Below the pieces are notes generated by a model. The model was given only the letters and a program-made list of their open reading frames with translations. It had not been told where the DNA came from and did no database searches. The position numbers and the translations under genes are program-made. DNA of 64,000 bases from the IMG/VR virus record IMGVR_UViG_3300014059_000004. One strand, given 5' to 3'. Source of the stretch: a virus. This document shows, in pieces, positions 1 to 64,000 of the stretch (positions within the stretch are counted from its first letter, which is position 1; every line of letters starts with the position of its first letter).

Positions 1-207
1 TCCGGGCGCATTAGAAAGTACATACCTGATTTTAGAGTCACTTTCGTCGATGGTACGATCTATATCGTTGAAATAAAGCCATCAAAGAGGCTTGTTCAGG
101 CTACGGTGAAGAAGAAGATAGCCGCGGCAGAAGAATGGTGTGCCCTGAACAATTGCAAATTCAAAGTTGTCACTGAGCACGAGCTGAAGAAAATGGGCTT
201 GCTGTGA
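1..207 (+). CDS. 3' fragment of a homing-endonuclease-like gene (PD-(D/E)XK nuclease C-terminal domain); the 5' end lies outside the window
   Basis: Frame 1 reads SGRIRKYIPDFRVTFVDGTIYIVEIKPSKRL...KKMGLL with stop TGA at 205-207. The PDF...EIK motif and the C-terminal WCALNNCKFKVV match the C-termini of the ORFs at 14791 and 21839 (YIPDLYVP..IEVKP / YVPDFIAL..FEIKG). Confidence 0.5.
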   Translation, partial: SGRIRKYIPDFRVTFVDGTIYIVEIKPSKRLVQATVKKKIAAAEEWCALNNCKFKVVTEHELKKMGLL

Positions 208-244
208 CTGTTTACGTTCAAATTTGGTGACACCATAATATAGG

Positions 245-823
245 ATGCCAATTAAGCTGCACCGTCGTTACATTTTGGGCCTAGACGTTTCAACATCAAT
301 CATGGGAATTTGTCTCATGGATCGTGACGTAGTACCAGACGCAGCTGGATCTCACATAATCATGCTTGAAGCTATAGATTTCAAGAAGTGTGCTTCTCTT
401 TGGGATCGTGCTTCTCTTGTTAAGAATCAATTTGATCTGCTGCATGCAACGTTTGGCAGAGATGAGATTGAAGTTGCGGTAGAAGAACCGCTCATGAGCT
501 TCAGGTCTGGCGCTTCTTCAGCTGCAACGATTGCAACGCTCCTTCGATTCAACGGAATCGTGTCGTACATCGCAAGAACTGTCTTCAACTCACCACCAGC
601 ATACATCTCTGCGCCTCGAGCAAGAAAAGTTTGCGGCATGAAGATGCAGAAACCGTCTATTGTCAAGAAGCCTCACAAAGAACAAGTCTTTGAGTACATG
701 AGCTTGAATGATCTATCGTTCAAGCAATGGCCAAAGAAGAAGAATAGATCGTACGTAAACTGGGCACGTGATGCAACCGATGCGTACGTCATTGCTAAGG
801 CTCACAGCATCATGAACAGCTGA
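245..823 (+). CDS. RuvC-like Holliday junction resolvase
   Basis: N-terminal ILGLDVSTSIMGICLMD matches the RuvC motif hhGhDxGxxxhGhxh. An acidic EVAVEEP block follows, and the C-terminal DATDAYVIAKAH resembles the RuvC catalytic DAADALAIAxxH. Confidence 0.7.
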   Translation: MPIKLHRRYILGLDVSTSIMGICLMDRDVVPDAAGSHIIMLEAIDFKKCASLWDRASLVKNQFDLLHATFGRDEIEVAVEEPLMSFRSGASSAATIATLLRFNGIVSYIARTVFNSPPAYISAPRARKVCGMKMQKPSIVKKPHKEQVFEYMSLNDLSFKQWPKKKNRSYVNWARDATDAYVIAKAHSIMNS

Positions 824-847
824 TGGCCAATGTAAGAAGATGTATAC

Positions 848-1891
848 GTGCAGACGCTAACTGCAAAGCTTAAGTTCATTGAATCTGTTTTTGGAAGCGG
901 TTTTCTCGCCGCAAATGGAAAAAATTTCGGCGTTAGATGTCCAATATGCGCTCCACGTGACATGAGCAAGAAGAAGCTCGTCATCAGAGTTGATGATGAT
1001 CTTACGCATTGTTGGACGTGTGGTTACGGCGCATGCTCTCTTGCTCCCTTGATTAAGAAGTACGGGTCGCAAGATAGTCTCAATCGCTACAGGGATGAGT
1101 TTATGCCTGAGACGGCTAAAAGTCGATGGCGATCAAACGACTCTGAACCAGAAAAGTTGCCCGATGAACTTAAGCTGCCTGAACAGTTTACTTTGCTGAC
1201 GACTGCGGCAATGAACAATCCAGACGTTCTAGCTGCTTGGAATTATCTCAAGTCTAGAAACGTCACGAGAAAAGATGCATGGTTCTTCAAACTTGGTATC
1301 TCTAACGAATTGCGCTGGAAGCGGCGGATAATAATTCCTTCGTTCGATTCCGAAGGCAAGTTGAATTACTTCGTTGCGAGGAACATCGATCCTTTCGATC
1401 GTCGTCCAAAGTATGATGGCCCAGACGTCTTGAAGTCAAAGATCATATTTAACGAGATAAACGTTGATTGGTCATCTAGGCTCGTCATCGTTGAAGGTGC
1501 GTTTGATCTGATGAAATGTCCTGAGAACACTGTACCGCTGTTGGGTTCAGATCTTAGCGAGAAATCTGAGCTTTTTTCTAAGATACTAGTCAACGATACG
1601 AAAGTTTCTATAGCACTTGATGGAGACATGTGGGACGTTAAAGTTCCAAAGCTGTCGAAGAAGTTGAAAGAATACGATATAGATCACAACATTGTAGACC
1701 TCCGGCAACATGGTGATCCTGGGAAGATGACGAAAGCTGCATTTCGTGAAAGTCTTGATTGTGCAGTTACGCTTGACTGGAACGATAAGTTCTTTAGCAA
1801 GCTGAATAGGGCATCTACAATGTCGTTGCGCATGCGTTCTGATACTTACAGAAGTGAACATGCGCAAAAGATCACAGATCGTAATCACTGA
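848..1891 (+). CDS. DNA primase (T4 gp61-like / DnaG-type zinc-binding + TOPRIM)
   Basis: GTG start. Zinc ribbon CPICx19HCWTCG. TOPRIM-like motifs VIVEGAFDLMK and DGDMWD. Confidence 0.6.
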   Translation: MQTLTAKLKFIESVFGSGFLAANGKNFGVRCPICAPRDMSKKKLVIRVDDDLTHCWTCGYGACSLAPLIKKYGSQDSLNRYRDEFMPETAKSRWRSNDSEPEKLPDELKLPEQFTLLTTAAMNNPDVLAAWNYLKSRNVTRKDAWFFKLGISNELRWKRRIIIPSFDSEGKLNYFVARNIDPFDRRPKYDGPDVLKSKIIFNEINVDWSSRLVIVEGAFDLMKCPENTVPLLGSDLSEKSELFSKILVNDTKVSIALDGDMWDVKVPKLSKKLKEYDIDHNIVDLRQHGDPGKMTKAAFRESLDCAVTLDWNDKFFSKLNRASTMSLRMRSDTYRSEHAQKITDRNH

Positions 1892-2837
1892 AGCACGCCT
1901 CAGAAAGATTATTGAAGAAGAGCTAGTACGAGATTATCTCATCAAAGAAGGTATGTGGGATGATGTGAAAGGCGGAGTTCAGAAGCTTTCTGCGTACGTC
2001 TCAAAGCAATTTAAGCAAGTCGCAGCTCAATGGGCGGCTGCAATATCTGAGAAGATCTCATTGTTTTCAAAGATGCCAGACGGGCTGAAGAAAGTGATGG
2101 GAGTCTTGAAGACTGCAATGTCTGAATCTGGCGAATCATTTAACCTCGATGAAGGTTTGCAGGCCGCCAAGGAGCTTGGTAAGTTCAACAAAGAAGTCGC
2201 TCTGAGCGCAGCACAGGAAGACCTGATGGGTCCTGTTCATGATAAAGCTGCTCGTGCGCAAAAGCAGAAGAACGAGATGAAGCAACAGTTCGCTGCTACG
2301 CTGATATTGTCTGAAGCATTGAATGTTTCTGAACCCCGCGTGCTTAAGGAAGATTTCGGTGTAACTGCTGCAGCTGGTCTTGGACTAGCGGTGCTCGGTG
2401 GTTTGCCGATGATCTTTAAGGGATTGCACAAGCTAGCAGTGATGTTGGGCGCAACTCGAGTTGCTTCAATGCTAGAGAAGGCAGAGAAGGTCACGCACCA
2501 CTTCGAGCAAAAAGTAATCACAAACATCATCCCAGACAAGATGGCGTTCCTTGTTTACAAGGGTTTGTGGAACATGGGCATCAAGCTGACGAAGACGAAA
2601 GAGCCTTACAATGAGATTGAAATTAAGGCTGAAAAAGATGGTGTAGAAGCTATCAAGAAGGCAAAGGGTCTCATATACAAAGTCATCTTGATCTACTTTG
2701 CTTGGAACGGCATACAGGGTGTTCTGCATGCTGGTGCATCGTTGCTTGGTTTTGTTGAAGGTGGAGCAACAGCAATCAAGGGAATTGAGCTTGCAAAAGG
2801 TGCTGCAGAAGTTGCAAAGCTAGCTCGCGCAGTCTAA
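1860..2837 (+). CDS. hypothetical protein with a CTS-like N-terminal leader and a hydrophobic C-terminal half (possible injected or internal head protein)
   Basis: The ORF track starts at 1854 (GTG); the first ATG is at 1860. N-terminal ITEARLRKIIEEEL motif. C-terminal GLGLAVLGGLPMIF...VILIYFAWNGIQGVLHAGASLLGF is membrane-like. Confidence 0.45.
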   Translation: MRKRSQIVITEARLRKIIEEELVRDYLIKEGMWDDVKGGVQKLSAYVSKQFKQVAAQWAAAISEKISLFSKMPDGLKKVMGVLKTAMSESGESFNLDEGLQAAKELGKFNKEVALSAAQEDLMGPVHDKAARAQKQKNEMKQQFAATLILSEALNVSEPRVLKEDFGVTAAAGLGLAVLGGLPMIFKGLHKLAVMLGATRVASMLEKAEKVTHHFEQKVITNIIPDKMAFLVYKGLWNMGIKLTKTKEPYNEIEIKAEKDGVEAIKKAKGLIYKVILIYFAWNGIQGVLHAGASLLGFVEGGATAIKGIELAKGAAEVAKLARAV

Positions 2838-2882
2838 GTCTAAACTATCTGAAAGTGTACAGAATGTAGCTGTAGAAATACT

Positions 2883-3569
2883 ATGGCTAGTAGTGCACAG
2901 TTAGATAGAAATATGATCAGTCTATGCCATATCGCTGATGTTCATTGGAGGTCTCAATCGAGACACGATGAATACAAAGAAGTTTTCCAAGCGCTGATCA
3001 ACGACGTCAAGCTAAAGAGCATTGAGCACGTCTTCGTTGGTGGCGATATCTTTCACACCAAGACAACTGGCATCAGCCCAGAATACATTGAACAACTTGT
3101 GTGGTGGTTGAACTCTATGGCTGAAGTAGCGGAAGTTCATCTTACGCTAGGAAACCATGATGGAAATCTTGTCAACATGTCGAGGCAAGATGCAGTTACG
3201 CCGATCGTTGCTGCCCTTAATAACCCAAGAGTTCATCTGTACAAGAAAAGCGGTTGCTATGAGTTTGCACCCGGATACGTGTTCTGCGTATTCAGCTTGT
3301 TTGATACTGACGGTTGGTCATCTGTTAAACCAATCGAGGGTAAGTTTAACATTGCATGCTACCACGGTCCAGTCTTTGGTGCAAAAACTGAATCTGATTG
3401 GTTGATTGAAGATGGATTGACTGTTGATTTCTTTGAAAATTACCAGCTGTGTTTGCTGGGTGATATTCACAAGACTCAATTTCTTGGTTACAGAGACGCT
3501 GAGTTGATCATCGATAAAGATGACTTGCACAAGTATCCGGGTGCTAAGATCATCGAGGAAATTAAATGA
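2883..3569 (+). CDS. Mre11/SbcD-family nuclease, phosphoesterase core (T4 gp47-like)
   Basis: Calcineurin-like motifs CHIADVHW (D.H), GGDIFH (GD..H), GNHD, CYHGP and LGDIHKT. Position upstream of the Rad50-like gene matches the T4 gp47/gp46 arrangement. Confidence 0.8.
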   Translation: MASSAQLDRNMISLCHIADVHWRSQSRHDEYKEVFQALINDVKLKSIEHVFVGGDIFHTKTTGISPEYIEQLVWWLNSMAEVAEVHLTLGNHDGNLVNMSRQDAVTPIVAALNNPRVHLYKKSGCYEFAPGYVFCVFSLFDTDGWSSVKPIEGKFNIACYHGPVFGAKTESDWLIEDGLTVDFFENYQLCLLGDIHKTQFLGYRDAELIIDKDDLHKYPGAKIIEEIK

Positions 3570-6151
3570 CCAAGCTAAAGATCAAAGTAAAGAACCCATG
3601 GATAGCCTACAGTGGGTCAACGTTGCAGCAGAATTATGCTGAATCGCTCGATCATGGCTACTTGCACTGGAAGATCCCTGCGTTGGGCGAGGGTCCGCAC
3701 TCTGTTGAGTACTGCCAATTGCCAAATCCAAAGCCGTTCGTCACGATTGATTGGACGGGCAACGTGTCTTCAACGATCAACGTAGCAAAAAGTTATCCTC
3801 GAGGATCAAGGTTTCGTATCAAGAGCACTGTTCACATCACGCAGCAAGATGTGCATGTTCTAACGACACAGCTGAAATCTGATTGTTCTGCTACCGAAGT
3901 AACGTTCAAGGCAGATCATGTTATCAGCAAAGATCAACTGACGAACACAGCATTCTCTATTGGTCATGCTGACCTTCGTAATCCAGATGTCATCCTTGGT
4001 TTGATCAAGAGCTTTCATTCTGCTACTAAATGCAAAGACGATACTTGGGAAAAGGTGAGCGAGTATGTCAAGTACTACTTGAACACTGTTTCTGCTAGCG
4101 AAGAAAATTTTCTACGCAACAGCAAATGGCGACTTCGAAACTTGAAATTTGATAATCTGTTCTCTTACGGTGAAGGCAACGAGCTTGACTTTGACAAGAT
4201 GAATGGCATCATTGGGATATTTGGAAGCAACAGGATTGGTAAGTCATCAATCGTTGGCAGCGTCATGTATTCGTTGTTTAATTCAACTGATCGTGGCAGC
4301 GTAAAGAACTTGCACGTTTGCAACATTCGTAAACCGTTTTGCTACAGCAGGGCGATTGTTAATGTCAGCGGTTGCGATTACATCTTTGAAAGACAGACGA
4401 CAAAGTATGAGAACAAGAAGGGCGTATCTCATGCTCCCACCGCCCTTAACGTTTTCAAGATGGAAGGTGGTGAAGCGATCGACCTTGGTGGTGAGCAACG
4501 AAATGATACTGAAAAAGTCATCAGAGGGTTGATCGGCACCGCCGACGATTTCCTGCTAACCAGCCTCTCTGCACAAGGAGAGATCAACCAGTTCATCGAT
4601 CATGGCTCTTCTCGTCGTCGACAAATCTTGTCTCGATTTCTTGATCTTGACATCTTTGATCGAATGTATGATTATGCAGCTCGAGACTTCAACGCTGTTA
4701 AGTCACAGCTCAAAGTATACCCTGACAAAGACTGGAATGCCGTTGCTTCTACGCTTAGAAATAAGATCACTGAGATTGACCTAGAAATAGAACGTATTTC
4801 ACATCAAGCGCAAGAAAAAGCTTTGCTGCTAGCAGAAGTTCGATCTGCACTAGCAAAACATAGCAATTTCACACCAGTCTCAGAGAGTCAAGTTGAGCAG
4901 CACAAGAAGAAAGTTGCTGCACTTGAAGCGCAATTTGCCTCTGCAACATCGATCGTTCAGGCGCTAAAAGCTAGCATAGCATCTTCAGAAGAGAAATCTG
5001 CAAAGATCTCCCTGTTGAAAGAAGAGAACGATCTAGTTGAGCTGAAGAAGAAGCTAGCTATGTTGTCATCTCTTGAATCTGATGTTTCAAATTTGAAGCA
5101 CATTGCTGATCGTGATGCAACGCTTCTGAAGCAGCAGCAACGTTCATTGAAGATACTTGATGAAGTACCTTGCGGTGATAAGTTTCCGAAGTGTAAGTTC
5201 ATCAAAGATGCGCATGATTTGAAGCTAAAGATCGATCCACAGAAAGAAAAACTAGCAAAGTCGATTGAGAAGCTTGAGAAAGCATCTGCTGAACTTAACA
5301 CGATGATGCAAGAAGACCTTGTCTCAAAGGTTGAAAAGTTGCAGCAATTGCATGATCTTCATGCAAAGCTACTTCTTGAATCAGAGAAGCAAAAAGTTGA
5401 TCTTGTGAAGAATGAATCTGCGGTAGCCGTGCTAGAGTCTGATCTTGCTGCAGGCAAGGCTAGATTGGTTGAACTAGAGAGGGCACTGAATAATCGGGAG
5501 AATGAAGAGGTTGTTTCCCTAAGAGCTAAAATAGAAGAATATTCTAAGGCTGCCTCGATGCTCGATAAACGCAAGCTTGATCTTGCCTCAGAAAGAGGAA
5601 GGATAATATCCGATGCTGAGAAGGCGTTGGAAGAGAAGAAGACTAAAGAGCAACTGCTTGATAAGATGAAGGTGTATGAGATGATCACGACCGCATTCTC
5701 TAAGAAGGGAATCCCAAGCGTGATATCAACATCTCAGCTTCCATTGATCAATGCTGAGATCCATAAGATTCTAGCAGGAATCGTAGATTTTACGATTGAA
5801 CTTGAGGTTGATGAAGAATCAGACTCAATGGATGTATACATCAACTACGGAGATTCAAAGAGAGTCATCGAGCTGGCTAGCGGCATGGAGAAGATGATCG
5901 GATCTATTGCAATCAGAGTTGCATTGATAAACATCTCTTCGTTGCCCAAGACTGACATGTTCATCATTGATGAAGGATTTGGTGCGTTGGATGATTCTAC
6001 TGTTGAAGCATGCAATCGTTTGCTCATCTCGTTGAAGCGTCACTTTAAGACCATCTTGGTCATCACTCACGTCGATGGGGTAAAAGATGCCGCTGACACG
6101 ATCCTAGAGATATCCAAAGTTGAAAAAGATTCTCGTGTTGTTTATACTTGA
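3566..6151 (+). CDS. Rad50/SbcC-family ATPase (T4 gp46-like) with an N-terminal extension resembling the Mre11 C-terminal region
   Basis: Walker A GIFGSNRIGKSSI. Long coiled-coil. CxxC hook-like CGDKFPKC. Walker B/D-loop MFIIDEGFGALD. H-loop VITHV. Start overlaps the upstream stop (ATGA). Confidence 0.85.
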   Translation: MTKLKIKVKNPWIAYSGSTLQQNYAESLDHGYLHWKIPALGEGPHSVEYCQLPNPKPFVTIDWTGNVSSTINVAKSYPRGSRFRIKSTVHITQQDVHVLTTQLKSDCSATEVTFKADHVISKDQLTNTAFSIGHADLRNPDVILGLIKSFHSATKCKDDTWEKVSEYVKYYLNTVSASEENFLRNSKWRLRNLKFDNLFSYGEGNELDFDKMNGIIGIFGSNRIGKSSIVGSVMYSLFNSTDRGSVKNLHVCNIRKPFCYSRAIVNVSGCDYIFERQTTKYENKKGVSHAPTALNVFKMEGGEAIDLGGEQRNDTEKVIRGLIGTADDFLLTSLSAQGEINQFIDHGSSRRRQILSRFLDLDIFDRMYDYAARDFNAVKSQLKVYPDKDWNAVASTLRNKITEIDLEIERISHQAQEKALLLAEVRSALAKHSNFTPVSESQVEQHKKKVAALEAQFASATSIVQALKASIASSEEKSAKISLLKEENDLVELKKKLAMLSSLESDVSNLKHIADRDATLLKQQQRSLKILDEVPCGDKFPKCKFIKDAHDLKLKIDPQKEKLAKSIEKLEKASAELNTMMQEDLVSKVEKLQQLHDLHAKLLLESEKQKVDLVKNESAVAVLESDLAAGKARLVELERALNNRENEEVVSLRAKIEEYSKAASMLDKRKLDLASERGRIISDAEKALEEKKTKEQLLDKMKVYEMITTAFSKKGIPSVISTSQLPLINAEIHKILAGIVDFTIELEVDEESDSMDVYINYGDSKRVIELASGMEKMIGSIAIRVALINISSLPKTDMFIIDEGFGALDDSTVEACNRLLISLKRHFKTILVITHVDGVKDAADTILEISKVEKDSRVVYT

Positions 6152-6453
6152 GCATGAAGAAGCCTTTCACAAAAGACAGGTTCATTGAAGCTCACCCTGC
6201 AGGATTTTTCATCATAACACCGCAGGATTACGAGGATCCTGTTCCGTTGAGCTGTCCAGTGTGCAGCAATCTTCTTCGCACTAGAGATGATGAAGAAGCT
6301 TACGTTGAGGTAAGCTGCTGCAATCATTGTGCATTGAAGTGGGCTCATCCACGCCGTGAGGCTTGGGCTGATGGATGGCGTCCAAGCCCATCTGATGTTA
6401 CCGCAGATAATTCCGAACGTTTGCCGATTGTAGTCGAGCTTAAGCTTCAGTAA
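6148..6453 (+). CDS. hypothetical small zinc-binding protein
   Basis: ORF overlaps the gp46-like stop. Cys cluster CPVCSNLL...CCNHC. Confidence 0.4.
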   Translation: MSMKKPFTKDRFIEAHPAGFFIITPQDYEDPVPLSCPVCSNLLRTRDDEEAYVEVSCCNHCALKWAHPRREAWADGWRPSPSDVTADNSERLPIVVELKLQ

Positions 6454-6485
6454 AGTTTCTCCATACTTAGCCTTGGAGAGTACAC

Positions 6486-6869
6486 ATGGCTGAAGAGAAG
6501 AAGATCGACTACAACGCGTTGGGTCAATCGATCGATACAACGTTTGGAAGATCATCGACGCCTAAAACTGCGTCATATTCTGTGAAGTTTTCGCTTGCTG
6601 GAAACACGATCACTGCGTCCTATGCAGCAATCGTTAACTTCGGCACAGAAAAAGAGATGATATTGATGAAGAGAGGTTACTCTGAAGAGAGCACCTCTGT
6701 CATCAATGCTGCATTGAAGTCAGTGAAAGCCAATTACAAGAAGTTGTCTGGTCAAACATTGTCGACTTCTGAAGTTAGCACGTCAGATTCTCTTGAGATA
6801 ATTGGGTTTAACGTTCACAACCCTAAGAGAACGGCGTACTATCGTAGGAAGACGACGTTTGAGATCTGA
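6486..6869 (+). CDS. hypothetical protein (position compatible with a small terminase subunit, unproven)
   Basis: ORF immediately upstream of the large terminase, with AGGAG-like GGAGAG before the ATG. No recognisable motif. Confidence 0.35.
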   Translation: MAEEKKIDYNALGQSIDTTFGRSSTPKTASYSVKFSLAGNTITASYAAIVNFGTEKEMILMKRGYSEESTSVINAALKSVKANYKKLSGQTLSTSEVSTSDSLEIIGFNVHNPKRTAYYRRKTTFEI

Positions 6870-6871
6870 AA

Positions 6872-8494
6872 ATGGCATCAGCTAGCAGCATTAACAACAG
6901 AGAACAGCAGATAAAAGAGATCATGAAGTGTGGCCGCGATCCGGTCTATTTCATGAAGAATTATGCAAAGATCCAGCACGCCACTCGCGGTTTGATCCCG
7001 TTTGAAACTTACCAGTTCCAAGATGATTGCATCAAGGCCTTTGAAGAGCATCGATTCAACATCATCTTGAAGTCTAGACAGTTGGGTTTGTCAACTGTCA
7101 CAGCTGCGTATTGCGTTTGGTTTGCAATCTTCAAGAAGGACAAGAACGTTCTCATCATTGCGACGAAGCTAAGCACGGCAATGAACTTCATCAAGAAAGT
7201 GAAGACAGTTCTTGACGGTCTTCCAAAGTGGCTTGTTCTCACGAAGTTCGCCCCAACGAAGCAGTCAATCCAATTTTCTAACGGTTCGAACATTACTGCA
7301 GTTCCAACATCGCCGGATGCTGGTCGTTCTGAAGCTCTTTCGTTGTTGATCGTTGATGAGGCTGCATTCATCAGAGAATTTGAAGATATCTGGACAGGTC
7401 TATCACCAACGATATCTACTGGTGGATCAGCTATCATCATCTCGACTCCTCATGGTGTTGGTGGTCAGTATTACAAGTTGTGGACAGACGCTGTTGCTTC
7501 AACGAACGAGTTCAATCCGATCAATTTGCCATGGTACGTTCATCCCGAACACGATCAAGCATGGTTTGATAAAGAGACTAGAAACCTATCAAGAAGAAAG
7601 ATTGCGCAAGAGTTCTTGTGTTCGTTCGAATCTTCTGGTGACACGTTTTTGCAACCTGAAGAGCTAGATTACTTGAGGGAGTGCATAGAACAACCAATCA
7701 GAAAAGAAGGACCAGCTGCTGGTGTTTGGATCTGGGGCAACCCAGTGTCTAACAGGAAATACATCATCTCAGCAGACGTTGCTCGAGGCGATGCAACTGA
7801 CTATTCTACGTTCCACGTTATTGACGTTGAAGAGTCTGAAGTTGTTGCAGAGTACATGGGTAAGATACCACCCGATAAATTTGCTGATCTTTTGATGACA
7901 TACGGCCGGCAATACAACGAGGCCGTGTTGATACCAGAGAAGAACACGTTTGGTTACTTTACTTGTGTAAAGCTTCGCGATGCTGGGTACAAGCGATTGT
8001 TCTACAAGAACACAGTCGGTGATCTTTTTAGTTACGTGTCAAAAGATCCAGATGCAGTTCCAGGCTTTGATACGCAAGCCAGTTCAAGGACTCAAATCCT
8101 TGCCAAGCTAGAAGAAACGATCAGAAACAGAGCTATCAAGGTATACTCGCAGAGATTGTTTGATCAGCTGCAAGCGTTCATCTGGAATGGCTCTAAGGCA
8201 ATGGCTTCCAAAGATAGTCATGATGACTTGGTTATCAGCATGGCGATTGGAACTTGGTTTGCTACTGGAGCCACTACTGTCCATGAAGACGGGAAAGAAC
8301 ATGCAGTTGCTATGCTAGCAGCTACTGGTGTTTCGAAGAGAGACATTAGCTCCACGTTCAATCAGATCAGTGCCGTTCAACCAGTGATGAATCCTAACAT
8401 GAGAGGTTTTACGCCGCAAAATGTTCATAAGCCCAGGAATGCATCAGAAGTTCGGCATGCTGACGTTAGTGACTTCAGCTGGCTTATGCGGTAA
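6872..8494 (+). CDS. terminase large subunit (T4 gp17-like)
   Basis: ATPase Walker B LLIVDEAAFI. C-terminal nuclease-domain acidic residues (ISADVARGD..., HDDLVISMA). Located before the portal. Confidence 0.85.
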   Translation: MASASSINNREQQIKEIMKCGRDPVYFMKNYAKIQHATRGLIPFETYQFQDDCIKAFEEHRFNIILKSRQLGLSTVTAAYCVWFAIFKKDKNVLIIATKLSTAMNFIKKVKTVLDGLPKWLVLTKFAPTKQSIQFSNGSNITAVPTSPDAGRSEALSLLIVDEAAFIREFEDIWTGLSPTISTGGSAIIISTPHGVGGQYYKLWTDAVASTNEFNPINLPWYVHPEHDQAWFDKETRNLSRRKIAQEFLCSFESSGDTFLQPEELDYLRECIEQPIRKEGPAAGVWIWGNPVSNRKYIISADVARGDATDYSTFHVIDVEESEVVAEYMGKIPPDKFADLLMTYGRQYNEAVLIPEKNTFGYFTCVKLRDAGYKRLFYKNTVGDLFSYVSKDPDAVPGFDTQASSRTQILAKLEETIRNRAIKVYSQRLFDQLQAFIWNGSKAMASKDSHDDLVISMAIGTWFATGATTVHEDGKEHAVAMLAATGVSKRDISSTFNQISAVQPVMNPNMRGFTPQNVHKPRNASEVRHADVSDFSWLMR

Positions 8495-8524
8495 CGAATT
8501 CAATACTTAAGGTGCAAGCAGGTT

Positions 8525-11500
8525 ATGACGATGCAAAAAAAGATCACAATGCCACAATTGAAGAAGATCATTGGAGAAGAACTTCGTCTTTCTTTGAAAG
8601 AAGCTGTCGATCATGCATCGATCAGAGAAGTGGTTAACGATGCAAGCAAGTTGCTTGCAGCTGTTGAAGCGTTCAAGAAGAGTGCCAACGGTAGCATGAT
8701 GAATGCGTTGACTCCTCAAATTTCCGACATTGAGAAGGTTCTAGAGGATATGGTTTCTACGCCTGGCTCATACGTCGAGAAGCAGAAGACCAAGCCTCAG
8801 AAAGTTTCTTTGAAGCCTGCCAAGAGTGGTAAGACGCTATTATCGCTCTTAAGCTTGTTCAAAGTAGTAGTATTAGAACTGCTCCAACAGAATGAAGGAG
8901 CTAACAACATGGCAAAGAAACAAACGAAGCAAAGTCTTTTTAAGCGTCTCACCAGGCTGTTTAAGTCTGGTCCAGTCATAAAGAAGAAGATCAGGAATGC
9001 TGATACTTCTATCGCAGTTGCAGATAAGACTAAGTCGTCTGGAACGTTGCTGTTTCAAAAGTCGTTGGCACCAACGTACGCAACGATCACAGCAAATGCG
9101 TACAACTTGTCAGAACGCCTGATGAGGTATCAAGACTACCAAGAAATGGAGATGTGCATTTCTGGTGACACAAAAATCGCTGTTCCGAACGGTTACAAAA
9201 CAATAAGAGAACTAGCTGAAGAGTGTGAGAATGATCTAGAAAAAACGTTCATTGTTTATTCGTACGATCACAACAAGGGTCAAATTGTTCCTGCACTTGG
9301 AAAACAAGCTAGACAAACATCTGTTGATCATGCATGGAAAGTAACATTTGACAGCGGGTTGTCTATTACTACTAGCGCTGGTCATAGATTGATGCTTCGT
9401 GATGGTACGTATCGAAAACTTGAAGAACTTCAAGTTGGAGATTCGATGATGCCATTTTATCGAAAAGACTTGTTTTCGAATGAAAATAATGAAAATTCGT
9501 CAAGTGGCGGTTATTCATGGATTTACACCATGGATAGTACGCACAAAAGCTGGACTAGAGAACATGTTCTAATTGCAGAATGGGTGTCTGGTCGACGATT
9601 GACAAAAGATGAATGTGTGCATCACATAAACTTTGTTAGATCAGACAACAGGCCTGAAAATCTGTTGATCATGAATAAGTTCGAACACAGTTCTTACCAT
9701 GCAAAAATCAATAACGAAAAAAAGTGGCACGTTAACAACAAAGAATGGATTGACAAATTTAAGAAAACACATTCTGAATGGATGAAAGTTAACAATCCCG
9801 CCGAAAGAAGAGATGTAACTTTTGGACGAATTCTAGAAACGTGCGAAAAGATCGGATTCAATCAATCTGCGGTATGTTCTGCACTTGATGTAAGTGTAAC
9901 GGTTATTCAAAATCGTTTGAAGAAACACGGTTTTTCTAGTTTCGAATTGTTTGCAAAAACATACTGCAATGATTGGAAAAATAGCGGTTGGAATAATTCT
10001 GGTGAGAATAACCCACGCTTTGATAAAACCTTGACGTTTGCATGCATTTGTAACGCATACACAAATGACATGTCAGCAAAGAAACTAGCTGACATGTTGG
10101 GTACTACAGTTACAAAGATCATGAATCGAATTAGAACTGCCGGCTACAAAAATTATTCTGATTTTTCAGCTCAGTTCACTAACCATAAAATTGAATCAAT
10201 CGAGTACGTTGGTGTCATTCCTCTGTATGATCTTACTGTTGATGGCTACAAAAATTTTGCAACTGATTCGGTTGTTTCACACAATACTCCGGAAATAAGC
10301 TCGGCGCTTGACATCTATGCTGATGAAACTGTCGCGGCAGATGAAAAAGGTCGTGCTCTTCACATCTACTCAGACAATGAAAGAGTAAAAGAGATCCTTG
10401 AAGATCTTTTTTATGGTACGTTGAATCTCGAATTTAACCTTCGTTCTTGGGCAAGAAATCTTGTGAAATACGGTGATTTCTTTCTCTACAACGACGTTTC
10501 AGATGATTACGGTGTTGTTTCAGCGTTTCCAATTCCAGTCAATGAAATTGAGCGTGAAGAGAACTATGACAGAGAAGATCCGTTTGCCGTTCGTTACAGG
10601 TGGGTCACTCTTGGCAATCGAATCCTAGAGAATTGGGAAGTTTCTCACTTCCGTCTCTTGGGTAACGACATGTTCTTGCCATACGGTTCTTCAGTCATTG
10701 AACCTGCGCGCCGGATTTGGCGACAGCTTATTTTGATTGAAGACGCAATGCTTGTGTACAGAGTCGTGAGAGCGCCTGAGCGCCGCGTCTTTTACATTGA
10801 CGTGGGTAACATCCCTGCAAGTGAAGTAGAGCTATACGTCGAGCAGCAAAGAAAGAAGCTTAGGACGAATCAAGTCATCGACTCGAACACTGGGCGAGTT
10901 GACTTGCGCTATAATCCAATGTCTGTTGATGAGGATTATCTCATGCCGGTCCGCGGTGCAGAATCTGGAACGAAGATAGAAACACTTGCAGGCGGACAGA
11001 ACACTGCAGCAGTTGAAGACGTAGCATACATCCAGAAAAAGCTATTTGCGGCGCTGAAAATTCCTCGTGCATACTTGGGTTACGATGAGGCGCTATGCCT
11101 GGATCAGTCAACTTCTATCCCACTTTACGATGGTCGGACATTGACAATAGAAGAAATAGCGACTGAGTTTAACGCTGGAAAACAGAACTGGACATACACG
11201 ATCGATTCATCAGGCAAACATGTTCCTGGAAAAATTATCGATGCATGGAAGACAAAAGACGTTACTGAACTTTATCATGTGACTCTTGATAATGGTCATG
11301 TTGTCAAGTGCACAGCAAATCATCCATTCATGCTTAGAGATGGCACGTATCGTCGAGCAGATGAATTGAAGAAGGATGACAGTCTGATGCCAGTTTATAG
11401 AAAGTTTTCGTCAAAGTCTGATGGTGATTTTCAGAATGGCTATGAAAAAATTCTGAACAATAATACTGGACGTTGGGAATATACACATCGTCTAGCAAAC

Positions 11501-13318
11501 GAAGCTGGACTAGTTACTGATCATGCATCACGTGATCTTGAGAGATCATATGTAATTCATCATATCGATCATGATAAACGAAATAACAATCCAACAAATT
11601 TGATCAAGATGGGCAAGCGTGCTCATATTTTGCATCATTCTAGCGGTGCACGTGCTAATTTGTTGTCAAACACTGCTCGCGTCGCTCTTCGTGAAACAAT
11701 GAAGACGCAAAAGTACATCGATGATCATCTTAAAGGCGTTCAGAACAGCTGGGATAATTCAATCACGAGAAGAAATTCAATTGCTGTATCAAATTCACAA
11801 CAAAAACGTGTGAATATTTCAATCGAATCATTTAATGAATTGGCACTTAAATGTAGTGCAAGATCAGAATTTTATAAGCGTCTTAAGAGCGATTTGAACG
11901 TTAGTCGTACGTGCTTTGTTAACAACTTGTCTAGATCAACAATTGACGTTCGAACGTGGTTGTCATCTCATTTTGGTGTTATTAAGCATCGTGGAAATAG
12001 TAAGAAACTTAACTTCAATTTGCAAGACTTGATTGATGAATGCGTTAAACACAAAATTCGTAGCATAACTGAGTGGAGGCGTTGTAAGGATGTTTCGGTT
12101 AGTGGGCATGTTGTTAAACGAGTTTTGAATAACGCAGGGTACAAAGATTTTGCTAGCTTTGCAAAAACGTTGAATCATCAAATTGTTAACGTCGAACTAG
12201 TAAAACTAGACGAACCGCGAGCCGTCTATGATTTGACGATTGAGGGAAATCATAATTTTGCCATTGAAGCTTCAGAGTCAGAATGTAGCGATGACAGCTT
12301 GTCAAGTATGATTGTTGTTCACAACAGTTCAAAGGCAACGCTAGCCCAAGAAGATATCAGATTTTCCAGGACAATCTCAGTAATCCAGAAAACAATCATC
12401 TCTGAGCTTAATAAGCTAGCGATCATTCACCTATATGCTCATGGTTTTGACGGAGAGGATCTGCAGAATTTTACTCTTCGTCTTTCGAATCCTTCTACTG
12501 TTGCACAGCAGCAGAAGCTTGAGTTGTGGAGAGCAAAGTTTGAGATCGCTGGTTCTGCACCAGAAGGTTTTGTTGACAAGAACTTCATAAGAAAAGAAAT
12601 TTGGGGTCTTAACGAAGAGCAGTGCAAAGCTATCGATGACGCTCGTTTGAAAGATAAGATCGTTGATTCAACGATTGAGGGTGCTGCAGCTGGAGAAGCC
12701 GGAGCTGGCGGAGGTGATGCTGGCGTTGATGATCTATTTGGCGGCGACAACGGCGGAGAAGCAACTGGTGGAGAGGAAGCTGGGGGCGGAGGCGGAGAAG
12801 AAACACCACCTGAAGAAAATGCAGGCGAGGAACCAGAAGAAGAGGTTGAACCAGACGTTGAGCTTCTAACTTCAGCAGATTCTTTTGATGATGAAGTCTT
12901 TGGGTTGAAGGTTGGAAATTCTGTCAGAGACGTGGAAGTACCTGTGAAAGCGCAGAAGCAGCTTGACAGAGTGCTATACAATCGTGGTCGCTTGAGGACT
13001 CACGGAGCATCAAAGACGTTCATGCCAGATCTTGAGAAGATGACGTCAAATGATGAGCACGAATCGTTGAACGATCCTTTCGATTCTAATTGGATGAAAT
13101 CTGTGGTTAGCAATCCATTCGGTGAGAGCAGACAACACGAAAGACCAATAATGACGTCAGATATGATGTCTATTCTTCGAAATTGGTCTGTTACCAAGCG
13201 AGTCAATCGTGCCACCGCCACAGCGCAAAAGGTGATCACAGAATCGAATGATGACCTTGATGTGACTGTTGAATTCGACGAAGTATTTAATGATGACGAA
13301 CCAGGAGAGCAAGAGTAA
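8525..13318 (+). CDS. portal protein (T4 gp20-like) interrupted by two inteins; exteins about 810 aa
   Basis: Extein segments LIEDAMLVYRVVRAPERRVFYIDVGNIPA and ...DEDYLMPVRGAESGTKIETLAGG...AALKIPRAYLGYDE match T4 gp20 ([28 protein letters not shown] / ...[23 protein letters not shown]...). An alternative strong start lies at 8909 (AGGAG N9 ATG, MAKKQTKQSLFKRL, cf. gp20 N-terminus). Confidence 0.85.
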   Translation: MTMQKKITMPQLKKIIGEELRLSLKEAVDHASIREVVNDASKLLAAVEAFKKSANGSMMNALTPQISDIEKVLEDMVSTPGSYVEKQKTKPQKVSLKPAKSGKTLLSLLSLFKVVVLELLQQNEGANNMAKKQTKQSLFKRLTRLFKSGPVIKKKIRNADTSIAVADKTKSSGTLLFQKSLAPTYATITANAYNLSERLMRYQDYQEMEMCISGDTKIAVPNGYKTIRELAEECENDLEKTFIVYSYDHNKGQIVPALGKQARQTSVDHAWKVTFDSGLSITTSAGHRLMLRDGTYRKLEELQVGDSMMPFYRKDLFSNENNENSSSGGYSWIYTMDSTHKSWTREHVLIAEWVSGRRLTKDECVHHINFVRSDNRPENLLIMNKFEHSSYHAKINNEKKWHVNNKEWIDKFKKTHSEWMKVNNPAERRDVTFGRILETCEKIGFNQSAVCSALDVSVTVIQNRLKKHGFSSFELFAKTYCNDWKNSGWNNSGENNPRFDKTLTFACICNAYTNDMSAKKLADMLGTTVTKIMNRIRTAGYKNYSDFSAQFTNHKIESIEYVGVIPLYDLTVDGYKNFATDSVVSHNTPEISSALDIYADETVAADEKGRALHIYSDNERVKEILEDLFYGTLNLEFNLRSWARNLVKYGDFFLYNDVSDDYGVVSAFPIPVNEIEREENYDREDPFAVRYRWVTLGNRILENWEVSHFRLLGNDMFLPYGSSVIEPARRIWRQLILIEDAMLVYRVVRAPERRVFYIDVGNIPASEVELYVEQQRKKLRTNQVIDSNTGRVDLRYNPMSVDEDYLMPVRGAESGTKIETLAGGQNTAAVEDVAYIQKKLFAALKIPRAYLGYDEALCLDQSTSIPLYDGRTLTIEEIATEFNAGKQNWTYTIDSSGKHVPGKIIDAWKTKDVTELYHVTLDNGHVVKCTANHPFMLRDGTYRRADELKKDDSLMPVYRKFSSKSDGDFQNGYEKILNNNTGRWEYTHRLANEAGLVTDHASRDLERSYVIHHIDHDKRNNNPTNLIKMGKRAHILHHSSGARANLLSNTARVALRETMKTQKYIDDHLKGVQNSWDNSITRRNSIAVSNSQQKRVNISIESFNELALKCSARSEFYKRLKSDLNVSRTCFVNNLSRSTIDVRTWLSSHFGVIKHRGNSKKLNFNLQDLIDECVKHKIRSITEWRRCKDVSVSGHVVKRVLNNAGYKDFASFAKTLNHQIVNVELVKLDEPRAVYDLTIEGNHNFAIEASESECSDDSLSSMIVVHNSSKATLAQEDIRFSRTISVIQKTIISELNKLAIIHLYAHGFDGEDLQNFTLRLSNPSTVAQQQKLELWRAKFEIAGSAPEGFVDKNFIRKEIWGLNEEQCKAIDDARLKDKIVDSTIEGAAAGEAGAGGGDAGVDDLFGGDNGGEATGGEEAGGGGGEETPPEENAGEEPEEEVEPDVELLTSADSFDDEVFGLKVGNSVRDVEVPVKAQKQLDRVLYNRGRLRTHGASKTFMPDLEKMTSNDEHESLNDPFDSNWMKSVVSNPFGESRQHERPIMTSDMMSILRNWSVTKRVNRATATAQKVITESNDDLDVTVEFDEVFNDDEPGEQE
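9155..10285 (+). mobile_element. intein 1 (377 aa) with an HNH endonuclease domain, in the portal gene
   Basis: Starts at Cys in block A CISGDTKIAV; block B TSAGHRLM. Ends VYDLTVDGYKNFATDSVVSHN followed by the +1 Thr. Internal HNH motif HHINFVRSDNRPENL...H. In-frame length 1131 nt. Confidence 0.8.
11096..12325 (+). mobile_element. intein 2 (410 aa) with an HNH endonuclease domain, paralogous to intein 1
   Basis: Starts at Cys in CLDQSTSIPL; block B TANHPFML. Ends VYDLTIEGNHNFAI...IVVHN followed by the +1 Ser. HNH motif HHIDHDKRNNNPTNL...H. Shares LRDGTYR(K/R)..EL..(G/D)DS(M/L)MP.YRK with intein 1. Confidence 0.75.
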
Positions 13319-13319
13319 C

Positions 13320-14189
13320 ATGTCCAAGCAGTTGACACATAAGAAGAAGAGAAATTCAGGTTTGCTCTATGAATTTCTGATTCGAACGATCTCGCGCTCT
13401 CTCGTCGAAGGCGATCAAAAGAAGTCAGCGACAGCACTAAAGATTTTGAAGCGCAGCTTCAAGCCTGGCACTGAACTGTACAAGGAGTTCAGGCTCATCA
13501 ATTCGCTCGTTCGTACGACAGTTAGTTCGGAACATGTTGCTGCATCGATCATAAATGAAGCTAAAGTAGCTGCTGGTTCGTACGATTTGAAAGCTCTTGA
13601 CAAAGAGAAGTCCATCCTGATCAAGAACATCAATCATCTTATCAATGATGAAAATTTTTATGATCAACAAGTTAACGAGTACAAAGTTTACGCTACAGTG
13701 CAGACGTTGATCAACGAATGGCGATCATCTGACAAAGACATCGGAAAGCTCGCTGAGTACGAAGATCAGCTAATGAAATGGTTGACAACGGAAAAGAAAG
13801 AGCAAGAAGATAGCGTCATCAACGAGGAATCGCCGGGCACTGCCCGGCTGATGATGAAGGTCATGACCAAGAAGTTGAACGAGAAGTACTCGGGCGTCTT
13901 GAATGCTGACCAGAAGTCTTTGATGAAAGCTTACATCTTCTCAACAGCATCCAGCGATCCAACGGTTATTCAGAAGAAGCTAGCAGAGATCAAGGATTCT
14001 CTTCTTCAGAAGATCGATGCTTACTCAAAGATTGAAAAGAACAAGCTTATAAGCGAAAAGTTGTCGAATACGACGCAGCAATTGCTTACAGAAGATCTAA
14101 GCAACGTTGATGACTCTACGGTCACGCGCTTCATGCTTTACGCTAAGCTAGGATCAGAACTTGACCAAGAAGATGGGGATGAAAGATGA
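13320..14189 (+). CDS. hypothetical prohead core/scaffold-associated protein
   Basis: The ATG at 13320 is 1 nt after the portal stop, with GGAG upstream. Lies between portal and prohead protease, as do T4 gp67/gp68. Confidence 0.45.
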   Translation: MSKQLTHKKKRNSGLLYEFLIRTISRSLVEGDQKKSATALKILKRSFKPGTELYKEFRLINSLVRTTVSSEHVAASIINEAKVAAGSYDLKALDKEKSILIKNINHLINDENFYDQQVNEYKVYATVQTLINEWRSSDKDIGKLAEYEDQLMKWLTTEKKEQEDSVINEESPGTARLMMKVMTKKLNEKYSGVLNADQKSLMKAYIFSTASSDPTVIQKKLAEIKDSLLQKIDAYSKIEKNKLISEKLSNTTQQLLTEDLSNVDDSTVTRFMLYAKLGSELDQEDGDER

Positions 14190-14809
14190 AAGAGCAACGG
14201 TTGCTAAGCACGTACGACGTGCATGATTATGAAGTGATCACCGAAGTCAGCGACAAGCCGACAGGCCCTGTCAAGAAGATCATGATGAAGGGAATCCTTC
14301 AGAAAGCTGATACGCTAAATCAGAACGGTAGAATCTACCCAAAGTACGTTCTCGAGCGTGAAGTAAGAAACTACCAAAAGTTCATCCTCGAGAATAGGGC
14401 TCTAGGAGAACTAGACCACCCAGATTCATCAGTTGTTAACTTGAAGAACGTTTCTCACATCGTTAGAGAAGCTTACATGGAAGATGGTACTGTGTACGGA
14501 ACAGTTGAGATCCTTGACACGCCGTCTGGAAAAGTTTTGCAATCACTAGTTGAGTCAAAGGTGAAGCTTGGAATCTCCTCGCGAGGCGTCGGTTCAACTG
14601 CAAAGAAGGGTGATTATTACGAGGTTCAAGACGACTTTCAGCTTATCTGCTGGGACTATGTATCGGAACCATCAACTCCCGGAGCTTTCATGATTCCTGA
14701 AGGTAAAAAGATAACGCAAGCTGAACTAAATAAGGTCTTTAATAGATCTGATCGAATTGACAGGATCTTGAACGAAATTCTCAAGAAGTTATGCCAACTG
14801 GGTCTATAA
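14186..14809 (+). CDS. prohead core protease (T4 gp21-like)
   Basis: ATGA overlap with the upstream gene. NGRIYP...LGELDHPDSS...GTVEILDTPSGK...KLGISSRGVGS resembles the conserved His/Ser blocks of prohead proteases. Position between portal and scaffold/MCP. Confidence 0.7.
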   Translation: MKEQRLLSTYDVHDYEVITEVSDKPTGPVKKIMMKGILQKADTLNQNGRIYPKYVLEREVRNYQKFILENRALGELDHPDSSVVNLKNVSHIVREAYMEDGTVYGTVEILDTPSGKVLQSLVESKVKLGISSRGVGSTAKKGDYYEVQDDFQLICWDYVSEPSTPGAFMIPEGKKITQAELNKVFNRSDRIDRILNEILKKLCQLGL

Positions 14810-15585
14810 AGTTTATTTCTGCTAATTGTAAGCGATGTGGCACATCATTTAGTTATCGTTACAAAGCTAGCAAACGATCTCAAGTATTTTGCAGTCGGTC
14901 TTGTTCGAACAAAGAAGTGAAGCGAAATCGTTCTGAAAAAGATCTATTGTCTTCTTGGACTAAGACAATTGGTTCAGAAGCTGCAGATGAAAAACTTCAA
15001 CGTTTGAAGTTGTCAAAGAGTGAATCTGCAACAAGAAATAACACTGGCAAGAATCATTCAGACATCACAAAGAGAAAGATTTCTGAATCTTGCCAAGGAA
15101 ACAAAAACGTTTTGAAGGGACGAACATATCTTGAGTATTATGGTCCGGATCGAGCAAAACAATTGTCTGAAGAGCATTCAAGAAAATTGAAAGAAGGTTA
15201 TGCTTCTGGAAGAATCAAGCCTTCTGTTCGAACGAAATCAGCACCAGCATACAAGAATGTCAAGCTAAGAAGCATGCTTGAACTCAGAGTTATTCGTTTT
15301 CTAGAAGAGAGCGAAAATTTGTGCTTTAATGATTCATTGTTTTACGAGCATCCGGATGCTCATGTAACTTGGCATGATTCCACGGGTGCTGGTCACACTT
15401 ACATTCCAGATCTTTACGTACCAAGTGCAGAACTTGTGATTGAGGTTAAGCCTCAACGATTTGTTGACAGTCCGACTGAAGAAATGATGAAGAAGAAAGA
15501 TGCAGTTCTTCGTGAAGGATATAAATTTGAATACTACACAGAAAGAACGATAACATGTCGCTTAACAATCCAAAAGGCGGCCTAG
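14791..15585 (+). CDS. free-standing homing endonuclease (Zn-ribbon + NUMOD3-like repeats + PD-(D/E)XK nuclease)
   Basis: CKRCG...CSRSC zinc ribbon. HSDITKRKISES and EEHSRKLKEGYASG are NUMOD3-like. C-terminal YIPDLYVP..LVIEVKP is PD-(D/E)XK. Confidence 0.6.
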   Translation: MPTGSIKFISANCKRCGTSFSYRYKASKRSQVFCSRSCSNKEVKRNRSEKDLLSSWTKTIGSEAADEKLQRLKLSKSESATRNNTGKNHSDITKRKISESCQGNKNVLKGRTYLEYYGPDRAKQLSEEHSRKLKEGYASGRIKPSVRTKSAPAYKNVKLRSMLELRVIRFLEESENLCFNDSLFYEHPDAHVTWHDSTGAGHTYIPDLYVPSAELVIEVKPQRFVDSPTEEMMKKKDAVLREGYKFEYYTERTITCRLTIQKAA

Positions 15586-15986
15586 GATACGCTGCTGAAT
15601 TTCAATCATCGGCGCTTCCATGGGTAACAAGCAGCCAAGTTCCCGTTGTAACGTCTGGAATTCTACGTTGTGACTTTCCTAAAGTCAGTAGGTTCGTAAC
15701 TGTTTTGAATAATGCTAGTGCTTCAGCCGGTCAAGAAGTTCGAATCGGATTCACTAGGAATGGAATGACAGCTGGTTACTACAGCGTTCTAGCAGGTGGT
15801 CAGCAGACGACGATGGAAGTTAGAGTCACTAGCCTCTACATTGCTGGTGACACCAGCAACAATCTTCGAGTTTCTGTTCTTGCTGGTCTGACTAACATTG
15901 ATAAGTCAATGATGCCTCAACTGTCAGGAACACTTGATTCGGGCGACGTTGGTTGGTCTGGCGTCGGTTTACAAGAGGAAATTTAA
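15555..15986 (+). CDS. hypothetical protein
   Basis: ORF in the head module. TAATG overlap with def. Confidence 0.4.
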   Translation: MSLNNPKGGLGYAAEFQSSALPWVTSSQVPVVTSGILRCDFPKVSRFVTVLNNASASAGQEVRIGFTRNGMTAGYYSVLAGGQQTTMEVRVTSLYIAGDTSNNLRVSVLAGLTNIDKSMMPQLSGTLDSGDVGWSGVGLQEEI

Positions 15987-16480
15987 TGGAACTAGTCAAA
16001 ATACCTGATGATCGTTTGCGGTTCTTGTCCGGACCGGTTGACAAGTTCGATCGTTCGCTTCAAGAGCTATCAACTAGCATGAAATTGGTGATGGCTGTCA
16101 ATGGCGGCGTCGGCCTAGCTGCACCTCAAGTTGGTGTCAACAAGAGGGTCATAGTTGTCAACGTAGCGCCTGGTAGCAGCACACCAGACTTGATCACCAT
16201 GGTGAATCCAGTCATAGTGTACTCTTCAAGCTCGCAAGAAGCCGGCGAAGAGGGTTGCTTGTCTGTTCCGGGTGAACGATGCACCGTGACACGCGCAAAA
16301 TCTGTTGAAGTCGAATACAGAGAACCGAATGGGTTCTTCAAGAAGAAGATCTTCACTGGCTACGTTGCTAGAATTGTGCAGCACGAGATAGACCATTTGG
16401 ACGGTGTCTTGATGATCGATCGCTCAGCAACCCCTCTAGAAGCACACACGAGGGCACAAGAATATATTTCGGCTCACTGA
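15986..16480 (+). CDS. def: peptide deformylase
   Basis: All three PDF motifs are present: GVGLAAPQVG, EGCLSVPG and QHEIDHLDG. Length 164 aa. AGGA RBS 8 nt upstream of the ATG. Confidence 0.9.
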   Translation: MELVKIPDDRLRFLSGPVDKFDRSLQELSTSMKLVMAVNGGVGLAAPQVGVNKRVIVVNVAPGSSTPDLITMVNPVIVYSSSSQEAGEEGCLSVPGERCTVTRAKSVEVEYREPNGFFKKKIFTGYVARIVQHEIDHLDGVLMIDRSATPLEAHTRAQEYISAH

Positions 16481-16495
16481 TAAGGGTTACAGCAA

Positions 16496-16969
16496 ATGAA
16501 TTCACCGAATAAAATCTCGAGGTCACAGCTTAAGCAGCTGGTGAAAGAGTGCCTTGTTGAGATCTTGCAAGAAGGTCTTGGTTCCCCACTAGCACCATCA
16601 ACACCAGCTTACGCTCAGCAAGAAAGGCTTCCTCTTCGAGCAGAAGTGACAAACAGAAAGCCTGCAGCACAGCAGAAAAGAATTTCTCCGCTTGACATGC
16701 CAGCAACGAACCATGGGCTGTCGCAAGATATCAGAGAGGCAATCAAGAGAGAAGTTGCTGGATCACCAAACAAGAGTGTCATGTCAGAAATTTTTGCTGA
16801 CACTGCCAATCGTACACTACCTGGTTTGATGTCTGATGGCGGCGGTGACCAGCATCGTCCGACGTTGCAAGAGCAATTCCACGGAACGCCAGAAGAGATA
16901 TTTGGTGAAGAAGCATCTTCAAAGTGGGCTGAGCTAGCATTTGCATCGCCGGTAAAGAAAATTTCGTAA
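16496..16969 (+). CDS. hypothetical protein with a CTS-like N-terminal leader
   Basis: N-terminal ISRSQLKQLVKECLVEILQE leader motif, shared with four other proteins. Confidence 0.5.
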   Translation: MNSPNKISRSQLKQLVKECLVEILQEGLGSPLAPSTPAYAQQERLPLRAEVTNRKPAAQQKRISPLDMPATNHGLSQDIREAIKREVAGSPNKSVMSEIFADTANRTLPGLMSDGGGDQHRPTLQEQFHGTPEEIFGEEASSKWAELAFASPVKKIS

Positions 16970-17012
16970 TCGTTGTGAGAGATACTATTTAGTCGTAAGC
17001 ACAGGTAAGAAG

Positions 17013-17270
17013 ATGAAGCTAACAACGCAACTACTCAAGTCAATCATTGAAGAAGAAGTTTCTAAGTTCGGTTCTGGAGAAACAACAGAAGACCGAGCTG
17101 ATGACACGGAAGAAGTCGATGCTGACGAATTCGCAGATTCGCTAGAGAAGAAGATTGACTATGCTAAGGCGCTGAAGATCGAAGAAACTCGTCTTCGCCG
17201 TAGGCTAAGCAAGATTGTCGAAGCGAGAGCTCGGGTTAAGCAGCTCATCGCTAAGTCGATCTTAAGATAA
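17013..17270 (+). CDS. hypothetical acidic protein with a CTS-like N-terminal leader
   Basis: N-terminal LTTQLLKSIIEEEV leader motif. Confidence 0.5.
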   Translation: MKLTTQLLKSIIEEEVSKFGSGETTEDRADDTEEVDADEFADSLEKKIDYAKALKIEETRLRRRLSKIVEARARVKQLIAKSILR

Positions 17271-17285
17271 GAAGGAAGCAAGACC

Positions 17286-17861
17286 ATGCCAGGCAAAGGT
17301 AAATACACAACTTACGTGACCCCAAAGTCACCTCGTCGCACGTTTTTTGAGACGATGTTCAAGGGTAACGCTACGATCCAGCCGCAGTTCTACGGGCTTG
17401 ATCAAGATGCCGCTGTGGTCGCTGCTACAGTTGAAGGCAATGGTATCTTGAGAGCTGGAGACACGAAGGGAATCCAAGCTGGTGATCCTGGTCACTTTCC
17501 TGCCGGCGTTGATATGACGTACAACGGCAAGAAGTCGGCTATCTCAGCACCTGATACTCTCGCTGGCAAGGACGGTGCATGGAAGAAGGCAGGTGATCCT
17601 GCTAACTCATACGTGCCAGACATCTCATCACCTGGCCCGGGTAAGACTGAGGGTACTGACAAGGATGTTGATCCAAAGCTAGGAGTGAAAGATCTCGGTG
17701 CTGGTCTCAGCTTGCCAAATCAGCCTTCGCACCTCGAAGGCTACGTGCCTGACGGTCCAAACACCGGCACGCGCAATCCAGTTACTACGTCTAGCAAGAT
17801 GTATGAAGCAAATACTCTCGGTTCAGATGTTGCTTTGGGCAAATCTGGTACAGAAACCTGA
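17286..17861 (+). CDS. hypothetical Gly/Pro-rich head-module protein
   Basis: ORF with GGA-rich RBS (gaaggaagcaagaccATG). No recognisable motif. Confidence 0.4.
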   Translation: MPGKGKYTTYVTPKSPRRTFFETMFKGNATIQPQFYGLDQDAAVVAATVEGNGILRAGDTKGIQAGDPGHFPAGVDMTYNGKKSAISAPDTLAGKDGAWKKAGDPANSYVPDISSPGPGKTEGTDKDVDPKLGVKDLGAGLSLPNQPSHLEGYVPDGPNTGTRNPVTTSSKMYEANTLGSDVALGKSGTET

Positions 17862-17924
17862 GATAAAACAACAATTTGCACGATTAAACGATACTTACAT
17901 CAAGAATACAGGGAAATCCTCCGA

Positions 17925-19811
17925 ATGTCAAAGGAACTTTACGAAGAAGCACTAGCTGATGCAAAGAAGCTAAGAGAGGTCGCAGAAGACGATGCTAAGC
18001 GTTCTGTTCTAGAAGCTGTCACCCCTCGCATCAGAGAGCTGATCGAGCGTCAATTGCTAACTGAGTCTTTTGATGATGAGGAAGAATTTCTACCTGCAGC
18101 AGCAGTTCCTGCTGTTGGTGATGCTGGATCAGTTGCTGCCGCAATGTCCCCTCCGGACGTTGATGGTAAAGTAACGCTCGATCTAGATGCGCTGTCTGTT
18201 GATAGCGGAACGCCAGTTGAGCAGCCGATGTTCGGTGCTCCTGCGCCAGGCGCTGATAACGTTGAGTACGAGCTGAGCTATGAATCAGTTGCTGCTCTAT
18301 CACCAGTTATTAACGCTACTAAGTCCAATCTCGGTAAGGAGCTTGAATCTAGCTTGTACCGTTTGGGAGAGTCTATTGAGCAATTTGCATCAGCTGGAAA
18401 GCTCGTGAGAGAATCCAAGGGTTATGCAAGCAAAATCGCTCAAATGATTTCTCGTGTAGAGAATATGTATGACTACGTGCAGGAATCAGTGTCTGATCCT
18501 GCAATGAAGAGTTCATACGAAATCAAGCTAGAGAATTACTTTAGAGAACTCAACAAGCTCCGGGAGCGAAAGATGTCGAAGAAAAGCCTAAAAGATCTGA
18601 TGAATGAAGGTGATGTTACCCTTAAGCTCACTGGCTTGCCAGATGAGATTGATCTCGACTCAGTTGGAGTCGATCTTGTCACCGGTGAAGACGAAGAAGG
18701 TTCTTCGGATGATCTTGGCGGCGAAGGCGGAGATGATCTAGATCTCGGTGGAGATGAGGGTGGCGAAGGTGGTGAAGGCGGCGATGACGTCGGCCTTGAC
18801 GATCTTGGACTCGGTGGAGATGATGAAGAGGCAAAGATGGAATCACGCAAGCTAAGCGATGACACGATCGTTGAGATTGACACGAACATGCTTCGTAGAG
18901 AGATCTCTCGCTTGAAGCGCATGCATGAAGATGCGGTTCCTTCAGCAGACGGCAACGGTGCTGATGCTGTTCTTGATCAGTTCGGCGACGGCAAGTCAGA
19001 GGGCGACCCATGGCTTGACGGTGAAGTTACGACCGAAGCCGAAGAGTCAGATGACGAAGATAGCCTCGAGGAAGCTGACGGTCCAGACGGCGATCTCACT
19101 ATGGATGAGACCGACGACGTCATGGAGATGGATGGCCTGGCACAGCTTGGCAATCGTCGCTCGAAGGACGAGAATGGCAATGCAGTTGCTGATTCTCACG
19201 AGACTCCGATGGAGTCGCTAAAGCGTAGAGTTTCTTTTGAGAAGCGTCTGCAGGAGCGTGCAAAGGCACGTGGAGCAGCTCTTCGCAAGGAAGCACGTGT
19301 TGCAGCTGCTAAGAAGCAGCATGGAAAGGTTGCATCCCTTAAGAAGGAATACGATGCAGCTGCACGTAGGTTCACCGAGTCAGTGAATCGTCAGAAGAAG
19401 ATTATGAGAACGCTAGCGGAAGCTACTTCTCGCAAGGGTGCAACCGTCAATGGTTCATCGAAACAGCCTGCGGAGCGAATGGCTGAAGCAAATCTCCGTA
19501 AAGAGTTGGCAGCTACGAATCTGTTCAACGCGAAGCTAGTTTACACTAACAAGCTACTTCAAAATGAGTCACTGTCTAAGAAGCAGAAGTCTGAAGTTAT
19601 CAAGCGCCTTGACGAGGCCAACAGCCTCCGTGAAGTTAAGCTTGTGTACGAGAGCCTCTCGAAGGCTCTTGCTGGAACGTCCAGGCCAATCAAGGAGAGC
19701 GCTGATCGCAAGGTCGTCGGTTCTTCATCAAGGGTCACTCGTCCAGCATCGACGACAACGCTCAATGAAGGATCGGATCTTGATAGGTGGGCGAAGCTCG
19801 CTGGACTCTGA
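17925..19811 (+). CDS. prohead scaffolding protein (gp22-like), acidic, with (D/E)GG repeats
   Basis: Coiled-coil/acidic composition. Low-complexity SSDDLGGEGGDDLDLGGDEGGEGGEGGDD. Located immediately upstream of the major capsid protein. Confidence 0.6.
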   Translation: MSKELYEEALADAKKLREVAEDDAKRSVLEAVTPRIRELIERQLLTESFDDEEEFLPAAAVPAVGDAGSVAAAMSPPDVDGKVTLDLDALSVDSGTPVEQPMFGAPAPGADNVEYELSYESVAALSPVINATKSNLGKELESSLYRLGESIEQFASAGKLVRESKGYASKIAQMISRVENMYDYVQESVSDPAMKSSYEIKLENYFRELNKLRERKMSKKSLKDLMNEGDVTLKLTGLPDEIDLDSVGVDLVTGEDEEGSSDDLGGEGGDDLDLGGDEGGEGGEGGDDVGLDDLGLGGDDEEAKMESRKLSDDTIVEIDTNMLRREISRLKRMHEDAVPSADGNGADAVLDQFGDGKSEGDPWLDGEVTTEAEESDDEDSLEEADGPDGDLTMDETDDVMEMDGLAQLGNRRSKDENGNAVADSHETPMESLKRRVSFEKRLQERAKARGAALRKEARVAAAKKQHGKVASLKKEYDAAARRFTESVNRQKKIMRTLAEATSRKGATVNGSSKQPAERMAEANLRKELAATNLFNAKLVYTNKLLQNESLSKKQKSEVIKRLDEANSLREVKLVYESLSKALAGTSRPIKESADRKVVGSSSRVTRPASTTTLNEGSDLDRWAKLAGL

Positions 19812-19841
19812 AGAATCGTAGAACTACAACAAAGAAAGTTT

Positions 19842-21752
19842 ATGGAGAATAAAATGAAGTTTTCACTTGATCAGCTAACACAAGGTATTCGCGAAAAGCA
19901 CGTTGGTGCGGAGCGAGCACGTCTTGTTGAGAAGTGGGCGCGCACCGGTCTTCTGAGGAACCTGGATGGCAATCGTCGCGAGATGATGTCCCAGCTTCTC
20001 GAGAACCAGGCGGCTCAGGTTCTTAAGGAGAACGTTTCTCTTTCCACTGGCGGCGGCGCAGTTACGTCGTCCGGTCAGATCCAGGGCTTCTCGAACATTG
20101 CATTCCCAATCGTTCGTCGAGTCTTCGGTGGCCTTGTTGCGAACGAGCTCGTCTCGATCCAGCCAATGTCGCTGCCATCTGGTCTCATCTTCTACCTCGA
20201 TTACACCTACGGCTCGAACGTCGGCGGCGAGGCAGGCGCAAGCTTGAGCAACACCTCAACGTTTGAGACGTACCAGCGCGGTCAGTCGATCTACAACAAC
20301 CCACCAGGCAAGGGCATTCAGTCCGGTTCTCTTGCGACGGGTGGTATGTACGATCTTGTCAACGTCGGTTACTCGAAGGTTCACTCTTCGTCGCTCGGCG
20401 TCTCCGGATCGAACCTCGATCTCGGTGCATGGACGGGTGCTTCGCAAGCATGGACCGTCGGTGGTGCAGTTCGCAGCGACACGGACCTTTCTGGTTCGAA
20501 CGCCCGCTTCTTGAACTTCGATCCACAGATCGAGAACGCACTGGCACAGGGCGACCTGGACCTCACGTTCTTGCACCTCTCGGTGTCCGCACTGCAGACT
20601 GCAATTCCAAAGGGTGACTTCTTGGCACCAGAGCAGATCGCAATCTTCGGATTCACTGCTGCGAACAACGTTTCTGAGTGGGGTGAGTCATACCAGTCGG
20701 GCAAGGGTCTCTACAACCTCCGCCGCCTTAACAAGCGCGGTGATTGGAACGGCTCAACGTTCACGCTGAACCCGCTGAACGGAACGTACATCCAGATGGT
20801 TCTGAAGCTTACCAACGGTGGATCAGTTCCAACGATGGGTACGGCTGTCCAGAAGGTCTCGATGGCAATCACTGATGCACTCACCGTTGATTCAACGTCA
20901 GGTGCTACGCTGACTGTCCCATCCTTCGAGTCTGACTTTGGTTCATCGCCAACGCCAGCAATCCCAGAGATTGACATCAAGATCGAGGCGATCTCGATCA
21001 CTGCAACGACCCGCAAGCTCCGCGCTCGCTGGTCCCCAGAGCTTGCGCAGGATCTCAATGCGTACCACTCGATGGACGCTGAGGTTGAGCTGACGAGCAT
21101 CCTTTCTGAGAACATTGCCCTTGAGATTGATCGCGAGATCCTCAACGACCTTGTCACTCAGGCAAACGGTGCAAACTACTACTGGAGCCGAGCTCCAGGC
21201 AAGTTTGTTAACAAGGTCACCGGCGACAGGCAGAACCTCGCGAGCTCGCTCTCGATCGGTCCTCAGTTCACTGGTACGGTTCGCGAGTGGTATGAGACTC
21301 TCATCGAGACGATCATCGACGTGGCGAACACGATCCACCGCAAGACGCTTCGCGGATCAGCTAACTTCATGGTCACTGGACCAGATGTTTGCACGATCCT
21401 GGAGAGCTCGGTGCTCTACAAGCCAAAGTACACGCTCGACAGCGAAGGCCAAGTTGGTTCTCCGTTCACGGTCGGTGCAGAGGCGATCGGTACTGTTTCC
21501 AACAGGTTCACTGTCTACAAGGATCCTTACTTCCCAAGGAACAAGGTTCTTGTCGGCTACAAGGGCGGTTCCTACCTTGAGACTGGATACGTATACGCTC
21601 CGTACGTTCCACTCATCGTGACCCCAACGCTGTTCGCACCTGAAGACTTCACGCCACGTAAGGGTGTCATGACCCGTTACGGCAAGAAGATGGTCAGGAC
21701 GGACTTCTATGGCACTGTGACGGTCATGGACATGAATGTGATTTTACGTTAG
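19842..21752 (+). CDS. major capsid protein (T4 gp23-like)
   Basis: FPIVRRVFGGLVANELVSIQPMSLPSGLIFYLDYTYG resembles gp23 AVMGMVRRAIPNLIAFDICGVQPMNSPTGQVFALRAVYG. RWSPELAQDLNAYHSMDAEVELTSILSENIALEIDREI resembles AAYSIELAQDLRAVHGMDADAELSGILATEIMLEINREV. The C-terminal GYKGG...YVYAPYVPL block also matches. An alternative start at 19854 has a GGAG RBS. Confidence 0.9.
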   Translation: MENKMKFSLDQLTQGIREKHVGAERARLVEKWARTGLLRNLDGNRREMMSQLLENQAAQVLKENVSLSTGGGAVTSSGQIQGFSNIAFPIVRRVFGGLVANELVSIQPMSLPSGLIFYLDYTYGSNVGGEAGASLSNTSTFETYQRGQSIYNNPPGKGIQSGSLATGGMYDLVNVGYSKVHSSSLGVSGSNLDLGAWTGASQAWTVGGAVRSDTDLSGSNARFLNFDPQIENALAQGDLDLTFLHLSVSALQTAIPKGDFLAPEQIAIFGFTAANNVSEWGESYQSGKGLYNLRRLNKRGDWNGSTFTLNPLNGTYIQMVLKLTNGGSVPTMGTAVQKVSMAITDALTVDSTSGATLTVPSFESDFGSSPTPAIPEIDIKIEAISITATTRKLRARWSPELAQDLNAYHSMDAEVELTSILSENIALEIDREILNDLVTQANGANYYWSRAPGKFVNKVTGDRQNLASSLSIGPQFTGTVREWYETLIETIIDVANTIHRKTLRGSANFMVTGPDVCTILESSVLYKPKYTLDSEGQVGSPFTVGAEAIGTVSNRFTVYKDPYFPRNKVLVGYKGGSYLETGYVYAPYVPLIVTPTLFAPEDFTPRKGVMTRYGKKMVRTDFYGTVTVMDMNVILR

Positions 21753-21764
21753 ATAAAGTTTGAG

Positions 21765-21796
21765 TGCCCTGCTTCAAAACAGGGCATTCGCTTTTC
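21765..21796 (+). terminator. rho-independent terminator after the major capsid gene
   Basis: Stem TGCCCTG / CAGGGCA with an 8-nt loop, followed by TTCGCTTTTCTC. Confidence 0.6.
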
Positions 21797-21838
21797 TCGA
21801 TTAGTATACATTTATCTCTAACGGATGAAGATCATTTG

Positions 21839-22642
21839 ATGGATAATACATGCAAAGAGTGCAATGAGGTCTTCAACAGTTCTGAACAGGTGAGGCGTCA
21901 CCTGCGCAAGCACGCGATGAATGCACAGGAATATTCGTTGAAGTGGGACTACAATAACGTCATTCCGAAGTGTGCGTGTGGATGTGGTCTGAAGACATCG
22001 TGGCATATAGCGTCAAAAAACTTTACGAAATTTGTTCATGGTCATCATGCGTGGGGGAGAAAGAAGACAGAAGATGAAAAACGGCGCATTGGTGAAAAGA
22101 ACAGCGTCAATATGAAACGTTACATGGTTGAAAATCCTGACGTAGCACGTTCAAGGGTTGAAGCACTTCGTTTTGGGCGAATACCAGATGTTTATAAACG
22201 TGTGTCAGAATCGGTTCGTCGTTTCTGGTCTTCTGGCTCTGATTTGGCAAAACAACGTCGAAAAGAAGCTTCAGATCGAGCTATCGTGCTTCTCGAGCAA
22301 GGAAAGATTGGTCCGCATGCACCGTTCAAAGCGTGCTGGTTTGAGAACCCATTCACTGGCAAAGAAGAACGAATGCATTCATCTTGGGAAACTTCGTTCT
22401 TGAGCAAGTGCATTACTGAAGGTTACCCAGTCACAAAGCAACACGATCTTAGGATTCCTTATGTTGCTAACGATGGAACTGATCATGTATACGTGCCAGA
22501 TTTCATTGCGCTTGAAGAAAAAGTTGTGTTTGAGATCAAGGGTTTGATGAGAGAAAATGACGATCTTAAGCTTCAGGCTTTGAATGCTTGGGCTGAAAGA
22601 AATGGTTATGAAGTTGTCATCATTGTTGATACCTCAACGTAA
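21839..22642 (+). CDS. free-standing homing endonuclease (C2H2 Zn finger + CxCGCG + NUMOD-like + PD-(D/E)XK)
   Basis: CKECNEVFNSSEQVRRHLRKH, KCACGCG and WGRKKTEDEKRRIGEKNS. C-terminal YVPDFIAL..VFEIKG. The first ATG is at 21839; the ORF track begins at an upstream GTG inside the terminator. Confidence 0.6.
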   Translation: MDNTCKECNEVFNSSEQVRRHLRKHAMNAQEYSLKWDYNNVIPKCACGCGLKTSWHIASKNFTKFVHGHHAWGRKKTEDEKRRIGEKNSVNMKRYMVENPDVARSRVEALRFGRIPDVYKRVSESVRRFWSSGSDLAKQRRKEASDRAIVLLEQGKIGPHAPFKACWFENPFTGKEERMHSSWETSFLSKCITEGYPVTKQHDLRIPYVANDGTDHVYVPDFIALEEKVVFEIKGLMRENDDLKLQALNAWAERNGYEVVIIVDTST

Positions 22643-22699
22643 AATTTATGCTCATGGTTGAATTCTTCTGCGATACTTACTTCACAGGAGATTTTACAC

Positions 22700-23176
22700 A
22701 TGCCGTACGTAAATAGAGGATTTGTTGATGATGGTAGCTCGAGCCTAAGCGTTACAGGTGGCGTTACTGCTACGACGTACGTTACGACGGCGCAAACGCT
22801 TGCTGGTTCCGGAACAGTTACGATCCCAGGACCGGGTTTTTACTACGTTCCTGTTTCCGGTGCATCTGGTATGGGTTACTTCACTGGTTCAATGCCAGCG
22901 CCAGGAACTTTCCCAGGTGGTGTCATTGCTATCACTGATGACACGACCGGTGGAGCATTCAACTGGTTGCTCAGCGGTTCAACTGCATCTCCTCGCGCCG
23001 GCAGAGCGTTCTTCTCGAAGATGTCTGGCTCCATGCCAGGCGCGCTTCCAGCAGCGTACGGCGGCGGCACGGTTGCTATGGCATCCAGCGGTTCGATCAT
23101 CATGATGTCTGACGGCTTCCACTGGTGCATCATCGGTGGTTCTGGCTCGATGGCTCTTGCTGGTTCAAACGCCTGA
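22700..23176 (+). CDS. hypothetical Gly/Thr-rich structural-like protein
   Basis: The ATG at 22700 is preceded by AGGAG (cacaggagattttacacATG). Confidence 0.45.
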   Translation: MPYVNRGFVDDGSSSLSVTGGVTATTYVTTAQTLAGSGTVTIPGPGFYYVPVSGASGMGYFTGSMPAPGTFPGGVIAITDDTTGGAFNWLLSGSTASPRAGRAFFSKMSGSMPGALPAAYGGGTVAMASSGSIIMMSDGFHWCIIGGSGSMALAGSNA

Positions 23177-23198
23177 TTTGTAAATTCTGCGACGGTAT

Positions 23199-23232
23199 CA
23201 ACGAGCTTGCCTGTGCAAGCTCGTTGGTCGTT
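23199..23232 (+). terminator. hairpin terminator
   Basis: Perfect 12-bp inverted repeat CAACGAGCTTGC-ctgt-GCAAGCTCGTTG. The downstream U-tract is weak. Confidence 0.45.
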
Positions 23233-23247
23233 GTGGTACTATGAACC

Positions 23248-23730
23248 ATGTGGCTCTTCACCCAAGATGGTTTTTACAGCGTAGTTGCAGACAAAGATGA
23301 CACGAACATCGTGTGGGTTCGAGCCCGCGTTGAGGCTGACCTTGTTCGTCTCCGTGATCGTTACCGAGCAGTGACCGGCCCAATCACCGAGAAGTTCCAG
23401 GGTGACTATGCGTACCGGTTCTCTATGACTCGTGTGGAATTCGCTCGTGTTATGTTCGAGAGCGCGATCGACATCGACTACTTCAACTTCAAGGACACCG
23501 TCCGCGCCAAGATCGGCAACGTCCGTGCAATGCTGTACGAGTCGGTGTGGTGGCGGATGATGAACCTTCAGGGCGGCTTCAAGGCCTCTTTTGGGCCCAC
23601 AGAAGCCTCACAGAATATTCTTGATAAAAAGGACGATGGTACACCTGGCTTAATTGTTCAGTATTTTCTACCATCTTTCATCATCGAATTGTTGGTTTGT
23701 ACAGGTAGAGCAGATTGCATTACCTTCTAA
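23248..23730 (+). CDS. hypothetical protein (GC-rich)
   Basis: ORF with noticeably higher GC than the flanking homing-endonuclease genes. Confidence 0.4.
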   Translation: MWLFTQDGFYSVVADKDDTNIVWVRARVEADLVRLRDRYRAVTGPITEKFQGDYAYRFSMTRVEFARVMFESAIDIDYFNFKDTVRAKIGNVRAMLYESVWWRMMNLQGGFKASFGPTEASQNILDKKDDGTPGLIVQYFLPSFIIELLVCTGRADCITF

Positions 23731-23770
23731 CTCACGAGGCCAGGTTGGTCTCTCAAGGAGAAAGAAGATA

Positions 23771-24043
23771 ATGTCCGACAACGGCTATACCAACAGAAAT
23801 GCAGTGATCCGCGTCCGTGAAGATGCTCGTGGAAACCTTCGCACCGAGACCGCCCGCCGCGATGACGGTGCAACGAAGTTCGCGGTCTCTACCTCCCCTG
23901 AGACGAACAGGACGAGCCTTTACATCGACCTGCCGGGAACGCAGGTTCAGCTGTCTGGTTCGAACGCGAGGACGATCTACCGGTTGCTCAGGAAGCATTT
24001 CAAGGCGACTGGAAAGTCTGTTCGGTTAGAAGAAGAGAAGTGA
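23771..24043 (+). CDS. hypothetical protein (90 aa, GC-rich, Arg-rich)
   Basis: The internal ATG at 23771 has an AAGGAGA RBS. The upstream part of the listed ORF overlaps the previous gene. Confidence 0.45.
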   Translation: MSDNGYTNRNAVIRVREDARGNLRTETARRDDGATKFAVSTSPETNRTSLYIDLPGTQVQLSGSNARTIYRLLRKHFKATGKSVRLEEEK

Positions 24044-24048
24044 GAAAT

Positions 24049-24092
24049 CGTGGGACAGTGACTCTAGCGGGTTGCTGTCCCACGATCTTTTT
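24049..24092 (+). terminator. hairpin terminator
   Basis: 10-bp stem CGTGGGACAG...CTGTCCCACG followed by ATCTTTTT. Confidence 0.5.
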
Positions 24093-24102
24093 AGGAGCAA
24101 CT

Positions 24103-24585
24103 ATGAAGCTAACGAAACCCCAAGCACTACTCTTGGTGCAGACGATCATGCTGTTCAACACAGCACATCTTGGACCATCGAACGATTTCCAGACTAACCT
24201 GGATGAACTTCGTGATGAACTAACAAAGTTCTTGACGGGAGACAACGAAGAAGCTTCCTCAGTAAAGAAGGTGTCAGCTACGTCTTGTCCGACAGTTTCA
24301 TTCGAAACATTGAATGATCTACCACCGCTTTCAGCAACGTCAACAACGTATGGATTCGGTCGTCTTAAAATCATGTTCGACGACGACATGTTGAATGTGT
24401 ACACCAAGGACGGAGATGACGTCATTGATGAGCTGCTCGTGACCCATGTCGTCCGCTCAGGAAAGAGCATCAAGTTTATCACTGATCTTTCTACGGTTGA
24501 ATTCAACGTTTCAAAGTTTCCAAAAAAGTGGATTGAGTGCTTCCCGGTCGGTGTTGAAGTCTTCATCCCGGGAGAAGATTACTGA
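24103..24585 (+). CDS. hypothetical protein
   Basis: The ATG at 24103 has an AGGAG RBS (ttaggagcaactATG). The listed ORF start at 24040 lies inside the terminator hairpin. Confidence 0.5.
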   Translation: MKLTKPQALLLVQTIMLFNTAHLGPSNDFQTNLDELRDELTKFLTGDNEEASSVKKVSATSCPTVSFETLNDLPPLSATSTTYGFGRLKIMFDDDMLNVYTKDGDDVIDELLVTHVVRSGKSIKFITDLSTVEFNVSKFPKKWIECFPVGVEVFIPGEDY

Positions 24586-25082
24586 TGAAGCTTCACCTTG
24601 AACCCAAAGAAGTTCTAGAGTTGCATGAGATCTTGTGCGAGGTTATGCCTCGTCTTAAAGATCCCAGAGACATGATGCACGTCAACGGGCAACTTCGCCA
24701 GTACATCCTTGCATGCATGACACGCGGTGATCGTGAAGAAAAGGATGATAACATGCAGAAGTGGCTCGATCGGCAGCAAGAGCTGCTACGAACGAAGGTT
24801 GCTATCGATCAAGTGCCTCCGGGCGTCACACCAGCTGACCTGACGTCAAAGTCTCATGCAGATATCTTGTCACCACCAGCAACTCCAGTCAGTGTTTCTG
24901 CTACGTTGGCTCCACTGACAAGTGAGCAGCAGCTGATCATTCGTAACAGCTCTAATCTTGCGCAGGAAAAGCAGATCTTGCACGTGGATCCTTGCGAGCT
25001 AGATGGGGATACATACGGTCAGTATCCGAGTACAAAGAACAAGGGAGGACACAGGAAGTACAATCATCACAAGAAGAAGTGA
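24585..25082 (+). CDS. hypothetical protein with a basic C-terminus
   Basis: ORF with ATGA overlap. No recognisable motif. Confidence 0.45.
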   Translation: MKLHLEPKEVLELHEILCEVMPRLKDPRDMMHVNGQLRQYILACMTRGDREEKDDNMQKWLDRQQELLRTKVAIDQVPPGVTPADLTSKSHADILSPPATPVSVSATLAPLTSEQQLIIRNSSNLAQEKQILHVDPCELDGDTYGQYPSTKNKGGHRKYNHHKKK

Positions 25083-25089
25083 TGCATTT

Positions 25090-25457
25090 GGGCGCGAAAT
25101 AGTTTCGACAGGGTCTTGAAATTGACAACTGCAGGTGCCAGTGCACGAGGATCTGGCTTACAATCCATGTGACGTATAGATGCCAACGACAACGGCACGG
25201 CTCCTCTCGCCCTCGCGGCATGAGGAACGGGTCTTTAGCGCCTAGGAAAAGAAGGCTAAAGAATGTCAGGGAACCAGACACTAACTGGAACACCGTCAAA
25301 GCTCTGGACGTAAAACGTAGAGCCGACTTGGTAACCAGGAACGTTAAACTTCGCGTTACTAGTCCCGCTTTGAGGACGATTCAACAGATAAGCAAAACCT
25401 GTGTATGAAGTTTCAACGTAGTGATCTTGGACCCGGGGGCAGTACCCGGCGCGTCCA
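25090..25457 (+). ncRNA. ssrA: tmRNA (transfer-messenger RNA, SsrA), about 368 nt, tag ANDNGTAPLALAA
   Basis: 5' GGGCGCGAAAUAGUUUCGACAGGG matches the E. coli tmRNA 5' GGGGCUGAUUCUGGAUUCGACGGG. The acceptor stem GGGCGCG/CGCGUCC includes the G3-U70 wobble (Ala identity). T-arm CCGGG-GGCAGUA-CCCGG is followed directly by the 3' acceptor strand and discriminator A. Internal resume codon GCC at 25182 opens a 13-codon ORF ending in ALAA-UGA at 25221-25223. A T-rich tract lies downstream. Confidence 0.8.
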
Positions 25458-25508
25458 CAAATTTTATCTACTGCGCTTATTGTATAGAGTTAGAACAGGA
25501 GATAACAC

Positions 25509-25691
25509 ATGTCAGCAGCAACAGAAAAATTGCTTGAGCACATTTCCCTCGTTAGGGAAGCAATTACGATGGCAGAAGACGCGGGAAAAGATGCAACCGA
25601 GCTGAAGAAGGAACTTCAGTACTTGAACGAAAAGTTGGCATCTTGCTCGTCAGCTCTCAACGAGAACAAGTCTATCCTTAAAGGATTATGA
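25509..25691 (+). CDS. hypothetical small coiled-coil protein
   Basis: ORF with RBS aacaggagataacacATG. Confidence 0.45.
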   Translation: MSAATEKLLEHISLVREAITMAEDAGKDATELKKELQYLNEKLASCSSALNENKSILKGL

Positions 25692-25909
25692 TGCAGTACG
25701 TTAATCTATTTGAGCCGTTGCTTGCTCACAGAAAAGGACCGGCTCCTGTGTTCATCAACGTTGGTGTTCAGGCCGTTGACATGTATACTGAGTCTGGAAC
25801 TGTTGCTGCACCAGTAACGTCTGAGACTTACGTTAAGCTATCTTCATTGCCACCTGAACTGCGTGAACGCGTGAAGACAGCTGTTCAAGCTATTTTCTCG
25901 GGGATGTGA
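25688..25909 (+). CDS. hypothetical small protein
   Basis: ORF with ATGA overlap with the previous gene. Confidence 0.4.
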   Translation: MMQYVNLFEPLLAHRKGPAPVFINVGVQAVDMYTESGTVAAPVTSETYVKLSSLPPELRERVKTAVQAIFSGM

Positions 25910-26544
25910 TTAACAGAAATATCAACTGTTTCTGAAAGTCTAAGTTTCTTTAGTTCCCTAGCTTTCTTGCGCCGTGTAAGTTCTTTAGATCTCCAGATCG
26001 GATCTTGCCATAGTTTTTTCACAGCTTCTCTAGATTCAGGGTTTGACCATCGTCTGATTTGAGCATCTTTTGATTTTTGCTTAGCTTCTGGCGTGGCATT
26101 GCGCTCAGCAAGTTTTTGTCGACGCGTGTCAGACATTGGTGGATTAGACCAGTATTTCTTTTGTGCTTGGCGCATTTTTTCTTTGTGTTCTGGCGTTTTT
26201 GGAACGTTTTTCATTTTTTTGCTCATTTCTTCAGGAGCACTAGTTTTTCCACCATCACCTCCTGGCGTCATATTGTACCCGTGGTTTGGGTCGTTACTAG
26301 TAAAAATGGATATCCATTTCGATTCGCAAATGTTTGCATCAGCAGTTGTTTCTGTTGATTCTAGTATTTCATGAACCCAAGAGTCTAGAGGATATTTGCG
26401 TATAGCATGACTAATGTGAAATGATTTCCCCTTAAGGGCAGCATTAACATGTGCCTTCCAACGCTTTTCAAGCGTACTTTTTGTCTTTCCTATGTAACAC
26501 TTGCCACTGATTGTGTTAGTATGCTTGTATATGATGATTGTCAT
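25885..26544 (-). CDS. GIY-YIG homing endonuclease
   Basis: IIYKHTNTISGKCYIGKT...RWKAH...E...N. Basic C-terminal NUMOD-like repeats TPEHKEKMRQAQ / TPEAKQKSKDAQ. Opposite strand to all neighbours. Confidence 0.75.
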   Translation of the reverse strand: MTIIIYKHTNTISGKCYIGKTKSTLEKRWKAHVNAALKGKSFHISHAIRKYPLDSWVHEILESTETTADANICESKWISIFTSNDPNHGYNMTPGGDGGKTSAPEEMSKKMKNVPKTPEHKEKMRQAQKKYWSNPPMSDTRRQKLAERNATPEAKQKSKDAQIRRWSNPESREAVKKLWQDPIWRSKELTRRKKARELKKLRLSETVDISVNHIPEKIA

Positions 26545-26653
26545 GACTTATACATATCCGTCAAAGAAAGTTAAGGGTATCTAAATTTCGTATCACGGTT
26601 ACGTTCCTCACGTTAAAGAGTTTCTCAGTTCGCTCCAGCACACTCCTTCTGTC

Positions 26654-27196
26654 TTGGAGATTGGCGTTGACAGAGGTGTTACGTTCATCTCTCTTGCTGC
26701 TCACCTCTCGAGAGCAAAGAAAGAGTACAACCTGATCGGTGTTGACGTTCTAGTTCAAGAGTCAACTGCATTGACCGTCTCGTTCTTGGACAGGAATCCA
26801 GACGAGCAACGCATCTACTTGCTTCAAGGCAACAGTCTCGTTGTTCTACCGTCCCTAGTAAGCCAGGGATTCAAGTTTGACGTTGTGTTGATCGACGGCG
26901 ACCACAACTACTACACTGTCTCGAAAGAACTTGAATCTTTGAACGATCTAACGTACGATCATTCAGTCGTCTTGATAGACGATTATAACGGTAGGTGGTC
27001 AGAGAGAGATCTCTGGTACGCAGAACGTGAAGATTACTCGAAAGTTGATGTCACAACAAAACCAGTTGAAACTGAGAAGCACGGCGTGAAGCCCGCTGTT
27101 GATGAGTTTCTTCAGAAAAATCCGCAATGGCGCATGTCCAAGCCGTTGAACGGTGAACCAGTGGTTCTAAGCAAGGTTATCTTAGCAGACAGTTGA
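26654..27196 (+). CDS. class I SAM-dependent methyltransferase (Methyltransf_24/TylF-like), apparently N-terminally truncated with a TTG start
   Basis: LEIGVDRGVTFISLA is the start of the Rossmann fold. VVLIDGDHNYYTV is the characteristic DxDH motif. No ATG in frame upstream. Confidence 0.5.
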   Translation: MEIGVDRGVTFISLAAHLSRAKKEYNLIGVDVLVQESTALTVSFLDRNPDEQRIYLLQGNSLVVLPSLVSQGFKFDVVLIDGDHNYYTVSKELESLNDLTYDHSVVLIDDYNGRWSERDLWYAEREDYSKVDVTTKPVETEKHGVKPAVDEFLQKNPQWRMSKPLNGEPVVLSKVILADS

Positions 27197-27208
27197 TAGT
27201 TATGTAGG

Positions 27209-28987
27209 ATGAGAGTCCTACGTTCTAACCTGTCTGGAGATGACGTAAAGTCCTGGCAGACGTTCTTGAGAGGATTGAATCCATCGTCCTCTCTCATCGT
27301 CACAGGTACGTTTGATCCTCCTACGTACTCAGCGACAGTAGCGTTCCAGAGAGCGACCGGGCTTCAGGCTGATGGTGTCGTTGGGACTAGAACGCTCGGC
27401 AAGGCAATGAGCCTAGGGTTCAACTGCCTAGAAGACGTATCAACTGATAAGTCAAGTTCGTGCTGGCCGCCGCAGCCGCTAGAACCTTCTCTTTCACCAA
27501 GCGAAAGAGAGAAGATGTTTGGCAGCTTTGCGTACGTTCCTGTGCCAGTTGCTGGAAATCCTGAAGCTATCAAGATAACTGACGGATGGTCGATGAAGAA
27601 CATCGTTGGCGTGCAAACTCCAACGTTGAACCATCTCAACGTCAATGCTGTCCAGTTCAACAAGCTAGCAGCTGATCAATTTCTGAACCTGCTCCAGGCT
27701 TGGGATGATGCTGGAATGTCAAGGCTGATACTCTCGTGGGGCGGCACTTGGTCGCCACGATTCATTCGTGGCAGCAGAACCGTTCTTTCAAACCACGCAT
27801 GGGGAACAGCATTTGACATCAACGTTCAATGTAACATGCTTGGGGCTGAACCAGCGCTCGTTGGGTCAGTTGGTTCTGTCCGTGAACTAGTTGATATCGC
27901 ATCTGCTAATGGTTTTTACTGGGGTGGTTGGTTCGGCTACAAGAAAGGTGGCCGAGCGGACGGGATGCACTTCGAAATTTGCAAATTGCTGTTAACGTTG
28001 GAGACACAGATGGCTGGTAGAATTAAATCGAAAAACAAAGAATGGTATCATGAATCGAATTACTCTAGAGAACCTAGCAGCGCTCGAGTGGGCATGATGA
28101 CCAACGGAGAAGAGGCTGACGGGGATGAAGAGTTGCAGGAGACTATCACGTTGTCAGTGAACGAACTTCGACAGATCATTAAGGAAGAAGTTTCAAGCAG
28201 CTTTGTGTCTGGCTTGAAAGCTGCAACAGTTGATCAGATATCTTCAAAGTGGCCAAAGTTCGTGGAGTACTTGAAGGGAAAGTTTGGCGAGATGCTTGGC
28301 AAGGCAAAGTTCGCAGTGAAGGGCTCTGGTATGCTCAGCAAAGGCACCCCGTTTGTGTTGCTCCCAGATTCTAGCAGGACTGTCATATTTTGGGATAACG
28401 TCGGACCGAAATACAATACATCTGATACCGTTGCTCAAGCTATCGGTAAATTGAGTGCATTATCAGATGAAGCAGTCCTAGCCTCTTGCGAGGTGTTATA
28501 TTTCTACACGACGTTGAGGCTTATTTTAAGAATGACTGCGAACAGAGTCATTGATGAACATAGTGAACTAAGTGGTGTTGGGTCATTGACCCATGACCAG
28601 CTTGATGCTTATGTTAACACTAGCCCGTACGTCATTGTATCAGGCGCAGTTGGGTCTGTTCCACCCGGCGCTAGGAAGCTTGTTGCTGGTCCGGGTGTCA
28701 CGATAACAGATGGTGGTGCCGGTGGTGACCTGATAGTGTCTGTCACTTCTGTGACGACCGGTTCAACCGTGCAGTGGATGGAGAGACCGTCGGGACTGGC
28801 TGATGGCTCGAACATGACATTTAACCTAACACGTGCACCAGTACCCGGGACTGCTTTGATGTTCTACGTTAACGGATTGTTGCAAGAGCAAGGCTCAGAT
28901 TCAGACTACACGCTCTCTGGTTCCGTGATATCGATGTTGTATCCGTACAGATCCGGCAGTAACATCAGAGCTACTTATCCTTACTGA
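27209..28987 (+). CDS. peptidoglycan hydrolase: PG_binding_1 domain + M15 zinc peptidase, fused to a C-terminal tail-fibre-like domain
   Basis: N-terminal DVKSWQTFL...TVAFQRATGLQADGVVGTRTLGKA (PG-binding). M15 signature SNHAWGTAFD plus DGMHFE. C-terminal GVTITDGGAGGDLIVSV is shared with the ORF at 31502. Confidence 0.7.
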   Translation: MRVLRSNLSGDDVKSWQTFLRGLNPSSSLIVTGTFDPPTYSATVAFQRATGLQADGVVGTRTLGKAMSLGFNCLEDVSTDKSSSCWPPQPLEPSLSPSEREKMFGSFAYVPVPVAGNPEAIKITDGWSMKNIVGVQTPTLNHLNVNAVQFNKLAADQFLNLLQAWDDAGMSRLILSWGGTWSPRFIRGSRTVLSNHAWGTAFDINVQCNMLGAEPALVGSVGSVRELVDIASANGFYWGGWFGYKKGGRADGMHFEICKLLLTLETQMAGRIKSKNKEWYHESNYSREPSSARVGMMTNGEEADGDEELQETITLSVNELRQIIKEEVSSSFVSGLKAATVDQISSKWPKFVEYLKGKFGEMLGKAKFAVKGSGMLSKGTPFVLLPDSSRTVIFWDNVGPKYNTSDTVAQAIGKLSALSDEAVLASCEVLYFYTTLRLILRMTANRVIDEHSELSGVGSLTHDQLDAYVNTSPYVIVSGAVGSVPPGARKLVAGPGVTITDGGAGGDLIVSVTSVTTGSTVQWMERPSGLADGSNMTFNLTRAPVPGTALMFYVNGLLQEQGSDSDYTLSGSVISMLYPYRSGSNIRATYPY

Positions 28988-28989
28988 TT

Positions 28990-30624
28990 GTGCAGTTAAC
29001 GATGTCTAGAACCTTCATAGATCAACCTACTCAAGTCTTCAAGTCGGATCTTTACGACGATTCGTTGACTACGGGTATCGGTCTGCAATCAGGTTCTACG
29101 ACGTTGCAGACTGATTTGAATGCAATTAGAACTCAGATCAGAAGATTGATCTGGGGTGATGTATCAGGTAGCTGGTACGATACACTACCACAAGCGTCTG
29201 GTTCATACGGAGTGTTCTCTGCCCGGGGCGTAGGAAGCCTTGGTAATGATCTAAACAACGTAGAGCAGCATCGTTTCTTGTACAGACGACAAGTTTTGTC
29301 ACTGTTGAACGTTGCTACGGGATCAAATGTTGTGCAGCTCTCCACGTCGCTTGGAACAGCACCAGCTAACTACGCCGTTGTCGACAACGATCTTATTGCT
29401 ACTGGAACGATAGTTGCAACTGTTCCGACGTACGGTACATGGAGTTCGAACCAAGTGTCAGGTTCAACGGTGATCACACCAAAGAATCTGGTTGTCATCC
29501 GCGATGCATGGACCCATTCAACGTTGACTAACAGCTTGGGTCAGGAGATCTACGGTCTGCTGCAAGTCGAGACTGGATCTACGTCTGGCGTGGCTTTTAA
29601 CGATGTCAACAGAAGAACGCAGATATCGTTTGTCTACGAGACGATGACGCTAGGAACGTCTTCACTAACGTCCGTTGCAGCTTCTGATATTGGCGGCCGG
29701 GCAGTGCAATACACGTACGTCACAAGGATGGGTTTGAAAGATCTTCCTGAGGACGCTTATCTTTCAAACGAAATATTCATTGACACGCCGATGCCACAAG
29801 TTGGTGGTTCAACTGTCTCATTGAGCGACATAACGCTTCAAAGAGCTATCACAAATCAAGGATCGTCAGTTGTTACTGATAGCAGCGGGACTAGCATACA
29901 GCTAGCAGCTGGAGCATCTTGGATCTTTTTGAGCGGAACAACAAAGCTTTGGGAGCTAGCTTCCACGCCGTCAGGCCAGAACACTCTGGCTATGAACTTG
30001 TATTCATACGGCTTGTCATCATCTCTACCAGCAACATTCCAGAAAGGAATATCAGTTGCTACTGGTTCAACGCAGATCAACGTTGGTGTCACTGCAGGTT
30101 GGATCGAGTCACTGGGCTCTTTGACGTTGCGATCATTTCTTGGTTCTGCTCTAGTTCTGTCTGGCGGGAGTCAGATTCAATTTGGTGATAGTTTTGGTGG
30201 ATCATCCACTTACGCGACAGGGTTGATACCGTTTGCTACATCAACGCTTGAATGGAGCAACTTCAAGAGTAACTTTGGTCAGATCTCTTTGCTGGGCGCG
30301 CTGAACACTTTGTCTGCTGGTGTTGTGGCGTCTGGTGCTCTGCGTAGATACCGTGCTCAGTCTGGTGTGATCGCTGATGTTGCTGCAAACACTAACATAA
30401 CGTTTCCAACGAATCTTGAAAATTCATTGCTAGACTATTCTGCAAGGACTTTTACATCAGACGTAAACGTGTACTTGAATGGAATTCTTCTCATGCCAGG
30501 AGCAAGTGCCTCTGATTACGTTGACGTATATCCGGGAACAACTAGAACGTCTGGTGACTTGAAGTTCTCAATGAATATTCGCAGTGGTTCAGTCATAACG
30601 ATGGAGATCTTTGGCAATTCCTGA
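28990..30624 (+). CDS. putative tail-fibre/baseplate structural protein
   Basis: Large Ser/Thr/Gly-rich ORF in the structural block. The start may be the ATG at 29002. Confidence 0.4.
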   Translation: MQLTMSRTFIDQPTQVFKSDLYDDSLTTGIGLQSGSTTLQTDLNAIRTQIRRLIWGDVSGSWYDTLPQASGSYGVFSARGVGSLGNDLNNVEQHRFLYRRQVLSLLNVATGSNVVQLSTSLGTAPANYAVVDNDLIATGTIVATVPTYGTWSSNQVSGSTVITPKNLVVIRDAWTHSTLTNSLGQEIYGLLQVETGSTSGVAFNDVNRRTQISFVYETMTLGTSSLTSVAASDIGGRAVQYTYVTRMGLKDLPEDAYLSNEIFIDTPMPQVGGSTVSLSDITLQRAITNQGSSVVTDSSGTSIQLAAGASWIFLSGTTKLWELASTPSGQNTLAMNLYSYGLSSSLPATFQKGISVATGSTQINVGVTAGWIESLGSLTLRSFLGSALVLSGGSQIQFGDSFGGSSTYATGLIPFATSTLEWSNFKSNFGQISLLGALNTLSAGVVASGALRRYRAQSGVIADVAANTNITFPTNLENSLLDYSARTFTSDVNVYLNGILLMPGASASDYVDVYPGTTRTSGDLKFSMNIRSGSVITMEIFGNS

Positions 30625-30638
30625 ATTACATTGATGCA

Positions 30639-31001
30639 ATGAGCGATTATCTAAAGGGAATTCATGCTGCAGGAACGTACGTTGAGAAGTCAAAGCTAGC
30701 GTACGAAGAAGAAGCTAAGAACATGGCTTCGATGAAGGCTGCATTTATGATGGCCCTAGAACGACTGTCGGTTCTAAAAGAGCAGTACGTCGTTGCTATG
30801 ACGAACGGATCGATGAAAGTAAAAGAAGCAGATGCTAGCGTAAAAGCCGTTGCGGCTTGCATTGCACTAATCGATCAACTTCATGTAGAGGCTGAGAGCA
30901 GAAGAGTTCTTTCGATAGGTGCCACAGAAGCATTGAACAAGGTCGTGAAAGAAGTACACGCCTTGTGGCAAGAGAGTTCAAAGCTAGAATCTTCAAGCTG
31001 A
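30639..31001 (+). CDS. hypothetical coiled-coil protein
   Basis: ORF with no recognisable motif. Confidence 0.35.
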   Translation: MSDYLKGIHAAGTYVEKSKLAYEEEAKNMASMKAAFMMALERLSVLKEQYVVAMTNGSMKVKEADASVKAVAACIALIDQLHVEAESRRVLSIGATEALNKVVKEVHALWQESSKLESSS

Positions 31002-31019
31002 TAGTTATCTTCTAAGACG

Positions 31020-31520
31020 ATGACCATCTTTGGAGGAGGACGCACACCCGATGATTTTCCGGGTGAAAGAGTAGAAGAAGCAATCAAGCTTCTTCCGATA
31101 TCTGCGTCATTGCCAACAGTTAATGGTGAAATATTCTACGTTTCTGGTTCTGTGTCCGGAAGCGGATTCTTCTTCCGCGAAGAAGGCGTTGTTAAGAGGC
31201 TTGGTATCGACGAGCCGACTCATGAATTTCTTAACTCACTCGCTCATGATTCAGTAACCGGATCTTACGACGTAGCTACTTACAACACGGTCGGTCTTAC
31301 AAGCATGACTGTGTGGACTGATTCGGGACAGACAACGAAGCTTCAAGACTACATAATTACCTACAATGCGCAGCGATTGATCACTGCTCTTACGTCATCA
31401 ACTTACTACTCTAACGGATCGATCAAGTCTCAATTGCTAGAAGTACCAAGCTACGATTCCAGAAGAAGGATCACTGCTATCACTAGGACAAGGGTTGTCT
31501 TATGTCTGGCATGCACGTAA
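31020..31520 (+). CDS. hypothetical structural protein
   Basis: ORF with no recognisable motif. Confidence 0.35.
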   Translation: MTIFGGGRTPDDFPGERVEEAIKLLPISASLPTVNGEIFYVSGSVSGSGFFFREEGVVKRLGIDEPTHEFLNSLAHDSVTGSYDVATYNTVGLTSMTVWTDSGQTTKLQDYIITYNAQRLITALTSSTYYSNGSIKSQLLEVPSYDSRRRITAITRTRVVLCLACT

Positions 31521-32188
31521 TCCAGCTAGTCATTGATGATAGTTCGAACAAGACTATCACTGGCATTTGGGAGTTCGATCGCACGCTCGGTGGTACTCTC
31601 ATCATCCCGTCAGGTTCCTCGTTTCCTTCATCACCTCAACCAGGTGAGATTTTTTGGAACACGGCTAATGACGTACTGTACAGACGTAACAACGCAAATT
31701 CGTACTGGACGCCTGTTTCATCATCAGTGCAAGGGTCAGATCCGTCAGCATCTTATGTTTTGATAACGCTAACTGGTTCGCTTCCAAATTCTAGGAAGCT
31801 GACTGGATCTGTGGGAATCACTGTCACTGATGGCGGTGCTGGCGGAAATCTTGTCATCAGCCAGAATGAAACGTACAATTCTGCGTCCCATGCTGCGATC
31901 AGGCAACTTATCCATCTTGCTGAAGGCGGTCCATTTGAGGGCTTCAGTGGAGCAATTTGCGACACGGGTCCAATTCCATTTCCAACTGCTTCAATTTGGT
32001 ATACAGATGGAACTAAGACGAAAAAAGTCGTTGAAGAGCTTGGAACGTACAATGCAAACATGGTGTTCTCTCAGGTGCAGTGGAAAGTATACGCCCCTGA
32101 CGGCACTACAGTTTTGGCAACCGCGACAGACACCATTACTTATACGAGCAACGTTTTTGAATCTAGCAGAACAAGAGTGATATCATGA
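31502..32188 (+). CDS. putative fibre-associated structural protein sharing the TDGGAGG motif with the hydrolase gene
   Basis: SRKLTGSVGITVTDGGAGGNLVIS versus ARKLVAGPGVTITDGGAGGDLIVS in the 27209 protein. Confidence 0.45.
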   Translation: MSGMHVIQLVIDDSSNKTITGIWEFDRTLGGTLIIPSGSSFPSSPQPGEIFWNTANDVLYRRNNANSYWTPVSSSVQGSDPSASYVLITLTGSLPNSRKLTGSVGITVTDGGAGGNLVISQNETYNSASHAAIRQLIHLAEGGPFEGFSGAICDTGPIPFPTASIWYTDGTKTKKVVEELGTYNANMVFSQVQWKVYAPDGTTVLATATDTITYTSNVFESSRTRVIS

Positions 32189-33003
32189 GCCTAAACAGTC
32201 CAGTTTCTATCCTATACGATGTAAATGGCAATCCAATCGGAACGTCAACTAACCCACTGTCTGTTCAGGTCTCTGGATCTGTAACGATTGGTGGAACAGT
32301 TCAATCTGGTTCTACTGCTATTGGGTACCCAAGTCTTGTCGGCGGCGCCGATTCGAATGGAATCCTCAGAGGATTTCTAACTGACACATCAGGCAAGTTG
32401 TTTGTATCTGGCTCAGTAGCTGTTGCTAACACAGTAACTGTTTCTGGTTCTGTAGCGATCACAAATACAGTGACTGCTGCTGTCACAGGCCAAGTTCAAT
32501 CTGGTTCAACAGCTTCAGGCAACCCTGTTCTTGTGGGTGGTGTAGATGCTAGCAACGTCGTTAGAGCAAAATTGATGGATACGTCTGGTCGAACGATCGT
32601 CGTTGGAACGACGTTGTCTGGCTCGACAGCAGCAAATGCAGCGCCAGTCATCATCGCCGGAACTGATTCAACTGGGTTTGTTCGAACGCTGCGCACGTCT
32701 ACGGCAGGTGTTGTTCAAACTACTGCAGCAACGTCTTCCACGACGTCAGTGTCGTCAGTTGCGGCCTCCGCATCTAACGTTACTGTTCTAGCTGCTAATG
32801 CATCTAGAATTGGTGCAACAGTCTTTAATGATTCTACGGTTACATTGTACTTGAAGCTTGGTGCAACAGCGTCAACGACTAGCTACACTGTGCAGCTATC
32901 TGCAAGATCTTACTATGAAGTTCCATTCGGTTACGTTGGAATCATCGATGGTATCTGGGACTCTGCGACCGGAAATGCAAGAGTCACTGAACTGACGTTA
33001 TAA
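32185..33003 (+). CDS. tail-fibre protein with about 40-aa tandem repeats
   Basis: Three copies of VQSGSTA.G.P.LVGG.D..N..R..L.DTSG(K/R). ATGA overlap with the upstream gene. Confidence 0.5.
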   Translation: MSLNSPVSILYDVNGNPIGTSTNPLSVQVSGSVTIGGTVQSGSTAIGYPSLVGGADSNGILRGFLTDTSGKLFVSGSVAVANTVTVSGSVAITNTVTAAVTGQVQSGSTASGNPVLVGGVDASNVVRAKLMDTSGRTIVVGTTLSGSTAANAAPVIIAGTDSTGFVRTLRTSTAGVVQTTAATSSTTSVSSVAASASNVTVLAANASRIGATVFNDSTVTLYLKLGATASTTSYTVQLSARSYYEVPFGYVGIIDGIWDSATGNARVTELTL

Positions 33004-33024
33004 CCTCAGGTTGAGCGTGAATTA

Positions 33025-34881
33025 ATGCCACTAACGATTAACACAGATATAGCGACAGTTGCGACTGGTTCAACAGCACCAGGTTCAGCCACTCTGATAG
33101 GTGGTTTTAACGGTGTGTTGTTGCAACCGGTTTCAGTCAAGGCGGCATCAACTGCAGCAGTTGCAACAGACCCTGCTCTAGTTGTTGCTGTGTCACCGAA
33201 CAACTCGCTGATCATGTCTGGAACGGTTCAGCAGCTTGGTGGCGATCTATTTACAGCAGGCGCACTCGGCGCACTCTCGGCATCTGTCACTGTTCCAATG
33301 GCTGGATTCCAATCCGTTGGATTCCACATGGATAACGGAACGTTTCGAGGTACTATTGCGCCAGAAATTTCTATAGACAATGGTGTTAATTGGGTTTCTA
33401 CATTTTGGGAGACCCCAAACACTAGAGCAAAAACTTCAACGCTCGCAATTGCAGCAAATTACGCGCCAGTCGAGAGAAACATCATCGTCTCAGGTGGAGT
33501 TTCTCATGCCCGAGTTAGAGTGACTGCATACACTTCAGGTACAGCAAATGCTCTTATAAGAGCAACTCAGCTTGGAAGAGACGCAATATCAAGCGAAAGC
33601 GCCACTGGTTCAGCGATTCCAACGACTGCATTGATGGTCGGCGGAACCGACGCTACGAACTTGAGAGCACTTCTAGTTGATACGTCCGGACGACAAGTGG
33701 TAGTTGGCGCGGGTGCATCAACAGGCGCTCTAACTGGCAACCCGGTTGCTGTCGCTGGTTCTATTGTTGATGGCGCTTCGTATTCAACGCATAGAGGTTC
33801 TCTTGTTGGAACGAAGGGATCTGATGGTGCTTATCACCATCTCATAAGTGATCCTCTCGGCAACTTGAAAGTGCTGCCATCTCCGACAGCATACTCAATT
33901 CACTCTAACTCAACTGTCACAAGCAGCAGCAATTCTGGTGCTATTTCAGCAATGGCGCTTCGTTGTGCATCACTGTACGTTGCTGTTACTGGAGGTGTGA
34001 CAAATGGCGGTGGAACGTTCACGTACACAATTGAAGAGCTCGCGCCCAATGTTTCATCCATCATCAGATCACAATCTTACTCATTTAATGCTGCTGGTGC
34101 TTATGCTGTTCATCTCGGCGGCATCAACAGTTATTACATCAGAGTTTCTTGGACGCTAACTGGCACTACACCATCGTACGCTGGTGTCTATTCTTCTATC
34201 TACGTCACCGATTCTGGTGGTAACATGAACGAAGGAACGCCAGGCGGAACTGCTCCCCCGCAGACAGCTGCAGTTGGTGGTAAAGATACGTCTGGAAACT
34301 TGCAGACACTGGCTGTTTCAACCGCAGGGCAATTGAGAACGACTGATGGTGGAACACCAACGTATGCAGCGTCATCGTACTTTGACTTGACGGGTGTAAC
34401 AAGCGGTGGAGCTTCTGCATTTACTGTGTGGCATGCGTCTGCAAATGCTACGCCTATCTTCATAAGACGAATTAAGCTAACAATCGCTGGAGCTAACATA
34501 GCTGCTGGTAAAGCACTGCTGTGGACGCTTGGTTTTATATCCGCTGAAAATGGAACACCAGGTGGTACACTGTTGGTCGGTCAGCCGTATGATCGTGCTG
34601 ATTCGGCTAGCACTTTGACCGGCGCTAACGGAGCAATCAGGCTTCAACCAGCAAATCCAACAACTGTTGGTGATCTTTTTTGGCAAGCGATGTCTGGCGG
34701 TTCTGATACTACGCTCATCTTTGATTGTCAAGCATACGGCAAACCAATAGAACTCAGAGCGTCCACCGCTGAAGGTATCGAGTGCAGGTACGGATTCACT
34801 GGGACCGTTACCGCTGGTCCTTTTGTTGGCGTGACGATTGAATACACTGAAGGTACTTCTGTAACGTTAGGTTACACCTAA
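33025..34881 (+). CDS. tail-fibre protein carrying the same repeat family
   Basis: Repeats LMVGGTDATNLRALLVDTSGRQVVVG and AAVGGKDTSGNLQTLAVSTAGQLRTT. 618 aa, Gly/Thr/Ser-rich. Confidence 0.5.
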   Translation: MPLTINTDIATVATGSTAPGSATLIGGFNGVLLQPVSVKAASTAAVATDPALVVAVSPNNSLIMSGTVQQLGGDLFTAGALGALSASVTVPMAGFQSVGFHMDNGTFRGTIAPEISIDNGVNWVSTFWETPNTRAKTSTLAIAANYAPVERNIIVSGGVSHARVRVTAYTSGTANALIRATQLGRDAISSESATGSAIPTTALMVGGTDATNLRALLVDTSGRQVVVGAGASTGALTGNPVAVAGSIVDGASYSTHRGSLVGTKGSDGAYHHLISDPLGNLKVLPSPTAYSIHSNSTVTSSSNSGAISAMALRCASLYVAVTGGVTNGGGTFTYTIEELAPNVSSIIRSQSYSFNAAGAYAVHLGGINSYYIRVSWTLTGTTPSYAGVYSSIYVTDSGGNMNEGTPGGTAPPQTAAVGGKDTSGNLQTLAVSTAGQLRTTDGGTPTYAASSYFDLTGVTSGGASAFTVWHASANATPIFIRRIKLTIAGANIAAGKALLWTLGFISAENGTPGGTLLVGQPYDRADSASTLTGANGAIRLQPANPTTVGDLFWQAMSGGSDTTLIFDCQAYGKPIELRASTAEGIECRYGFTGTVTAGPFVGVTIEYTEGTSVTLGYT

Positions 34882-34904
34882 ACCAGCTGTTGTAAGTTTA
34901 GCAG

Positions 34905-35360
34905 ATGGCACCTCGAAAAAACAAGAAAGTAGCGCAAGAAATTCCGAGCGTTGTGAAGATCGATCCACCTCTTGGTAGATTCATCAAATCAGAAGATCTT
35001 CATGAAGTTGATTCTACGAACGTAATGTTGTCAGTCGATATGAAACGAATCAAAAACAACGATCTTGGAAACGTTATCTTGCAAGACGGACAAAAGATCT
35101 TCCCATACCAGATCATGACAAGGCTGATGGTTGGTTGGGAAACTGTTGAGATGATTTCATCGGTTTCTTTCAACGTTTCAGCAAAGACAGGAAACATGCC
35201 AGAGTTGGTCGTTCGCTTCCTCGAAGACGCAACGCCACAAGATCTTGAAGTCATCATGAAAGATGAAGTTACTGTTGCAAATCTGAAGAAGAACGTTGAT
35301 ATGCTTAAAGCGTATCCATTCATCACCGTTGAATCACCTCTGAAGAACTTATGGCTCTAG
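34905..35360 (+). CDS. hypothetical protein
   Basis: ORF with no recognisable motif. Confidence 0.4.
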   Translation: MAPRKNKKVAQEIPSVVKIDPPLGRFIKSEDLHEVDSTNVMLSVDMKRIKNNDLGNVILQDGQKIFPYQIMTRLMVGWETVEMISSVSFNVSAKTGNMPELVVRFLEDATPQDLEVIMKDEVTVANLKKNVDMLKAYPFITVESPLKNLWL

Positions 35361-35923
35361 ACCAGCTTAGAAACTGCAATTTCGGTCGCTCTAGGATGAA
35401 CGCTACGGGTTCGTCAGGCGTGGGCTACACGTTGCTTGACGTTTCTGGTTCGACAGTTGTTGCTAGGACGACGACTGGCGTGTACCAAACGGCACCTGGG
35501 ATCTATGCTGCGTACGTGTCTTTTCCAAACAACTTCAGAGGACAGATCCTGTGGGATACTGGGTCAGCGTTTGTCACTGCATCATACGCAACTGAGCAAT
35601 ACAACGTAGAAGAAAATAATCCAAGGATCGACGACATCGACAGAAGAACACTTCAGATGTCAGGAACGCTGGGACAACTGTACGACATCCAGTACGGACG
35701 TTGGAGGATCGTGTCCAACCAAATGATATTCTACAAGGAAGATAATGCTACTGAAGTTGCTAGGTTCAACTTGTTCGATGACGTTGGTGCTCCGTCGATG
35801 GATGCAGTGTTCGATCGACAGAAAGTCTTATGGGTCTTAACAGGATCATCACCCGTGGCATGGGTACTTCTCGCGGAGCGGCATCCCGCGCAGGAATGGT
35901 CACGAGTGGATTTGGTGGTCTAG
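35351..35923 (+). CDS. hypothetical structural protein
   Basis: ORF with no recognisable motif. Confidence 0.4.
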   Translation: MALDQLRNCNFGRSRMNATGSSGVGYTLLDVSGSTVVARTTTGVYQTAPGIYAAYVSFPNNFRGQILWDTGSAFVTASYATEQYNVEENNPRIDDIDRRTLQMSGTLGQLYDIQYGRWRIVSNQMIFYKEDNATEVARFNLFDDVGAPSMDAVFDRQKVLWVLTGSSPVAWVLLAERHPAQEWSRVDLVV

Positions 35924-36909
35924 TTGCAGCAGCGCTAGAGCAAGCCCGTCGGGTGATACGTTACGGTCGTTCAGGAGCTAAGCGTCTAGCTGAAGAGCTA
36001 GATGAGATCATCATCCATGCTAGGTTGATTAGAGTCAACCAAGAAAAACCTGATGCTAACGTTCAAGGTTCTATAAAGATAGCTTTCAGCACCGCATCTC
36101 ACTATGCTGTGGTTCTAGCCGAGAGAGTGTCAACTAGGGCAAGAAAAGCTTGGGAAGACGTCAAGATAAGCGTTCAGCGATTGAAGTTAGCGATATTTAG
36201 CAGCATGGATTCGAATTCGCTCACTGAAACGGTTTCGTTGGATCTTGAAGAATCGAACGAACTGTCATTTAAGATCAAGATCGAAGGATCATCTCCGTCG
36301 CCTGCTAAAGTTCGATTGGTGTGCGAGAGCGAAGATGTGTCTTACATGTTCAACGGTTATGGTACCGGTGAAGATGGCGTTGTCCAGTTTGTTCTACCCC
36401 AGATGTCTTCAAAGCTAGCTGAGGGAACTTACAACGCTCGAGTGGAAGTTCTGATCGAGAATCGCTATTTCGCGCCAGTGCAGTTTCAGATCGCCTTCAA
36501 GAAAGCATTGAAGGTCATGGCTGAATCGATTCAGGTGAAGAAGAAGCCTTCAACGCAAGAATTCAAGGTGACAGCAACGCCGATTGTCGTGCAGAAAAAA
36601 GAGATATCTGCTGAGAAGCTGACTTTTGAGCAACATCCAGCGCCAAGAACGCCAAGTGTCTCAGAAGACATTTCTTCGGCGAGAGCTAATTCAGCTTCTA
36701 CGCTTCGTGAGCGTTATGCTTCGAAGACATCGCCAGATGCTCTAGCTAGCATCAAGCGCCTCGCCCAGCGCTTCTCAAAGTTAACGCCAAGGATTTTCTT
36801 TGCACGCTCTGCAGCGAAACTCGTCTTCGCTCTTAGATGCACCAACGATAAAGTCCTTGCACCGCGTGCATTGTTCGCCTCGTGGTGCTTCAATTCGGCG
36901 CGCAATTGA
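35830..36909 (+). CDS. hypothetical structural protein; start and 3' end uncertain
   Basis: ORF. The C-terminal 60 aa are low-complexity and overlap an opposite-strand Zn-ribbon ORF. The true start may be at 35860 or 35896. Confidence 0.35.
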   Translation: MGLNRIITRGMGTSRGAASRAGMVTSGFGGLVAAALEQARRVIRYGRSGAKRLAEELDEIIIHARLIRVNQEKPDANVQGSIKIAFSTASHYAVVLAERVSTRARKAWEDVKISVQRLKLAIFSSMDSNSLTETVSLDLEESNELSFKIKIEGSSPSPAKVRLVCESEDVSYMFNGYGTGEDGVVQFVLPQMSSKLAEGTYNARVEVLIENRYFAPVQFQIAFKKALKVMAESIQVKKKPSTQEFKVTATPIVVQKKEISAEKLTFEQHPAPRTPSVSEDISSARANSASTLRERYASKTSPDALASIKRLAQRFSKLTPRIFFARSAAKLVFALRCTNDKVLAPRALFASWCFNSARN

Positions 36910-37170
36910 TGCAACGTGCTGCACCATGACTGCTTGCTCACCAAGCCACTTCTTTGCTAGCTTGAACTTTTTGCAAGTGAGTTCGCTAATCTTAAATGAC
37001 CCTGGGTGGGTCAAATAATTGGGGACGTAACAGAGATACATCGGCGATGAATCGTATTCATCGTATGAGACGTTGATGATCTGGACTTTGATCTGCCTGA
37101 TCGTCTTGTCCCTGTACCCAAAGTTGTCTTCGATGTTCAGAACCAGCTCGTCGCCAACATTGCTAGCCAT
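36781..37170 (-). CDS. hypothetical Zn-ribbon protein on the minus strand
   Basis: C-terminal CTRCKDF...CRACKENPW. Divergent from 37273. Confidence 0.4.
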   Translation of the reverse strand: MASNVGDELVLNIEDNFGYRDKTIRQIKVQIINVSYDEYDSSPMYLCYVPNYLTHPGSFKISELTCKKFKLAKKWLGEQAVMVQHVASIARRIEAPRGEQCTRCKDFIVGASKSEDEFRCRACKENPWR

Positions 37171-37272
37171 AATTTAACTGTACCTCTCTTCAGATAAACG
37201 TTGCATACATGAGTTCAACCGGGTTACGTTCAATACATATTCGTAGTGCTAGATCGAAAAGGAAAGTAAAGA

Positions 37273-38451
37273 ATGTCAACGTTTGTGCAAACAATCAGGC
37301 CAACGCCTTTTGGATTTTTCGATTCTGATGCTAGCTTTCAGACAGAAGCAGACGGCATGGTAACTTTCGTGAAGAGAAAGCTCGGCGATGATGTCTTGTC
37401 TGTCGAGCTGTCGAAGAAAGAGATATGGGCATGCTTTGAAGAAGCATGCTGCGAGTACGCAAGGAAAGTTCACGAGATGAAGATCCAGTCAGAGCTAGCA
37501 AACGTGCTAGGCATGCCGACTGGAAGCTTGAATGACATGACGAACCGTTACTTGCACCAGACTCTTGAGTATCTCATGAGGCAGGCTTCGCCGTATGCTT
37601 CTTACGCTGGCGTTGGAGGTTCGTACGATGCAACGCTGGGTTACTTTGATCTCGAGGCTGGACGTCAGGATTACAACATCTACACTGAACTAAAGGATGC
37701 AGTCTCTGGTAGCGTCATATACACAAACATGACGACGAAGAGTCCAATTCGCATCATTGAAGTTTTTCACATGGAGCCGCTAGCTGCTCAACACTTCTTG
37801 CTTAACGCCAGCAACATCACCAACTTTCTAGCAACGAACTTCAACTACGAGTCTTACGTCAACAGCACCGTGTTCTACGTGCTGCCGATCTTTGAAGACG
37901 TTCTTAGGAGAGGGATGCTTGAAGCAGCGTTCAGAGTGAGAAGGTCAAACTACAGCTATGAGATCATCGGTAGCAAACTTAGAATATTTCCGATTCCTTC
38001 TACGACTCTTCAGCTGGGTAAGTTGTTCGTTAAAGTTCAAGCTGGTGCATCAGATCCGTTGAATGCAACTGCGCTGCAAGGATTGGATCAGACTATCTAC
38101 GGCGTTTCTGGACCACAGAACGTGCCGCTAGGAAACATCCCATTTGCAACGATCACTCAACCAGGACGTCAATGGATCAGGCAGTACACTCTTGCGCTGT
38201 GCAGAGAGTTGCTTGGAATCACCAGATCGAAATTTCAGTCTATTCCGATTCCTAACGCAGACTTGCAGTTGAACGGTGAATCTCTAGTTTCGACAGCAAG
38301 AGAAGACAAAGAGAAGCTTCTAACGCAGCTGAAGGAATTCCTTGATAATCTGACGAATGCTAAGCTCGTCGAGCAGCAAGCAACTCTAGCAGAAAACTTG
38401 CAGAAGCAATTGCGCTTCGTTCCTATGCCGCATGCAATCGTGATTGGATGA
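37273..38451 (+). CDS. putative baseplate/tail structural protein
   Basis: ORF with RBS aaaaggaaagtaaagaATG. Confidence 0.4.
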   Translation: MSTFVQTIRPTPFGFFDSDASFQTEADGMVTFVKRKLGDDVLSVELSKKEIWACFEEACCEYARKVHEMKIQSELANVLGMPTGSLNDMTNRYLHQTLEYLMRQASPYASYAGVGGSYDATLGYFDLEAGRQDYNIYTELKDAVSGSVIYTNMTTKSPIRIIEVFHMEPLAAQHFLLNASNITNFLATNFNYESYVNSTVFYVLPIFEDVLRRGMLEAAFRVRRSNYSYEIIGSKLRIFPIPSTTLQLGKLFVKVQAGASDPLNATALQGLDQTIYGVSGPQNVPLGNIPFATITQPGRQWIRQYTLALCRELLGITRSKFQSIPIPNADLQLNGESLVSTAREDKEKLLTQLKEFLDNLTNAKLVEQQATLAENLQKQLRFVPMPHAIVIG

Positions 38452-38457
38452 TGAAAT

Positions 38458-39132
38458 ATGTCACGATTGTTTATAACTCCAAGAGAACTCAACTTCATCT
38501 CAGATATTACTAAGGAACTCATTAAGGACCTAGTAGGCCAGAAGATCTACTATTACCCGATCTCAGAAGCAAAGACTTTGACAGTGGGAATCTACAACGA
38601 AGCGATCAAGAAAGTTTTTGATAATCCGATAATCATCGATGCTCTCGTTGATGCCCAGTACCAGATCGATACTAAGATCGGAAAGTACGGCGTCGACCAG
38701 CAGTACAAGCTTGAACTGTTCGTTCAATACAGAGACATCGTTGAGAAAGGAATAAACATCCAGATCGGAGATTTCTTTTCTTTCAACGATGTGTTCTACG
38801 AGATAACTGAAGAGCAAGTCATGAGAAACATCTACGGCTTGCCAGAGCACAAAGATGGCGTGAAGATCGTCGGCTTGAAGGCAAGAGAAGAGCAATTCAA
38901 AGCGCTTCTCATGGGTCCAACTGACTTTGCTCGTCCAGAAGATGATGCCGTTCAGAAGACGTTTGAGCAGCAGAGAGGTCAGTCGTTGGATTCTCGTGGA
39001 GAACCTACGGGTGATGTAAGAGATTTGGTGAAAGCTGGAGTTCTTGATCCTCCGCTCACGGGGGCTCGTGAGGTTTCCTCGCGTGGTGACCCAGACGGCG
39101 TCGGATCATCATTCTACGATGAGGATCCATGA
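38458..39132 (+). CDS. putative baseplate structural protein
   Basis: ORF with no recognisable motif. Confidence 0.4.
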   Translation: MSRLFITPRELNFISDITKELIKDLVGQKIYYYPISEAKTLTVGIYNEAIKKVFDNPIIIDALVDAQYQIDTKIGKYGVDQQYKLELFVQYRDIVEKGINIQIGDFFSFNDVFYEITEEQVMRNIYGLPEHKDGVKIVGLKAREEQFKALLMGPTDFARPEDDAVQKTFEQQRGQSLDSRGEPTGDVRDLVKAGVLDPPLTGAREVSSRGDPDGVGSSFYDEDP

Positions 39133-40520
39133 CCAACAGATTTAACGCTAGAGGAGCAGTCAATCACGGTGTAGCACCGCTTCCATCTGGGTACCCAGAA
39201 GGCCCGACTACGTCCATCACCATCCCACCAGTGGGGATTGAAGATGTTGACGTGTCTTTGTTTCAGTTGTTCAACAAAGAATTGCCACTGCTTGTGACAG
39301 AAGGCGAGGGTACTGGTACGAAAAGAGTTCCGATCATCTTTGCTGGCGGCGAGAAGTGGGCACTCATCAAGAAGAACAAGTCAATAAGAGACAAGAACGG
39401 TTCTTTGATCCTACCGATCATAGTGATCGGACGCACTAACATAACGCAATCACCAGTCACTGACATCACCGGTCGGGGAATCAACCAGATGACTGGTGAG
39501 ATCATAGTGAGAAGAAAACTAGATAATTCAGACCGTAGCTACCAAGGTTTGATTAATCGAGTTTTTCTGCGTCACTCGAGTGGGCTTGGTGTGCCAGTTG
39601 CGATGGCCGACAGCGGTCAGCTAGCCACAGAGCGCCGCGTCGGCGAGCTAGGGGATGAAGTTGGTATCGTTGCTGATGGCGGCTTGATGGTACCAGATCG
39701 CACAAACAACATCTACGAGACGCTTGTTGTTCCATCACCGCAGTTTTACACAGCAACGTACGAAGTTGAGATCTGGGCGCAGTACCGTCGGCAGATGAAT
39801 CAGCTGCTTGAGACGTTGATCTCTTCTTTCTTGCCGCAGACACGTGGTTGGAAACTTTCAACACCAGCCGGTTATTGGTTCGTTGCAACGCTAGCAGATG
39901 AAAATTTCACGCCAGACATGAACTTTGATGACATGAGCACCGCGGAAAGGATGATCAAGACGAAGTTTGAGATCAACGTTCCTGCGTACATCTTGGCATC
40001 GTCAGCACCAGGCGTGCCGCTAGCTGTGAAGCGCTACGTTTCAGTCCCAGAAGTTAACTTTAGCGTCGGTCTACCGCTGCCAGAAGCGTCTGTTAGAGAT
40101 GGCGTTGATGATCCATTCTTGGGAGCTGACGATCCGACGTTGCCGTTGTCTGCCGTTAGAAATGGTAGACGTGATCAAAGAGAAACTGGGCGAGGTCGCC
40201 TGTTCATTGCTAGCGAGCAGATTGATCCAAATGATCCAGCTCTTCAAGCATTCTCAAGGGGAAGAAACCCACCTCAGTACAAGAGATACTTGGCTCGTAA
40301 TTCTCGCGGTGAACTTGTTGAAAGGTTCGTTCGAATCACAACTGTTAATTCTAACACTGGTGAAACAGTCTACTCGACGGGCGTAGACATGGGCGACTTG
40401 TCAATAGAAGTGATCGATGGATTAGCACCAATCTCACGCGGTTTTCGTCAAGAACCTTTGATACTTATCGTAGCGATTCCAACCACAGAAGAGAAGATCG
40501 ATGCCAGAGCAAACATTTAA
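39129..40520 (+). CDS. putative tail/baseplate protein immediately upstream of the sheath gene
   Basis: ORF with ATGA overlap upstream and overlap with the sheath gene start. Confidence 0.4.
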   Translation: MTNRFNARGAVNHGVAPLPSGYPEGPTTSITIPPVGIEDVDVSLFQLFNKELPLLVTEGEGTGTKRVPIIFAGGEKWALIKKNKSIRDKNGSLILPIIVIGRTNITQSPVTDITGRGINQMTGEIIVRRKLDNSDRSYQGLINRVFLRHSSGLGVPVAMADSGQLATERRVGELGDEVGIVADGGLMVPDRTNNIYETLVVPSPQFYTATYEVEIWAQYRRQMNQLLETLISSFLPQTRGWKLSTPAGYWFVATLADENFTPDMNFDDMSTAERMIKTKFEINVPAYILASSAPGVPLAVKRYVSVPEVNFSVGLPLPEASVRDGVDDPFLGADDPTLPLSAVRNGRRDQRETGRGRLFIASEQIDPNDPALQAFSRGRNPPQYKRYLARNSRGELVERFVRITTVNSNTGETVYSTGVDMGDLSIEVIDGLAPISRGFRQEPLILIVAIPTTEEKIDARANI

Positions 40521-43515
40521 GTCACCAAATTTTTACGAGCGCGAAATTGATCTTTCAGCTCCGCAGATTGCAGGTCCCGTCGGCGTACCGGCTGGTGTCA
40601 TCGGAACTAGCAACAAGGGACCAGCGTTTGTGCCGGTCACTGTTGGAAATTTTGATGAATTCGTAGCTAGATTTGGTAATCTAGATCCAAAGAGATTTGG
40701 ACCGTATGCTGTCAAAGAATTCTTGCAGCACAAGACTGCTCTAACGTACTTGAGAGTCCTTGGTGCGGGAGCGAACGCATCTTCTTCTGACATTCTTACG
40801 ACTCAAACGACCGGTCGAGTTCTGTCGGCAGGCATGTACTTGAATGGAACGGCAGCGGCTCACGATAACCTTGGTCGTCACAACGGTGCGGTGCAGTTTC
40901 TCGCTGCTCGGCACACGTTGCAGACGAACGAAGCTTACGGAATCCCACTCTTCACGGACAACGATTCTTACACTGGTTCTACTGTTAACTTGATCAGAGG
41001 CATGATCATGACGCCAACCTCTTCGAGGGTCATGGTCCTTGGTGGTGGAACTGCAGCGCCCCTTGGAACGTTCAACGGCTCGAACTCTGATTCGGCGACG
41101 CTGTCTGGCGGTAAGTTCAAGCTGATCATCTCTTCTACGTTGGGAAACACGTTCTGGAATTCAGACAACAACCCTGGTGTGAAGATCTTCACTGCAAGCT
41201 TGAACCCAACTGACGCTGATTACTTTGCGAAGATCCTTAACACAGATCCAGACAAGTTCGTCTCTGAGCAGCACTACTTGTACGCTGATTTCCCAGTTGA
41301 TGATGAGCTAGCAACAGCGACAGTCGTCGGCGTTCTCTCTGGGTCGAATGTCACTTCAGCTAACTCTGGTGACACCACGCTTGCAATGAGAAAAGCCTTC
41401 GGCGCTTTCGACACCAGGTACAAGGCACCATCAACTTCGTACTTCATCTCGCAACCTTTCGGTGCAACTGAGTACGATCTGTTCAAGTTTGAAGCTCTTG
41501 ATGATGGTGAGTATGCAAACACTCTCTACAAGATTGCAATCACCGATCTTAAGGCATCGCTTGATGATTCAAACCCTTACGGTACGTTCACCGTGCAGGT
41601 GAGAGATTGGACAGACACGGACACGAATCCTAAGGTTCTGGAGTCATTCCCTAACTGCTCTTTGAATCCAACCGCTACGAACTACGTTGCGAAGCTAGTT
41701 GGCGATAGAAAAGTTACGTTCAACTTCGATGCAACAATTGACGCCGAGCGCAGGATTGTCACCTTCGGAAAGTACGATAACAAGTCCAAGTACGTCAGAA
41801 TCGTCATGACAGATGCTGTCGAGAGAGCGCTAGTTCCTCAGAAGACGCTTCCGTTCGGATTTCATGGACATCAGCTTCCGAAGACAAACGATCTTCTGAC
41901 TGATACGTCTCCTTCGACAGCAACGTCAAGGTTGGCGGCATCGTTGGGCGTATCTGTTGCATCGTCTCTGTCTGGTTCCTTGCTTCCGCCCGTGCCTTTC
42001 AGAGTGAAAGTTACGAAGGGCGACGCACCTTCTGGCGCAGCTTGGCAAGGTCTACCAGGTTCAACAGAGCTTGTTTTGTCGCAGCTTTACTGGGGCGTTA
42101 AGTTCGAAAGAAACACGAATGCTCTGAACCCAAATCTTGTCAGCGAGAAGAACGCGCTGCTTGCATCTTACACGAAGTTCCTTGGCATCGACAAGCTCGA
42201 TGTTCTTGTAAGCGGATCGGGTGCAGATACGTTCAACAACAACAAGTTCACGCTTGCCAAGGTTGCTTTCTCCAACGCCGCGATCACGCACCTCACTGCA
42301 TCAGTTACTGAGCACATGAAGGAAGCTGCGTACATCAGAAACGGTAAGCTTGATACGTCGAACTACACGATCAACGATTCAGCTATCGGAACGAGAGTTA
42401 CGCTAGCTACGATCCTTGCAAAGGACACGGCAGCGAACTTTAACAAGTTCTCTACGTTCACCAAGTTCGTCACCTTCATGGGTGGCGGCTGGGACGGTGT
42501 CAACATCCTTGATAGGGATGCACGCAGGCTCAACGATAAGGCATCATCGTTCGATGCGGGTGGCGGAGCAGAAGTTGGTTACACCGCACCAGGCCTTGGA
42601 TTCAATCCAAGCGGTACTGATCAGCTTAACTCGACTGTTGCGTCTTACAAGACTGCAGTTGATATCATGACTGATCCAATGACTGTCAACACTAACATCC
42701 TCACGATCCCTGGTATCAGAGAGACGTTTGTGTCTGATTACGCTATGAAGAAGGTGCGTGACTACGGTCTAGCATACTACGTCATGGACATTCCTTCGTA
42801 CGATGATGCATCAGCTCGCCTGTACGATGATTCAACAGCGCGCCCATCTGTTGACAAGACGGCGGAGCAAGTTGACACAAGAGCGATTGATAACAACTAC
42901 GCTGGAACGTACTACCCAGACGTATACATTGATGATGCTACGAACAAGCGTAGGGTCAAGGTGCCGGCGTCTGTTGCAGCGATGGGTGCTTTGGCATTCA
43001 ACGACAGGGTTGCATATCCTTGGTTCGCACCAGCAGGTTTCAACAGAGCGTCTCTTGACTTTGTCAGCAATGTTGCTGTCAGATTGAACGTCTCTGACAG
43101 AGATAGGCTTGATGCTTCTAGGATCAACCCGATCGCAACTTTCCCAAGGTTGGGCTTTGTGATCTACGGTCAGAAGACGCTGCAGATCAACAAGTCTGCT
43201 CTTGACAGAGTCAACGTCAGGCGTCTCCTCCTAGAAGTCAAGAGAATCATCATTGACATCGCGCAGCGTGGCGTGTTTGAGAACAACACGCCAGAAGTTA
43301 GAAACAAGTTCGTTGCAGATGCAACGTTGCAGCTCGGACTCATCCAGGCGCAAGCTGGTGTTGAGCAGTTCCAAGTTGTGATGAACGAAACGAACAACAC
43401 GCAGGAAGACGTCGATCTTAACCGCCTCAACGGAAAGATCATGATTGTTCCAACACGCACAATCGAGTATATCGCGATCGATTTTGTGATCACGAACAGC
43501 GGAGTAGTTTTTTAA
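40501..43515 (+). CDS. tail sheath protein, copy 1 (gp18-like, 1004 aa)
   Basis: N-terminal SPNFYEREIDLSAP...PAGVIGTSNKGPAFVPVTVG resembles the gp18 N-terminal pattern. The conserved C-terminal block ALDRVNVRRLL...PTRTIEYIAIDFVITN is paralogous to the 44443 gene. Confidence 0.8.
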   Translation: MPEQTFKSPNFYEREIDLSAPQIAGPVGVPAGVIGTSNKGPAFVPVTVGNFDEFVARFGNLDPKRFGPYAVKEFLQHKTALTYLRVLGAGANASSSDILTTQTTGRVLSAGMYLNGTAAAHDNLGRHNGAVQFLAARHTLQTNEAYGIPLFTDNDSYTGSTVNLIRGMIMTPTSSRVMVLGGGTAAPLGTFNGSNSDSATLSGGKFKLIISSTLGNTFWNSDNNPGVKIFTASLNPTDADYFAKILNTDPDKFVSEQHYLYADFPVDDELATATVVGVLSGSNVTSANSGDTTLAMRKAFGAFDTRYKAPSTSYFISQPFGATEYDLFKFEALDDGEYANTLYKIAITDLKASLDDSNPYGTFTVQVRDWTDTDTNPKVLESFPNCSLNPTATNYVAKLVGDRKVTFNFDATIDAERRIVTFGKYDNKSKYVRIVMTDAVERALVPQKTLPFGFHGHQLPKTNDLLTDTSPSTATSRLAASLGVSVASSLSGSLLPPVPFRVKVTKGDAPSGAAWQGLPGSTELVLSQLYWGVKFERNTNALNPNLVSEKNALLASYTKFLGIDKLDVLVSGSGADTFNNNKFTLAKVAFSNAAITHLTASVTEHMKEAAYIRNGKLDTSNYTINDSAIGTRVTLATILAKDTAANFNKFSTFTKFVTFMGGGWDGVNILDRDARRLNDKASSFDAGGGAEVGYTAPGLGFNPSGTDQLNSTVASYKTAVDIMTDPMTVNTNILTIPGIRETFVSDYAMKKVRDYGLAYYVMDIPSYDDASARLYDDSTARPSVDKTAEQVDTRAIDNNYAGTYYPDVYIDDATNKRRVKVPASVAAMGALAFNDRVAYPWFAPAGFNRASLDFVSNVAVRLNVSDRDRLDASRINPIATFPRLGFVIYGQKTLQINKSALDRVNVRRLLLEVKRIIIDIAQRGVFENNTPEVRNKFVADATLQLGLIQAQAGVEQFQVVMNETNNTQEDVDLNRLNGKIMIVPTRTIEYIAIDFVITNSGVVF

Positions 43516-43552
43516 TTCCGCAATTAAGTTTAGTTGATGTATACGTATTAAC

Positions 43553-44338
43553 ATGAAAATGTGGTACGTATACGAAGACTGGACGACGGAAGATAATCCC
43601 AGATGTTATTACGTTGGTAAGGGTGATGATGATCGTATTATGAAAGTTAAACGAAATCAACATCATACCAACGTAGTTTCTTTGTACGGATTTGATCGTC
43701 GTATTGTGCTTACAACGTCTTCAGAAATAGAAGCTCTAGAGCTGGAACGAAAGTTGATTGTTGAACGTCAGACTTATTCTAAAGCGATTGACTACAATGG
43801 TATTGGTTGTAATCTTACTCTTGGTGGACAAGGAAATTCAGGTCGAATAGTGACTGAAGAAACCTGCAGAAAAATTTCTGATGCTAAACGCGGGAAAAAA
43901 TCAACCAAAATTTGGTCAGATGCAGAACGTACTGCGACTTCTATTAGAATGAGCAATCTTCATAAAGGTAAACGCATTAGTGAAGAACACAAAAGTATTC
44001 TTAAAGCGAGAATGTCAGATCCAGAAATTAAGCAAGATATGATTGACAAAGTCAGTGCGTCACTCAAGAAAAAGTATGAATTTGATTTGAGTTTTCGACA
44101 GCGAATTGTTGAAACACGCGCTCGCGGTGAAAATAATCCTAACACTCCATTTACTGAAGACGATGTTAGAAAAATGAGAGATGAATGGAGACAAGTTGAC
44201 AAAGTTACAAAGGGTAATAGATGGTCAGGAATTTCTCCTTCATCGAAATTTTGTAATTGCTGGGCTGAGCGTTTTGGAGTTACTACTCAAGCAATAATTG
44301 CTATTGTTACAGAGAAAACATGGAAACATCTGCTATGA
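43553..44338 (+). CDS. GIY-YIG homing endonuclease with NUMOD3-like repeats
   Basis: MWYVYED...CYYVGKG...R...E. GRIVTEETCRKISDAKRG and KGKRISEEHKSILKARMSD are NUMOD3-like. AT-rich relative to the flanks. Confidence 0.7.
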   Translation: MKMWYVYEDWTTEDNPRCYYVGKGDDDRIMKVKRNQHHTNVVSLYGFDRRIVLTTSSEIEALELERKLIVERQTYSKAIDYNGIGCNLTLGGQGNSGRIVTEETCRKISDAKRGKKSTKIWSDAERTATSIRMSNLHKGKRISEEHKSILKARMSDPEIKQDMIDKVSASLKKKYEFDLSFRQRIVETRARGENNPNTPFTEDDVRKMRDEWRQVDKVTKGNRWSGISPSSKFCNCWAERFGVTTQAIIAIVTEKTWKHLL

Positions 44339-44389
44339 CAATTAGAGTCAATTTTCGGCTGATGGTGAAATTACGAGTTCAACAACAAT

Positions 44390-44414
44390 CTTTCCGCACG
44401 TAGTGTGCGGAAAG
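44390..44414 (+). terminator. hairpin (terminator or processing site) directly upstream of sheath copy 2
   Basis: 10-bp stem CTTTCCGCAC-gtagt-GTGCGGAAAG. Confidence 0.4.
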
Positions 44415-44442
44415 ATTGATACTTACACTGCAGAGGCATAGG

Positions 44443-47400
44443 ATGTCACAGATAAAGTTTGGAAGTGCTGGAGTTTCAGCAAAAGAAATTGACCTATCAG
44501 GTCCAGTTGTTCAGCAACCTGTCGGCATCCCAGCCGGCGTCATCGGAACTGCAACAAAGGGTCCGGCATTCGTGCCAGTCACCGTTGGTTCTATCGATGA
44601 CTTCTACCTAAAGTTCGGCAAGACAGACGGAAAAAAGTTCGGTCCGCTTGCTGTTACTGAGTGGCTAAGAAACGCCGGAGCTTTGACGTACGTTCGAGTT
44701 CTTGGTGTAGGTGACGGCAAGCAAAGAGTTGCTGATGGAACGACTGCTGGCTCTGTCACAAACGCAGGTTTCACAGTCGGTAGCTTGCAACCACGATCAT
44801 CTGATGGTGCTCTAGCTGGAAACAATTACGCAAACTCTGGAACGCTTGGTTCACCGCTTGGAAGAACGTATTTCCTCGGCGCCTTCATGTCAGAGTCTGC
44901 TGGTTCAACAGCGTTCTCTGATGCAGGCCTGCAGGGCGCAGGTTCTGTAACACCTGGCATCACAAGCTCAGTTCCAGTCCTCAGAGGTGTGCTTATGGCA
45001 CCTTCTGGCGTCATCCTTCGCCTCTCATCGTCTGCTGAAGGAACGAACTCAGCACCTTCTTCCACGCTTGTTGCTACAGATGCTACTGCAAACGGCAGCA
45101 TGATCGGTGCAGTTGTTTTGACAGATGGATCAGTTTCGAAGCAAGACTTTGTCATGCTTCTCAATGGTCACAAGGGAACAGATCCTCTGTACCCGAATGT
45201 GATCACTGCATCCTTCGATCTTACTTCGCCAAATTACTTTGCAAACGTTCTGAACACTGATCCTTACAAGATGCAGCAAGCAGGTCACTACCTGTACGCA
45301 TCTTGGGACATCCACCCAGCAGTGGCTGCAGTCACTGGTTCTGGCCTAGTGTACCCAGTCAGCGGTGCTGCAGGTTCTCAAGTCGCTAAGTCTGGACAAG
45401 AATCATCAGCATTCTTGACAACTGGCTCACTTGGAAGAAACCTTGGTTCTTCGACTGTGCCAAACTACGAGTCATTCTCTGATAGATTCTCACACGCTAA
45501 GTCACCTTGGGTTATCTCTCAGAAGTTCGGTGGTTCTGCGGCTAACCTGTTCAGATTGCATGCTCTAGACGCCGGCGCTGGAGTTTCTACTCTCTACAAG
45601 GTGTCTATCGAGAACATCACTCCTTCGTCTGACTCGCAGAATCGTTACGGTACCTTCGATCTTGTCTTGAGAGATTGGTCTGATAGAGACGGTAACTTGA
45701 TTCCTCTCGAGCAGTTCAGAGGTTTGTCGCTCGATCCAAGCTCTGATCGTTACATTGCTAAGATCATCGGTGACGCTCACGTGTTCTACGACTTTGATCG
45801 TTCAGAACCGGCACAGAAGTTGGTTGTCGATGGAAACTACACAGCTAACTCTAACCTCGTAAGAGTTGAAGTTGATCCTGGTGTTGAGAACCAGACCGTC
45901 GATCCAACCGCTCTTCCGATGGGTTTCAGGGGCATTGAGCACCTGGTCACGTCCGGATCTGCTCCGATGACGTCAATTGCAGGAACGCAGCTGAGCGCGG
46001 CAACTTACCTGAAGAGAGTGGTCACTCCACCTCTTCCAATGAGAACAAACATCACCGCTGGCAGCGGTAACAAGGTTCAAGTGAACCCGCTTCTTTACTG
46101 GGGCGCTCAGTTTGAGCATGTCACCAGCTTGTCAACGCCAAATGCATCGACGTACAAGAACGATTCGATGAAGGCTTTTGCCAAGTACTTCCCTAACTTC
46201 TCCACTGTGAACCAGAACTTCTCAGTTGGTGATAACACGGGAGACGTCGACACAGACACGTGGGGCATCATCGACGCAGATAGGTTCTGCAACAACATGT
46301 TCACGCTGGAAAATATCCAAGTTGTGACTGGTTCGACCACGTACGCTGATTCTGCTCAGTGGGCATCTGCTCAGTACGTCAGGAACGGAAACATCACTGC
46401 TTCTGATTCTGCGAAGACTCGTAGATTCTCTGTCAATGACTTGATTCAGGCAAACAGAAGGTACGCAAAGTTCTCCTTCTTGATGCAAGGTGGTTTCGAT
46501 GGCGTCAATCTGTTTGACAGAGACTCTGTTGAGATCAACAACGCCGCAGTCACCGCAGACATGAACTCCACGACAAGAAATCGTGATCAAGGTGCAAACG
46601 TAAGATCTTACGCAAAAGCACTCGAGATCATGAAGAACGTCGTTAGCGTCGATGTTCAGCTGCTGGCAATACCAGGCATCAGGCATGCAATCGTAACAGA
46701 TGCTGCTGCTGATGCAGTCAGAGAGAGATTCGACGCTCTTTACATCATGGACATCGAGCAGTTCGACAACACGGGCGTTGAAGTTACATCTGACAGCCAG
46801 ATGCCTTCTGTCACGTCGACGGCTTCATCGTTCAGCTCTAGGGCAGTTGACAACAGCTTTGCAGCTGCATACTTCCCAGACGTTGTGATGCCAGATCCTA
46901 ACACGAAGACTAACCTCGTGGTTCCTCCTTCTGTTGCAGTCCTGGGCGCTCTAGCGTTGAATGACGCTGTGGGTCACCCATGGTTCGCACCAGCAGGCTT
47001 CACCAGAGGCGCTCTGTCGACGACGCTGGAAGCAAGAGTTCAGCTGTCCAAGACGAACATGGATGCTCTGTACGATGTCAACATCAACCCAATCGTTGCA
47101 TTCCCAGGAAATGCATCTGGTGGAACTAGCCCGAAGGGTGGAGTTGTCGTGTGGGGTCAGAAGACGCTTCAGGCTGCTGCATCTGCTCTTGACAGAGTCA
47201 ACGTAAGACGACTCCTGATCGAGATCAGAAGGCAAGTCAGAGACATCTCTAGGACGATCATCTTCGAGCCAAACAGAGCAGCAACGCTCGCAAGGTTCTC
47301 TTCAGCCGTCACGCCACGTCTGCAGAGAATCCAGGCACTGTCTGGTCTTGAGAGGTTCAGGGTCATCATTGATTCTTCAACCACGACGCAAGCAGACATC

Positions 47401-47514
47401 GAGAACAACACGATTCGCGGTAAGATCTTCGTGCAGCCAACCCGTACGATAGAGTATGTCAGTCTTGATTTTGTTGTAACAAACAACATTCAAGCAGCAT
47501 TAACTTCCAACTGA
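44443..47514 (+). CDS. tail sheath protein, copy 2 (gp18-like)
   Basis: The ATG at 44443 has a GAGG RBS; the ORF track starts at the TTG at 44416, inside the hairpin. N-terminus EIDLSGPVVQQPVGIPAGVIGTATKGPAFVPVTVG and C-terminus ALDRVNVRRLLIEIRR...PTRTIEYVSLDFVVTN are paralogous to copy 1. Confidence 0.8.
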   Translation: MSQIKFGSAGVSAKEIDLSGPVVQQPVGIPAGVIGTATKGPAFVPVTVGSIDDFYLKFGKTDGKKFGPLAVTEWLRNAGALTYVRVLGVGDGKQRVADGTTAGSVTNAGFTVGSLQPRSSDGALAGNNYANSGTLGSPLGRTYFLGAFMSESAGSTAFSDAGLQGAGSVTPGITSSVPVLRGVLMAPSGVILRLSSSAEGTNSAPSSTLVATDATANGSMIGAVVLTDGSVSKQDFVMLLNGHKGTDPLYPNVITASFDLTSPNYFANVLNTDPYKMQQAGHYLYASWDIHPAVAAVTGSGLVYPVSGAAGSQVAKSGQESSAFLTTGSLGRNLGSSTVPNYESFSDRFSHAKSPWVISQKFGGSAANLFRLHALDAGAGVSTLYKVSIENITPSSDSQNRYGTFDLVLRDWSDRDGNLIPLEQFRGLSLDPSSDRYIAKIIGDAHVFYDFDRSEPAQKLVVDGNYTANSNLVRVEVDPGVENQTVDPTALPMGFRGIEHLVTSGSAPMTSIAGTQLSAATYLKRVVTPPLPMRTNITAGSGNKVQVNPLLYWGAQFEHVTSLSTPNASTYKNDSMKAFAKYFPNFSTVNQNFSVGDNTGDVDTDTWGIIDADRFCNNMFTLENIQVVTGSTTYADSAQWASAQYVRNGNITASDSAKTRRFSVNDLIQANRRYAKFSFLMQGGFDGVNLFDRDSVEINNAAVTADMNSTTRNRDQGANVRSYAKALEIMKNVVSVDVQLLAIPGIRHAIVTDAAADAVRERFDALYIMDIEQFDNTGVEVTSDSQMPSVTSTASSFSSRAVDNSFAAAYFPDVVMPDPNTKTNLVVPPSVAVLGALALNDAVGHPWFAPAGFTRGALSTTLEARVQLSKTNMDALYDVNINPIVAFPGNASGGTSPKGGVVVWGQKTLQAAASALDRVNVRRLLIEIRRQVRDISRTIIFEPNRAATLARFSSAVTPRLQRIQALSGLERFRVIIDSSTTTQADIENNTIRGKIFVQPTRTIEYVSLDFVVTNNIQAALTSN

Positions 47515-47527
47515 ATCAGTTAACTTC

Positions 47528-47563
47528 AAACGCTCGGATTGTTCATCCGAGCGTTTGTTTGTT
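47528..47563 (+). terminator. rho-independent terminator after sheath copy 2
   Basis: 12-bp stem AAACGCTCGGAT-tgttc-ATCCGAGCGTTT followed by GTTTGTTT. Confidence 0.65.
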
Positions 47564-47593
47564 ACAATAGTACCAACTGAATTGAGTAACTTA

Positions 47594-48415
47594 ATGCATG
47601 TTATCTACAGACACACAAACAAACTAAATTTGAAAATTTATGTCGGGCAAACAGTAACGTTGAATGAAAATACAGCTGAAGAGTCTATGTACAAAAGATG
47701 GGCATCACATTGCAAAGATGCAAAATTGAATTCAAAACTAAGATTTCACGTAGCAATTAGAGATTTTGGAGAAGAAAATTTTCTTCATGAAGTTATAGAA
47801 ATATGTGAAAATCAAGAGCAAGCAAATCAACTAGAAATATTTTGGATCGAAAAACTTAAATCGTATGTTGCTTACGGTGGTTATAACATGATCCTCGGAG
47901 GTGGCGTTGGATCTGGCAGTAGAAATCCAATGGCTATTTTGACAGAAGAAATTGTAGCTAAGATAAAAGCAGCATGGAATGAAGAAAAACCATACGAAAC
48001 GTTGTTGTTGGGTGAATTTTATCAAAAATATGCTAAGCTTTATGGTGTTAAACCAGACACTATAACCCACATCATTAAAGGCAGATTGTGGATGGGTGTT
48101 GGGCCCATTGTTGAATGTTCATCAAATGATCATACCGGCAAAAGTCCAATAACCGGCTCCAAGTTGAAGAAGAAATGGAAAGAAGATGAAGACTTTCGTC
48201 AGAGAGAAATCAAAAAACGACAAGGTGAGAATAATTCAAGTGCAAAATTGTCAGAAGAAACTATTCGACAAATAAGACTAGACTTCCAGCAAGTTGATGT
48301 AACTAAATTTGGTGCAAAATCAATTTTCTACAGACATATGGCTGAAAAATATTCTGTGACGCCAGAGTTGATATGCGGAATTGTCAGAAGAACGTGTTGG
48401 AAGCACGTCACTTAA
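47594..48415 (+). CDS. GIY-YIG homing endonuclease
   Basis: MHVIYRHTNKLNLKIYVGQT...KRW..H...E motifs. AT-rich. The ORF track begins at an upstream alternative start at 47555. Confidence 0.7.
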   Translation: MHVIYRHTNKLNLKIYVGQTVTLNENTAEESMYKRWASHCKDAKLNSKLRFHVAIRDFGEENFLHEVIEICENQEQANQLEIFWIEKLKSYVAYGGYNMILGGGVGSGSRNPMAILTEEIVAKIKAAWNEEKPYETLLLGEFYQKYAKLYGVKPDTITHIIKGRLWMGVGPIVECSSNDHTGKSPITGSKLKKKWKEDEDFRQREIKKRQGENNSSAKLSEETIRQIRLDFQQVDVTKFGAKSIFYRHMAEKYSVTPELICGIVRRTCWKHVT

Positions 48416-48428
48416 TACTTAACTTTAG

Positions 48429-48770
48429 ATGAAAATTACTGAATCGCAGCTAAGAAAGTTGATCAAGGAAGTTCTGAAGGAAGAGGCTGAACTGTCCGAA
48501 GCATCCATGGAGCAAGCCAAAGTCCAGGGTCCGCTTAGAGACTTGTACACTTCCCTTCAGACTGCCAAGAAGCAGCTTGGCCGTGAGGGTGCAAAGAGAG
48601 CCGTGTCAGAGCTGATGCAGAACACTTCTGAGTCTGAGAAGGCTCAGCAGCTGCTGAAGGCGATCACGCAGATCGAATCAAACATCGATTCAGTGATGAA
48701 CTGGCTCAATAGCACTTCAGCTTCAAGCATGACCAAAGACCCTTGGGCAGGCGTGGGCAAGAGAAGCTGA
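48429..48770 (+). CDS. hypothetical small protein with a CTS-like N-terminal leader
   Basis: N-terminal ITESQLRKLIKEVLKEE leader motif. Confidence 0.5.
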   Translation: MKITESQLRKLIKEVLKEEAELSEASMEQAKVQGPLRDLYTSLQTAKKQLGREGAKRAVSELMQNTSESEKAQQLLKAITQIESNIDSVMNWLNSTSASSMTKDPWAGVGKRS

Positions 48771-48796
48771 CCAGTTAATTCATAAATTAGGGTATG

Positions 48797-48826
48797 GAAA
48801 ACCTCGGATCTTTTTTCCGAGGTTTT
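48797..48826. terminator. bidirectional terminator between convergent genes
   Basis: Stem AAAACCTCGG-atctttttt-CCGAGGTTTT, with T/A runs on both sides. Confidence 0.65.
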
Positions 48827-48832
48827 CTCGTT

Positions 48833-50620
48833 TCAATCTGTGGGCCGTAGAGACGGTAAGAGCGCCATCTCGTAGAGCATGTTGCCGCACCCATATATCT
48901 TGACAACGCCAGCTTCTTCTGCAACTTGAGCTTCAGTCAGACCCATGGGTTTGTTGGCTTTGAACTTGAAGCGATTGAAGCGGTTGTCAAAGTCAGTCCA
49001 CCAGAATCGTGGAGGCGTAGAAGAATTAAACTTCCAACCAGCGCGTTCCCATGACTTGCCATTTGTTCCTAGTCGAGTGTCGATGTAAGATATCATCTTG
49101 CGTGCTCCCATCAGCTTTGACTGTGCAGCACAGTGCTTTGTCAGACGACCCAGCCATCCTCTGACGTTAACGTTTGACTTGCAGCACGCTCTAGCAATTT
49201 CAATTGCATCTTTGTGCGCAGAATGAAACGGTTTTCTTACTGACATGCAAGCAAGCAGCTCATCATTTTCAAACAACCCGTACGCAGCATTGCTAGCAAC
49301 GTCTCCATCGATGTGATTCACGTTGAAGAATGCTTTACGTTCTTGCGTGCTCACGCTTCGCACAGTGCACTTTCTTGCATCGTACTTTTTAGAATGAAGC
49401 TTAAGCTTATGATCGATCATGCTGCAGACGATGTCACGCTTGTTTTTCCATTCATCTTCGAAGATGTGAAGAAGGTTAACTTGATTCTCTTGAGCCTTGA
49501 TTGACTTGTTGTTGTGATAGATAGAAGACTTGTTTATGACGCTGTGCCAGTACAACCCATTGTACTCGATCCCAAAGCGATGTTCCGGAACGTAGATATC
49601 AATTTCCAGACCTTGCAGAACGTCTCTCCTACAAGAATCAACAGCAACATTCTTGCTCTTTACGTACTGATATATTTCAGATTGCGCAACTGAACCAGTC
49701 GAATCGCAAGACCAGCATCTTCCAGATTGAAGGCGCCGCAACGAGCTGTTCCATTCTTTTGAGCACCGCGTGCACTTCACGCTTATGTTAGGAACGTTGT
49801 CATTGATGTAGCAAGATGCATCAGGCATGTTCAACGCAAGCGTTCCATGAGATTCAACTCGCTCTTTTATCTCTTCGTACATCAATCTCTTTGATGCATC
49901 AAGCTTCTCTCTCAAGTTTTTATTTGAGTGTGTTATAGCAACTTTTGCTGCCATCGCAGCGATCTTTTCGCTGCTTGCTTTGTTGAGACCTTTTGCCCAA
50001 GGAACCAACTGTCCTTCTTGAAACATCCTAGAAAGATTATCGCTAGTTGCTTTAAGCCTATCGTCTGTTTCTTTAGTGAGACCCTTCGACCAGATCTTTA
50101 TCTTACCTTCTTCAAATGCTGCTTTTCTTCCGGCGCTTGTTGATGCTGCTCTTGATGCGACCCTTGGGTCTGTTTCTTTAGTGAGACCTTTCGCCCAACC
50201 TGTCTTGCCTCTAAGCTTGTTCTTTCTGCTTTCTGAGATTTGAGCAGCTTTTTCTGGGGAGTATACTGCGTATATGTTCGAACTGTGTCCCTTCAACGTT
50301 CCGTTATAACCGCTGTGCCAAGATATCCAAGTTGTTTCTGCTCCGCAACCGCACTTACACTTGATCGGTCCGTTGTTGACCTTATCCCAAGCATCTTTTG
50401 TCGTCATAGAGTGCAATGACTTCATGTGTTCATCGAACGCAGTTAGCTTCTTTGTGGTGAATTCGCAGAACGGACAGTTAGCCGCAGCTGGATTCTTTCT
50501 AATAGCGTACATGCAAGCTCTGCATGGTTTGTTCTTCTTGGCTGCGCCTCGGGCTGCAGCATCATTTGCATGTTCTATGATTTGTGAACATGACGGACAT
50601 GTTCGTTCATTAGGTTTCAT
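48833..50620 (-). CDS. free-standing homing endonuclease (C2H2 + CxCGCG + W.KGLTKET repeats + Vsr/DUF559-like PD-(D/E)XK core)
   Basis: CPFCEFTTKKLTAFDEHMKSLH, CKCGCG and three W(A/S)KGL(T/N)KE repeats. IEYNGLYWHS...LLHIFEDEW. C-terminal PRFWWTDFDNRFNRF...VKIYGCGN is shared with the 51286 gene. Confidence 0.7.
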   Translation of the reverse strand: MKPNERTCPSCSQIIEHANDAAARGAAKKNKPCRACMYAIRKNPAAANCPFCEFTTKKLTAFDEHMKSLHSMTTKDAWDKVNNGPIKCKCGCGAETTWISWHSGYNGTLKGHSSNIYAVYSPEKAAQISESRKNKLRGKTGWAKGLTKETDPRVASRAASTSAGRKAAFEEGKIKIWSKGLTKETDDRLKATSDNLSRMFQEGQLVPWAKGLNKASSEKIAAMAAKVAITHSNKNLREKLDASKRLMYEEIKERVESHGTLALNMPDASCYINDNVPNISVKCTRCSKEWNSSLRRLQSGRCWSCDSTGSVAQSEIYQYVKSKNVAVDSCRRDVLQGLEIDIYVPEHRFGIEYNGLYWHSVINKSSIYHNNKSIKAQENQVNLLHIFEDEWKNKRDIVCSMIDHKLKLHSKKYDARKCTVRSVSTQERKAFFNVNHIDGDVASNAAYGLFENDELLACMSVRKPFHSAHKDAIEIARACCKSNVNVRGWLGRLTKHCAAQSKLMGARKMISYIDTRLGTNGKSWERAGWKFNSSTPPRFWWTDFDNRFNRFKFKANKPMGLTEAQVAEEAGVVKIYGCGNMLYEMALLPSLRPTD

Positions 50621-50727
50621 CTATTCTATAGTATCCATTGCTCAACAGAAAGTAATTTTTAGTTTGTTCTAAAGTTATCCATGCTGATATTTGTTTAACA
50701 CCAACAGTGGTTTAGAAGGAAAGTACC

Positions 50728-51219
50728 ATGCCAGCAGAGACACTAGACGTTTCGTCAATGATTCCGAACAAATTCGAGCCAAAGCGTAAAAATCGTTTCG
50801 TCTTGATGATCGAAGGTATCGATGCATACCTGATTAAAACAGCAGCTCGTCCGACGGTGACGACGGAAGAAGTTGAGATTCCATTCATCAACTCTCACCG
50901 TTACCTCGCCGGCAAGACGAAGTTTAACACGATCGCTGTGACTCTCTATGATCCGATCGCACCATCCGGCGCGCAGCAGGTCATGGAGTGGATCAGAACG
51001 TGCTACGAGAGCGTGTCCGGCCGTGCTGGTTACGCTGACTTCTACAAGAGAGATATCCAGCTTAAGATGTTGGATCCTGTCGGTACAGTAGTCGAACTAT
51101 GGGATGTCAAAGGTGCATTCTGCACTGAAGTCAACTTCGGTGAATTGACATATGAAGACGGTGGACCAGGAGAAATTTCTCTAACGATCAGAGCTGATAA
51201 CTTCGTTCTACAGTTCTGA
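50728..51219 (+). CDS. tail tube protein (gp19-like, 163 aa)
   Basis: Same length as T4 gp19. KRKNRFVLMIEG resembles gp19 RPNLFQVEI. C-terminal WDVKGAFCTEVNFGELTYEDGG...ISLTIRADNF resembles KGLWPTNVGELQLDWDSNNEIQTFEVTLALDYWE. Lies downstream of the sheath. Confidence 0.7.
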   Translation: MPAETLDVSSMIPNKFEPKRKNRFVLMIEGIDAYLIKTAARPTVTTEEVEIPFINSHRYLAGKTKFNTIAVTLYDPIAPSGAQQVMEWIRTCYESVSGRAGYADFYKRDIQLKMLDPVGTVVELWDVKGAFCTEVNFGELTYEDGGPGEISLTIRADNFVLQF

Positions 51220-51285
51220 AGCACAGATTGCAACATCAGTTGCAACTGGAATATACAACTTTGTAGGCTGTGGTATAGTTATGCC

Positions 51286-52947
51286 ATGGCCTACGATCGT
51301 ATCAAGTGTCCGAACTGTTCTCTTGATTTTGGGCAAGAGCTTCGTTTCCTAGATCATCTAACAGATGTGCATGGGATCACTGACCATGAACAACATTACG
51401 TTGATGTTATTTTGAGTGGGATCAAACCGACATGTGGTTGTGGTTGCAACGAACACGTTAACTGGTCTAGTTGGAAGAAGGGTTACACGTCAAAGTTCAA
51501 ACGTGGACACAATGCCGTTGTCGATTCCGTGTATCTAAATCCAGAGAAGCAAGTGGAATTTGCAAGGAAAAGACATGATGGTTATGCTAGTGGCCAGTAC
51601 AGCACTTGGAACAAAGGCCTGACGAAAGAAACGTCTGAGAAAGTTGCGATAACTTCTCAGAAGATATCAACTTCCTTGAAAGAAGGATATAAGTCAGGAA
51701 CGATCATTGATTGGCACAAAAAAGATCCTGCAGCGGCCGTCGCCGCAGCCACGAAAATCTCAAGCACAAAAAAGAAGAAATTTCAAACTGGTGAACTGAA
51801 CGTCTGGAACAAAGGTATGACTAAAGAATCAGATGAAAGAGTTGCATCAGTTTCAAACACAATAAAGCATCAAATTGAAGCGGGTCATGTTATTCCTTCA
51901 AAAAGATTGTCATCTGATGAATTTTTGTCATTGATTTCGAAACAAAAGACTTTTTCTTTGGTGTCTGATCCTTCAACATATAAAAACAAATATGTAAAAT
52001 TTGACTTTAAGTGCAATACCTGCGGAAAAATATCAAAAAAGAACTTGATGATGATAAAGAGCGTTCCTGTTTGCTTTAACTGTCATCCTAAGGAATCCAA
52101 AGCACAGATCGAAATATACGATTACGTTCGATCCTTGGCGCCTGATGCAGTGCTTTCTGATAGAACTGTAATCTCACCAAAAGAGATTGATGTGTTTGTT
52201 CCTTCGAAGAAGTTCGGAATTGAGTATGATGGTCTTTATTGGCACAGTGAAATTATCGATAGCGACAAGAAAAGAAGCCAAAAGAAGCATGATGCTGCAT
52301 TGAATGTTGGAGTAAAGCTTCTTCACATATTTGAAGATGAATGGCGAGACAAGCAAGAACTTGTGAAATCAATGATAGCTTACAGGCTTGGAACATCTTC
52401 AAAAGTAATTGGTGCACGTAAGTGTGAAGTGAAAGCACTTACAGTTCAACAAAGAAAGCAATTCATGAATGCTAATCACCTTGAAAATGATTGCAATTCT
52501 TCTGCTTCATGGGGATTGTTTTACAATGGTGAGCTTGTTTCCGCGCTATCACTTCGTCGTCCTTTTCATGCACGTTATAGAGATGCATACGAAGTTGGCA
52601 GGTTCTGCAACCTGATGAACACAACCGTTCCAGGAGCTCTTTCTAAGTTGCTTAAGGTTGCTATAACTTGGGCGAAAAATAAAGGTGCTGCTCGCCTGCT
52701 GTCTTACGTTGATCTTCGCATAGGGGATGGTTCTGGATACGAAAAAGCTGGCTTTAAGCTCATCTCCAGTTCAAGTCCAAGATTTTGGTGGACAGACTAC
52801 AAGAATCGCTTGAATCGTTTTGCTGTAAAAGCTGATGCATCTTCGGGTTTGACACAAATAGATGCAGCGAAGAACGCTGGCGTTGTAGCGATTTGGGGAT
52901 GTGGTAATCAAATACTAGAGCTGAACATTGAGGAGAAGAGTGAATGA
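51286..52947 (+). CDS. free-standing homing endonuclease, paralog of the 48833 gene
   Basis: CPNCSLDFGQELRFLDHLTDVHG, CGCGCN, WNKGLTKETSEKV and WNKGMTKESDERV. IEYDGLYWHSE...LLHIFEDEW. PRFWWTDYKNRLNRF...VAIWGCGN. Confidence 0.7.
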   Translation: MAYDRIKCPNCSLDFGQELRFLDHLTDVHGITDHEQHYVDVILSGIKPTCGCGCNEHVNWSSWKKGYTSKFKRGHNAVVDSVYLNPEKQVEFARKRHDGYASGQYSTWNKGLTKETSEKVAITSQKISTSLKEGYKSGTIIDWHKKDPAAAVAAATKISSTKKKKFQTGELNVWNKGMTKESDERVASVSNTIKHQIEAGHVIPSKRLSSDEFLSLISKQKTFSLVSDPSTYKNKYVKFDFKCNTCGKISKKNLMMIKSVPVCFNCHPKESKAQIEIYDYVRSLAPDAVLSDRTVISPKEIDVFVPSKKFGIEYDGLYWHSEIIDSDKKRSQKKHDAALNVGVKLLHIFEDEWRDKQELVKSMIAYRLGTSSKVIGARKCEVKALTVQQRKQFMNANHLENDCNSSASWGLFYNGELVSALSLRRPFHARYRDAYEVGRFCNLMNTTVPGALSKLLKVAITWAKNKGAARLLSYVDLRIGDGSGYEKAGFKLISSSSPRFWWTDYKNRLNRFAVKADASSGLTQIDAAKNAGVVAIWGCGNQILELNIEEKSE

Positions 52948-53237
52948 GTGATGTTGTGTTGCCGGGTTGGGCTAAGAGTTATAACAATCCTCAAGCGCTC
53001 GTCGAGCGCATCATGAGGTACTTTCACCGTAAGTCAAGGCCAGTGTACCTCGGCGAGATCTCGATAGAGACGGGTCTGTCGTTGAAGAAGACAGAAGAGT
53101 TGCTGCAGTGCTTCGTTGAAGCCCAGCTCATCAAACTAGCAACGAAGGAGACGCTGAAAAAGTTGGGATCAGATGAATCGTCAGTGGTCTTTGTGCTGTC
53201 TGGAAGCTCAGATTTGAAGTTCGCGTACCTAGAATAG
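52944..53237 (+). CDS. hypothetical protein
   Basis: ORF with ATGA overlap upstream. Confidence 0.4.
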   Translation: MSDVVLPGWAKSYNNPQALVERIMRYFHRKSRPVYLGEISIETGLSLKKTEELLQCFVEAQLIKLATKETLKKLGSDESSVVFVLSGSSDLKFAYLE

Positions 53238-53307
53238 GTTGAACGTGTGTCACGTCTTTATTTACGCTGCAAGTATTGCAAAGTAGAATAAGACGAAGGA
53301 ATAACAC

Positions 53308-54171
53308 ATGTCAGAAGATCGCGAAGTAAAGAACGAAATTTTTAGAGGCGCCGCTGTAGATCCACGAATTCCTACGACGACTGCTGCCGAAAAGGTGAAG
53401 GCTGATTTCGGTCTAGACATTCCAGTTGAAACAGTGCCACTGCCCAGCGCTGGCCTGACGTATCCAACGTCATCGCCATTGCACGGCAAAGAGACTGTTG
53501 ATATCAAGTCGATGACGGCTAGGGAAGAGGATATTCTCACCAGCAAAGCTCTCTTGAAGAAGGGAACTGTGATCACCGAACTGATCAAGTCGTGCCTTGT
53601 TGACAAGTCTGTCGATCCGCGTGACATGCTGTCTGGCGATCGCAATGCACTGATGGTCGCGATCAGAATCACTGGTTACGGTGCTGAGTACGATGCAGAG
53701 CTAGAGTGCCCAGAATGCGGCACGAAGGCTTCCCGCCAGTTTGATCTTTCTCGCCTTCCGATCAAGAGGTTGACGATCGAACCAGTCGTTCAAGGAACGA
53801 ACTTGTTTGCATGTCTCCTACCAGTCAGCAGAAAGATGGTTCACTTCAAGTTCATCACTGGTAAGGATGAAGAAGACATGTCAGCAACAGCTGAGAAGCA
53901 GAAGAAGCTTGGTCTTGCGTCTGATGCAACTGTCACCAGCAACTTGCTGTACTCTATCGTCTCGATCGACGGCATCGATGATCGCTCTAAGATCGCAGGA
54001 TTTGTTAGGTCAATGCCGGCACGAGACTCCTTGACGCTTCGTAATTACATCAAGGATCATGAGCCAGGCATTGAGATGAGGCAAGAAACTTCTTGCCCTT
54101 CATGCGATCATGAAGAGGAGGTACAGATGCCGCTAGGCGTCAACTTTCTTTGGCCTTCGGCCGGAAGATAA
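53308..54171 (+). CDS. hypothetical Zn-ribbon protein (tail module)
   Basis: CPECG...CPSCDHEEE. RBS gaaggaataacacATG. Confidence 0.4.
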   Translation: MSEDREVKNEIFRGAAVDPRIPTTTAAEKVKADFGLDIPVETVPLPSAGLTYPTSSPLHGKETVDIKSMTAREEDILTSKALLKKGTVITELIKSCLVDKSVDPRDMLSGDRNALMVAIRITGYGAEYDAELECPECGTKASRQFDLSRLPIKRLTIEPVVQGTNLFACLLPVSRKMVHFKFITGKDEEDMSATAEKQKKLGLASDATVTSNLLYSIVSIDGIDDRSKIAGFVRSMPARDSLTLRNYIKDHEPGIEMRQETSCPSCDHEEEVQMPLGVNFLWPSAGR

Positions 54172-54431
54172 AGAACAGCTCATCCTTGAGCCTGCATTCT
54201 TGTGTCTTTACTACGGCGGCTGCACGTGGACAGAAACGTACAACATGCCAGTCGCCTACAAGAGATGGCTGATCGAGAGGATCGTCAAAGAGATCAATAA
54301 GGGTGGCGACGACGAGCCACCACCCACAAAAGCTTTGCACCAGAACACGCCAGAAGTAAGGGCGATGCAAGGGCGCCAACGCGCGCAGGTGCCTTCGAGG
54401 CTCAGACGTTTCACTTGATGATACTTACATC

Positions 54432-55157
54432 ATGCCGAACGAGAAGTGGACGTCAGCAGGTGGTGTTGTTCTAGATTCGCTTGAAGAACCGTATCGAGTG
54501 TACGTTTGCAAGCCGTCTAACAACTACGGTCCATGGACTTTTCCAAAAGGAAGAGTTGATGCTGGAGAAGGACTAGAAGAAACTGCGCTTCGCGAAGTTC
54601 AAGAAGAAGCAGGCGTTCCAGCAAAGATGCTTCCGAACGGTTCGCTTGGAACTGGCGTTGGGTCGTACAGCATCACGCACTACTTCATGATGGTCAGAAC
54701 TGGTCAAGTTGGCGCTCATGACTATGAGACGGAAGAAGTGAGATGCTGCACCCTTGAAGAAGCGAAAGAGTTGTTCGAATCAGATGGGAACAGCAGAGAT
54801 GTTGGTATCCTTAGTCGAGCAGCTGCATACATAGAGAAGAACGTTAAAGGAAAAGAGAAGATGTCTGAGTCAAAAGTTATCAACGAATTGAAGACAAATT
54901 TGCTCGGTAAGATCTTCTTTGCCACTGTTGGAGCGTGGTTGGTGGGTAAAGCTGTCAATGTCAAACTCCGCGGTACTAACGAGCAAGTTCAAACTGTAGC
55001 TAACGCGCTGCTAGCATCAAAGAAGTTCCAGGACGAGCTGAAGCACCCAGGCGCAACAGTTGAATCTGTCATGAACAAGCTTAGCGTGAAGCACATGACT
55101 GCTCAAGAGTTCGAAAAGCAGTTCAACATTCCGTTCCCGTTGTTACTTGTAGGTTGA
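54432..55157 (+). CDS. Nudix hydrolase
   Basis: Nudix box GRVDAGEGLEETALREVQEEAGV (Gx5Ex7REUxEExGU). Confidence 0.8.
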   Translation: MPNEKWTSAGGVVLDSLEEPYRVYVCKPSNNYGPWTFPKGRVDAGEGLEETALREVQEEAGVPAKMLPNGSLGTGVGSYSITHYFMMVRTGQVGAHDYETEEVRCCTLEEAKELFESDGNSRDVGILSRAAAYIEKNVKGKEKMSESKVINELKTNLLGKIFFATVGAWLVGKAVNVKLRGTNEQVQTVANALLASKKFQDELKHPGATVESVMNKLSVKHMTAQEFEKQFNIPFPLLLVG

Positions 55158-55164
55158 GGTCTAA

Positions 55165-58100
55165 GTGGCGGGCCCAGTAGATAAAGATCAGGTTGATATT
55201 GCGACAAAGCTAGCTGCTTTGATGGATCGCATGGCGGTGTCATCTGCAAAGATTGACGCGGCTTACGCTACGCAAGTAGAGTCCATGAAGCAGTTGGCTA
55301 CTACGATGGGCCAAGTTGATGTTAAGAACGTCATCGGCGAGATAGGAAAGATCAACAAAGATCTGAAGCAGATGGCTGAAAGCCTGTCTAAGGCTAAGAA
55401 CATCAATCAGCAAACGTTTGAAGAGATGGCGAAGAAGGCTGGTGATGCTGGAACTTCGGTGACATCGCTCAGCGGTCGAATCAAAGAATCGACGAAGCTC
55501 ATAGAAGGAATGAACAAGACACCGCTTGATAAGCTTCACGAGGCGTTGTCAGAACCTGGTGGCGCTGCTGGCATCCTGAACAAGCAGCTTGGCAAGCTTG
55601 GCATAACGGTGTCAAAGAAGTTTCCTGATGGCATGATGATTGCATCAGCGGCAGCGTCGGGCTTCGCGCAAGGCATTGAAAATGTCATCGCTGTCGGTAA
55701 AGCTTCTCTTGGAATGCTTGAAGGCTTGACATCTGCGCTGTTCAACATTGGCGGTGCGATCCTTGCAATCCCGTTCAAGATGTTCAAGGGATTGATCGAT
55801 ATCGCAAATAATGCCGGCGCTGGATCAACTGAGCTAGCGCAAGCTATCGAAAACCTCAGAAAAGAATTTGGAGCGTTGGGAACAGGATCACCAAAGGTGA
55901 TCATGGACATGTCTGTCCAGCTGAAGGGATTCTCAGACACTGGCCTGTCTGCGTACAGGATCTTTGGTAACCTCGCGCATCGTCTAGAAGAATTCTTGAA
56001 GTTGGCTCAGGAGATGGGACCAAACTTCCAGAACTTTGCTGATGAATTCAAGGAGAACGGTGGTGCTCTGCTCGCATGGCAGAAGGGTCTTGGTCTATCT
56101 GGTGAGATGATGAGGACCATGAGCGAGAGAGCAAAGTCTCTCGGAACCAACATGGCGAAGCAGCTGTACGAGGTTCAGAAGCAAGCTCAGGGTCTTGGCA
56201 AGGCGTTTCAGATCGATTCAAAGTTGATATCTCGAGACATGGCGAAAGCCTTCGCGGACGTGAAGCATTTTGCTGGTGCAACTGTCAAAGAGATCGCTAC
56301 GGCGTCTGTGTACGCTAGGAAGTTGGGTCTAGAGCTCGACAAGATCACCGGCACGCTAGATGCGTTTGATACTTTTGACTCAGCTGCTGAGAACGCAGCA
56401 AAGTTGTCGCAATCGTTCGGTTTGAACGTTGATGCTTTCAAGCTGATGGAAGCTCAAGATCCAGCAACGCAGATTGACATGCTGCGCAAGCAATTTGCTG
56501 CCGCCGGTCAGGATGCATCTTCTTTCAATCGTCAGCAGATGAAGCTTCTTGCTTCAACGACCGGTCTTGATGAAGCAACTGCACGTCAAGTTTTCTCTTT
56601 GAAGAACCAAGGTGCTTCTCTTGATGACATCAAGAAGAAGAGTGAGGGTGCTGAGAAGAAGCAGATGAGCCAGGCAGAGGCCATGAAGGCTCTTGCTGAC
56701 TCAATTGAGAGACTAGTTCAGGCAGGCGGTCAGGGTTCTGGTGGTTACTTTGAACGTTTCTTCAGAGGGTTCTTGGGAGGCATCCAGGCTTCGAAGGAGT
56801 TCAGAGACACTATTATGAATATCCGACGAGGTTTGCAACTTGTCGAGATGGCAGGTGTGAAAGCTGGTAAATTGTTCGCCCAGCTTACGCCGATCCAAGA
56901 ATTCTTGGGTGGTCTTGCTGAATTCTTCAAGCCAGGAAAATTTTCTAAGCTGTTTAATGCTTTTGGTGAAGAGATCGTTGCATTCTTTGAAGATGCAACG
57001 CACGGTGAACATTCATTTCCAAAATTGATGGAGAACATTCAGAAGCATTTCTTTGATTTCTTCAATGATCAGACACCTGCTGGACAGAAAACCATCAAGG
57101 GATTTCGAAAGATCTTTAAGATCATCATCAATGTGATTGCGGATGGCATAAGATGGGCTTCAACAAAAATTGCTGAAGTTTTGAAAAGCATCACAAAATT
57201 GATTCTTGATCCAAAATCTGCAAAAGACGCAGTCAAGGAAGCAGGTGGAGACGGTGCTGCTGCTGCGTTCGAGATGATTCAACCTCTGATTGATTCTCTT
57301 AGAGATTCGTGGAATATTCTAAAACCAGCAATTTTTGACTTGGTTAAGGTAGTTGGTGAAAAACTGTTTGAGTACTTCACGTCTGACGACTTTATCAATC
57401 TTGTGAAGCCGGCCTTGCCATACGTGTTTGGAATCTTGTTTGGTCCTGCCATAGTCAGATCATTGTTGGGAATTATGACTTCTAGCGTTGGTTCATTGAT
57501 AGCTAACGCAATTAAAGGAGCATTCTTGGGACCTGCAGCTGGTACTGCAGAAAGAGCTGGAACTCGAGGGTTTGGAGGTCTATTTAGGAAAATTTTTGGC
57601 GGACTTGGCAAATTCTTGGGACCTGCAGCAATCGCAGTTGCTATCGGTGATCTTGCTGTCAATGTTAACGATGCAATGAAGAAGTTTGAAGACAAGCTTG
57701 CACCAACGTTCGGTAGAACTGAAGCAAAGATGGGTGCAGCTGCGGCTGGTATTATTAATGCTTTTACGTTCGGATTGCTGCCAGACTCAATTCAAGAAAT
57801 TGTTGCTGAACAATTTGCGTCAATGTCAGAGATGATATTTGGTGCAATTCAAGATGTTTTTGGTGCTTCTTTCACTGGAAGGTTGAAGGCATATATTGGT
57901 TCTGCGCTTGATGTCTTTGGCAGCTTCGGTAACTTGATTTCTGAGATCTTCAAAGGAAAAGAGGGCGATATATCCGGCGCGCTTCAAGATCTTGGTGGCA
58001 AATTGTTGAGTTTCGTTGGTAATTGGTTCTTGTGGATGGTTGAGCAGATTCCAACATTGTATGTGATGGCTTTTCAATTCGGAACAAAGCTGCTTTCTAT

Positions 58101-59799
58101 GTTCTGGGGTGTTCTAGCTGATTTGTTTAAGAAAGGCGAAGATATTCCAATCGTAGGACCGGTTTTCTCGCTCATCTCAAAATACTTCCAGACACTAAGC
58201 GACATGATGGACAAGATATCTGATTTGCTTGGTGGCATATCAGATTACTTCAAGGCGAACGGTGTTGTCGGGACGATTGAGAAGGTTCTAGAGTTCTTTG
58301 CTCCTCTAGGACCGGTCTTGATGACTGTCGGCAAGGCGCTGATGTATGTTGTTGGATTCTTGACAGCACCGCTGTGGGTCCCAATATTGGGAATCATTAA
58401 GTTGTTGAACAAGGGAATTTCATTTTTTGGTCCGACAGTTAAGAAAATGTTGACAGCTGTTTGGACGCAGTTTAGCGCAACGTTTGATACTATAATGTGG
58501 CTCATTGAAGGAACATTCAATTTCATAGTAGGCGTTTGGGAAGCAATTTCACCTTGGTTCTCAAAGAATGTGTTCGAACCCCTCAGCAGAGTTTTTATAA
58601 AAATTGAAGAGAATATCACTGATTCTTTTAGTGCAACTTGGTCGCTCGTTAAAGAAGTGTGGAACATTGCTTCTAGCTGGTTCAACTCTTACGTCATCGA
58701 ACCAATCAAGTCAGTCTTTGGACCAGTCTCTGGTACGATCGGCGATATCTTCCGAAAGGCATGGGATCTGATCGTTGATGTGTTTAACATGACGCAGATC
58801 GGTCAACTGTTCGGCGCTGTCGTCGATGGCATCACGTTGGCTCTTAACAAGCTTCTTGACATCGGCGTCTTCAAGGATCTGATCGCAATCGCCAAGAAAG
58901 CGTTCAAGATCAGCTCACCATCGAAGGTATTTGAAGACATAGGTGACGATATCGTCGCCGGCTTTGACAAGGGAATCGACGGTCTTCCTACGTCAGTTTC
59001 AAACAAGATGTCTGAAGCCGCTGCGATCGCAGAGAAGAAATCCAAGACAGTTGCAGAGATCGTTGCCATGAACGTCAAGCAAGCAAAGGCTGCACAACCT
59101 GCGCAGCAAGCAACGAAAGTCGCTATACCAGACACTAGCAAGGTGTCTGCTGGCGTCGCTGATGCTAGCAAGCAAGTTCAAGATGCAACTGCAAAGGTTG
59201 AGCAGATAAAAGCTTCTATCAATTCATTGACGTCAACAGTTGAAGTGGATATCATTGGAAAGATGAATTCTGCCGTGCACACTCTTGCTGCCGCGCAGGG
59301 AAGATTCATGGAATCCGTTGGTTCTCAACTTGTTGACATTGGCTTGACAACGTCTGATGCTTCAGCTAAGATTGCTGCGTCATCAAGTGAGATCATGAAT
59401 GGTGGCATCAAGCAAGCGCTTCTTGCTATCAGCGGCTTGGTTGAGAAAGCTAATTCGTTGAACGATGCAATGGGCTCGCTTCCAGACCTAAAGCTGAACG
59501 CCAAGTTGAAGACGCTTGCGTCTGGGTTGGGAATCGGCGGAAAGTTCAACTACCAAGTGAAGAGCAAGGACGTCATCATCAATGTCAACCTGCAAGTTGA
59601 GATGAACGCTGCTGACCTTGAGAAGTCTCTTGTTCTCAGAGAGAAGTCTGTCATCCGCAATCGTTTGAACTTTGCAACCGGCCCAGGAACTGCTGGTAAA
59701 GAATCGACTGACGTCCTGCCAAACAGCCCATCTGGTGTCTACGCTTTCCCTGCTACGGCTAAATTAGTGAAGCCACGATGGCACGAGAATATTCTTTGA
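55165..59799 (+). CDS. tail tape measure protein (1544 aa)
   Basis: GTG start with GAGGT RBS. Very long alpha-helical/Gly-Ala-rich protein with internal hydrophobic segments. Position in the tail module, before the distal tail/baseplate proteins. Confidence 0.7.
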   Translation: MAGPVDKDQVDIATKLAALMDRMAVSSAKIDAAYATQVESMKQLATTMGQVDVKNVIGEIGKINKDLKQMAESLSKAKNINQQTFEEMAKKAGDAGTSVTSLSGRIKESTKLIEGMNKTPLDKLHEALSEPGGAAGILNKQLGKLGITVSKKFPDGMMIASAAASGFAQGIENVIAVGKASLGMLEGLTSALFNIGGAILAIPFKMFKGLIDIANNAGAGSTELAQAIENLRKEFGALGTGSPKVIMDMSVQLKGFSDTGLSAYRIFGNLAHRLEEFLKLAQEMGPNFQNFADEFKENGGALLAWQKGLGLSGEMMRTMSERAKSLGTNMAKQLYEVQKQAQGLGKAFQIDSKLISRDMAKAFADVKHFAGATVKEIATASVYARKLGLELDKITGTLDAFDTFDSAAENAAKLSQSFGLNVDAFKLMEAQDPATQIDMLRKQFAAAGQDASSFNRQQMKLLASTTGLDEATARQVFSLKNQGASLDDIKKKSEGAEKKQMSQAEAMKALADSIERLVQAGGQGSGGYFERFFRGFLGGIQASKEFRDTIMNIRRGLQLVEMAGVKAGKLFAQLTPIQEFLGGLAEFFKPGKFSKLFNAFGEEIVAFFEDATHGEHSFPKLMENIQKHFFDFFNDQTPAGQKTIKGFRKIFKIIINVIADGIRWASTKIAEVLKSITKLILDPKSAKDAVKEAGGDGAAAAFEMIQPLIDSLRDSWNILKPAIFDLVKVVGEKLFEYFTSDDFINLVKPALPYVFGILFGPAIVRSLLGIMTSSVGSLIANAIKGAFLGPAAGTAERAGTRGFGGLFRKIFGGLGKFLGPAAIAVAIGDLAVNVNDAMKKFEDKLAPTFGRTEAKMGAAAAGIINAFTFGLLPDSIQEIVAEQFASMSEMIFGAIQDVFGASFTGRLKAYIGSALDVFGSFGNLISEIFKGKEGDISGALQDLGGKLLSFVGNWFLWMVEQIPTLYVMAFQFGTKLLSMFWGVLADLFKKGEDIPIVGPVFSLISKYFQTLSDMMDKISDLLGGISDYFKANGVVGTIEKVLEFFAPLGPVLMTVGKALMYVVGFLTAPLWVPILGIIKLLNKGISFFGPTVKKMLTAVWTQFSATFDTIMWLIEGTFNFIVGVWEAISPWFSKNVFEPLSRVFIKIEENITDSFSATWSLVKEVWNIASSWFNSYVIEPIKSVFGPVSGTIGDIFRKAWDLIVDVFNMTQIGQLFGAVVDGITLALNKLLDIGVFKDLIAIAKKAFKISSPSKVFEDIGDDIVAGFDKGIDGLPTSVSNKMSEAAAIAEKKSKTVAEIVAMNVKQAKAAQPAQQATKVAIPDTSKVSAGVADASKQVQDATAKVEQIKASINSLTSTVEVDIIGKMNSAVHTLAAAQGRFMESVGSQLVDIGLTTSDASAKIAASSSEIMNGGIKQALLAISGLVEKANSLNDAMGSLPDLKLNAKLKTLASGLGIGGKFNYQVKSKDVIINVNLQVEMNAADLEKSLVLREKSVIRNRLNFATGPGTAGKESTDVLPNSPSGVYAFPATAKLVKPRWHENIL

Positions 59800-59805
59800 A
59801 AAAAG

Positions 59806-60084
59806 ATGGTAGAAAAATCCACCATGCGCACAAAAAAAGAAATTAGAGACGAGCTGGTGAACGATCCTATCTGGCAGTCTGCGCTGAACAGCGTTGATGA
59901 AGAAGAGAAGAAAAAGATCGTCGGTGCAGTTGAACCGTTGCTGATAGATCTGATCTCGTCGATGGATGAATTCATGGATGCTTTGAAGGCAGATCCTGAA
60001 GCAATCGCTGAACTGTCTAGGGGTCTAACTGGTGAGAAGCAAGTAGTTAACTCAGAGCCAGTTGCATCGGGCTCTACGGGATAA
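59806..60084 (+). CDS. hypothetical small acidic protein
   Basis: ORF with no recognisable motif. Confidence 0.35.
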   Translation: MVEKSTMRTKKEIRDELVNDPIWQSALNSVDEEEKKKIVGAVEPLLIDLISSMDEFMDALKADPEAIAELSRGLTGEKQVVNSEPVASGSTG

Positions 60085-63000
60085 GATGGGAACTAAAACA
60101 GGTACACCAGGGTTTGACATCGACGGAAAGTCGTATACGTACGACGTTGGTGATCCTAACGCACCACCAGATCCAAACTACCCGTTGCAGACTGACAACG
60201 GTGATATGACCGTTGAGCAGAATGATCCTCCAAGAAAAGACCTTAGCAAGGTAACAAAGAAGACCCTAGCTGATTACCTTGGTAAGAAGACAGCTGTTAA
60301 CTACTACCCAGTCGATGCAACTGCAAATCCTGGCAGCATCACTGTTGAAGGTGGAACGCCTGTCATTCCTGCAGACGAGCAGACAACCGGTAATGCGAAG
60401 CACTTTCCGCTTCCGAAAGTTGAGTCTGGCAAAGCAACTTACCGCGGCACGACAGATATCACACCAGACCTAAAGGGTTGGATGAACAGTCCAGCTCACG
60501 GTGATGTCAGACCTTACTCACCACCAGATGCTAGCACTGCTAAGCTTCGCAAAGGTAAAGAAGCAACGAAAGGTGGCACTGTCACTGGTAACGAACTTCT
60601 TCCGCAAGTGAAGAAGGGTGACCTCGGAACGTTGAAGAATTACACTTCAGCCGTGCTGAAGAACAATCGATTCACTGACGCTAACACGTATGCACCAGTC
60701 GATCTGACAAACCCGCCAGAAGATTACAACCCTACGTTTCACTCTCCAAAGTACGGCGAGATATCAGCTGGAAGGTTGGCACAGGTCGGTGTTTCTCTGT
60801 CTATCAGAGCATCAAGAGAGCTGAATTCAGCTGCTGGTGGCTCGAACCCGAGCTCTGGCGGTCAAGAAGCGAAAGCAATTCTTCCAAGCTTCAACCAGAT
60901 GGGTGCATCAAAAGTTGATGTTGTCTTGCTTCAAGCACGTGATGTTCTTGATGGGTTGACTAACTCTGAGATCCCGGGTGGAAATTACATCTCTATCGGT
61001 GGTGACTCGTGGGGATCGTTGAACAACGCTCTTGACACGTACTCTGGTCTTACATCTTTGGGAATGATTGCGTTGTCAACGGCTCTCACTGCTGGTGTCA
61101 CGCTTCTGTTCAAAGGCCTTGGTTTCATCCTCTCGCTTGTGAAAGGTTCACCAGAACCGAGGAAGAACCCTGACGGTCGATACATTCTAGGACGCTCAAT
61201 TGTAACGAAGCAAGCTGATCCAAACGCATTCCCACCTGGTCTACCTCCAGATATCGGTGCCATGCTTGGGTTGCGCTCAACTATCAAGCCGTTTAGCTCT
61301 GCATTGAATGCTGGCATCTACGCATTCTTTGGAATTTCAGATGAAGGTGGAATCCTTGGTGTTGTTACGTCTGGATTGAAGAGCGCTGCATCTGCGCCAG
61401 GGTACAACTCAGTCGTTGCTCGTGCTATCATCAGATCGATCACGGTAATCATTGACTCAATCAAGAAAGTTTTCAAGAGCTCAAACTTGATCTCTGGCGT
61501 GAAGAACCTGCTGTCAATGATCGAGACGCTGAGGGCTTCGAAGCTGATCTCTGCACTCAACATATTCGCAACGTTGGGTGATGCAGTTTTGACGGAAAAT
61601 CCAGACGACGTCGTCGACGGTCGCAAAGAAGAGCCGATCAGAAAGTCAAGGGTTGACAAGATCGGTGATAACGTCCCAGGTGCAGCAGCTCTAAAGTCAA
61701 GGTTGGGAAATGGCACGAAGCTCAAGCTTGCGTGGGCATCTAACAGAGCACCGTCTCTTTACTTGCTACCAAACGCAATTGCCGGATTGCAACCAGTCGC
61801 TCAATCACTGGGCGCGTTCCAAAGCGGTCTTGGATTGCAAGAAGCTGACACAAGATCATTTTACAGGCTTCTTAGCGATGATGATGCAAAGACAAACGGC
61901 AATCGAATTCCGATCGGTGATTCTGGTGATGCACCAGATGCTGTCACTCTTAAGAAGATTGAAGCTGTTCTTGATGGCTCTGAGTACATTCCATTCTACT
62001 TTCACGATGTTCGAACGAACGAAGTCATTGCTTTCCATGCATTTCTAGCTTCGCTTACTGATGATTTCACAGCAAATTACGATAGCTCTGAGGGTTTTGG
62101 CAGAGTTGAGCCTGTGAAGATCTACAAAGGAACGAACAGAAAGATTGGCTTGAGCTTCTACATTGTTTCAACGTCACCATCTGATTTCAACGACATGTGG
62201 GTCAAGATTAACAAGTTGGTCACGCTCGTCTATCCACAGTACACTGAAGGCAGAAGGTTGACTGATGAAAAAGCAAAGTACAGCTTCATACAACCGTTCA
62301 GCCAGATGATGGGTGCTTCACCCTTGATTCGAATCAAGCTTGGTGATCTATTTGCATCAAACTACAGCAGATTTGCGCTAGCAAGATTGTTCGGTGCAAC
62401 TTTGAAGGGTGCACAGTTTGGTAATAAAGAGCTAAAGCTCGATGGCAGTAAGATTCTTGATCTAAAAAGCAAAGTAGAAGAAGCAATAAAAACCGCAGAC
62501 AAGGGTAATACTTGGATCGTTACTGGAAATACATCTGATCAAAAGCAAGAATCAGCTGGTCTTTCAGTTGGCGTCGGGGGATCTGGCGGTAATAGTTTTG
62601 CACCTGAATGGAAAATTGACAATAACGCTGCGTACATACCTGTGAAAATTGATAAAGTTGAAGATGCTGGAATCACCACGGTTGTTTGGGTAAAACCAGA
62701 CGTACCAGACGCAGCATTTTTGAGCGACCAAGGAGTGATCGATCCGTCTGTGCAAAGCCAGATAATAAATCAGATCAGGTCAAAGCATGATAACAGTGAT
62801 GATCCAAAAAATAGAATCATTGGATCTTCTTACGGATTTGTAATCGATCAACTTAAACCATCTAAAGCAACTTCAAAAAAGATCTTTAACGATGCGTTTG
62901 CGGATGAGAATGAAGCAGTGAAAGATTTGACAGCGTTCCTTGACATCGAGAAGAATGCAATCGTCAAATCATTCAGGTCCGCTGGCGGCAAGGGTCTTGC

Positions 63001-63217
63001 AGGATTCATTGAATCAATGAATTTTGATTGGTACGATAAGACAATGTGGGGAACTGATCCTGGTTCTCGCGCTCCTTTGATGTGCAAGGTCACGATTGCT
63101 TTTAGCCCAATCCACGATATCACACCAGGTCTGGATTCTCAGGGCTTTAACAGAGCGCCCGTTTACCCGATCGGATTCCATGCACATGGCAATGATCTTG
63201 ATAAGAAGCAAGGATGA
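60062..63217 (+). CDS. large tail/baseplate-hub-like structural protein (1051 aa)
   Basis: Large ORF following the tape measure, with a hydrophobic central segment. No enzymatic motif recognised. Confidence 0.4.
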   Translation: MHRALRDKMGTKTGTPGFDIDGKSYTYDVGDPNAPPDPNYPLQTDNGDMTVEQNDPPRKDLSKVTKKTLADYLGKKTAVNYYPVDATANPGSITVEGGTPVIPADEQTTGNAKHFPLPKVESGKATYRGTTDITPDLKGWMNSPAHGDVRPYSPPDASTAKLRKGKEATKGGTVTGNELLPQVKKGDLGTLKNYTSAVLKNNRFTDANTYAPVDLTNPPEDYNPTFHSPKYGEISAGRLAQVGVSLSIRASRELNSAAGGSNPSSGGQEAKAILPSFNQMGASKVDVVLLQARDVLDGLTNSEIPGGNYISIGGDSWGSLNNALDTYSGLTSLGMIALSTALTAGVTLLFKGLGFILSLVKGSPEPRKNPDGRYILGRSIVTKQADPNAFPPGLPPDIGAMLGLRSTIKPFSSALNAGIYAFFGISDEGGILGVVTSGLKSAASAPGYNSVVARAIIRSITVIIDSIKKVFKSSNLISGVKNLLSMIETLRASKLISALNIFATLGDAVLTENPDDVVDGRKEEPIRKSRVDKIGDNVPGAAALKSRLGNGTKLKLAWASNRAPSLYLLPNAIAGLQPVAQSLGAFQSGLGLQEADTRSFYRLLSDDDAKTNGNRIPIGDSGDAPDAVTLKKIEAVLDGSEYIPFYFHDVRTNEVIAFHAFLASLTDDFTANYDSSEGFGRVEPVKIYKGTNRKIGLSFYIVSTSPSDFNDMWVKINKLVTLVYPQYTEGRRLTDEKAKYSFIQPFSQMMGASPLIRIKLGDLFASNYSRFALARLFGATLKGAQFGNKELKLDGSKILDLKSKVEEAIKTADKGNTWIVTGNTSDQKQESAGLSVGVGGSGGNSFAPEWKIDNNAAYIPVKIDKVEDAGITTVVWVKPDVPDAAFLSDQGVIDPSVQSQIINQIRSKHDNSDDPKNRIIGSSYGFVIDQLKPSKATSKKIFNDAFADENEAVKDLTAFLDIEKNAIVKSFRSAGGKGLAGFIESMNFDWYDKTMWGTDPGSRAPLMCKVTIAFSPIHDITPGLDSQGFNRAPVYPIGFHAHGNDLDKKQG

Positions 63218-63223
63218 TGTTCT

Positions 63224-63517
63224 ATGGCTTTTAGCAGGTATTCTAGATCAGCAGTGATAGATTACGGTCGTCAATATGGCACTTCGTTTGCCATCAACAC
63301 GATAAGAGATGGTATTAAGTCAGGTGCCATCAACACGAAACAACTTCTTGTGAGAGGCAAAGAAAGGCTAGATACTCTGGCCGGCAGCATCTACGGTGAT
63401 GGCAGGTACTGGTGGGTTCTAGCAGCTGCTTCTAACATCGGTTGGGGCATGCAAATTCCACCCGGAACTGTCATCAACATACCTGATCTTGCAGATATTT
63501 CGGCTCTCGTTGGATGA
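63224..63517 (+). CDS. LysM-like small tail protein
   Basis: DTLAGSIYGDGRYWWVLAAASNI...QIPPGTVINIP fits the LysM pattern (dtL..ia.y.....l...N.l....l..G..L.IP). Confidence 0.45.
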   Translation: MAFSRYSRSAVIDYGRQYGTSFAINTIRDGIKSGAINTKQLLVRGKERLDTLAGSIYGDGRYWWVLAAASNIGWGMQIPPGTVINIPDLADISALVG

Positions 63518-63533
63518 TAAAACATGGCTGACT

Positions 63534-64000
63534 TTACGAAGCTAGAGAACATATTTCGCATGGTTCAACCAGCAGACTTGTTGGTGACGCAGAGGATAGG
63601 AATAGGTGACGCATCAGCTCAAAATTCTCTCACTAGAGTATTGCAACGACTGTTGCTAGAATCTGGAAACGGCGGTTCGTTTTCTGCGTCTCAGATGCTA
63701 GAAAAACTAAAGTCGTACAGAAGCGGAAAAGGAGATTCTGGTGGTGAGCTGAAGGGTGATAAGAAAGATTTCGATCTGCTGCTGAACTTTTACTCTACTG
63801 CTGGCAACATACCCGAAGTGAAGTACCCGTACATGTACAGGGACAACAAGGGCAAAACTGCCACTGCACCCGTAACGTTTGATCAGCTTGCTAACATTGA
63901 TGAAAAGATAAGAGGAAACCGCGATATGAGCGTAATCCTCTCAAACACGCCCTTTGTGTCACCAGCTGTAAAGGATGCGCAAAAAGCCGAGCTGTTCTTG
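63534..64000 (+). CDS. hypothetical baseplate-region protein, 3'-truncated by the window end
   Basis: ATG at 63534. Open frame to position 64000 with no stop (155 codons). Confidence 0.4.

Follow-up and report, generated by a model that had tools for sequence, protein, structure and literature searches.

Two genes for putative Hef-like homing endonucleases with a Mom-related GNAT domain flank the tail tube gene of a phage

Introduction

The Hef family of homing endonucleases is said to have been named in 2005 by Sandegren et al. Proteins annotated as Hef-like are known from T4-related and other phages (Campylobacter phages CP8 and CP81, Dickeya phage LIMEstone1, phages of Klebsiella and Tenacibaculum). 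Their genes are free-standing, lie between the genes of essential modules, including beside tail sheath and tail tube genes, and often occur in several copies per genome; in LIMEstone1 a Hef-like gene adjoins the tail tube gene (PMC3296691). Hef of phage U5 is reported to cleave nrdB (PMC2988022), and Hef-type enzymes were assigned to the EDxHD/Vsr-like family in 2011 (PMC3239194), the prototype of which is I-Bth0305I (3R3P; PMC3239194).

A second group of proteins is relevant here. Mom of phage Mu (PF25680; 8BV8) is a Gly-tRNA-dependent DNA adenine-modifying GNAT enzyme (PMC13219725). R111, S124 and R151 are essential for its catalysis, and alanine substitution of D149 greatly lowers the activity. 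Fusions of a REase with Mom in jumbo phages were read by Iyer, Anantharaman, Krishnan, Burroughs and Aravind in 2021 as restriction-modification-like conflict systems (PMC7824862). The word Hef is not used in that paper, and among the papers searched none contains the terms Hef, Mom, "homing endonuclease" and phage side by side.

The stretch of DNA analysed here, called the window, comprises 64,000 nucleotides of the IMG/VR virus record IMGVR_UViG_3300014059_000004. An earlier note on it had pointed out two genes which might represent a distinct homing endonuclease family. These genes, named HefA and HefB in the following, are real as observed, but they are members of an already known family.

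Results and Discussion

Genes around the tail tube gene

The gp19-type tail tube gene (50728..51219, plus strand, 163 aa) is recognized by Pfam PF06841 (Phage_T4_gp19) and PHROG 4542 (tail tube), and its protein is 78-99% identical in 80 viral contigs. It is bracketed by two ORFs in opposite orientation: HefA (48833..50620, minus strand, 595 aa), which is divergent from gp19, and HefB (51286..52947, plus strand, 553 aa). Both encode Hef-like endonucleases and are paralogs with 37% identity over 553 columns (BLASTP, E 3e-117). ORFs, strands, paralogy and the gp19 match all confirm the paralogous genes around a gp19-like tube gene described before.

The sheath-to-gp19 interval harbours, besides HefA, a GIY-YIG endonuclease gene (47555..48415, plus strand; Pfam GIY-YIG E 5.2e-8; PHROG 314, homing endonuclease) and between the two orf113 (48429..48770, plus strand, 113 aa). 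For orf113 no significant Pfam or PHROG match was obtained; tblastn finds weak homologs (35-38% identity) in the same interval of some relatives (L002, L031, L038). In the gap between orf113 and HefA, which are convergent, the sequence contains a perfect 12-bp hairpin (48797..48827); it is a possible terminator. On the other side, a 97-aa ORF (52944..53237, plus strand) lies between HefB and the baseplate hub gene. It has no significant family match in Pfam or PHROG, and weak homologs with 30-44% identity are found by tblastn in the same gp19-to-hub interval of Hef-less relatives (L002, L031, L032, L038, L039, L066 and others).

Domain organization of HefA and HefB

Both proteins contain all motifs listed in the earlier note, most of which are invariant in 75 full-length homologs. 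The N-terminal half of HefA (residues 1-255; 49856..50620, minus strand), delimited by alignment with HefB and by conservation in the A1 alignment, contains an extra CxxC...CxxC element, a C2H2 finger, the CxCGCG motif and three copies of the W.KGLTKET repeat with a helix behind each; it resembles the N-terminus of the 21764 protein of the window (tblastn). The corresponding half of HefB (residues 1-215; 51286..51930, plus strand) has the C2H2 finger (C8, C11, H24, H29), a CxCxC..H motif (C50, C52, C54 plus H75) and the NUMOD3-like repeats at W108, W143 and W174. Three good copies of the repeat are found in HefA, two good and one degenerate in HefB. Both N-terminal halves presumably bind DNA. 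The likeness of the repeats to NUMOD3 is by eye only. The Pfam model NUMOD3 (PF07460) matches none of the 75 members at E <=0.01, though it matches two other proteins of the window; the NUMOD label once given to these genes is thus not confirmed by this model.

A zinc ribbon and the nuclease follow, in HefA at about residues 256-408 (49397..49855, minus strand; assigned by alignment with the part of HefB that matches 3R3P), in HefB at residues 216-370 (51931..52395, plus strand). The conserved four-Cys ribbon (C243, C246, C263, C266 in HefB) is not among the motifs listed in the earlier note. The nuclease core IEY(N/D)GLYWHS...IFEDEW as well as the motifs PRFWWTD..NR.NRF...GCGN are found in both proteins. 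What had been described as a PRFWWTD...GCGN tail does contain these motifs; the term is imprecise, being applied to a complete Mom-like GNAT domain (HefA about residues 409-587, 48860..49396, minus strand; HefB residues 371-548, 52396..52929, plus strand). The AF2 model of HefB reaches a pLDDT of 90.4.

The nuclease belongs to the Hef-like group

I-Bth0305I (3R3P) is the best PDB sequence match of the A1 profile (hmmsearch against PDB, E 1.9e-5) and also the top fold match for the model of residues 1-372 (Foldseek, TM 0.72-0.77), followed by Vsr (1CW0/1VSR) and the DUF559-like 3HRL. The DUF559/Vsr-like nuclease core proposed before was thus found by profile and by fold, and the domain searches assign it to the Vsr-like PD-(D/E)xK type. 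Pfam MTES_1575 matches 12 of the 75 members. The nuclease domain of HefB includes D302, E313, D315, H320, K334 and E350-D351-E352. E300, D302, E313 and H320 are conserved in all 75 members and D351 in 74, while position 315, which corresponds to N208 of I-Bth0305I, has N in 49 members and D in another 24. The catalytic D, N/D, H and D positions of the prototype align with Hef; D302 and H320 fall on the catalytic positions mutated in the 3R3P crystal construct (D196A, H213A). Both also share the modular plan of an N-terminal NUMOD-type DNA-binding region and a C-terminal nuclease. However, I-Bth0305I is intron-encoded, consists of 266 aa, uses NUMOD2/HTH motifs and has neither zinc ribbon nor GNAT domain.

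The PHROG 3339 profile (homing endonuclease) is matched by HefA with E 3.6e-71 and by HefB with E 1.3e-72; PHROGs 3339 and 559 match at E 1e-64 to 1e-72. The label HNH endonuclease of PHROG 559 is a family name only. Homologs occur in 419 cultured-phage records (tblastn, E down to 1e-43), many of them annotated as Hef-like homing endonuclease, and the whole family counts about 21,000 cluster representatives. Judged by sequence and predicted fold, HefA and HefB are Hef-like/EDxHD (Vsr-like) homing endonucleases, whereby the link to Hef is made via these annotations and PMC3239194. The suggestion of a distinct family finds no support for the core of these proteins in view of the 3R3P match, the two PHROGs and the 419 records. 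Membership in the T4 Seg (GIY-YIG) or Mob (HNH) families was considered and rejected: neither is matched at the domain level in HefA or HefB by Pfam, NCBIfam or PHROG, in line with the earlier statement that the architecture differs from Seg and Mob.

The Hef-like proteins of cultured phages have a homologous zinc ribbon, Vsr-like nuclease and GNAT-like domain, with about 31-35% identity to the window proteins over residues 183-549 at most. The window proteins differ from them in the N-terminal half with its C2H2 finger, CxCGCG motif and NUMOD3-like repeats, for which tblastn gave no match in 50,697 phage records; the CP8 and CWW26 proteins carry repeated CxxC..GH zinc modules in place of it.

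The C-terminal domain is related to Mom

The C-terminal domain is a GNAT related to Mom of phage Mu. For HefA it matches PHROG 1384 (Mom-like, E 2.7e-8) and NCBIfam XF1762 (E 1e-7). For HefB, where a GCN5 profile match (E 9e-4) is joined by Foldseek, hhalign and residue conservation, the top Foldseek matches are GNATs (E 1e-6); Mom 8BV8, at ranks 7 and 9, has the highest query TM and is one of the best and longest matches in structure. Aligned with the Mom profile, A1 gives E 5.8e-5 and a probability of 66% (hhalign), and the PRFWWTD motif falls on TFYELDG of Mom. The model PF25680 (Mom) itself matches neither HefA nor HefB and only two of the 75 homologs at E <=0.01.

The equivalents of H58, E108, R111 and D149 of Mom are present in all 75 members; when R151 and Y159 are included the counts range from 72 to 75 (74-75 for R111, D149 and R151), and F174 and D178 are likewise conserved. 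The S124 equivalent, in a loop whose alignment is uncertain, is Gly in 47, Ser in 25 and Ala in three of the 75, being Ser in HefB and Gly in HefA. The window clade has an intact D-x-R motif, which is shifted or lost in the cultured-phage proteins. Unlike Mom, the Hef domain is fused to a nuclease, its S124 equivalent is mostly Gly, and it is known here by fold and sequence. The strong conservation of Mom-type residues suggests that this domain has a task beyond those of a classic homing endonuclease. We favour a role in DNA recognition or dimerisation, possibly with a Mom-type pocket retained.

Distribution and site fidelity

In the 80 related contigs each flank of gp19 is sporadically occupied. 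At 55 loci both sides could be assessed: 32 are without Hef, 14 have it upstream only, four downstream only and five on both sides. The presence/absence polymorphism which the earlier note had proposed to look for is thus found. Because 32 of these 55 loci do without both genes, the Hef genes are dispensable. Empty sites measure down to 72 and 121 nt, sites with Hef only about 1775 nt. The occupancy is patchy over the gp19 clustering, L056 has a truncated Hef remnant, and in 20 further loci the site downstream of gp19 is taken by nucleases of other families.

HefA has orthologs in 25 dereplicated related loci, with site and strand unchanged, and HefB in 14 at its own site, where the distant homologs P0014 and P0081 are found too. 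All 39 unique copies split by site, with an identity of about 0.50-0.52 within and 0.36 between sites. Chance would suffice to explain how often HefA and HefB occur together (Fisher p 0.25). They are paralogs, as had been proposed, but no obligatory pair; they are two old, independent site-specific lineages.

Recombination and selection

Compared with L001, the N-terminal half of HefB coincides with a recombination tract that has a nucleotide identity of 81-84% against 94-100% around it, and with a dS of 0.74 versus 0.14 for the remaining gene (omega 0.10). In two independent comparisons the breakpoints lie at about codon 215-218, the junction of the DNA-binding and the catalytic module. Between L052 and L078, gp19 and the downstream Hef form an identity island of 85-90% between diverged flanks of 53-78%. 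Windowed distances of gp19 gave no signal of occupancy-linked co-conversion (ratios 1.0-1.1) in sequences too diverged for a sensitive test. We found no two near-identical genomes with different Hef occupancy; the window and the near-identical L001 both carry HefA and HefB, and two other endonuclease genes were clearly gained or lost between them.

Both Hef genes are under purifying selection. Omega is 0.03-0.25 for HefA versus L001 and 0.02-0.25 for both genes overall, and therefore we regard the genes as functional. Their GC content (0.41-0.45) is below that of the neighbouring core genes (0.48-0.50).

Mobile lineages or other functions

HefA and HefB are probably free-standing genes for Hef-like (EDxHD, Vsr-like PD-(D/E)xK) homing endonucleases and represent two old, independently mobile lineages. 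The HefA lineage occupies the region between sheath gene and gp19 on the minus strand, the HefB lineage that between gp19 and the baseplate hub gene on the plus strand. The predicted protein is modular: zinc finger and NUMOD3-like helical repeats, four-Cys zinc ribbon, Vsr-like nuclease with intact EDxHD positions and Mom-like GNAT. In a mixed infection, we infer, the enzyme would cut a Hef-less allele near the tube gene, and homing would be completed by recombinational repair from the occupied genome, in which the endonuclease gene would be copied together with neighbouring sequence.

The jumbo-phage fusions combine the same REase-fold nuclease with a Mom-family GNAT in large phages and very probably belong to the same protein family as HefA and HefB. 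Following the logic predicted for them by Iyer et al. (PMC7824862), each Hef protein would be a single-chain restriction-modification-like conflict element, the GNAT modifying the phage's own adenines and the nuclease attacking unmodified host or competitor DNA, with turnover of accessory genes instead of homing. The relation to Mom in fold and profile, the near-invariant equivalents of six Mom residues and the several copies per genome in some phages speak for such an element. We nevertheless consider it unlikely, as the equivalent of the essential S124 is mostly not Ser, the D-x-R motif is not kept in the cultured-phage Hef-like proteins, and the only model that PADLOC reports is one for a homing endonuclease; moreover, the faithfulness of each lineage to one intergenic site over deep divergence fits site-specific homing better than it would fit general defence. 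Phages with many Hef copies are also not known to carry N6-acylated adenine.

Domestication is still less probable. Domesticated or vertically inherited genes with a host-like function in the structural module, such as late-expression regulators or repair nucleases, patchy only by repeated loss, would agree with the purifying selection, with the fact that very divergent phages have long kept them at the same two sites and with the missing near-identical pair of different occupancy. The many loci without both genes, the other nuclease families at the downstream site, the identity islands and internal breakpoints, the lowered GC and the gain or loss of two other endonuclease genes between the window and L001 argue against it. 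Homing endonuclease genes commonly degenerate after fixation, and L056 has a truncated copy, but that HefA and HefB are decaying, inactive remnants is hardly credible with full-length ORFs, catalytic and zinc-binding positions all intact and the low omega.

Within the homing reading, which we prefer, it is conceivable, if rather doubtful, that the GNAT of the window clade is catalytically active and marks adenine with an acyl or aminoacyl group at the element's own target site or close to it, so that cutting and self-immunity would reside in one polypeptide. Such a protein would be a "homing restriction-modification" enzyme, and its near-invariant Mom-type residues would reflect catalysis and not mere DNA binding.

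Other homing elements in the window

The earlier note had counted 10 or more such elements in the 64 kb. Nine have database support and a tenth is probable, and the unusual richness stands. Besides the genes around gp19 they include a TnsA-like endonuclease fragment (1-207), a NUMOD3 and DUF7487 protein with a PD...EVK motif (14791) and the C2H2 and REase-fold protein at 21764. Of three supposed GIY-YIG genes, those at 25885 and 47555 are of this type. For the gene at 43553 NUMOD3 is the sole Pfam match; to the eye its N-terminus is similar to GIY-YIG, and towards the C-terminus it shares homology with the 47555 protein. In the portal gene, 8525-13318 contains two Intein_splicing and two HNH_3 stretches.

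Two Hef-like genes at the tail tube locus

The gp19-type tail tube gene of the window (50728-51219; Pfam Phage_T4_gp19 and PHROG tail tube matches) lies between HefA (48833-50620, minus strand, 595 aa) and HefB (51286-52947, plus strand, 553 aa). Both ORFs were found where the earlier note had placed them, and its description of paralogs bracketing the tube gene in opposite orientation holds, as the two proteins are 37% identical over 553 columns (BLASTP, E 3e-117). In Pfam and PHROG scans, the neighbours on the two sides were identified as a sheath gene (1032 aa, upstream) and a baseplate hub gene (T4_baseplate, downstream). The two genes most probably belong to separate lineages of free-standing, Hef-like homing endonuclease genes, each lineage independent of the other and specific to its site. 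The GC content of the Hef genes (0.41-0.45) is lower than that of the core genes (0.48-0.50). Among cultured phages no megablast match to the 12 kb around the locus was obtained, and the closest cultured sheath protein, from Microcystis phage Mel-JY01, is only 36% identical.

All motifs reported previously for the two proteins could be located in both, and most of them are invariant in an alignment of 75 full-length Hef homologs (A1; residue numbers are those of HefB). Invariant positions include C8, C11, H24 and H29, C50, C52 and C54 together with H75, the Trp of each W.KGLTKET repeat, the nuclease motifs and the C-terminal motifs. A four-Cys zinc ribbon, which the earlier list did not contain, is also found in the Hef proteins.

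Several smaller features were seen around the genes. A perfect 12-bp hairpin (48797-48827) separates HefA from the convergent orf113, a 113-aa ORF, and a 13-bp terminator-like hairpin (47527-47557) is located directly 3' of the sheath gene, overlapping the start of the GIY-YIG gene. About 35 nt 5' of the gp19 start, an A/T-rich motif, (G/A)ATA(T/A)TTA, is present in the window (50640-50727) and in the equivalent region of the related viral contig loci L001-L080. It is kept in occupied and empty loci alike, the Hef insertion being upstream of it, and could act as a late promoter. With 10 sites found against 9.7 expected, there is no enrichment of sigma-70 promoter-like sequences.

Family assignment and nuclease domain

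Direct Pfam and NCBIfam scans of HefA and HefB gave nothing over threshold, and family profiles were required for domain detection. Both HefA and HefB have PHROG matches, to 3339 ("homing endonuclease") and 559, with E 1e-64 to 1e-72. Relatives of residues ~183-549 were found by tblastn in 419 cultured-phage records, many of which, from Campylobacter, Klebsiella, Tenacibaculum and other phages, are annotated as "Hef-like homing endonuclease". PADLOC assigned no defence system and returned a weak "homing endonuclease" model as its sole match.

The best PDB sequence match of the A1 profile is I-Bth0305I (3R3P, E 1.9e-5), and D302 and H320 align with both catalytic residues mutated in the 3R3P crystal construct. 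3R3P also ranks first by fold (TM 0.72-0.77) when residues 1-372 are modelled with AlphaFold (pLDDT 83.8), ahead of Vsr, a DUF559-like protein and RAP domains. The DUF559/Vsr-like nuclease core proposed from the sequence is thereby confirmed. The suggestion of a possibly distinct homing endonuclease family, on the other hand, has to be given up. "Bacteriophage Hef type homing endonucleases" are already included in the EDxHD family (Taylor et al. 2011, PMC3239194), and the Hef-like group is abundant, its cluster representatives numbering 21,190 at E 1e-3 and, at the stricter E 1e-30, 5,568. HefA and HefB are therefore further members of a known group. One Hef protein, that of phage U5, cleaves nrdB according to a review (PMC2988022).

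The N-terminal module

The N-terminal half consists of the C2H2 finger, the CxCGCG motif and the helical W.KGLTKET repeats. NUMOD, which had been counted as part of the architecture, was not supported, since the Pfam NUMOD3 model recognises none of the 75 members of A1. The N-terminal 208 aa have no tblastn match in cultured-phage records. Other nucleases of this phage group share the module, including the window 21764 protein (C2H2 and REase fold). Unlike the window proteins, the Hef-like proteins of Campylobacter phage CP8 (L086) begin with repeated CxxC..GH zinc modules. Their two tandem genes (record positions 4916-8206) lie beside the tail sheath gene and are convergent with it.

Distribution at the two sites

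The window genes were mapped onto 80 viral contigs whose tube protein is 78-99% identical to that of the window. At 55 loci both sides could be assessed: 32 carry no Hef gene, 14 only the upstream copy, 4 only the downstream copy and 5 both, and occupancy is patchy across the gp19 clustering. The presence/absence polymorphism expected across related phages thus exists. The shortest empty intervals measure 72 nt (sheath-gp19) and 121 nt (gp19-hub), compared with ~1775 nt for an interval holding Hef alone. Strand is fixed by site, all upstream copies being minus and all downstream copies plus. The 39 unique Hef copies form two clades which match the site exactly, the nearest neighbour being from the same site in 39/39 cases; on average, copies share 0.52 and 0.50 identity with others at their own site and 0.36 with those at the other site. 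The co-occurrence of upstream and downstream copies does not differ significantly from independence (Fisher p 0.25). A tube gene and a T4_baseplate gene likewise flank two distant HefB homologs (51% and ~38% identity); on one of the two contigs (300 kb), a 567-aa gene on the minus strand also precedes the tube gene. At L056:2768-3622 we noted a truncated N-terminal remnant of the downstream lineage (residues 1-274 matched, 54% identity, 972-nt gap), consistent with decay after invasion.

Other genes use the same intervals. After dereplication, 31 of 71 upstream loci are empty, 25 hold Hef, 14 another or unknown occupant and one a GIY-YIG gene, a class without entry downstream. Downstream, 11 of 58 are empty and 14 hold Hef; the C2H2-CxCGCG module, without entry upstream, is joined to a TnsA-like nuclease in seven loci and to another C-terminal domain in 13, and the remaining occupants (13/58) are other or unknown. 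The L007 occupant shares 33% identity with HefB residues 6-137 across the module (E 3e-15), and PF08722 (E 4e-13) follows. Both intergenic sites flanking the tail tube gene are long-lived insertion hotspots, where N-terminal zinc-finger modules of a single kind are common to three or more types of nuclease.

Such gp19-to-hub nuclease genes, which join a Hef-type C2H2-CxCGCG-W.KGLTK module to a TnsA-like endonuclease or other C-terminal domain, often occupy this interval. The one at L007:8562-9470 has equivalents in L004, L008, L010, L020, L057 and L060. Further module-bearing nuclease genes in this interval occur in L003, L005, L012, L015, L016, L021, L023, L024, L034, L039, L067, L070 and L075. 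We found no support for a link between N-terminal module and insertion site, as the module of the downstream TnsA type is equidistant from HefA and HefB (61 vs 63 bits).

Recombination and selection

The flanking proteins of contig L001, a near-identical relative, are 99-100% identical to those of the window. Over the 16 kb compared, nucleotide identity is lowest (81-84%) on HefB codons 1-215. There dS reaches 0.74 as against 0.14 in the rest of HefB and 0.03-0.21 in the flanking genes, which shows that a diverged allele has replaced the DNA-binding half of HefB. HefB is still under purifying selection (omega ~0.1 in codons 1-215). A comparison of L052 with L051 shows a drop in identity from 97-100% to 60-83% within the upstream Hef gene, again at the module junction (~codon 218). 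Breakpoints at the junction of DNA-binding and catalytic modules are a possible route to new targets for such enzymes. In L052 and L078, gp19 and the downstream Hef gene form an island of 85-90% identity between a sheath at 53-76% and a hub at 62-78%. Windowed distances gave no signal of co-conversion in gp19, in a comparison that phylogeny confounds and for which the sequences are too diverged.

The C-terminal Mom-like domain

The PRFWWTD...GCGN motifs are present, but the label "tail" given to this region in the earlier note does not apply, because the C-terminal 170-180 residues form a GNAT domain. In the PDB sequence search the A1 profile matched GCN5 acetyltransferases (E 9e-4), and the full-length model (pLDDT 90.4) has many GNAT matches, the best and longest of them including that to phage Mu Mom (8BV8). 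The Mom-like PHROG 1384 matches HefA, and in a profile-profile comparison A1 matches the Mom family alignment with E 5.8e-5 over 133 columns; the Mom family profile is required, as hhalign with one Mom sequence alone gave no significant match. Hef PRFWWTD is aligned with Mom TFYELDG.

In jumbo phages, Mom domains fused to REase-fold nucleases have been interpreted as restriction-modification-like (Iyer et al. 2021, PMC7824862), in a paper where the word Hef is absent, and among the papers covered by a word search none joins Hef, Mom, "homing endonuclease" and phage. "Hef-like homing endonucleases" and "REase-Mom fusions" appear to be the same proteins under two incompatible readings. A restriction-modification-like function is the main rival to homing. 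Conservation of Mom residues keeps it alive: among those reported as important, H58, E108, R111, S124 (essential), D149, R151 and Y159 (PMC13219725), the equivalents of H58, E108, R111 and D149 are invariant in all 75 Hef homologs, and those of R151 and Y159 are conserved in 74 and 72. It is weakened by the variable S124 column (G 47, S 25, A 3; n=75), by the D-x-R motif, which unlike in the window clade is shifted or lost in the Hef-likes of the cultured phages CP8 and CWW26, and by the strict site fidelity of the Hef lineages. We prefer homing endonucleases, given the homology and fold, the catalytic residues, the distribution, and the recombination and selection observed; the pair would then cleave DNA at a putative target position and home. 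As the window clade keeps the key Mom residues except the S124 equivalent, the two readings are experimentally separable, and the role of the Mom-like domain is the single point which we would single out for experiment.

Homing-element load of the window

The earlier estimate of at least ten homing elements in 64 kb was largely borne out, with only the GIY-YIG nature of gene 43553-44338 left unconfirmed. This NUMOD3-containing endonuclease gene, located between both sheath paralogs, is probably of the GIY-YIG type. It is cleanly absent from L001, where the flanks are 97-100% identical, a direct presence/absence polymorphism. Conversely, L001 has an extra nuclease gene (L001:12423-13427, 334 aa) without counterpart in the window (~55143-55165), which lies between a Nudix-like gene and the next large gene and encodes a DUF7487 domain and a Vsr-like motif, VQFDGVYWHG.

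Elsewhere in the window, the 292-aa product of gene 21764-22642 pairs a Tox-REase-7/endonuclease-I-like PD..EIK nuclease with an N-terminal C2H2 and CxCGCG module of Hef type. At the very start of the window, the truncated ORF 1-207 encodes the C-terminus of a TnsA-like endonuclease, perhaps one of the L007 type. The portal ORF (8525-13318, 1597 aa) has Intein_splicing and HNH_3 stretches, two of each, which fits two inteins with HNH endonucleases. The two tandem tail-sheath paralogs (40501-43515 and 44416-47514) encode proteins of ~1000 aa which are ~35% identical, and several relatives (L054, L057, L060, L068, L074, L077, L078) have three sheath genes in a row.
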